A stretch of 54,375 bases of DNA, the filler included, from Bipalium vagum (lineage: Eukaryota): NCBI GenBank assembly GCA_037834085.1. It is 2 parts of 2 records of this genome, joined end to end, with 100 filler letters (N's around TTAATTAATTAA, not from the genome) between each part and the next. Parts side by side here need not be neighbours in the genome. Positions count along the whole stretch, not along the records: positions 1 to 26,921 come from JBBMKC010117662.1; 1 more part is not named here. The stretch is one strand, 5' to 3'. Shown one piece after another: positions 1-54,375 of the stretch. Within the stretch, counting starts at the first letter, position 1. Every line of letters starts with the position of its first letter. The position numbers were made by a program, and so were the translations under genes. The notes beneath the pieces are model-generated. The model saw only the letters and a program-made list of their open reading frames with translations. It was not told the origin of the DNA and did not search any database.

Positions 1-29
1 AATAATAATAAGAATAATAATAATAATAA

Positions 30-72
<43 letters not shown>
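1..72. repeat. (AAT)n microsatellite
   Basis: Direct AAT repeats with two AAG interruptions. Confidence 0.95.
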
Positions 73-74
<2 letters not shown>

Positions 75-109
75 GGAATATGTATAATTTTCTCACTTTT
101 TTTCAGCGA

Positions 110-900
110 ATCATAATTAGGGACACTTGGCTGATTTAATAAGTTTTTCGCCTTTTCATAGGAATGAATAACTTCTTCAAAATTAGAACTTGATTATATT
201 TCAGAATCAGACTCTTTTTCATATGAATTTTCGTCTAGAGTCACAAGAGTCATATTTACCCATGAGAAATGATTTCAGTTTTTCACTGTCGTCTTCATTT
301 GTACGCAGTAATAGTGCCAATAGACTTATCATTTTTAAAATATTTTATCTCTTCTTGGTCATCAAACTCTTTGACGGACACATCTTGTAAAAAAGTGCAG
401 TGTCATTGCAACTGAATATATCACTGTCATTTAAGCTTCTCATTTTGATTATAATATCCCGAAAAAGTTAATCATAATTTCGAAGTCTATCGCTGAAAGC
501 TTCGCCAGATAAATTTTTACGACCAATTCCTTTATGTGCTTTATATCTACCAAGCCACCCGTCAAGAACAGCCTTAACATTACCTATTTTATGTATTGCA
601 GCTATTTGCAAAGCCTTTTCCTTAATTAATTTTTCATCATAGCAAACTCCTTGTGCTTCGAGCATTTCAAACCATAGACTTATTTTCTCGTCGATAATTT
701 TTAATTTCAGGTTACTAAAATTTTTGAGATTAGCTGAATGGGCTTCTGCTTTTAAAAGCTTTTCTTCATCTTTAATATAATTAAAGATATTTCGCCTATT
801 AACCTGTTTTTAAAAAAATTCGTGACAATGTTCTGGCCACGTCTGTATGTTTTGCATTGGGGAAAGATTGCGTATGTCCACCAATATCTGCTTTTTCCTT
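110..900 (-). mobile_element. Decayed pogo/Tigger-type DNA transposase (CENP-B HTH plus start of DDE domain)
   Basis: ORF 468..665 'LIKEKALQIA...DGWLGRYKAHKGIGRKNLSGEA' fits the CENP-B/Tc5 HTH. Downstream minus-strand 'DIFSCNDTALFYKMCPSKS' and 'LLRTNEDDSEKLKSFLMGK' fit pogo 'DIFNxDETGLFY' and 'NADGSEKLKPLVIGK'. Stops present. Confidence 0.8.
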
Positions 901-904
901 TATT

Positions 905-1474
905 TATATTGATTTAATCATTTTCCTAAAAACAAAATTAATATTGCAATTCTTTCAGCATAGTCTTCGTCATGTAACTTTGGATAATGTTAAAGATCTT
1001 TTCATACTAGATTGCGTACTGTTTTAAAACTGCATCCAACTTCCTTAGCAAAAGTTCTTAGCGATGTCTCAGATGTTTCTTCATAAACCTAACCTATTTT
1101 GCATAATTTTTATCTTCAGTTGATCACAAACTACCACAGTCTCTGAATTTTTCAGCTGTCTTCTTCATTGTCATCACTGTAGGTACCTTTTCCCGTTTCA
1201 AGTGTTCTAAATGCCACCTGACTAATATGACTGATTTTATTTTAGGTAGCAGTAAAACAATATGCACTTTTTCTTTAATTGAGAACATTATTAAAATTTG
1301 AATTAACCACAATAAAATTTGATGACATCGAATTATTAAAACAATTAAAAACTCACACCAAATTTCGGAAATTCTATTTCTTAAAAAAAATGTAAATGTA
1401 AAAATACATTTAACTATTACACACATATTTTGCTGAGCTCAAAAAACTGATACTTTCCTTATACACACCCTATA
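905..1474 (-). mobile_element. Tc1/mariner-superfamily 5' relic with terminal repeat
   Basis: Minus-strand 'PTVMTMKKTAEKFRDCGS' and 'TSLRTFAKEVGCSFKTVRNLV*KDL...KLHDEDYAERI' are HTH-like. The end reads TA-TAGGGTGTG on the minus strand, like TACAGGGTG-type TIRs. Confidence 0.6.
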
Positions 1475-1948
1475 ATGTTCGAACTGATTTTTCGAAACAT
1501 GTTTTATCAATTCAATTAAAATAGAATCCACCTGATAAAGCACAATTTTCTCATTCTTATATATTTTTACTCCCATATTGTTAAATCTTAATTCCTGGAA
1601 CCAATGAACTGTATAAAGGCACACTGAAAGTCTCTTTGAATATTCATTTTCTTGGAGTTTCTTAATGAAAACGGAAAGGGATGCGACATCTGGAGTTGAT
1701 CTCGAAAGTTTGAAAGGTGATAATTATTAAATGAAATAACATCACTTCGCGCAAATGTTGTTTATTTGGTATATAAGGCGTGATCTAAAAAGGAGATAAG
1801 AGATAGTTAAAGGTATCAGAATACGTTCTTATGGATTATTTTTGAAAAATGCATAAACAATATATCTTCAAATAGTTTATTTAAACAAATGAATAAATTT
1901 TCTTGATCAAAGCTATTTAAAATAAGGTTCACTTTCAATGCACATACC

Positions 1949-1949
<1 letters not shown>

Positions 1950-1991
<42 letters not shown>
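1950..1991. repeat. (AAT)n microsatellite
   Basis: Direct AAT repeats. Confidence 0.95.
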
Positions 1992-1992
<1 letters not shown>

Positions 1993-2029
1993 TCACAAAC
2001 CTTAATTAACAATTATTAAAAAAAAGTAT

Positions 2030-3043
2030 TATGCTGTCCCATAAAAAATGAAATTTTGTTAAAAGGTTTCAATCAATAGTTTTTATTTTACAAGACAAAA
2101 TTCACGAACAAAAATAAAATATATTGGTTAGAGAAACAAGAGGCCACTTTTATACAATTCCACATCTATAAAGTGAAAAACTTTCAATTCTACGTAAAGA
2201 ATAACTTAATTTTCAAATCAGTCTTCGAATAAAATATGACCTTGAGCGAAACAAATGAGTCAGAAGCTGTTTCATCTGACAAGAACGATGAATGTGGCAA
2301 CAGTTTATTTCCATCAAGAATGTTGATAGTTGCCATATTTTTCCTTGTAGTATGATGCTTTGGGTTACTCACTTCTTTCGATTGATAAAAAAGGATATTT
2401 TGTTGTCATAACTTCATGTAATCTCTCTAAGTGTACTGAATAAATGTTCGAGTTTAACCTATTATCGTCTGTAGAAATTCAAAGAAAAATTTTTCTCAAG
2501 TGGAGTTTCAAAAAACGGGCAACATGTCCTGTTTTCCATATCATTGTACTTTATAACAAGAAACGAACATCTCAGTTGTAGATAACCATTAGCATTTTTC
2601 ATTTGGACTATTAAAAAAGGCTCAATTTTCATCCATAGCAACAGACATTTTGAAAAAACTCTCGCCAACAGGTTTTTTAAAAAGTGACTTAAAAATTTCA
2701 AGCCCTTTATCTGCCTGACTTTCCGACAGTTCATTTGGGTCAATTCAAAGGGCCCTATACCTTTTCCAAATAGAATGAAAGTGTCGTTGGATGATGGACT
2801 TTGTAGAACTAACTTCAGCAGCTAATTAACGAACTGATTGAAACAGATTGGATTCAACAGATTCATTCAATATAGCTTGATCACACACGGATACTCTTCA
2901 CAGGTTTGTGTCACCCAATTTGAATTTTTCAAACCACCACATGGTTGTCCTCGAATTCAAAAGCAGTAATAAATTATTTCACATCTCTTCAAGACATATT
3001 TCATTTGTCTTAATAAAAATGAAATGTTTTATGGGACAATATA
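2030..3043 (-). mobile_element. Decayed mariner-like element with imperfect TIRs
   Basis: Left TGTCCCATAAAA (~2035) versus right TTTTATGGGACA (~3027). Minus-strand remnants 'EPFLIV..' (PFLDRIVTGDEKW region) and 'NPKHHT' (DNARPH region). Confidence 0.65.
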
Positions 3044-3186
3044 ATAATAAGTTATTTATTGTAAATCAAATATAGAACAATCCAAGGTACTTTGATTGCT
3101 CCTAAGCGTGCTCCTAATAAAATAAATTGACAAATGATTTTAAAGTGGTGTTATTGGAAAAGTTGCTCATCAAAAAGTCAAACTTT

Positions 3187-3542
3187 TGTCATGGTTCTGT
3201 AGGTGCAAGCTTATAAGAACTCAGATTCGGATTAATAAATTTTAGGTCTAAGGTTAAGAAAGGGTAACCGAAGGTAACTGTGACTCAGTTGGTAATCAGA
3301 AAAGAGTACCAAAAAGAGTACGAAGTGCTTACTACCGAATTTAAATTAATTTCATTATTGCTAGCAAACCAAGAGATAATTCAATGCAAGGTCCAATCAC
3401 TTCAGAGTTAAGCAAGTCAAACAGCTACTGTCGTGTTTAAAAAATCGATTTAATCTCAAGAGTCAATTTGACTTAATTAAAGTTACTTGTTTTTATTATT
3501 CACGTTTTTCTTAATAAAATCGCATCTTGTTTTATTATGACA
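3187..3542 (+). mobile_element. Possible small solo LTR (TGTCAT...ATGACA)
   Basis: 6-bp inverted TG...CA termini, a TATAA near 3212 and AATAAA near 3513. No target-site duplication found. Confidence 0.3.
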
Positions 3543-3747
3543 GATGTCCTTATCTTAAAGTTAAAAGTGCACTGCGGTGCTTGATAAAAGAGGATTTACA
3601 AAAAAGAAAACTTTTGATAGAACAGAACCGGAGCGAGGCTCAAGATATTCCAATACATGTATACACAAAAACTTATTAAAACAGAAAAGAACAATTAGTT
3701 TAAAAGTAAATTAAATGCTTAAATTAAAATATAAATAACATAGTTAC

Positions 3748-3978
3748 AGTTTCGAATTAGAGTTCGATGTAGCTCCTCCAACACAAATCCGAAGCTTTCC
3801 GACATTTCTCCACATTTGAGCGTTTCTAACGAGAGCCGTACAATCAAGTAGTCCGAAACCATAAACGTGGCTTATTAAGAGGTTAGCAGAGTTCATTTGC
3901 CACACGGATTCGAAGGGGTTTGGAATACGGCCACTGATGGTGAGTAAATGTTGAACATCTCTCCAGCTCAAGTAAGGG
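3748..3978 (-). CDS. Convertase exon 10: end of catalytic domain
   Basis: (N)PYLSWRDVQHLLTISGRIPNPFESVWQMNSANLLISHVYGFGLLDCTALVRNAQMWRNVGKLRICVGG...; GTAACT donor at 3747. Confidence 0.95.
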
Positions 3979-6900
3979 CTGATAAAAGTTTCATTAAAGT
4001 TCTCTGGAGTATAGGCTTAAGGTCATTACTTTGCTTCAAATGCTAAGCCAACACAGGCCGCAGCTAAAGGTGTTGCGGCAGATGTTCCAACAAAGCCTTG
4101 ACTACATGCATTGTTGATTCCTGAGGAAATCTGGAAGGAAGTTCCCAATTAAGGATAGAAATTAATATGTATCGATTTATTCACATATTTTCACAATTTT
4201 AATCTTAAAGGCATCATACACTTCGCAAAATCTGACAGTTAATAAAATTGCTCTTACACCATGGATTCCAGCTATAATCATCGCTAGTCGATATTTGACC
4301 ACAATGAACGATCAGGTATCAGGGTTTTCGACAAGTTACAAAAAAATGTTAATCTTTGGTAAATGTGAGAAAACCAAAGTTACAATCGTGTAATACATTA
4401 CCAAAAAAGAAAGTTTACAACGTTAAAGGTGTATTCAGCAGGAAGCTCATTATTAACTCTATATACCAGGTTTCAATTACTGTGCTCAGAATTGATTGAT
4501 TTATTTCATAACAGGCGTCCACAATTCTTTCATTAACACTGTATCATTTTAAAAAAGTAGGAATAAATTCTTTTGGGTCACATGGGTATAGAAACATTAC
4601 ATTTTGATGGTGTTCTTGGAATTCCTGATGTGTTTTCAGTTTTCCACGGTTTCATCCCGTATAATGCAGTTTTGAAAATTCACACAACCAGATACTTACA
4701 GATTTTTTGGTGCACATGATCCCAAGACTTTGCACTACCGTTTATTACACTCACATTGTACAACTGTTTGGTGTGAGATAACATCGCAGAAAATTTTGTT
4801 ATAGTTTAGTATGTTGCTCATTCTGTTTTTTCTTTCATTTTTCCATTCCCGTTGTACCAACGTTACAGATTCTGTGGAATATTCTAAATATGATACAAAG
4901 ATACTTTTTTCAGTCATGGTTCGACGAATAAATCCACGTTTCATCACCAGTGATGATTAAATTAAATCTGAACTACCTCTGCTAAATTTCTGGAACAATT
5001 TTTCACCATTTAACAAGACATTCTTTTCCAGAAGCTTTCAATTTGTGCTGGATCCATTCTGTACCTTCAGATGGTCGTGTGAAATAATTTCTAATCAAAA
5101 CAAAGAAACTGGTATTCTGACGAGATAAGAATGCGAGCAGATCGGTGGTGTAAAATCATTGGACTTTATTTTGAAGAGTAGTTTTATTGTTATAATTAAA
5201 TAAATATATAATTTTGAACACGAACTTTTGCATCACTGTACTTTCATGACAGTATCAGTGGATGCCTCAATTTCACGGCATGTGATATGTCGATCTCTTT
5301 CAATTATTTCAATTTACAACGATTTATTAATTTTATCTCATTATAATATATAAAAGTAATTTTTCTTCGTTTTGATTGGTGTCTGATATTCTCAACTGTG
5401 GTTGTCTGTTTTCTGTTTTTGATTTTGGAATTTTCCACACATATGATAAATATTAGTGACTGAAATGGGCATTGGTGGACGATCACCACGAAATTTATCT
5501 TTTATATTTGTGCGTTCACGCTGGAATTCTGCGAACCGTTTATAACCGCAGATTTTTGATGATTTTTTATTCCGAAAGACTAAATGAACTAAATCGAGAC
5601 ATTTGTTTTGTATAAAAACGTTTAAAATCACAGTAAATCGTAGAATGGTATTTTTCCAAAGAAAGCTTCATATTTTATTTATAACTTCTATTTCGAATGT
5701 TTACCTATCCACACAAATCGATTACTTATTCAAATGAGTTAGGAAAATTCAATATCGAATTTTTCTCTACTGGGGAGAACAGATAAGCAATGATTATTTT
5801 TAATAACAAAGCACGATAATTTCAAAAGATAAATAAAAAATAATGTTCTCAAGGAAATGGCTATTTCAGCCATACATTTCACCATATTTCTGTTAATTTA
5901 TGGATACCATCTCAAATTAACGTCTCTGGTTTTGAGAAGAACCATTTAGAGATCTGTTTTGAAGTACTGATTAGCAAGTCTATTTGTTATTGACCGGAAC
6001 AAATAAAATTTGGTGACTACGATGAGTGGACGAGCACTTTCCTGGTTATATCTTTTAACATATTTCTAACTGCTTTAGAAGGTTTTGGCGTTGCGTTGTC
6101 ACAGATTTGATTGCGCTGAGATTTAGGAGTTTCACCGGGTTTGAGAATTATCGTTACACATCGCCTTCTTGATCTTACTAGAGACTTTACTTACTTTCTA
6201 TTCAAAGTGGTTTGATCTTGCAGTAGGTTTTGATGATTGACCATGAATTAACCCATGATTTCGTGCTTTTTGCATTTTCAAAATAAATCAACTTTTCATC
6301 TCCTATCAAAATTCTTATAAGAAAGACTTCTTTGTTCAACTTTAACAATATTTCATTTACTTCTCTTTAGTTTTTCAGTTGTCTTTCACCCAATTGATAA
6401 AACAACCATTTCTTTCCTTTAAAATTGTTCACTGAATTGTTTTTGAGATTGGTATGCATTTTCATTTAATAAATTTTCTAAATCATAATATTCAAATTTA
6501 GAAGGGAGGCCTGGATGTTCTTTGTCTTTACACAAGACTATTTATTTCTGAAGAGCTTTAACCAATGATCGCATGTTTTCATAAATCTTACAAAGTATCC
6601 ATTAGTTTTCTAAAGCAATTTTGCTCATCATAAAATGATAATAAGAACCTCCCACAGATGATCGTATCCTAGGAGAAATTTTGACATGTTTAGATCTACA
6701 AATTTTGATATAACATCTTATGCCAATTTGAATAAATTAGTCTAGTAAATATCGATTATTAAAACAAAATGGTTTAGATTTGAATTCAAAATTATTACCA
6801 TATAAATGTCAGTGAATCGATTTAAATAAATCTGTATTATTCATCTGTACACCTAATCTTTATCATTTATAAAACGAGGATTTCACTTAAAGTACTCAAT

Positions 6901-9900
6901 TCCAGAAACTTTCTCAACACCCCAAGTATCAAGATTTGATATTTCATTAATTCTTACTGCTTTACTTTCCAACAAAGATTGAAAAAAATGTCATTCAGAA
7001 GAGCAAGAATTTTCGAATTATATTTTATTAAAAATTAAACGAAAAATAAAGGAAATCAACTGACAAAGTATTATAAAATGCGAGGTTAAATAAAATCGTT
7101 TTATAGTGATAAAGATTACTAGAGAAGGGTTGATGTTTTGTCCACTGCCAGCTGAGAATCCTCCTACAGCTGCTGTGATGCTAATTGCTGAGCATTCTTC
7201 AGTGTAATCTGGTTTTCGTCCGTAGATATTAACAGAAGTTACTGCAATCGTATAAGGTGAATTGACCATGCCATCAGCTCCACAGTGATCCCTGTTATTA
7301 CCTCCATTTCCCGCTGCAAATAGATAGATTGATCCTCTTCCACCTCTACCCTAACATCAAAATAATAAGAAATAATAGAGTTAATAAATATTCCATTTCT
7401 GTTATAATATTATGTATCGAGTGATCTCATTAAAGGTAAAGTGTTCAAAATGAGAATATGAATACAAATTATTGTTTCGCGCATCTTGTTTTTATTTTTC
7501 TAATTCCAATAACATTCCTAAAGATTAGCAAAACATTATAAAGACGTCTTATTCTAAGTCTTTGGTTGTCATATAAAATATTCGATTTTGTGATTGGTTC
7601 AAGAAATGAAGAACCCATGGCATTTTTAACATTAGCAAGCGCTTTCAAATGTCTTAGGAGTGACAACGAATGTTTTAGCATGATCCCAAACATTATGATT
7701 TGAGTTTAATTTCTCCTCACTCAGTAAATTGACATTTTCAATGACGCTCCTGGACTTACCAAATACCACAGCCTAATGGTGCGTTTATTGGCTATACACT
7801 TGCCATATGCCAAATTAATGTTTTCAGCTTTTTCCAAAGCTACGTGTCGAAATTTCAATTTAAATTACTATTCGAAAAAAAGTCTACATCCAAAAAAGAT
7901 ATTGATAACAGTTTGCTATTAACAGTTATCATTATAAATTCCTAAAACCGATGAATCAATAACATCAGAATATTACTGCAACCAATTGGAATTTTTGGAC
8001 CAAAAATTTAAAATTAGCCATCGATCAGTTGTCCACAGAAAATTTTCATTTTGTCGACAGATCTCCTATAACTAAACGAACTTTGCAAAAAGTGAAACAG
8101 CTTTGATATAACAATCTTCCCTATCCCGCAAATTCACCGGACCGCATCGCCTACTGATTATTGTATATTTCAAGTACTTGACCAATTCCTTTCAAGAAAA
8201 ATAGTCAACAATTATAGCAAAATACACCCAAGGAATTCATTATATTCCCAAATAAAGCTTTTATCAAAGTAAGATTTAAAAGTTGCCTTCGGGTTGGGAT
8301 CAATATATTAAATGTCATGGAAACTCTCCTTAATGAATGAATGTCTTTCGTTTAAAATTGTTTAATTTTCATTTTGTTCGTGAAAACAAAATATTTTCAA
8401 ACAACCTGATATTATACATAAATCAATAGTTAATTATTAATTAAATTGATTTTAAATTATTATTATTTTTCGTTTTATATCATTGATCATTTTCTTTAAT
8501 TATCAATTATTAAATTAAATTAATTAATAATTATTTATTATTAAATTAATTAAAATTATTAATTAATTAAAATTATAAATAAATTAAAATGCTGAAGAGA
8601 ATATATTTTGATTTAATCATTGGTGGAGTCTCATTTAAATGAAAGAAGAGCATAAAGTAATTCAATGAGTTATTATTTTATTGTTTTTGTGTACCTTTAA
8701 TTTTATTATACTCCGTAACGCAACAAGCGGTATTATTATTATTATTATTATTATTATTTTTATTAGTATCAGTTTAATATTTATTCAATAAATGAAGACC
8801 TTCAACGATTTTTTAATAGTGATAAAGAAAAAAAATTAGATTAAATAATTGTTATAATTAAAAATGATGACTGATCAAAGTAATAATCAATATTAAATAA
8901 TAAAAATTGTGATATTAAGACAAAATAAAAAAGATCTGTTCCCGAAAAATAATGTTAAATAATAATATTTATTACTCACAATGTAATAAGTTTTAAAGTT
9001 CGCGGAAGGTGGTTTACCTAACGATGGTAACGAGTATTCATTGTTAAATCATAAATTGAGCGTCTGAGAAATACAAAGCCACAGGTAATCAAACCAAACA
9101 AGGAAACTGAAAATCGATTATTGAATGAGTAATAGACAGTCAATGAAGTTAATTTCAATGTTTTTCCTTAGAATTATATTATGGAAGACGCTGTCGCCAA
9201 TCAAAGAACTATCGTCTTTTTTCTGCTGGAAGAAGATGCTAGAGGCGAAATAGTGCGTCGTCTAACTACCATTTCTGACGAAGATGCTATTCGAAAGATA
9301 ACTGTGTATAAATGGATTTATCGATTCAGTAGTGGGCGTCAAAGAATTATTCAAAAAGTAGTAGGCCCGTGATAGAGATTAATCAATCTTATACTTTGCC
9401 AAAGTCAACAGAAATTATCAATTTGATAGGTATCAGTGTGAGGCAAGTGCGCAAAATGTGGATATGAGGAAACTGACATCAACAAGGGTGCATCGCCTAA
9501 TAAAAGGTCAACAAAAAGAAGTGGAAATATGCAGAAAGCTAATTGTAATGAGCGAAGAAAGGGTTACTTACAATAAAGCCAAGGATATCGTCACTGAACA
9601 AACCGCATTCCGATTCACCAAAGTTTGTTTAAATGACTCAGAAAGTTATTGATTAAAACAAAACCAAACATTGCCTCGGAATTACAACAAAGAATTAAAA
9701 GATAATTTCAAAAAAGATCAGAAGAGAACAGAAATTGCCTGAGAATCTTGAATCTTTTTGGAAATGTTTTCAGGTTACTTAATTTTAATATTTTAAAGAA
9801 CTTCAGAACTTTACGTTCCATATCTTCAAAACCTGTGCTTCATTGATTGATTTCACATTGTCAGAGTGCATCTTATCTGATCTGCTCTTCATTGTTTTGG

Positions 9901-12900
9901 TTGCAAGAATAGGTTTCATCAATTGTGAAGAATATTGAAACAACAGACACGCTTGCGTGGGGGGCCTCAGACCTATTGTGATCTGAAACGTTCAATATCA
10001 TCTGGGTAGAGGCAGAAAAGATTATGCCTCGGGGAAAATGAATGCCATTACGGTTTCGAAATGTATTACACAACATTTTTAGTGGATAAAAGAGGAAAAC
10101 AGGGACTTCTGTCTTTCTGGAAGTTACTCTCAGTCAATATATTCTAAATATTAAGCTTAGTTTCCATGTGCAGAAGAGGGTACAAAAAGACATTTGAAAA
10201 AAGTCAGAGGAATGAAACAATAACCGGAAAGAAAAAAATCCGCAAATATTGAACCATATAAAGATCCACTGTAACCTTCTGACAAGTGCAACCATTGGTG
10301 AACCATATGTGAAAATGGCACTAGATGAAAAAATCGTGTGGGATTTGCACTAAGGCGATGTACTTCAGTTACAAGTGGAACCAAGATAATCAATATTGAT
10401 ACAGGAATTCCCTTTCCTGAGAAAATGCTGCCATTTAGCTTCACGAAGGTCTTTTATATGACATCCAATGCCTCGGCTGATAAGTCTTGAAACCATTACC
10501 CTTGCTGACTATTGATATTGTTTCATGGATGTCAAAAATCAATAAGAACTGAAACAATAAAAGCTTTCAGTGTCTGTTGGTCTATTGTTGTCATAATAAT
10601 ACTATTATTTATTTGCATTTTTATATTTAGTATTTTCTTCTTTTTTATATTCTTTTATTATTATTATTATTATTATAAATATAAATATAATGATAATACT
10701 ATTTTGTTATTATTATCATTATTATATTATTATTATTATCATCATGTCACCAATCATTAATCATTCTTATTAGTATAAATAATATAATTTTACAACAATA
10801 ATATTAACAGAATTTTCGATAAAAATAATATAAAATAAAAGGAGATTAATAAAACAATATTATTTTATATATAAAAATAAAATGATAAAAAAATTGTTTT
10901 AATTAAAACAAAAGTAAGAGAAGAAGAATATCGAGCTCTAAACGAGCAAAAACTGGCCATGCTCATTGATGTTTTTCAACAATGTTTGCCATGTGTTCCG
11001 AACGGTCGCTGGCAAACATGTCTGGCTCTGTCGCGGTGGTGTCAGTGTTGACAATGACCAGACTCATTCACCATCGTCAGGGCACAGCGCTCATGACAAT
11101 AGAGACCTTTGCTCTCTGTACTGTCTCAGTGAGTAAGAAGACCAAGCTGTCAACGTGTGCTCTGCACAGTGGCCTCACCATTGAAAGTGAGCATCAGCGT
11201 ATAAGGCTCATACCAGAGCCTGAGCACCGTTTGGTGAGACATTGATAAATAAAAAAGAGAGAAGTGGTGCATTCTCTGAGTTGCATAAATAATAAAGTGA
11301 TGAGACTGGTAATGTCACATATTTTCCATTCGGAAATCGAACCAGTTTTTGACTTATTATCAAATTTAAGTGAGAATTTATCCCTACTTTTTTGGTTCCA
11401 GTTTGTAAAGCTTTCTGCACGTAATGAGTGATAGGAGCTGTTCTGGTACCACTGTCCTTGGGTCCCCAAGAGTTGCTGTATATATCGATGTACTGATTGT
11501 TGTGGGTAAGGGCAAAAGCTTCCAGCAAATCGGTCACCATTGACTTGGCCAGCATCCTGATTCCTACAAAAAGATCTCTTTAGGATGAAAACCCAAAATT
11601 ATCAAAAGATGTCACTAATGAAATGTGCTATTATTATACTCAAACTATAACGGTGTGCTCGTTACCTCTGATTACTTAGTGTTCGTGAATCAAAATAAGC
11701 ACAATACACATTAACCCTTAACCAATCAAAATAATCTTGATTTTACCCCGAATCACAATTATAACAATCGAGAATTCGATCACAAATGGAATAACACAAA
11801 GCCAAACCGATATCAAATAATTTTGTTCGTCAAATTAAGTTAAGTACTGAAATCAATATAAAACAAATCGAAAAAATTATCTTAAAAAAGCTGAAACAAT
11901 TTATTTTTCTCGGACCCCGGGTCGTACGCTAGGCCCTGTACAGTCGTCTATAGATTTCCTACGTTCACAGGACTCAGAAAATTGCTGCTGTGAGCGACGA
12001 TGAGCACAAGAATATAAATTTGAATAGAAACCGGTCCCAATGGAAATGATTTTCTGACGATGACTCCACTGCCTTCCAAAGCTGACTTGAATGAATGGAT
12101 TTACTTCGGTACAAAAACTTTCTGGTTTCAAATGCAAAAACAATATTCTTATAATTCATTCACCGCGATCTTCTAATATCCAATCAATACGACAGTTTCC
12201 ACAATGAATAACTTTTTAAAACAATTTCTCATTTCCCCAATAATCATATCTCGACGAAATGTACAGGCGAAATTCTGTCTCATGTACAGCAATACAGATT
12301 GGCCGGTGATCCCCAGTCTATACTTTTGAAAGGATATTTTCCGTGATAGCCAATTAATTTCAAAATTAACCTTTTGACCCCGACGCTATGTCGACATTGA
12401 GATAAGACCAATCCCTTTTATTATTTTACATAAACGGTGTGACAATAAAGTTCCAGGACGGTTAATCAAACGCGAATCGTACAGTTGTCAAATGAGAATT
12501 GTTTGTGTTGGCAGCACAAGATACAGCTCGTTGAAAGTTCTGAATATTTTATTTCAACTGTTTATCTAAAGAGTATTGCCTAATTGATCTGCTAAGATTT
12601 TAAGCATTGTCACCATTTCAGAACGGAACAGAGAGCGAATATCAAATTTGCTATAGGTTAGGCAAAATATCTATGGAGACCGATGAAATGTTGAAAAATC
12701 GTGTATGGGAACAGCACAATGTCAGGATCTGAAGTCTTAGAGTGGTAATCAAGCTTTCGTGAAGATCGTGATGATGTGGCCGTCCATCTACCTCCAGAAA
12801 TGATGGAAACATAGACAAAATTAAAGAAATTGTTGAAGCCGATAGACGGATTACATTAAAAATGGTCGAAGATAAAACTGAAATCAATAGAGAATCGATT

Positions 12901-15900
12901 CGGAAAATGATGATTGAGGATTTAGGTAAGAAAAAGATATGTTCACGGTTCGTTTATCACAGCTTGCAACGGAGAGTCTATTGGTGCAGAAATTTTTATC
13001 AAATCAATTGTTACTGGTGATGAGCCGTCGTGTTTTCAATATGATCCTGAAACCAAACGACAGAGCATGCAATAGGGTTCAAAGAGCTTTCCCAAACCAA
13101 ATATGTTACGGCTACAAAAATCAATGATTAAAACCACCCTAATTGCGATGGAGTCATTCACAAAGAATTTCGACCTCCTGATAAGACAGTCAATGCTGTT
13201 TATTACGAAGAAGTGATGCCTCGATTTTTGAAAAGAATCCACAGTATTAGACCTCAGTGTAGTGCTAAAGGACGTTGAATTATTTTCGCACTTTCTCATA
13301 AGTCAATAATTGTAAAGAAATTTCTGGCTGAAAAGGGAGATATGGTGATCAACCAAGCACCATATTGACCGGATTTAGCTCCAACAGATTTCATGCTATT
13401 TTCAAAGCTGAAAGCTATACTTTAAAAAGTTTCAAGATATTGAGGATATTCTGACGAATGTTATAAGAGAAATGAAGGGTATTCCAAAAGAGGATTTCAA
13501 AAAAGGTTTTGGCGCTAAGATGTACGAAAAGATGTATAAAGATGTCCTAAGTGTTTTCAAGTAAAAACTGACTACTTTGAGTAATGGTATATGATTTATT
13601 GCTGTCATATGTACCTTTGATTTTGTACAGTTAAAGACCTGGAACTTTATTTTCACACCATGTATTAATATATTTTGTTGGGTTTACCCAAGATAACCCC
13701 CCCCGAGAAAAAAAATGTTATAAATAATAATAATAATAATAATTAAGTTAATTAACTATTGAAAAACAATTAAAAACTCCCGCAAATTTTTATTTTGATA
13801 ACACTTAAAAAATAAAACAGCCCTCCAAAAGTAATTTTTATTTTAAAGAATTCTACAAAACAGGCAGTTTATAAATATTAATGGTCATCAGAAAATAATT
13901 TTTTAGGGAATTTTAGAGTTTTAATAAAATTTTTAAAATTTTAAGATTATTTCAAGAATAATCTCCAGATGAAGATCAGTTTCAGAAAAGTATATAAGAA
14001 GAGGGATTTTAGCATAATTTTACCCCTCAGTAAACGTGCAGTATAAATGTAGCAGAGTATTATTGATAGAAGCAGAATATGATTGATTTCCAGAAGCAGA
14101 ATATTATTGATTTAAAAGGTGAAGAATATTAATGATCATCAGTAAAACAAGTATTTTAATGTCTGGGTTATGCTTAAAATTCCCCATCAGCGGGTTATCG
14201 GTGAGCAACCGTTAGGTCTCAGACGATAACTCGGGAGTTTTAGTGGAAGTAAGCCGTAAGACTTCCATTTCCTTTTATCTTTATTTTTGTTGTTGTTAAA
14301 GTAATTATTAATATTGATTAATTTAGTGTACGAGTAATATTTTGTTTAATTGGATTTTGATTTAAACATTATATCTTAATTGACTTTTATTAGGACTTGA
14401 CATTACTGTTTGATAAAAAAGTAGTTATTTTAAGTATTATTCTATTAAGACATTGTATTTGATTAATTCATTCTTTTGACTTTATTGTTGTTTGGTTATA
14501 TTTTATTTTATTTTGAGAAATAGTTTGATTTGAAAGTTTGAAACATTTCAGACATTAAAAATTGTGACCCCAGACTTTGATCATCATTCTGTATTTTGTG
14601 ATTGTGTGGTATAAATAAAAATTGTTGCTTTACTAATTGTTATTATTTGCACCACCTAGGAGTTGGAGCCAGGTTTAAATTTGATACACAAAATAGTAAA
14701 CAATTTTATTATATTAATATAGTGCTTTTATAATGATGATAATAACAGTAATTATTATTTAATAATTATAATATTAATATCAATATTAATATCCCAGACC
14801 CTTAGTGGTCTCTTGGATTTGTGCCATTATCGAACCCAACAAACATAACGAAGCGAATACAATGGTCAAAGTTTTATAACGGAATGAAAAGTAAAAATCT
14901 TATTTTTCAAAGCCACCTTCAGTACTTTGGATAGACTAGGGTGACCGGCATTGGGTCCGTTTAAATCAACAGTTTGATTTTTTCCAATCATTAATCTTTT
15001 CCTTTATGGTATTTAACTTGAAGCGTCAAACTTCTACCGATTTTCTTGATTAAAGATAATATTATAGTGGGTAAATTGGTCTTTAGTCAACCAAGTTTAG
15101 GGGGTCAGGAACTGAAACATGACAATCCAAATCTAATGACAGATAACTTTATAGGATCACAATGACTTGGCTGTCACCATTTTGCTGGGGTTACCAAGAG
15201 CGCAAGAGTTCGACACTAAAAGAAACCAAAATGCTCGGTATAATTATAATAATAAAAAATTAATCAATAATAATAAAAAATAATTATTAATAAAAAAATT
15301 AATAATTTCATTAAAGAATAATAATTAAAATTAATTGCGCGAAAAATATTTTGAAAAAAAGAAAAATTATTGACTAAAAATTAATCAATCAAACAAAAAT
15401 CAATTTACGAAAAATAGTTCACTGTGTGATTAGATTGCTGAAATACCACAGAGTGCCACTCACTTTAAGTGCAGAGTGATTGCTGAGCCGCTTCATACAA
15501 ACTCAACTCAAAACGATGCAGGGGTACCAACAACTAAGATACCACTACATAAAAGTCTGATGATGGTGCTGAAACCCATAAATTCAAGTCACATTCCACC
15601 AGTATTTGGTTCTATAGTTGATTTCCTTTTATTTTCTTTGATGATTTTAATGATTGAAGAAGCGAAAGAGGTTTAACAATAAAAGGTCAGAGTGTGTTTG
15701 AAAATTGTTTTGTGATGGGACGCTGAAAAGGTCATTCTTTTAGGAAAGACCCTTCATTTATGTTCACTCTGGTTAATGGGCAATTGACAAGGTTGTAATA
15801 TTTGATGGAAGGCTTCAAAAGCCATTTCGAAGTATTATATAAATGATATATTTATATTTTTATTATTATTTATATTGTTATATATATTATTATTATTATA

Positions 15901-18900
15901 TATATTGTTATATATATTATATATATTATTATTATTAGATATATTGTGATATATATTATTATTATTAAAAATTTACTTTTAAATAAAATATGAAATTAAA
16001 AGATTTATAGATAAATTTAGTAATATAAATAAATAATTAAAAAAGAAAATAATTTTAATTTTAAAAATTTTTAAAAAAAATTATTATGAATTATTAATAT
16101 TATAAATCATTTTTATATTGTTAAAGTAAAAGTCCGTTAATAAGGAAAAATTTTTTTTAAAACCTAAGCACAACTGAAAATAGGAAAATAATTAAATAAT
16201 ATAATAAATATATATAAAATGTATAAGTATTTTTCATGAATTCCTTATCAAGAAATACCGGTTGTATCACAACCGAGGACATTGTCTGTCAATTTTGTAC
16301 GAAAATATATTTCATTTAAATCTTTGTATATTTTTAGATATTTCATAGAAGCAGGTTTTGTTTAAATGAATAAATGATGATCAATATTTCTAATTTAGGT
16401 ATGAATCGACATTTGAAAATTGATTTAATTCGATTTAATTAGGATAATGGAAATTCCCATAAAGATGCAATTAGGGAAATCAGACGCAAAAGAAATATAA
16501 CTAAGGACCCATGTACATGTTCTGCACAATCCAAAGAAGTGAAAAAACTGGGATTTGTTGTCAATATATTACATTATATAATATAATTATTATTAAATTT
16601 TTGAAATTATAAATAATAATGTAACATAAACCTCCCAAATTGGCTCTGAATGCGACTCCAAAACTGCAAAAACTGTTGTTTGCTTCTGCTGCAATAACAC
16701 TGGCACAAAGCGTACCGTGACTATCTTTGGAAGGCATTTCCTTAATGTACTGAGGCCCTCGGGGATTTGAGTTGACATTTCGAGGGTCATTTAGATCTAA
16801 AGAGGCGGCAGGATCAAAATTATTTTTCAGATCAATGTGCCTTGTGTCAATACCGTCATCAATAACGGTAATTACGATGCCCCGGCCTGATATATTGGCT
16901 TTGAGCACACTAAAAATGTTCATGTCAAGACCTGGATTCACGCCTTGATATTGACCTTTATTATTCTATGGATTATGGACAGATCCGATTTTATCAATTA
17001 ATTTAAAATGAATTAATTACATATTGCCATATATTCAGAAACTCAGGATCATTGAGAAAGAAGTCCCGGTTTCGATATTCTCGTTCCTCGACGAGTTTTA
17101 AGTATTCCATGTCATCCTGATAACCATTTTATATCGTCATTCAACACAGTTAACAAATTACTTTAGACAATTTCTCATTCTCCTTTCCTTCATTACTGTC
17201 ACTAACTTCATCTTTCACTTCTTCTATCCTTGGAATTTTCTTTTCATTCTTAAAAAAATTTTATAAAGAATATAAATTGTAAAATATTAATAATTAGAAT
17301 AAAATAAAAAAAATTTAAAAAAATGGACGAATTAAAATCAATATAAGAATACTTATAAAGGTAATAATTATTAAAATAATATAATATTTTTATATTATTT
17401 ATTTAGGCTATATATTTGTGGGTATGCGAAAGATTGTTTACTGAAATTAAACAAGAATGCAAGTTATCAGCCCCAGTCTACATTAGACTTAGAAAATTTC
17501 TAATTTCACAGATCAAAGAATATTGGATAACTAATCCCATAAGATTGGGTGGCCCTGGTCAGACAGTGTAATGTGATGAAACAAAAATAAATCACAATGT
17601 CAAAGCTCACAGAGGAAGAACACCAATTACACCAACTTGGGTTTTAACCATTGTTGACACTTCTTTTAAACCAGCAAGAGGATACGTCGAAATTATACCC
17701 GATAAAAGAAGTGTCACAATTTTGCCTATAAAAGGTGGTTAAATTTGGATCAATAATTTATTTTATTAATGAATTTATGTTCTTAGACTTGTTCAAAGAA
17801 AATTCATTTAATAAAATATTGTTATTGTTAAATTTAATAAATCTCTGGTTTAATTATTTTTTTTCATTTGTTTTATGAAATATTAATATTTCAGTGTTGT
17901 GTTAATTTGTCCAAAAATTTGGGGTTGTGAGATTAAATTGGTTATTTATCGGAGTTGTGAGATTTAATTGGTTGTGTGACGGGGTTGTGAGATTTAATTG
18001 ACCGGGTTTGGGATTGTCAGATTTAATTCGTCCATTAAAAAAATAAAAAAATAAAAAATAAATAAAAACAATAATAAATAACAATACTAACACAACATAT
18101 ATCAAGAAAAAGTGACATTAATTAATAAAGATAAGTCTAATTACATATTTGGGTTTAGAAAATTATTTTATTGTTTAATATTACATTTATCAGAAAATAC
18201 TTCACGACCTTTGAAAAAAAAGAAAATATTTCTCTTGTAACGAAAAATCTCATTAAGTATTAAAAAAGTTATCAATACTGAGATACAATTAAANNNNNNN
18301 NNNNNNNNNNNNNNNNNNNNNNNNNNNNNNNNNNNNNNNNNNNNNNNNNNNNNNNNNNNNNNNNNNNNNNNNNNNNNNNNNNNNNNNNNNNNNNNNNNNN
18401 NNNNNNNNNNNNNNNNNNNNNNNNNNTTATCCTCTGCATCTGATTTGACCTCGAGTTCCACATATTCATCCATTTCATTAGCAAAATTCTTTTGGAAATC
18501 TTCAAGGACCTTCATTTTTACTTCTTTACTTAAATATTTATCATCATATAAATATTCCGACAAATATTCCTGTTCCTTTAGTTCTACTTCCAGATCCACT
18601 TGCTTTTCAACTCTGTGGATCTTTCATCAAATTAAAAATGGACTTAAAAGTCAAAGAATTCCTGTTACCATTGGATGTTCTTTCAATATCTGTAAAATGA
18701 GTTCTGAAACGTCTCTTTTACAGCGCTCATTTGAGCAGCCGTTTTTATGTTTCAAATGGTAGACATTGCCAAGAGCACTGACCTTCAAAGAGATATTCAA
18801 AAATGATTCTTTCAGAAATCCTCGTCATACCTTCCGAACAACTTCTATATTATATGAGCTGAGATCCAAGTTGGCTTCAAGATCATCCATATCCATTTCC

Positions 18901-18992
18901 ACAGCGTATTCATCATATTGATCGAGACTAACTTTATTTTGCAACAGAGGTAAAATGAACATTAATAATAGAAATGAGTTCATCAGTAACAT
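3748..18992 (-). CDS. Kexin/furin-family proprotein convertase (S8B, PC3-like), 10 exons visible, 3' end (P-domain) not in window
   Basis: Exons 18992-18831, 18782-18669, 18620-(gap at 18426), 17248-17162, 17116-17021, 16965-16632, 11563-11388, 7350-7120, 4130-4030, 3978-3748. All resolvable junctions are GT-AG with compatible phases. Motifs: VIDDG (Asp), SHGTLCA (His), SNSWGPKD, FAAGNGG (oxyanion Asn), GTSAATP (Ser), ANPYLSWRDVQHL, YGFGLLD. Confidence 0.95.
4030..4130 (-). CDS. Convertase exon 9: catalytic Ser
   Basis: ISSGINNACSQGFVGTSAATPLAAACVGLAFEA(N); TTCCAG acceptor; a 51-bp intron follows. Confidence 0.97.
4461..5740 (-). mobile_element. Decayed mariner transposase relic(s) in convertase intron
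   Basis: Minus-strand 'FAEFQRERTNIKDKFRGDRP' (HTH end), 'ITGDETWIY' near 4950, and CVNFQ/GIIRDE remnants; many stops. Confidence 0.75.
5800..6800 (-). mobile_element. Decayed Tc1-like relic
   Basis: Minus-strand 'KDKEHPGLP' (R-x-GRP linker) and 'DNATPK' (second Asp region); heavily frameshifted. Confidence 0.4.
7120..7350 (-). CDS. Convertase exon 8: oxyanion-hole Asn
   Basis: GRGGRGSIYLFAAGNGGNNRDHCGADGMVNSPYTIAVTSVNIYGRKPDYTEECSAISITAAVGGFSAGSGQNINPSL; 231 nt, phase 0-0. Confidence 0.97.
7720..8410 (+). mobile_element. Decayed, internally deleted mariner
   Basis: 'PANSPD..SPTDYCIF' near 8125-8170 matches YSPDLAPxD; 5' 'FRVEFR..YYS' HTH remnant. Confidence 0.65.
8935..9620 (+). mobile_element. 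Mariner 5' relic (HTH)
   Basis: ORF 9181..9372 'QRTIVFFL..EIVRRL....DEDAIRKITVYKWIYRFSSGR' is a Mos1-type HTH; it is followed by 'MRKLTSTRVHRL' (WVPHEL region). Confidence 0.75.
10580..10760. repeat. (ATT)n-rich low-complexity tract
   Basis: Degenerate TAT/ATT repeats; explains ORF 10512..10760. Confidence 0.85.
10948..11350 (-). ncRNA. Candidate intronic structured RNA (~400 nt), unknown class
   Basis: GC-richer island closed by AAAAACTGG/CCAGTTTTT, with at least six internal helices. G-U wobbles favour the minus (host-sense) strand. No family recognised. Confidence 0.45.
11388..11563 (-). CDS. Convertase exon 7
   Basis: (G)IRMLAKSMVTDLLEAFALTHNNQYIDIYSNSWGPKDSGTRTAPITHYVQKALQTGTKK; TTTTTGTAG acceptor, GTAGGG donor. 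Confidence 0.97.
12433..13662 (+). mobile_element. Full-length defective mariner (1230 bp)
   Basis: 27-bp TIRs (AACGGTGTGACAATAAAGTTCCAGGAC / GACCTGGAACTTTATTTTCACACCATG) with TA on both sides. Motifs 'IVTGDEPSCFQYDPETKRQS' and 'APY*PDLAPTDFMLFSKLK'; frameshifted. Confidence 0.93.
13676..14702 (+). mobile_element. Solo LTR copy A (1027 bp), 4-bp TSD ATTT
   Basis: TGTTGGGTTT...ATAGTAAACA; ATTT at 13672-75 and 14703-06; TATATAAG at 13991; AATAAA near 14614. The 3' ~130 bp are homologous to copy B. Confidence 0.88.
15840..15970. repeat. TA/ATT low-complexity repeat
   Basis: Repeated ATATATTATT/TATTGT units. Confidence 0.8.
16632..16965 (-). CDS. Convertase exon 6: catalytic Asp and His
   Basis: NNKGQYQGVNPGLDMNI...GRGIVITVIDDGID...SHGTLCASVIAAEANNSFCSFGVAFRANLG; phase-1 donor at 16631. 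Confidence 0.97.
17021..17116 (-). CDS. Convertase exon 5: putative activation site and mature N-terminus
   Basis: DDMEYLKLVEEREYRNR/DFFLNDPEFLNIWQY aligns to furin RTKR/D..PTDPKFPQQWYL; a 55-bp intron follows. Confidence 0.88.
17162..17248 (-). CDS. Convertase exon 4: acidic/charged linker
   Basis: NEKKIPRIEEVKDEVSDSNEGKENEKLSK; 87 nt, TTTTTTAAG acceptor, GTAATT donor, 45-bp intron to the next exon. Confidence 0.7.
17324..18034 (+). mobile_element. Internally deleted Merlin (IS1595/ISXO2-like) transposon, 711 bp, 9-bp TSD
   Basis: TIR TGGACGAATTAAA / TTTAATTCGTCCA; TTAAAAAAA at 17315-23 and 18035-43. Translation from 17521: 'NPIRLGGPGQTV*CDETKINHNVKAHRGRTP..TWVLTIVDTSFKPARGYVEIIPDKRSVTILPI'. 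Subterminal repeats with ~30-bp period at 17921-18030. Confidence 0.88.
18294..18426. other. Assembly gap (N-run) inside convertase exon 3
   Basis: 133 N. Confidence 0.99.
18427..18620 (-). CDS. Convertase exon 3 (runs into assembly gap): end of pro-domain fold and acidic insert
   Basis: IHRVEKQVDLEVELKEQEYLSEYLYDDKYLSKEVKMKVLEDFQKNFANEMDEYVELEVKSDAED...; acceptor AAAG ending at 18621; open up to the N-run. Confidence 0.8.
18669..18782 (-). CDS. Convertase exon 2: pro-domain core with internal RCKR site
   Basis: VSALGNVYHLKHKNGCSNERCKRDVSELILQILKEHPM; 114 nt, flanked by two 48-bp GT-AG introns. Resembles PC1 'IGSLENHYLFKHKN..RRSRR'. Confidence 0.88.
18831..18992 (-). CDS. Convertase exon 1: signal peptide and start of S8 pro-domain
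   Basis: MLLMNSFLLLMFILPLLQNKVSLDQYDEYAVEMDMDDLEANLDLSSYNIEVVRK; 162 nt, donor GTATGA at 18830. EYAVE corresponds to the PC1 'EWAAE' pro-domain strand. Confidence 0.85.
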
Positions 18993-19389
18993 AGATTTAA
19001 AGGAAAATAATTTAATTTCTAATTTCTAATAATTTCTATTTTAAAGGTTCAATATTCAACCTACGGTAATAAGTGACAGTTAATTATAATTAAGTAAATA
19101 AAACAAAACATTTTTTATTAAATTATCTAATGAAATTTTTGGAGCGCTTAAAATAAATAAAGATTTGAATTAAATTAGATTATTTCTGGCTTACTTTTAA
19201 TTTTTTAAAATAATTTAACTTATTTATCACTTTGCAAAATTGAACAAAAATTAATAGACAAACATTTTTTAAAGGAATTACGCATATCTTAAAAATTAAC
19301 TCAATTTTAATATGGATTTTCAATCCAGGTATGGGTTCTTAATCAATAAAACTTCAAAATAAATTTTATTATTAACATACAAACATTAA

Positions 19390-19620
19390 TTTTACGGACT
19401 TCCGGCTCTATATGATTCCTAAATTTCATATAAGCGAATTCTTATCGTCTCCGTATGACAATCAAAAATTGTGGCCAATTCTTCAGTACTTTGTTTCGGG
19501 TTCTCATCAATCAATCTCTTTAGATTGTTAAAGTTGACAAAAGATGGACCACCTGTTCTCGAGAAATCTTCAAAAATTCTGTTGCCATCTTTATATTTTC
19601 TAAACCACTTTTCCGAAATT
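19390..19620 (-). mobile_element. Mariner HTH relic
   Basis: 'KWFRKYKDGNRIFEDFSRTGGPSFVNFNNLKRLIDENPKQSTEELATIFDCH'. Confidence 0.85.
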
Positions 19621-20429
19621 AGTTAAATTGATTTCCAATTTTTCAGAATAGTTAAAGATTTCCAATAAGAATACCAACAAACAACAGGTTTAACATTTTT
19701 ATACATGCCTTCATGGTCATCAACTGAAAGAAAAGTTTTTAATTTTATCTTCATATTATTTATTAATTTATGAAAGTCTTCATATTCTTTTGTTACTTTT
19801 GTGATCACATTTTAACTATTATTAAAAAATTTGACTTTTAAAATTCAATTTTTCATTTTTTGATTAAGTCAAGAAATAATAAAAAATTTCTTGTAAAACG
19901 TTTCATTTCTATTTCTTTTAAGTCTTTTGTCCACCTTTAGAAATATGTAAAATTTCTTTATCTTTTTTTTCTATTTTAGTTAATGTTTTATTTTTTTCTT
20001 CAAATGAAATTAGTTGATTTTGAAAATTAGCTAAAAGAGAATTATTTTTTTCCTTACTGTTCTATTTACACTAATTTCATTTAGTAAATCTTTTCTAACT
20101 TGTTTTATATTAGATGATAACTCTATAAAACATTGCTTCGCATATTTTAAATTTAGAACATCATTATCATTTATTGGATAAGCAACATTTATTTTTTTTA
20201 TTATTCATATTTAAATTTATAATTCCTTTCATAATCATACCAGTAACCCTTTCCAAAAATAAAAAACTATTTAGCAAAAAGATTTTATTTATTGAATAGA
20301 CACTTGGTGTGGATAAAGTCATGAGACTCGTACAGAAACTAAAATAAAATTTCATGAAATTTCAAAAATAAATTAATTAATATTGTATATAGATAAGTAT
20401 TATTATATTTGTTTTAAGTGGTAAGCTTT

Positions 20430-20835
20430 TGTTGACATTAGGTACGACTTTTTTTGAAAAAATGTATCATCAAGTGGAATTCCGAAGAGTCAAATGGTTT
20501 TTGATGTTGAAGAAGTCAGAAAAGAAGGAAATTATTTCTCAAGCATATGGAAATGAAACACCATGCAAGGCGACTGTATACAATTACAAGGTTCAGAGAG
20601 TTTTCCTGTGGCAGGAACAATGTGTTTGACGAAGATAATAGGAGATGACCTACAGAAATTGGAGAACAAAAATTAAAAAAATTGTAGATAATAGTCAAAG
20701 AAGAAAGAAAAATTGTACAGAGAGAGCTTTTAACTAAACTTAATTTAAGAAGACTGTGCAGAACATGCTAGAGAGTATTGGAGCCAAAAAATATGTCTCT
20801 CGATTTCTGACAGCAGAGATGCGACAAAAGCGAAT
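20430..20835 (+). mobile_element. Mariner 5' relic abutting Gypsy pol
   Basis: 'ISQAYGNETPCKATVYN' HTH and 'VSRFLTAEMRQKR' (WVP region). Confidence 0.75.
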
Positions 20836-22410
20836 GAAACCATATCACTCACCTGTCGTAATGGTAAAAGAGAAAGATGGATCGATACGAATGTAAATTG
20901 ATTATAGGATAGTAAATGAAGTTACGCGAAAGGAGACATATCCGATTCCAGTGATTGAGATGATGTTCGACAAGATCAAGAGGTCAACAATATTTACAAT
21001 GATGCATCTTCAGAAGGGTTATAATCAAATTTGGAGAGAAAAGAGAGTAAATATAATCGAGAAACCAGTGGATTAATTAATGGGGAGAAGAGCAACAAAA
21101 GGCTTTTGAATAATTAAAGTAGTTAATTCAAGAGAGACCCAGTTATGACAAAATCATTTCTACTAATGACGGATGCTAGTGAATATACAGTTGGAGCAGT
21201 GCTAGCACAAAAGTCAGAAGAATAGCGTACGGTAGTAGTGGTCTGAAAAACCATGAAATGAATTATGCGACAATTGAGAAGGAAGCATTGGCGATAGTGT
21301 TTGCGATGAAAGTGTTTAGGCACTATTTTTGGGGACGTAAAACTATTCTATTCACCGATCACAGTCCATTACAAGGTTATAAAAGAAAAGAGATACTGTT
21401 ATTAGATTGATTAGATGGGCATTGCTATTACAAGAGTATGATATCAAAGGAATTATTCCTGATGATTAGGTAAAGAATTGGGAAAAGTTAAGAGATAAAT
21501 TTAAAATAAAGAAAGGAGTATTATATTTTTTCAGAGGTGAAGTGGTAGCGTGTAAAGATAGAGAACGGTTAATAATGCAATACCACCATGGAGCACTTAG
21601 GAGTCATCTGTCAGCTAGGAAAAAGTTGTCGAGAATTACTTTTGGCCAAAGATGAAACATGGCATTAGAAATTGGTGTCAGTCATGTAAAATTTGTAAGG
21701 CACGAAGAGGAACAGGAGCCAGAACAAAAGTACCATTAAAACCAATTAAAATTCCTACAGTACCAATGGAAATGGTGAAAATGGACGTCGTAGGGCCGTT
21801 TTGAAGAAACATTATTAGGAAATAAATTCGTAATTGTTTTATGCGATTACTTTACCAAGTGGCCAGAAGCGTACCAGAGAAGAAACAAAAAGAAGCAACC
21901 ATGGCCAAATTTTTTGTCGAGGAAATCATTTTTAGGTTTGAGGCATCAGGAAAAATATTAACAGATAAGGGAACCAATTTTATGAGTGAATTGAAATATG
22001 CGTGGTATTTGGAATTTTTAATGCTATATAAGTCACCGTATAGGCCACAGAAAGACGGATTAGTTGAAAGATTCAATAGAATTCTACTCAAAATGCTGTA
22101 ATCGTGCACAAATACACAACAAACGGACCGGGATTTACAAATTCCATCGTGTTTATATGTGTATCGTAACGGAATACACCCAGTAACGAGAGAGACGCCG
22201 TTTTACCTAATGTATCTCAAAAATAATAATATGTCAATTGATATGTATTACGTCAAACCAACATTATAATAACTGGAAGAGGAGGATTATAAAATTGTGA
22301 TTCAAGAAAGACTGTAGAAAGCTTGATAAAAGACAGGACTCAATATAAAACATGGACAAGAGAAGTACAAGAAGCGTTATGACAAATCGGCAAAAGAACA
22401 CAATTTCAAA
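20835..22410 (+). mobile_element. Decayed Ty3/Gypsy pol (RT N-terminus, RNase H, integrase)
   Basis: RT: 'PYHSPVVMVKEKDGSIRM*IDYRIVNEVT..YPIP' and 'LQKGYNQI'. RNase H: 'LMTDASEYTVGAVLAQ', 'NYATIEKEALAIVFA', 'FTDH'. Integrase: 'CQSCKIC', 'MDVVGP', 'ILTDKGTNFMSE', 'SPYRPQKDGLVERFNR'. The RT-RH-IN order is Gypsy; the YxDD segment is deleted. Confidence 0.95.
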
Positions 22411-22621
22411 AACCCAGCCCATGATAATCAAGATCTTTAGCGGAACAGAAAAAGAGAGAAGATTCATAATGGGATCTAATCCCATAAATGGTCGAAGAGA
22501 CAACCATAATATAAGGAATTATAAAGATTTTACATAATCTTGATAATTCAGTAAAATCAATTTTTTTTATGAAACAGCAGATTTTTGAAATAAATAAATT
22601 TTAATAATTTTTTAGTTTATT

Positions 22622-23055
22622 ATGGAATTCAAGCAAGTTAAGATGGTGACCACACCAGCAGACCCGCTAGTGGAAAGACTTCTTCCAAAAATGTTGAACC
22701 GTTCAGATGATCAACCAATTATTTATCTATTTATCAACCAATGCCGCCGAATTTTCGATGTTTTGAAAAAGCCCAAGAAAATGCGAGAAGCTCTTATCTA
22801 TGCGATGATCGAAGAAGACATGATCGGGGAATATGAAAGGACAGAAATGTGACGGATGGATTCGACTCTCGATTACATCTAGCATTTGCCAAAGAAAAGG
22901 ATGTGGTTACAGAATGGGAAGAACGGGTACAATACCGACGTGGTTCAGAGAGCATTCAGACTTTTTCAAAAGGTCAAAATAGTGATGGAACACCAGCTAA
23001 CAGAATATGAGTTAGTTGCCAAAATGCTTTACGATCTTAGGTCTTACGATACATT
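22622..23055 (+). mobile_element. Possible retrotransposon gag (capsid) N-terminal relic
   Basis: 'LLPKMLN..DDQPIIYLFINQCRRIFDVLK..KMREALIYAMI' has a gag-like pattern (FI..C.R.F); stop and frameshift at 22852. Confidence 0.45.
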
Positions 23056-23058
23056 CAT

Positions 23059-23267
23059 TTACTCGAGCTCTCTGGAATCCGTTTCCTGGTAGATGTGATA
23101 TTCTACACCAGTCTGTTTCATTTTAGTTGGATATGCTTCTGTGCATTCCTCTGGATCCATTAGCGAATATATTTTACCAATCTTAGGTTTGTTACAATCG
23201 TAAGCTACTAAGGCATTGCCTCTGTCCAACATATTCATAAACATGAATATTCATTGGTAGCCACATA
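23059..23267 (-). pseudogene. Env-like glycoprotein N-terminal fragment (chuvirus-type GP signature)
   Basis: Frameshifted signal peptide (MWLPM../IFMFMNMLDRGNA) followed by LVAYDCNKPKIGKIYSLMDPEEC...YHIYQE. This fits the [AG]YDC-x8-[YI]SL-x-D-xxx-C start I recall from chuvirus-like class III fusion proteins. Truncated. Confidence 0.65.
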
Positions 23268-23773
23268 TTTGATGGCTATTCTTGCTCTGATCTCTGCTGC
23301 TTCCTTCTACGGCTCTCTAAGTTGCTCGTAGTCTGAATTATCTTCATTTCCTGTTTCTCTTGTATATTCACGTCTACGATTCCTTGGATCTGCTTCTCTT
23401 GATTTCTGTTGTCAGTCTGATTGCTCTTGCTTTGTGAGTAAAAATCCTTTCCATCCTTTATGTAATTTGAGCCATGGTTCAAAGAAATCATTTATCTTCT
23501 TGTTACCTTTCCTTACTAACAAATCTAGACTTTGTCACCCACCTTCTTTATTTATCTTTACTAACCTTATACCGACTAAAACTTTTTCTTTATCTGCTCC
23601 TTCTTCTACTAAGCATCCTAGAACCAAATCATCATTTATTAATCGGTTCATCTAAAAAATCTTCAACATGGAAATTTATTTACCTTTTTCATTTCTTCAA
23701 ATATGTCAAGAGTTAAGTTATCTCCATCCTCATTTAGCGGATCCATCAAGTTTATTAATTGTCTAATAATGTT

Positions 23774-24445
23774 TTAGTCATCCGTTGTTTTCATATCATA
23801 AAGTTCTTTTTCATGTTGCTTTCGATATTTCTCAGCCAGTTTTATCAGATAGCGTCTTCTCAAACTATCTCTAGTTTCTGCTCTGATACCGATAGGCCTA
23901 TGTAACTGTCTATCCATCCTTGGTCGACCAACCGGATTACTTCCGGGCATAGTCTGTCTGACCTTTGCTTGACTTGATTGTGCTACATCTGGTCTTATCT
24001 CTATTAGTTCATCCTGCATCATTACGTTGAGTTCCATGAATTCACTTGGTATTCCCACTTCATCTTCTTCACTTTCTACTGATATCACGTTATCAGGACC
24101 CTCTAATAGTTGACTTTGATTTTGTCTAGCAGAGACGAGTTCATCCTGCAATGTTATCTGTACATCTTGCAGTACTTCAGGTTGTCTTTGACTTATTCCG
24201 ATTGACCCTTGTACTAATTTGGGCTGCTCTGATTGTGCTAACTTTGCTTCTTCTTGTTCTAATACATTTGATGGGTTAGTCATCACTTCTGGGCGTTCAA
24301 GTTGTTGGCCTAACCAAAGAATTACTATTATCCACTGATTTCTCATATTCTCTTCTGCCATCTTTCTCAATTTCTTTACCTGAGTGCAGTAATGCAACTT
24401 AAGATCAAGTTCCTTACAATTCAGCATCCTAAATTTAACTTTCAA
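23774..24445 (-). CDS. 223-aa Q/E-rich accessory ORF of the LTR element, unknown function
   Basis: Longest open ORF in the window; lies between gag/protease and the env-like fragment on the same strand; acidic stretch, AT-hook-like 'PVGRPR', basic helical tail. Confidence 0.45.
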   Translation of the reverse strand: MKVKFRMLNCKELDLKLHYCTQVKKLRKMAEENMRNQWIIVILWLGQQLERPEVMTNPSNVLEQEEAKLAQSEQPKLVQGSIGISQRQPEVLQDVQITLQDELVSARQNQSQLLEGPDNVISVESEEDEVGIPSEFMELNVMMQDELIEIRPDVAQSSQAKVRQTMPGSNPVGRPRMDRQLHRPIGIRAETRDSLRRRYLIKLAEKYRKQHEKELYDMKTTDD

Positions 24446-24599
24446 TGGTCTGATGTCAATTTATTTCCGCTTGATGTGGTCCAAACTCCACCAAATATGG
24501 TTTAACTTCTTTTATTACCCTTTCTAACAATGGTGGTGAAATTGATATCTCCAAAATCTGACAAAACAACTATGAGATACTTTCATGTTCTCTAGATAC

Positions 24600-25520
24600 T
24601 TGTGCCATCGCTTCTTTCAATAAAGCAGGAAACCCCTCTGGTTAATCTGTATCCAAATCCACCATAGCTAACACCAACTCACTTTCTTTATTTACTTTTT
24701 TTCACCAAATCTTTTTCTCTAATTAATACACTTATATCTTCATTCTCATTTGTCATCATGGTTAACGTAACAAACATTAATCATTGATAATTGCTTCCTT
24801 AACTCTTCATTTTACGCTTTGAGCCTGTTCACTTCTCTATCCGACTCATCTCCTGATAATGCATTTATTTTTGCCTTACCACTGAAGGCTAACATTTTAA
24901 CAGGCTTAATTTCCTCACTTAGACATGATTTAGCTACATGTCCATACTGTTCGGACTTGAAACATTGAATTTTCCCATCAATGTTGATTACATCTCTTTG
25001 CGTTGGTTTCTTTGACCAGAAGTCAGTCTCCAAATGACACCTTTTATGACAACTTTTAGATACCTTGACTCGACAATCTTTAGCCTTACGACAACGAATC
25101 TGACAATTACTGCATGTAATATCTGAGTTATCACCTCTACTAGAATCTCTTTTCAATTCTGTACATTTAGAACACTTTCTCTCTGAAACTCCAGGCTGTT
25201 CCTTGTTACCTCTTCTAGATCTTTCTGGTCTTTTAATCATTTCATAAACTGTATTCCTTTCTAATCCACTCATATTCATTTCCATTTTTTTTGGTTTCTG
25301 GATTAACTCATCGTAATCTTTATATTCAATTAAACTGAGTGCTATCCGCAACTCCTGACTCATTCCGATCTAAAATTGATCTTCAATTAATCTCCTTATT
25401 TACCTCAACCATGTTCTCTTATACAAATGCACACTCCGCCAGTATTCCTAGCTGGTAGGCAAATTCACCAATCATGTAATCTCTTTTCTGCTTTCTCTGC
25501 TAAAACATCTGTCTGTTCAG
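24600..25520 (-). mobile_element. Decayed LTR-retrotransposon gag with multiple zinc knuckles and a protease remnant
   Basis: ORF 24812..25363 has four degenerate CX2CX4HX4C units (CSKC, CSNCQIRCRKAKDC, SCHKRCHLETDF, CFKSEQYGHVAKSC); 'VLAMVD' near 24660 sits where an aspartic protease motif is expected. Confidence 0.85.
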
Positions 25521-26660
25521 CTTTTCCAGGTTCCCTGGAATCAATCGACTTGTCAATTCAGCTAGTAATTAATTTTAAATTAATAATTAAAATACGTAAT
25601 TTTAAATCAGCCAGCGTATTACTTAAATTTTATTTACAGAAACTTATAAGATTGGAGTTGAACCTCAACAATTTTAATTAATTAAAGTGAATTTCATAAT
25701 TCACTTGCAATTTATTTTATTTGAGTTATAATAAACTCTGATAAATTTTGTTAAAATTTTAGTTATAATAAACTAAATGTTAAGATTTTTAAAAACAAAT
25801 TTTTATGATTTTTCTCTGGGTATTTATACTATTTTTCTTCTAGTTATATTCTTGTGTAGTTATTTTAAATAATAATATAAGATCAAGGCAATAATAATTT
25901 TTACTAAATATAATTACTTAAACAAATTTTTCAAAAAAGGACCTCCCATATTTTTTAAAACTAAATTATTTACTTAATAAAAATTTACTAACATTTATTT
26001 AAAATATTTTATTGAATATTTAAAAAAACCGTAACCTAATAATTTTTAAAAATTTTAAATTAAAAACATAATTAATAATTGTTAATTTAGGTGTAGGTCC
26101 TTATTTTAAAAAATTCAAGCAAACTAATTGTTCGAACCACTCCTTATGCTCCTCATGTGTGCTCCTTCAGGCTTCTCGTATTCAAGCTTTCTCCTGTCCA
26201 TCTATCAATCCAAGCGGATATGCCTTCAGGTTTACTTTTATTTTATTATTTATTATTATAAAAAATATTTTATCATAATATGTTTAAAAGTTTTATAAAA
26301 TAAAATTTTTTTTATCAAATAATGAAATGTTTTTTATCACATAATAAAATGTTTTTAGCCACATAAATGTTCACAAAAATAAAATTGTATAATGTTTTTT
26401 AACCACATAAACTAAAATGTTATCAAATAAAATGTCTCCACTATTTTAAAATCATAATATTTCATTGAAACTGTATTGACACTGACGGGACTGCTATATC
26501 TCCTTTTCTTTTTAATTTCCGATGCCCACAAGTCCATGATACGTGCAGAAAATTTTTGAGACCCATTCAGAGCCCACACTAGGAACAAAATATAATTAAT
26601 ATTTTTCTCTTTAATATTGAAATCTCCAATATTTCAATTTCTACGGTTATTTTATAAGAT

Positions 26661-26890
26661 TACAGGGGTTGACCAAAATAATGAAGACACCTAGTAAATC
26701 CACAAAATACATTTATTTTAATATGGTCCACCTTTTGCGGCAATTACAGTCTTAATTCTCATAGGTATTGATCCATACAGATTATGTTATTGTTGTGTAA
26801 TTTTATCCTATTCTTCTTTTAAAATTGTTAGTTTGTCTAAGTTCTCTAATTCATTCTCTTTATATATTTTTTTCAGTGACTCTCCTAGTG
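26661..26890 (-). mobile_element. Tc1-like 3' end with TIR
   Basis: TACAGGGGTTGACCAAAATAATGAAGACACC is a Tc1-type TIR; minus-strand C-terminus 'RIKTVIAAKGGPY'. Confidence 0.75.
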
Positions 26891-26921
26891 AGGTCTAATT
26901 TTTACAGTAATTTTATTATTA

Positions 26922-27021
26922 NNNNNNNNNNNNNNNNNNNNNNNNNNNNNNNNNNNNNNNNNNNNTTAATTAATTAANNNNNNNNNNNNNNNNNNNNNNN
27001 NNNNNNNNNNNNNNNNNNNNN
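26922..27021. other. Two 44-N gaps around TTAATTAATTAA
   Basis: N 26922-26965 and 26978-27021, flanked by ATT repeats. Confidence 0.95.
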
Positions 27022-27280
27022 TATTATTATTATTATTATTAATTTTATCATTATAATTATAATTTTATTGTTAATGCGAACCAAAAAATTCAACGGTAAC
27101 TGCTGAAAATTAGAATTGAATCTTGGTTGTGTATTTATACTTGTCATATTGTTGATCCGTGAATGTTGCAACAATTTTTTTCATGTTATAATATTATTCT
27201 TGACGATTCAAATAATGATTGCTAAAATAATTACGCTAAAGATTATTTAATATTATATTGGCATTCTTAATAATTTATTA

Positions 27281-28498
27281 TATGGGTTGTCCCGAAGGTT
27301 TTTTCTGCTTATGTTTAGTAATTTTACGAATTTATGAATGTAATAAATCTCAAACGCATATAATTTTTAATAGTATTCAGTAATTCTAACATTGTTTAAA
27401 TTTATTACTTCATTTAGCTTGTTTAAATCTGTTTGGCGGCTTTTCAAATGGATAATAAAAATGAAAATTTGTGGCATATTGTTCTATTTTACTTTAACAA
27501 AGGCAAAAATGCAGCACATGCGCATCGAAAAATATGCGAAGTACATGTCACTGATGCGATAACAGAGCGCACGTACCAGAATTGGTATAGGAAACTTCGT
27601 TCCGAAAATTTGACGATTACAGTAGTTATCCATTCTGGGAGGCCAATAGAAAGTACTGATTTTATTCAAAAAAAGATTTCATTGAAGTTAATCGACACGA
27701 AACAGTTCATGAAATGGCAGAGAAACTAAAAATATCCAAAAATGATGTTAGTAAACATTTATGAAAGCTGGGATACGTAAAGAAGCTCATATCTGGATTT
27801 CACATGAATTAACGGCAAATCACTTAATGAAAAGAATCAATATCTGCAAGATGCTGTTAAAGCCTGATCAGATCAATTCATTTTTGAAGGATCTCATCAA
27901 CGGTGATGAAAAAATGATTTCTTACAAAAATGTTCAGCGCCAGAAATCATGACCAGTGAGCCTCCTCAAACAACAACAAAAGCTGAAACTCACGAGAAAA
28001 ATGTTATGTTATCAGTCTGATGGGATTATAAGAGAATTTCATATTTCGAGCTCCTACTGAATAACAGTACCATCATTTCCGATGATTATTGTCAGTAACT
28101 GGATAAATTAAAAGATTCTATGCTGTAGATTCGGCCGAAATTAGCAAATTGTGGATGTTTTGTGTTCCACTATGACAATGCAAAAGCCTCACACTTCTTT
28201 GAAGAGTCGTCAAAAATTAGTGGAACATGGATGGGATTTGCTCTCAGATCTATCATATATTACTGACACTATCTGACTATTATTTCTTTCGTTTTCTACA
28301 CGAAAACCTTACCTCAGATTGTACCCGAAATCGTTTTTCGATCAAAAAAACCAGATGCTTTTTGAAAAGGGAATCATGTTATTGCAAATTGTCGATAATA
28401 GTGCAGACTATTCTATAGCATAAAGTTTTTCTGTGTGTTTAATTTTTTCCCTTTTTATTTCATAGTAAATTAGGAAAGAACTATCGGGCAACCAAGTA
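27281..28498 (+). mobile_element. Near full-length defective mariner (~1.2 kb)
   Basis: Imperfect TIRs (GGTTGTCCCGAAGGTT / AACTATCGGGCAACC) with TA flanks. HTH 'HIVLFYFNKGKNAAHAHRKICEV', 'WISHEL', 'INGDEK', 'FHYDNAK', 'LSDYYFFR'. Confidence 0.92.
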
Positions 28499-28789
28499 TA
28501 TTAATTATATTCCATTGTTGTCATTGTTGACAATGAGTAATATATTAAATATTTAAAAATAATTATTTATTATTATTATTATAATCATTATATTATTATT
28601 TTTGAATTTTTATACTGTGCGTAATTTAAATTTTTAATTTAGTGTAAATTTAATTTTGTATAGTTATTTTCAAATAATTTCATGGAAATGAATTTTGATA
28701 TTTAATTATAAAGACACTTTTTCAAATGTAAGATACTTTTTAAAATATAAGAATAATTTAATTATAATATTATTATTGTATCACAATAT

Positions 28790-29560
28790 CAGAGTCTTTA
28801 ATTTTCTTTTGAATAGAAATTCGGCAATATACTCATCCAATTTTTGTCTATTTCTATAAGAATTAAATCTTAGGAAATGTTTCAACTAATTGTGTATAGA
28901 CACCTGTTTGAGGATCTACAAAGTTTTCTGAATGATTAACAGTGAGATGTGTAATATCTTTATCTGGAAAAATATTTTGGTATGCTCGTCATCTATCAGT
29001 TATAAATAAAGTATCATCTTGAATATGATGAATAAGTGCATATCGCATACTGATTCGATCTTGTTTATTACCGCATCTTTGATATAGTATCTATTATTTC
29101 TAGAACCCATTTCTCTGGATTCACCCGTCGTCTATTGTATTTTCGTTTATTTATCAATGTCTTGTCAGCATGGACTATATGACTAGATCCACTTGAAGTG
29201 ATATTTAGTCCATTCATATGCTTCATAATGGAAGTTTTATATATCTTGTTTAAAGATATAACTGTAGGTTTTGATACGAGTACTTCTTCAACTGTCTCAG
29301 TAATAGTTATTTCATTTTACAAATTTGATGCAATTTTAATTATGATTTCAAACAACCTATATATATTTAAAAACAGAAATCAAAATATATCTTCAGGTCT
29401 TTAAACAAGCCATGCTTCTTAAAAGTGCAGGTTTTCTTACAAGTATTGGATATCAATTCCATATTATCAATGGATTTCCTCCGGCGAATTAGTGACATCG
29501 ATAAATTATAGACTGTATATAACATTAACGATTATATGAAACCCATGATCATTAATTCTT
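28790..29560 (-). mobile_element. Second Merlin (IS1595-like) transposase relic, different subfamily
   Basis: Minus-strand 'GSSHIVHADKTLINKRKYNRRRVNPEKWVL', 'LFITDR*RAYQNI..THLTVNHSENFVDPQTGVYTQLVETF', 'LDEYIAEFLFKRK'. Confidence 0.9.
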
Positions 29561-29949
29561 CAATTAATAGATCACCATTTAAGGATAAATTGAAATACAA
29601 AGATTTCCTGTTTAAAGAAACATTATGCATAAAAAATAGTCTTATATTTTAAGACGTGTCCTATATTTAACCTTAACCACCAAGAATTGAAAATTTGTTT
29701 AAGTATTATTATCTTAAAAAGGCATTCAAAAATATATCTTTAAAATGATGACTAACTTTGTTGATATTGCAGCTAACATTTTTATACTCAGAAAGTTTTT
29801 CCATTGCTATCTGCGTTACCAAGTTCATTAGTCAATATTTAAATAAAATAATTATAATAATAGCAACATGATTAATATTTTAAAGTGAAAAGTTAATAGT
29901 ATAAGAAAACCTGAAATCTCTGTTAAATATCGAATTATTATTAATATTA

Positions 29950-30200
29950 TCGAATTTTTATATTCATTAAATCTATTTATGTAATCATTAGGTTCGTTAT
30001 TTATCACTCTATAATATTTAGTATGTATTCCACTTTTGCAGGCATCGTCAAATGCAAATAAAAACATAAGTCGACTTTCTATACGTGTTAAATGAATTTT
30101 TTCAGACAATTACAGGGAATTGTATCACGTTTCTCTGTATGTAAACAAATTGTTCCTGAATTTATTGGTTGCATTGTCCACTAATAGCAAAATGTCGATT
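29950..30200 (-). mobile_element. pogo/Tigger DDE relic
   Basis: 'ILLLVDNA' followed, after a deletion, by 'QPINSGTI' (QPxDxGII). Confidence 0.6.
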
Positions 30201-31559
30201 ATTTATTCACTTTTTTCGAAAACAATGCCTCAGAACTGAAGTGGTGTTGTCTATAGAAGTCGTGCTGATGATATTGATGTCGATGGATTTCTTCACCGAT
30301 AACAATCTGGTTCGAAAATAGGTCAGGTAAATAGATAATATTTTCGTTATGAAATCAAGAAATATTTCTGAATAATAATAAAACTTAAAAATAGAAATGA
30401 AATTTGATAGAGTTTTCTCAATATTTATTTTTTTAAAAATAATTTTATTTATTAACAGAATTGAAGTTAAATTATCAAATTATTTTATTAAACATAAATA
30501 ATAAAAATAATACATTATATTGTTTTTAATGAAGAAATTTTTCATGATAAAGTTAAACAAAAAATAATTGAAGTGGTCATATTTTCCATAAATGAGGAAT
30601 TTTTAAATGAAAAAAAAACCCATTGATGTAGAAATGATACTCCGGTTTTGTAATTTATCAATTCTTACATCGTAAATATCAGCAAAATGATCAATTATGC
30701 CATTAATATGAGAAATAATGTTTATGCATTTTATGGTTGAATGACAATCTCAAATTGCAGTTTCCTTTGCAAAATTGACGAACTCTTTACACCTGATATC
30801 TCATCCGATCTCTCAAAGGCAGTGTATGGTATTTGCATTGAAATGTACCTGAATGAAAATTAACAAAATGCAATTGTAATTATTTGTATATGTTTGTTTT
30901 TATTAATTAATTATTCTATAAAATATACTACATTTCCGTGTATATGCTCTAATTGAGATCAAACAATTCCATAATAAATATAAAATAACATTTCATTAAC
31001 TTTACATGAATTTACTAATTAAAATATAATATCAACAAATAAATATCTCAGAAAATTGGTTTCACAATTATTATAATGTATTATTTTTATTATTTAGATT
31101 AATTTGAATAATTTAGAGGAAATAGGTTCGTTCTACAGGAAATAATAATAAGTCCCTAAGTCAGCAATTAGGAAAACGTGTGTGTAGTTTAACGACAGCT
31201 AATTATGAATTTAATTGACTAACTAGCCATATAATAAATAAATATAAATAAATAAGATATCTGTATATATTTTTAAAATAATTATTGTATAATAACAATA
31301 AAATATTAGGTGACCTAAAAGTTTCCACGGTTTTGGTCATCTTAATTTGAATTACAGACAATATATAAGTTTGAAATTCGATTTTAATACATGTATTAGT
31401 CAAATAAAATAATTATAAAAATTATATTAATATTATATTTGTTTATCCCAATTTAAAGATGTCGAAAAAATTTAAATTATAAAAGAAATAAGATGTATTA
31501 TAAGATTTTATTTAACGATTTTTTGATAATAATATTAATAATAAAATGTGTTGTTTATA

Positions 31560-31930
31560 GTTTTGATATAATATCAGAAAGAGCAGTGCGGGAGGGTTTG
31601 CAGCATTTCGCCAAACTAAATTTGAGCTGAAAGAGACAACTTCACGCAGATAAAGACAACAAAATCATAATCAAACAAGATCGTCACTAAGAACAGTTAA
31701 GACATTGCTGAAACTTAAAAGATTTTAAGCAGTCAAATTTCTTTTTGTGAATCTTTATTGAAAAGAAATAAACTTGAAATATTTCTTTAAAATATGATCA
31801 CCGGAGATCAAAAGTGGATGAAGTATGATACAAATGTGAGAAAAAGGTTATAGTTCAAAAAAGATGAAATTCTAAACACGATAACAAGGCCGAGAATTTC
31901 TTCAAATGAGTTGCAGAAATTCCTAATAAA
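31560..31930 (+). mobile_element. Mariner relic
   Basis: 'MITGDQKWMKYDTNVRKR' at ~31795-31850. Confidence 0.75.
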
Positions 31931-32329
31931 TAAAATTAATCTAAAAAGATCAATGTCAAAATATCAGTTTTTTAGGAAAATATTTAATGAAACAATACAA
32001 TCACCAAGTTAATAAATGTTTGATTAATTTGATGGATTTCGACATCATTAATTAATTACATTGGTTGTAAATAATTTAGAAATAAATAAATAATTAATAA
32101 AAATCAATCATTTTTAAAGGGTAAATAAATAAATTTGCTTTCATAATTTTTATAAATCAAATTTGTGCTACACAGCTTTATTTATACCAATATTAAGAAA
32201 ATAAATAAAATAATTATTTATTTGTATAATAAATTTCGCAGAAAGGCCTTTTATTTTATAAAAAGGAAAACGGTTTAAAAATGTTCTTTTTAATGCAAAA
32301 TAAATATTTCTATAACTCATCTCTGCCTT

Positions 32330-32780
32330 TCTAGAAAATTATCTATATCTCTATTAGAATAGTCTTGCTGTTGAGTTTCGTAAAATGACCAGAAAAATCC
32401 AAAAAAAAAATCTCTTGAACCAAAGTGACATGGCCCAATTTTTGTAAATAGCAAATAATTAATAATAATTAAAGTCTGATAGTGTCATGTCATTTGAATA
32501 TCGAGGATTAGGAATTTTGCAGTCCAATTTATGCACCTGGATTTTAATTGTATTTTGTATGACTTTCCTCTATGTTTAAGATTACCCTTTACATTATTTA
32601 AGATATAGATTTTTTATTTATCTTAACATGGCAGTTGATCGCATTATATTTTCCAGTGGAATTTTTTATCAGAGTACAATTAAAAATGTGGAAGTCCTTT
32701 GGTAATCCTTCAAAGAGAAAACAAAGTTTTATTTAGCGCATGTTACGCGTGATATTGAAATCCATTTGATGAATGTGTTC
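32330..32780 (-). mobile_element. Mariner 3' relic
   Basis: 'PNPRYSNDMTLSDF' corresponds to HPPYSPDLAPSDF. Confidence 0.5.
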
Positions 32781-35700
32781 TAATGATTATTAATTAAGGC
32801 TGCAGTTTCTAGTATATAAATATTTTTTAGATAGCAGTAAAATATTATTTTCACATATATCGTGATGGTTTGAAAAATTCTATACCTTAAAATAGAGGTT
32901 TATATTAAATTATAATTCTAATATTACCGAAAGAAAGCGACGGTTTTTTCAGGATTACTTATATGAGATATATATATATATAAATAAATATCTAATTGTA
33001 TTATTTATTAAAAATTATTTATGTAACCAACAAATATGTGGCTCAAAAACCCATTAACAAGTCTCAACGTAAAAATTGTTTTTCTTCAAAACATCTTTAA
33101 ACTGTTCTGCCTATTAGTAGAACGAGTCAAAATTTAATAATAAATAAAAATATTTTCAAATATATTTTGTTGAGTATTTTTCAATTGTCGTAACAATATA
33201 AGATAAAATTGATATATTCGAAAATATTTATTAACTCAAATCTGTTTAATTTACAGTTCAATTTTGATTAATATTAATTTTTTAAGGCACATTTTATTTT
33301 ATATTAATTAATTAAATATTTTTGGACCATCATTAATTTTATAAATATGCAGAATTTATAATTATTTTTTATTATTAAAGTTATTTAATAAATTAAGTTA
33401 TAAATGCGGCATTTTTGAGCAGAATATCAAAGTAGATATTATTTGTAATGCAAAATCGTAAATGCCGTAAGCTATGATAATGTAAAGCAATTTTTTTTAG
33501 TATTTTTATATAAGATTATATTTTACGGCAGACCAAAAGAAATTAATTTATTAAAAAAATCTACTTTATTCATATTTGTATTAAGATATGATCTTTTTAT
33601 TGAATTCCAAGATTTATAGTCTCATTTTCTGTATACATAATCCGAGTTATTTGTAATTTAATATGTTTAATATATTTGAAATATATAATTAAGTAATAAT
33701 TAATTTTGTAATAATTGGAAAGACATGTTAATATTTAATTTTAATGAAACAAAGGGTTACTAAATTAAATAAATATTAACAAAATAAAATTAGACATATT
33801 TATAAAATATGTATAAATTTTAATATAGATAATTTTAATCAAATATTTAAAAGTCACAATTAATAAATATACTAATATTAATGCACCTTAGCTTATTTCA
33901 AAAATTCTAATTAATATTTTATTTTGTTAGAACTTTTATTATTATATTCAAATTTGGATCAAGTATTTTAAACAAAACAATTTTTAATGTAGATTTTTCT
34001 AAAGAAAATAGATTTTTAGAATTCGCAAATTCTTTTGAAATTCTTAAAGAATGTTTAAAAAATTTGCATTTTTGAAATTTTTTAAAAATTATTCGAAAAT
34101 TCCATTTAAACATAAAAGGATTAGATAATTTTAAAATGCTTTTTCCTTTTCTTTTTATATCATGGAAGGACATAGAATACTTTTAATTTTATACATGAAT
34201 TATAATTTCTTTATTTAAACCATTAAAATATGTAAATCTAATTTTTAAATGTTTTTGGAAGCTAAAGTCTTTCAAAAATACTTCTTTTATCCATTAAAAC
34301 TTTCAAAGAATTACCTGTATTAAATTACATTTAATTTTTGATTCTTGTCAAAATTTTAATTTCTGTATAAAATTGAATAATAACAAAAAATATTAAATTA
34401 GAAATTGACGGTTTGAAGTAGGTAATAGAAGCGCAATTTTACTAGAAAAAATTGTATAAAAACCAGCAAAATATGTGAGAAGATAAAAAAAATTCCGAAA
34501 ATTTTACATAAATATATAAGATTATTTAAATTAAAATATAATTTTATGAATTTATCAAATGCAAATATGTTAAGTCTCATTTCTATTGGTAATTTTAATA
34601 TATTTTATTGATTTTCAATAATTGATAAGTTTCTTTAATATTTAATTAATTATTTTATTTCACATTTTTAAAAGTAGAAAAAGGTTATATTATTATCATT
34701 TAATTTTATATTTTCAAGAAACATGGGAGTTTTTTTTAAGTATAATATATTTAATTAGTTTTATATTTATTTCTACAATTATTTTATTTAAGTATAATTA
34801 AATCATTATTTCCGTATGTTTTTATCAAGATTCTAATATTTCATTTTTATCATAAAATATTAAAGTTTTCTATAAAACAAAAAAATTCAAAATATAAAGA
34901 ATTTTTTTAAAATTATTAAATATTTTCATAAAATTATATAACATAATTTTGCTTTATTTCTTCTACAAAAATAAAAGATTAATTAATTATGTTTTCCGTT
35001 TTTGGATTGTAAAAATATGTTTATTTATTGATTTTTTGAAAAAAATGATAATTGAACAAAACTTGAAATATGTTTTTTGTACTTTGGCATATTTTCTACT
35101 TTAACCAATATGAACTTGATCTTTTCCATTCATTTGATATTGGGTTTTGATATTAAACTATAAAACATGGATATTCCCGGGGACGCTGTGACGTATCACG
35201 GGTGTAATCTGAATAAGGGAAACCTTATACCGAAAACTTATTCTGAAAAGGAGGTTAATGGCCCCGATTACATTTTATAGTCTGTATGGAGTCAGTGACT
35301 CAATATTCTCAACAACATCAATAAATGAGCTTTTACTCTAATTGATTTAGATAATTTTAATTAGAAATATAATTTAGATAATTAAAAATTAAAATATTGC
35401 TATGTGGGGTATCCCAGAATAATGACATATTTTTATAAACAATTCCTTTTGTGATTTTTTTTATTTTTATCTGTGTAATATGGGATCATCAAGTTAAAGA
35501 CGAATACAATTATTATTTTTTTATTATTATTTTATTATTAATTATTAATCATTAACATTACCATAAAACAATAAACAAAGGATTTATGTAGAAAACAAAT
35601 ATAGAAAATAGAAATTACTATGAATAGAAATAAATGTAAATAAAATAATATATGTTTCTAAAAATAGAAATTATAGAAAAATTTCTGTATTTAAACCCAC

Positions 35701-36179
35701 ATAAAATAGTAAAAGGATGCACAATAATTCATTCCAAGGGCTCAGTAAATCACAAAGAGGATTCTAAAAGAGAGAAGTCATAAAAAAGACAGAGCAATAT
35801 TCAGCAGACAACAATTTCAATTAAAAAGATAAGGACGAATTACCCTAAAAAGTTTCAAGATTTGCAAAGCTTAACAGGAATCTCTATTTACATTTTATAA
35901 ACTCTGCACGAATTTTCGTATCAGCAGTTAATTTTATTCTTAAAATATATTATCCACTATCAACCAATCTTTACCGATTGACTTGATATTATTATTATTA
36001 TTAACTAATTCTTCTAAATGAGTGCTCGAAGCTTTTCGAGAATCAAATAAAATTTTATTTTTTCCCTTTTTCTTCTTTTTATTTTTACAATTTACACAGT
36101 CGCTAGCTGGTAAATTGCCGAGGACTTTTGTGTATTAAACTAAGTTTGTGCCAAAAGATTACTTTACTTGATAATCCCA

Positions 36180-36825
36180 TAAAGAGTTTAATTGTAAAAA
36201 CCAGATTTGCCGCCCAACAACTTGGTATTGAAAATAATTTCAAGTTTCAGCATGATAGGGATCCGAAACACTGTGAAGATCGTGACAAAGTGGTTGGAAG
36301 ATATAAGTGTTGAGGTCTTGCAATGGGTTGGTCAATCACCTGACATGAATACTATTGAGAATTTATGGGCCTATTTGAAAAGAAAAGTGAAGAGAAGGGA
36401 GATAGCTGGAAAAGAAATGTTAAAAGCATGTCTTATAGAAGAATGGCAGAAAATTCCTTCTGATTTTGGTAAAAAACTGGTGCAATCAATGGATAATAGA
36501 TGTCAAATAATATTAAAAAATTAATAACAAAGGAGGTTCAATAAAATATTAGACATGCCACATACATTTAATACTTTTTTGTTTATATGTCATAAATATA
36601 ATCGTAAATAAAATTCTTGTGGTCTTCATTTCCTGAGTTTTCCAAAAATAAGCTCATAGATTTTTGAAAATATTTAGTTTGATCTTTAGGCTACATCATA
36701 CTTCTATATTAATTGCTGTCCATTATATTAAAATTATTTTTCAATATTTATTTTGTCATAGTGCTTCATAAATCTAACTATTTTAGAAATTAAGTGATAG
36801 TACGAATACTTTTGCAGGTATTGTA
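36180..36825 (+). mobile_element. Tc1 (DD34E-type) 3' half with right TIR
   Basis: 'FQHDRDPKH', 'WVGQSPDMNTIENLWAYLKRKV', 'GGSIKY*'; TIR-like TACGAATACTTTTGCAGGTATTG-TA at ~36801-36825. Confidence 0.92.
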
Positions 36826-37229
36826 AATATTTAAAAACAATTTGTGTTATCTCAGTTTATTTGAATTTTTATTTGATCGTTTATTGTGACAGTGATTTTT
36901 AGTTTTGTTCTTGAACGTTCATCCGTAAACCCTTCTGATATTAAATATTTTGTTAAGTAATCTAAAAGCCCAATTTCGATCTTCTTAACTTAAAATCAGT
37001 CATTTTTAGGAACTTAACAGCTAATTAAATCGTTAAAACCATAAACATGGTATTAAAAAACTAGGCAAAATTAAAAACCAGAATTTTTTGTGTAATAATA
37101 TTGATTTGGTATATTTAATTTATTGGCTTTATTTTTAATTTTCTATATTTTAAATTGTACAAAGTTTGAGCACAAAATCAATTTTATAGGTTTTTCATAA
37201 TAAAAAAACATGAAAGAGAAATAAAAAAT

Positions 37230-37720
37230 TTATCTAACGTTCAAAAATCAACTGTGTATCTGTTATTAATTAAAAAAACTGGTATTAATAAACGAAAACC
37301 CTGAATTGGACGGCTTAGAACGGCAAGAACACAAGCAAACAAGCAGAAAATTAAGGGAAGAATCCAAAGAGATTTGAGTAGTCTCAAAAATGCATCGAGA
37401 AAGATAGCAAAAGATGTTAGTGTAGTTTGTTCAGCTAGTTCAGTGTAAAGGATTCTAAAAAAGATCTTGGGATGAACACCAGAATGTGGATAAAGAGGCA
37501 GGCCCTGAACAGCGTTGCGATTGAGTTTCAAGAAGCTGTTGAAAAGAATTGAGGCCGGAAGACACAAAATGTTTTGAGTACGGATGAAAAGTGATTCAGC
37601 ATTTGACGGAGTTACAACCCTTAAAACAATTAAAGCTGGTCGGTACAGCCTGTTTCTCTTAAATAACGAATCATGTGCAACCATCAAAACCCCATGCAAA
37701 TTATTGACTGGGTGGGAGAA
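37230..37720 (+). mobile_element. Tc1/maT-like N-terminal relic
   Basis: Plus-strand 'GRLRTARTQANKQKIKGRIQRD...ASRKIAKDVSV..SSV.RILKKDLG', then an 'xTDEK' remnant. Confidence 0.7.
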
Positions 37721-37967
37721 ATTTTTTCTGTTGAGTGTATCATCTGTGCTATATTTTTGTCTTACCTTTTTGGTTTACTTCTTTATTAGTCTACTGATTC
37801 TATATTGATTTTGACGACGATGAACACCAAATTTATCACGAATTTTGCAGTGTTGTTGTTACAGAACGTTCATTTTCATAATAAATTTGTATGATGAAAA
37901 CTCTTTGTTGCATGGTGTATAAATTTATCAATGCATTTGAAAAAATGAATATTTACACATGTTATGT

Positions 37968-39125
37968 TATTGGATGGTCAAATATGAAATTTGTAAAAAA
38001 TAAGAAAGTTTGTATTAATAAAATAAAAACACAAAGAATTAATCTAATCATTGAAGGATGGAGTCTATGCACTTTTGTCATTTAAGCGGCAGTTTGTTCA
38101 TACCGGTTGTATAAAACCCTGGCGGACGGGAGTTAATGAATTCCTGAAAAGTGAAGAAGTTCCAACACCAATTACTGTAGTTTGTGCACAGTTATTTGTG
38201 CAGTATGTGGTCTAGCGTTGTCATAAATTAAGATAGGAGTCGATCTTTTGATCAATCTTGGGTTTTTTTCTTTCAGTTTTTCTATCATATCGTCCCACTG
38301 CTTGTAGTATACTTCTGCCGTAATCGATGATCCAGATTTCATGAAATCAAAATGGATGATACCTGCACTAGACCACCAAACACTCACCATCAGCTTCTTC
38401 TTATGAATTTTAGACTTTAAAGTGTGTTTTGGGGCTTTATCTTTGATCGGCCATTGTGCTGAACGTTTGCGAATATCATATTTGATCTATTTCTCGTCAC
38501 AACGATGCGATTCAAAAATGTATCAGATTTGTGACGAGAAATCAGCACCAAAGAAGCTTCCAAACGCTTTATTTTCTGCTTTCTATTGAGTTCATGTTGA
38601 ACCCGTTTATCAAACTTTTTCACTTTGCCTATTTGAGATAAATGAAATAATATTGTTTGCTTACTGACACCAAATTTCAAGGATAAATCATGGGCTATTT
38701 GAGATAGATCAGACTCAATGGTGACCCTTAGTTGGTCATTACAGACTTTTGTCCTGGCCGACCGAGTAGCTCATTGTAAGGCCAAATTGACCTTTTCGAA
38801 ATTCAGCAAATCAATTTTCCACCTTCTGGTGTGCAATTACACTGCAGCCAAATACCCAATTAATATTTCGCGCAGTCTGTGAAGCTGTAGTTCTTCGTAA
38901 AAATGCATATTTCATGATTTGAATTTCTGCTTCTTCATTTTCAAATAATTTGATTATTAAAAGAAATAATAATTATTATTTCAAGATTATATTGATTTGT
39001 TTAACAGGCATTAAAATGTAACTTTCTAAGAAAACCGAATGCTAAAATATGAAGCCATTGTCAAATAATCAGCTGTTAAAACTGACAATGCATGACCTAT
39101 AAATTTCATACTTGGTGACCCAATA
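37968..39125 (-). mobile_element. Near full-length defective mariner
   Basis: TIRs TTGGATGGTCAAATATGAAATTT / AAATTTCATACTTGGTGACCCAA with TA flanks; 'RVQHEL', 'MVSVWWSSAGIIH', 'YDNARPHTA'. Confidence 0.93.
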
Positions 39126-40299
39126 TATTAATTAAAAAGATTTGGCAGATATTTTTATATAGATTTAACATACAAGTTTCACTGTTTGATAACCCTTTAT
39201 ATATATGAATTGATATATTCTTTTAACTAAATTCAAATTACTTCCAGAAATATTTATCTTCAATATAATTCTGATTTCTAAGTATTATATTACAGAAAAA
39301 GCCTGTGACCGTAATATTTACTTTAATATCCATAGTTAAAATATTTTATTGAATTTTCACAAAATTACGGTAATTAATAAAATTCTTTAATCAATTTAGT
39401 ATTCCATTTCCAGTACTCAACATTACTGACTATTTGACTCCCTATTCAATTAATTTATCATACCTCAATTCTGTCTCTTTTCACCGAATGGAAAACAAGA
39501 ATGCTTCATTTTTCTTCGTAAAATAATTCTGCCGCATCATCTAACTTTGTAAAATATTATTATAATAAAAAACTACTTTTCAACAGTCGAATAATAATCA
39601 TTATTTTGTCTTTTTTAAATATGGCAATTTTTGTTTTTTATATAAAAATAAATAATATTGGCATTTACAAAAGTAACAGAAAATCAATTATGATTGATAT
39701 CTTTAAATAAAAGATGTATAAAAAGTAACATGCGACCAAAGGTTTTCCAAAAATACATTTTTCTTCTTAATTTACTGGGTTTTTGTAGAATATAAGAAAT
39801 TACTTATTATTGATCAATCAAATTTGTCTTCAAGCTAAAACTCATTATTTATATTATTTACAGATATATTTGGTTAGAAAATTTTATTGTTAATCAATTG
39901 TTTTATTATCGAGGTTTGTACTTAATATTAATAAAAAATTATTTTAAGTATATTAACCATGAGTAAATAAATAATAAAAAGAAAAAATTATTTTCCCTTT
40001 ACTTTAATTAATTAAATTATGTTTGGTAAGGAAAGTATAGATATTTTAATTAACTCTTTTCAACAGACAATATAAATAAATAATTGAAACAATAGACGGT
40101 TAATTGTTAAAGTTGCATAGCAAAGTAAATAGAATACAAGGTAAACCCAGATAAACTGTTTTTAACTTTTGGTAAATGAGTATATCCAATAAATTCTTTA
40201 TTTCTATCCTATAAAATTCCTAATGTTTATAAAAAGAAAAAAATCTATTACTTTTACTTTTATTTTAATTAAACTGCATTGAATAAAAATGATAACATT

Positions 40300-40922
40300 A
40301 TAACCTTCGTGATTGAAGAGATGGTATTGGTTTTTCTGTTGTATTAGGCAGGCAAAAATGGTTATGGCCACGCCAACCTGCAATTCCTATAGAAAAGGCG
40401 ATTTCATAAAATGATGATGCTTTCCATGTGATGGAATTTTGAGGAGATAGTCAACTTTGAACTTTGAATTACCAGTAACTGGAAAGAGATTATGAATTTT
40501 TACAAGAATCTTACTCATCATTAAACAATAGAGAGCGTGCAATCTTCCAGTATGACAGTGCAAAACCATATACAACTTCCCAAACAAAACAAAAGCTTGA
40601 AGAGCTGGAGATTAAAGTTCTCCCGATTCCAGGTTAAAGTCCATACCTTGCGCTGTGGGATTTTCTTTTGTTCTGTTCAATGACTCATTTCTTTAAAAGA
40701 CGATGCCTTACATTGATTGATGATGCGGAAAATAGTTGTGTCCAACTTTTTACTTTCAAGGACTCAGCATAAAAAACAGAGGAAAAGGGCTGGCCGAACT
40801 ATGGTTAAAGACCATAAAATACAATGGTTTATATTTTAATAAATAAATGTTCCACAAATTCTAATTTTGGTTTTTCATTTTAAAGTCTTAAAATACACGA
40901 GTTATTATGAATCACCACAATA
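40300..40922 (+). mobile_element. Mariner 3' relic
   Basis: 'YDSAKPYT' and 'SPYLALWDFLLF' remnants; TIR-like end. Confidence 0.75.
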
Positions 40923-42669
40923 TTTAATGAAAATAATCCTAAAATTATCAATTCAAAGAAAAATTTGTATCTTATTTTTAATGATAATTTTATATATAAT
41001 TCATTTCATACATTCTGTATTATACTTAAAACAGTGTTAATATTGATATTTAATAATTCCCCAAGTGATTCTTATTTTTATAATTTTAATTAAATTAATT
41101 TATATTTAATGAAAAAAAATTCTATTTAAATTCTATTTTAAAACATATTTAATATAAATTTAATTAATTTATTTAAAGGGGTTTTCTAAACAAAATACAA
41201 AGAAAAATATATTTTGTAAATTTTCTTTTTGATACCAAAAGAAGAAAATCAGAAGGCAAATATTTTTCATAGGAAATTCTAAATCATATTCTTGAAGAGA
41301 AGAATTTTATTTTTACGGAACCCCGAATAAATAAATAAGATCAAATTTAGATTAATTGTCAATCTTCTGTGAAAAAATGATTACTGATTATTTTTAATAT
41401 GGTAAACATAAATATTATTTTTAATTTATTTCAAATATTTGATATTATAATCACATTTTAACAAGACGTAATAGCTCCACATCGATAAAACAATTATCAA
41501 GGCAAAAATCAGTCTTTCACAAACATTAGTTCGGTTCTGTTATAGAAATTTATTCATTTCAGATGTCTGGAGTTCTTTAGATTTTTAGGTAGCTTTTATT
41601 AAAATTTTTTGAAATTGTTTTTTTGAAAAATCAACCAATTATTTAATTAACTAATCATTATAATTATTTTATGTCACAGTTTGATATTAAATTCTAAATC
41701 TTCTTCAAATATTTATGTTACGGATTTGCGTCAAGCAGATATACATTTAATAAAAGGTATCAGACATAACTCAGTGAAAATTTGCAATTTGCAATATATT
41801 TTCCATTAATGATTGGGAATTAATTAATATAAAAAATTATAATTCTGATAAATATTAAAATTAATTTTAATTAATTTATTTAGTTCTGATAATGGACTTT
41901 TTCAAATTCATCTGAAATTTTGTTAATTTGGTTCGAAATTCGCTGTTCAGTTGTTTTGATACAAATCATCTTATGTTATTTAGTCAAGTATTGTTTCTGT
42001 TCTCACGCATCCTTTTGAGATTTTTTTTGTTGCCAAAAAATTAAAATGTAATTAATTACTTTTACAATATTTACCATTTTATAACCTTTTTAAAACTTCT
42101 TTTTAAATTTATTATATCAGATACAAAAACATGATATTTTCTTCTACTTTCTTCTACTTTTCATTTTCACTGTAACCAATGAAGATTATAAGAATAAGAC
42201 AAAAAACATTTTTAATTTTTTACTCTTTAAAATGGGGACAAATGTAGTGAAATATTTGAGCAGTAAAACAAACATTTCCGAAATCGAATTAGTTTTACCT
42301 TGGAGAAATTATAATAGAATAATTAATCTCTTTCAAGAGAACGGTTTATATGGATTTTTGGGATAATATTATTAGTCCTATTCTTTAATAAATGTTATGG
42401 GAGATGTAATTATAATTACTGAAAATTTTTTTATTACATAAATACGAAAATATATATTTCGGCCAAAAATTCAAACAGAAAAAGAAGTTGAATAGCCATT
42501 CATTTGTAATATGAAAAATTTAGAAAAATGAAACTTTATTTTGTTCATAACCTGTAAATTCATAAATAAAAATGTAAACAAAAATATATTGGAATAATTT
42601 TGAAGTTTTGGTGTTAAAATGAATATTTTTCCGATTTTTGACAAGTCCAAAATGTATTAAAAATGTATA

Positions 42670-44290
42670 TATATTTTACAACCACATGAATAAGAAAAAA
42701 ATTAATGTGCATCATTGGCAACCATTTTTTCGTATCACTCAGGTAATTTTCAATTTACATCTTGAAAAAGTTTCTCGTCTTTTGAGGTGACTCAAGTTAT
42801 GACCCTTTAATCAATTTCTTTGAAAGAAGTGAATCAGTGACCTGTCACTTCGTGTGCATCTATCAAAATAACCAGTAATCTGAAGTTTCCAAATACTTTT
42901 CACGAATCTTACGAGATGGAACCTGGGGTTAACTTGCGGAAGACTAATTTTGTTATGTTTTTGGTCTGGCCATTTTTCTCGCAATGCACGACTTAAACGT
43001 ATCAATTTTAGTCTATTCCAATTTCCCGTAATAGAATCACCAGCTTTTTGCAGCTCAAAGTATACAACACTCTTTTGGTCCCACCAAATATGTTCACTAT
43101 TTAGTGTATCAAGCTTTAACTCTGACTCAAACTCTTAGGTGGTGCGAAATAACAACAATCAGTAAAGCAATAATTTGTATTTATCTCACAAAACTCACAC
43201 GAAATCTCAATGATAACAATAACACAAAATTCGTCAAATTCAATAGAAAGAGATCACAATAATATCTGAAATTGTCTTGAGTAATAAATCAAACACAAAA
43301 GTTCAATAAAATCGAGCCAATTAATTAAAAAACAATAAATACGTAAAGTTAATCAATAATCAAACTATAATAATAATTAATACTAAATAATGTTTAATAA
43401 AAAAAATTAAGATAAAAGAAAATAAAACGAGCTTACAAGTTAGCTTCGTTCAAGCTTCCAGGAATATCAGTTGAGCCTTTACAGTTGCTCAGAGATAGCA
43501 ACTTAAGAGAGCTTAAACACAATCCCAGTGCTGGTCACATTAAAAGTATACTTGAAGTTTCCGAATAACGATCACAAAGTATCTGGTATTCTTATTCTGG
43601 ATTCACAATCACAAAATCTGTCATCTTGAATTAAAAAGTATGCCTTCTAACAAGCACAAAAATATCTGTTTCTCTTGTCTGCTAGTTTTTGGGCTAATTT
43701 ATGGAGAAATCTTTCTTCTTTTATACTATTCTGGTTAAACACTAATCAGTCGCAGATCAGTTTTATTAATGGTTAATGTCAATTCCCTTTTTGGATCATT
43801 AATCCTAAATCGGTCCCTTCCTGCGGACCCTGATCTAATCATGGCAATTTAGGTTCTCCATTGTCAAGATTAGATCCCTAAAATATAATTTATTGCCTTT
43901 TTTCTTTTTAATTAACTTTTGTACTTTTTAATTAGTTAAAATTATTATTTAATTATTATTTTTAGTATTATTATGATTATTATTATTTTGTGCTCAATTT
44001 CATAATTCTTATCTGTGAATGGTGAGTATTTTGGGTAAACCCAACTGATAAAAAGCATCACCTTCGAATCTTGAATATTTCGCTTTGGTGTTGATATCGA
44101 TTAATCGGGCCAAACGTATAATTTATTCGTCTTGAGGTTGTCGAAGAATATTCATTTTTCATCTCAAACGACTATACGGTGTAAAAAACATTTTCTTTGT
44201 TGCCTTTAAAGCAGCTGCACTCAAGTGACATATTGATTTCTATGTCTTTCGGTTTTAGTTCAAGGGACACTCAGTTTCCTTTCACTAATT
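42670..44290 (-). mobile_element. Mariner relic split by solo LTR copy B
   Basis: Removing 43091-44046 and one TSD copy restores AAG GTG ATG CTT TTT ATT TGG TGG GAC CAA (KVMLFIWWDQ); also 'IRLSRALREKWP'. Confidence 0.85.
43091..44046 (-). mobile_element. Solo LTR copy B (956 bp), TSD AATA/GATA (one mismatch)
   Basis: Reverse-complement termini (A)GTTGGGTTTACCCAA...ATAGTGAACA match copy A; TATAAAAG near 43720; shared stem-loop at ~43427-43520. Confidence 0.88.
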
Positions 44291-44329
44291 AATTTCAATC
44301 TTATGAAAACCATTTATTATCATAGATTA

Positions 44330-44860
44330 TCATAGAGGGTCCACTTCTTATCTCCGGTTATAATTGGACGACTCCTTTTGTTATCTACTTAACAAAGAAT
44401 TACAGGTCGTTATAAACTGTATTCTGCTCAAATTTGACAAAAGATGTGGAACCCAAACTCCCTCTGTCAAGGTTTTTCATATTTCTTTTAAGTGATTATA
44501 TACTGTTGATTGACTTTGTCATGGATCTGATTCTACTATCGATTTTTAGGCTTAGAAATCCATGGAAGATAGCCTACCAGATCTTGGGTTATCTTTGAAA
44601 TCTATGTTTCCATTTTTAATTTTGAAAGCCATCGCTGATTTTTGTGCACGTCCACGACATTTTGGATAAATTGCATTAATATTTCCAGTAGCCACTATTG
44701 CACTATTTTTCGTCATAAATTCAAAAAACATGTAATTCCGGATATTGTCTTCTGTTAGTTTATTGTCAGAAATTTTTTCAGTAAACGATCTAGAAATATG
44801 ATTTCCGATCTCAATCAACTATAATATATGTCCTTTAATTTAAAATAAAAATCCGTTCAA
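44330..44860 (-). mobile_element. Second mariner 5' relic
   Basis: ORF 44552..44818 'IRNYMFFEF..KNSAIVATGNINAIY..KNGNIDFKDNPRSGR'; 'IITGDKKW' near 44350. Confidence 0.85.
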
Positions 44861-45734
44861 ATATTTAAAGGGAAATTTTAAAATAATTGATTAAAAGTTT
44901 GTTTTAAAAAACGAAATAATATATTAATAAATAATTATTATTGCTATCCTATTTTTTATTTTTATTTATCAAACTAATTAATATTTGTTTATCAATGCCT
45001 ATTTTCATAAATTTATTGACAAATCCGTTTATTTTATTTGTTTTTTGAAATATTTTTTTTCATAGTACAATGGAATTACCAAAACTTTTAAATCATTAAA
45101 ATAACAAGTTAAAAATATTAATTTAACCAATTAATTTTTATTAATTGTTTGTTATGCTTCATCAGTTGAATTCAAAAGAAAATTTTCCAGGATATCTTAA
45201 GCATTAAATGGAAAAGTGAATTTCTACTATAATTGTTTTTTAAGCAATAATTAGCTTTTTGATACTAAATAAAGTAACAAATATGTATACAGAACGATCG
45301 AATTCTTTTCTATAAGATTGAAAATTTTTCAAGTTTCAAATATCAATTAAGTCATTGTAGGCAATTCAGTGTAAGCATTTCACTTTTGAGGAGACCAAAG
45401 CTGCTTCAAAATGACATGTCATTTCAATAAACAATCAAAGAGCTATTTTGTAAAGTTTGTTATGTAAGAGCGGTAGAAATTAATTTTTAGTTTCTCCTTA
45501 CTTCTTTCAAGAGAAGAGCGGTAAGTTAATATGTTTTTATTTGCCTAGATACGAAGATTTGGTATCAAAATGATAGATGATGAGTAAAAGATTCTGAGGA
45601 TGTATATGTCATCAAAGGGATAAGATAGGCTTCACGTGAAAGTATTATTAATGGTATTCTTTCGTGAAACTCACACGTGGTTACTTTTTCTTTGTGAAGA
45701 ACTGGAAGTTGAACAAATTGCTTAAAACATAAAT

Positions 45735-46762
45735 ATTGGGTTTGCAACTAATTACGTATTTTTTAAAACTAAAATAAAGTTTTTAAAAAATAAAATTTTT
45801 TGATCAGTAAATTAATGACCATTTTAGCTAATGATCTTCTGCAATCTTTCAGGAAGCATTATAATACCCTTTTTCATAAAAGTTCTGAGTTTATCGTTAA
45901 AAACCGCAAAAAATGCGATATGACTTGAACATCTTGGAAGTCTTTACGATTTAGAAAATTGCTCAAGGAACGAAATAAATAATAATCGGAAGGTACGAGG
46001 TCCGGATTATAAACTGGATGTGGCAACATATCCCAGTCTAGCTTCATTGATGGCCAAAGGTGTGTGTGGCTTTGTGTTGTCGTGGTGAAAGATCACACCT
46101 TTTCGACTGGCTAACTCAGGGCTTTCTTGTGGTATTTGATTATTTAGATTGGATATTTGTTGAATATAAACACTTGAAATAATTATTTCATTGCGTAGCA
46201 ATATGCATAAATAAATAATTTCTTTATAATGCCCCCATAATGACAATATAACCTTCTTTTACTGGTTTGTATAACACATAAAACTGTGTAAATATAATAA
46301 AAGTTTCTTTAGTGTATGAAAAAAAATTTCCATATTAAAATCAATTTTTTGTCATGTTTTGTTCTTAATATGAACTTAGAAGTACAAATATCACAAGTTT
46401 TCATATTTATGTTTAAACAAAAAAATGAAATTTACATTATGAACGAATAAAGAACTTTTTATCCCATTACAAATATAACCTTCAATAATTATACTAAGTG
46501 TCTGAAAATATATTTCCACCAGAATATTTATATTTACATAAGTGCGAAACCAATATTTCTGAAAAAATGATGAAATGTTATGAAGTTTGTCGTAATGTAA
46601 CTAAATCTAGAAAGAATATCACACCTGCCTTTCCAAAGTTGTTGAAAATGAAGGAAATTATGCAGTTGTTTAGTTGTAATTTTTCTAAATAAATTGTTAC
46701 TTTTTATTGAATTTTGATTCATGCTTAAAAAACCGCAACTACCTATTACTAGACCTCATATT
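45735..46762 (-). mobile_element. Mariner 3' relic
   Basis: 'PELASRKGVIFHHDNTKPHT' and 'PDLVPSDYYLFRSLSNFL'; TIR-like ends at ~45735 and ~46760. Confidence 0.85.

Positions 46763-54375: not shown

Follow-up and report, generated by a model that had tools for sequence, protein, structure and literature searches.

Burro elements and the GAG-ENV-POL errantiviruses

Gypsy elements that carry a gB-type envelope in the order GAG-ENV-POL have been described from Nematoda, Bryozoa and Platyhelminthes (Chary and Hayashi, eLife 2026, PMC13524379); the table of that paper has 9 elements of the kind from flatworms, 10 from bryozoans and 36 from nematodes. The same work reports 114 arthropod Gypsy elements that were found with a chuvirus-like BEL/Pao glycoprotein as bait, and its authors argue that the link between gB-type envelopes and Gypsy is ancient. 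The planarian Burro elements encode a gag with two to three zinc knuckles, a Ubi/SUMO-like domain, a BCL2-like domain, an envelope and a protease (Arkhipova and Yushenova 2019, PMC6431247). The Burro envelope matches mononegavirus fusion glycoproteins, the insert stands between gag and pol without breaking the frame, and Dugesia japonica contains decayed Burro fragments (PMC6431247). Chuvirus-like envelopes are also known from BEL/Pao elements, such as Anakin of mosquitoes (Dezordi et al. 2020, PMC7642597; PMC13524379), and the available part of Dezordi 2023 (PMC10084718) describes no clear case of a Gypsy element that has taken up a chuvirus glycoprotein.

The locus described here lies in a stretch of 54,375 nucleotides, referred to throughout as the window, and is very probably a dead, rearranged, planarian-type GAG-ENV-POL Ty3/gypsy element of Burro order with a herpes-gB-type (Mono-Chu) envelope. 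It is like Platyhelminthes C1a (Smed_errantivirus_1-6, PMC13524379) in its envelope family, its N-terminal motifs, the Gypsy pol and its likely flatworm host. In C1a the envelope precedes pol; in the window gag is followed by env with no pol between them, and env is followed by pol in the relatives, the window's own pol being on the other strand. Unlike C1a, the present copy is dead and truncated, the adjacent pol is inverted and LTRs were not seen. Each of its genes is broken by stops, frameshifts or deletions, whereas intact, multi-copy ORFs are the mark of C1a.

The likeness to Burro and GYPSM1, giant Gypsy elements of planarians, lies in a BCL2-like domain directly before env and in three CCHC-type knuckles, all of them degenerate here. 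The Ubi/SUMO-like domain that precedes BCL2 in Burro has a possible counterpart in a stretch that aligns to P0013 and lies where P0015 matches Pfam ubiquitin, with a profile score within the shuffle range and an all-helix model. In contrast to Burro, only about 1.7 kb separate the end of gag from env, a comparison made with the published description of Burro and not with its sequence. The giant size (>30 kb) and the MATH, Smc, BIR, ankyrin and dUTPase components of Burro were not detected, which may reflect losses from a copy that is itself a fragment. Because the giant size and the extra domains are lacking, the locus is filed as a fossil of the Burro-like GAG-ENV-POL errantiviruses and not as Burro proper. 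Anakin shares the broad glycoprotein family of the envelope, but it is an arthropod BEL/Pao element, whereas gag and pol are of Gypsy type here. Troyka (PMC12440569), which was also considered, showed no link to the locus in the part of that paper available.

The locus itself matters little, as it is one more decayed copy from a published group. It does tie Burro to the flatworm GAG-ENV-POL errantiviruses, two descriptions neither of which names the other in the parts available; neither 'bcl' nor 'burro' occurs in the available text of PMC13524379, which does not mention Bcl-2 or ubiquitin-like parts. Compact relatives with a block of ubiquitin-like domain, Bcl-2-like domain and envelope are common among metagenome proteins. 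Were the host to turn out not to be a planarian, the known range of the group would widen.

Gag, the long open frame and the envelope fragment

The first-pass annotation had read gag, an open frame and the start of an envelope in this order on one strand at 23059..25520, and this series was confirmed on the minus strand; the envelope starts inside that span, but its homology runs on to about 23018. The C-terminal part of the gag capsid (25413-25568, minus strand) contains two stops and aligns at 37.5% to residues 101-140 of P0009, and the end of the capsid follows with a linker in another frame (25175-25384, minus strand), aligning to P0009 from residue 154 and to residues 146-191 of P0015. 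A gag profile built from three relatives matched 25565-25413 with 22.9 bits and 25384-25277 with 11.4 bits, compared with shuffle maxima of at most 4.8 bits. No N-terminal half of gag could be located further upstream, where 25550-25852 is without a Pfam match. The nucleocapsid (24923-25174, minus strand) aligns to P0013 and P0015 and contains three degenerate knuckles, at about 25114-25073, 25060-25019 and 24964-24923, each of which lacks at least one ligand; they align to the knuckles of P0013 (residues 135-192 and 255-280) and P0015 (residues 192-210). The profile confirms the identity of gag, but of the four zinc knuckles previously annotated none is intact (zero regular-expression matches to C-x2-C-x4-H-x4-C), and only a bare CxxC at 25174 stands for the fourth.

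Between gag and the long open frame, the sequence at 24480-24800 (minus strand) had been taken for a protease remnant. Comparison with the proteases of six relatives in three frames gave a best result, among 18 tests, that was equalled by 14 of 500 shuffles, and a Pfam scan of the region in three frames returned no match. The stretch is better described as a decayed linker that weakly resembles the segment preceding the ubiquitin-like domain in relatives: its best frame was equalled by 13, 1 and 21 of 500 shuffles (uncorrected) in comparisons with three relatives, and the local profile was silent.

The long open frame comprises 228 codons from stop to stop and 217 from the first Met, and no other in the window exceeds it in length. 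Its first part (24305-24445, minus strand) is probably a ubiquitin-like domain, as it aligns to residues 475-548 of P0013 with a score reached by none of 2000 shuffles. At the same position, P0015 matches the Pfam ubiquitin family (E 0.0033), the only one of four stretches scanned to do so, the window's own stretch being silent. A profile of three ubiquitin-like sequences found its best match in the window here, but at 6.5 bits this is within the shuffle range (maximum 7.2). Comparison of the whole region with six relatives was weak (18 to 694 of 1000 shuffles), a single-sequence structure model of the stretch was all helix (pTM 0.44), and no direct match to Pfam, the PDB or the Atlas was obtained. 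The rest of the frame (23777-24304, minus strand) is a Q/E-rich spacer that forms part of the polyprotein in relatives. It contains a GRP motif, which we take to be AT-hook-like, and GRP motifs are found by eye at similar places in P0013, P0015 and P0026. No Pfam match below E 0.1 was found for the 228-codon frame. The frame had been annotated as a 223-residue accessory ORF; the open frame exists, but it has 228 codons and, judging from the position of the same region inside the polyprotein of relatives, is part of a gag-env polyprotein, read in its frame, rather than an accessory gene.

A Bcl-2-like domain corresponding to the BH1-BH2 region, with one internal stop, follows at 23430-23648 (minus strand). 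The local Bcl-2 profile scored 27.5 bits on this stretch, compared with at most 6.5 bits on shuffles, and the stretch is 35% identical to residues 72-148 of P0001 (E 2e-11). A PDB search with the stretch placed schistosome Bcl-2 (3qbr/7jmt, E 0.013) at the top, followed by BCL-xL, with three of seven rows unrelated. P0001 itself retrieved BCL-xL in all 54 rows (best E 0.056), in an alignment reaching through the anchor, and no Bcl-2 match was obtained in the PDB with the relative P0023. Weak Pfam Bcl-2 matches, all under the curated cut-offs, were seen in three relatives, and the stretch itself has no direct Pfam match. Of the 14 relatives with at least 100 residues before env, seven match the local profile, six of them being members of it. 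A chromo-like segment had been proposed here; a chromodomain gave no Pfam match, and the segment is Bcl-2-like and sits before env rather than after integrase.

The envelope is preceded by a decayed linker with a broken internal signal-like segment (23251-23429, minus strand; three-frame reading). All but a few of the envelope relatives have a hydrophobic segment ahead of the YDC motif, and such a stretch is partly present in the window, with a stop directly upstream of the open frame of the envelope. The signal peptide described earlier is thus only partial, but the motif that was reported with it, LVAYDC-x8-YSLMDPEEC, is indeed located in an open frame (23062-23250, minus strand) of 63 codons from stop to stop and 61 from Met. 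The frame corresponds to positions 12-69 of the 653-position Pfam profile PF24664 (Monjiviricetes_fusion; E 7.3e-5), scoring 21.4 bits against a curated cut-off of 27 bits. A search of 1.84 billion representatives with this fragment identified 31 proteins at E<=0.001, the best at 6e-12. Homology crosses a frameshift near 23075, and the piece in the second frame is 56% identical over 23 residues to P0002/P0032. The fragment (23018-23250, minus strand) amounts to the N-terminal 80 or so of about 650 residues, and the other 570 or so are absent. Taken together, these matches indicate that the envelope fragment is real and belongs to the gB-type group, in agreement with the chuvirus-type glycoprotein proposed originally. 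The class III fold of this group is taken from PMC13524379; a single-sequence model of the relative P0007 reached a pLDDT of 33 and a PDB sequence search returned no match. A word-indexed sequence search with the fragment also returned no match, and an index of sequencing runs listed one run, with 0.42 of the query words, and no RNA run among the matches listed.

The gene order of the family was read from the relatives, of which 30 of 31 were scanned against Pfam. PF24664 was present in 25 of the 30, the long proteins scoring 290 to 320 bits. Zinc knuckles stand ahead of env in P0013 and P0015, and a protease follows env in single ORFs of P0013, P0016, P0025 and P0026 and, weakly (E 0.0018), of P0009. 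P0016 continues through the whole of pol, reading env-protease-RT-RNaseH-integrase, and in none of the 30 does pol precede env. The order in the family is gag-env-pol, so there is no gap between gag and env where a pol would be missing, and the earlier remark that pol was missing does not apply: the opposite strand contains a pol, at 20786-22410. These relatives are also the ones to which the gag, ubiquitin-like and Bcl-2-like pieces of the window align, with the order preserved. By eye, the envelope of P0011 is that of Smed_errantivirus_1 at 104 of 111 residues, and P0005 also matches Smed_errantivirus_1. When the rows for Smed and Bryozoa were compared by eye, the end of the window's envelope was similar to the six from Smed, unlike the ten from Bryozoa.

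Opposite-strand pol and its flanks

The plus strand on the far side of the envelope encodes a broken pol. Reverse transcriptase is represented by its N-terminal part (20786-21031; PF00078, E 0.002), which aligns to residues 248-316 of P0039 and then jumps to residue 504, about 190 residues having been deleted. A frameshifted RNase H of the Ty3/gypsy type (21081-21448; PF17917, E 6e-19) and a broken integrase (21479-22410; H2C2 zinc finger and core, PF17921 and PF13683) follow, the latter stopping before the C-terminal domain. The order RT-RNaseH-IN with Gypsy-type domains is the one by which Ty3/gypsy elements are recognized; the order as such is common to BEL/Pao too, and no BEL/Pao family was matched.

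Among 14 RT-bearing matches, P0039 and P0016 are the nearest to the RT piece (54%), ahead of the next at 47%. The RNase H comparison discriminates less well, as a protein from outside this set also reaches 64%. The integrase search gave 31 matches, six of which (P0035-P0040) are at 47-52% and all others at or below 38%. In the integrase tree (30 rows, 172 columns, with three short matches dropped and published errantivirus pol outside the sample), the window falls in a clade with support 98/93 together with those six and the env-bearing P0016. P0039, which contains pol, and P0007, which contains Bcl-2-like and envelope regions, are both listed with a single ENA contig, 20,084 bases long in either case, suggesting that the two are on one contig. 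Alignment and tree thus place the opposite-strand pol in the same lineage as the env-bearing elements. It would be the 3' half of this copy in inverted position or else belong to a sister copy placed head to head, and we regard these as about equally probable. No related locus was found when P0039 was searched against viral contigs and P0016 against prokaryote genomes; P0035 gave a single 1.3-kb locus, at 37%, in metagenomes.

Between pol and the envelope, a broken plus-strand frame (22622-23015) gives Atlas feature matches of 0.87-0.91 that include DUF7041, DUF4939 and Retrotrans_gag. These serve as a lead only, to a possible N-terminal piece of the gag capsid of another element; the frame matched neither the local gag profile nor the proteins of the relatives. 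On the left, the RT piece adjoins a probable Tc1/mariner remnant (20400-20830, plus strand), identified by a weak HTH_Tnp_Tc3_2 match (E 0.026) and otherwise by eye. No piece of env, protease or RT was detected outside 20.7-25.7 kb (0 of 127 HSPs, 63 proteins against the window), and an Rfam scan of 1-25900 and 27100-54375 returned no match.

Identity of the locus and rival explanations

Across the copy, 13 stops were counted in 1094 homologous codons, along with seven frameshifts (the latter by hand). No long direct repeat that could represent LTRs was found within the window, as is expected given that the copy has lost both ends. The locus is very probably an ordinary dead copy of a known group that involves no new gene capture. 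The first-pass annotation had instead suggested that a Gypsy-type element in a probably non-arthropod host had captured a chuvirus glycoprotein separately. The fragment does belong to a Pfam family of Monjiviricetes glycoproteins, and Dezordi 2023 (PMC10084718), in the part available, is without a clear Gypsy capture; however, the relatives are retroelement polyproteins that include near-copies of the published S. mediterranea element, and the 55 flatworm, bryozoan and nematode elements tabulated in PMC13524379, with the ancient origin argued there, together with the domain order already given in PMC6431247, leave a separate, previously unknown capture very improbable. That the element is Gypsy-type is likely right, as gag aligns to Gypsy-type gag and the adjacent pol falls in the P0016 clade. 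The reading as an Anakin-like BEL/Pao element beside an unrelated Gypsy pol could appeal to the chuvirus-like envelopes of BEL/Pao (PMC7642597, PMC13524379) and to the location of pol on the other strand. It is already largely refuted and keeps almost no probability: the gag finds its alignment partners in gag of the Gypsy type, whose knuckles are single and CCHC-type, the env-bearing P0016 has Gypsy-type RT-RH-IN and clusters with the adjacent pol, and no BEL/Pao family is among the matches listed for the 30 relatives.

That a free viral glycoprotein fragment, a non-retroviral EVE, landed beside an unrelated gag might be proposed from the mere 80 or so residues that are left amid nested debris, but it is extremely unlikely. 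The pieces upstream of the fragment (Bcl-2-like, ubiquitin-like and gag) have the order and strand of intact relatives, which links env to gag as had been supposed, and purine skew, positive up to about 23000, is negative and uniform from 23100 to 25500, switching at the end of the envelope. Scarcely any more credible is the idea that the 228-codon frame is an accessory gene, domesticated or functional to this day. In its favor, no open frame in the window is longer, yet with decay as observed 31% of simulations produce a run of this length, and the region is internal to the polyprotein in relatives. The preferred reading thus remains a decayed Burro-like GAG-ENV-POL errantivirus.

The intact ancestor of such a copy would most likely have encoded a single polyprotein, starting with the Gag capsid and knuckles and continuing through the ubiquitin-like domain, the spacer, the Bcl-2-like domain, an internal hydrophobic signal and a single-pass glycoprotein to protease, RT, RNase H and integrase. 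This domain order is seen in the relatives, and the polyprotein would presumably have been processed. The ancestor would have been copied by reverse transcription and integration, as is established for Gypsy elements generally; the envelope would have permitted spread from cell to cell, and the Bcl-2-like domain may have dampened apoptosis of the host cell. The present copy does none of this, all of its genes being broken. In seven relatives, a BH2-like motif is followed by 27 to 56 residues and then by the hydrophobic segment that precedes env. It is possible, though on balance doubtful, that in intact relatives the captured Bcl-2-like gene has retained a C-terminal membrane anchor, which also serves as the internal signal sequence of the envelope. 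If so, processing would yield a retroviral Bcl-2 that is anchored in the membrane and faces the cytosol, and would at the same time thread the fusogen into the ER; an apoptosis blocker and an envelope would form a coupled module in a broad, sparsely described radiation of compact Burro-like elements. The idea was not met in the literature searched, whose scope did not extend to Lee et al. 2026 and Grohme et al. 2018. The Bcl-2-like module may act as a functional apoptosis regulator that the retroelement encodes.

A non-arthropod host, as originally suggested, is likely right. The GC content of the window is 27.8%, and published values are 29.5% for S. mediterranea, 24.1% for D. japonica and 41-46% for two other flatworms (PMC13238120). 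GC content and envelope relatives fit a triclad, as do the many mariner remnants and the spliced exons of a furin-like gene in the window, and the host is probably a flatworm of this kind. The furin-like exon that was searched is uninformative, its sole match being a krill protein at 43%.

Segments after env or integrase in relatives of the element

In the env-bearing clade, four of the pol proteins, namely P0016 (which carries env, protease, RT, RNaseH and integrase) and the close integrase relatives P0035, P0036 and P0039, have an extension of 350–450 residues C-terminal of the integrase. This extension begins with a signal-like stretch and ends with a transmembrane-like segment, and it may be a second membrane protein within the polyprotein; Pfam gave no family of note for it. 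In four other relatives (P0013, P0025, P0026 and P0037), several tandem aspartic-protease-like repeats are placed after the env or after the integrase.

Database entries with unusual context

The gene models of P0005 and P0011 join an env piece of the Schmidtea mediterranea errantivirus type to host genes, the host parts being an FAD-oxidase C-terminal domain and mitochondrial ribosomal protein L47, and these fusions are probably annotation chimeras. P0016, an animal-type env-bearing retroelement polyprotein, is assigned at NCBI to a Flavobacteriaceae MAG; contamination of the bin by the host is the most likely cause.

Other features of the window

The stretch from the end of the integrase to that of env holds a broken frame (22622–23015, + strand) with no assigned relative, for which gag capsid is offered as a lead only. 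Within 3747–16965 on the minus strand, a divergent furin/proprotein-convertase gene has exons at about 16630–16965, 11380–11560, 7100–7350 and 3747–4016 separated by introns of 3–5 kb; motifs of the catalytic region are discernible in the exons. The window is also rich in decayed transposase remnants of the Tc1/mariner and pogo/Tc5 types (471–809, 9172–9369, 27427–27950, 36198–36521, 38175–38770, 42814–43134, 44555–44818 and 46010–46258). Positions 26922–27021, where two runs of 44 Ns flank a 12-base spacer that carries stop codons in every frame, are an assembly gap marker and not a biological feature.
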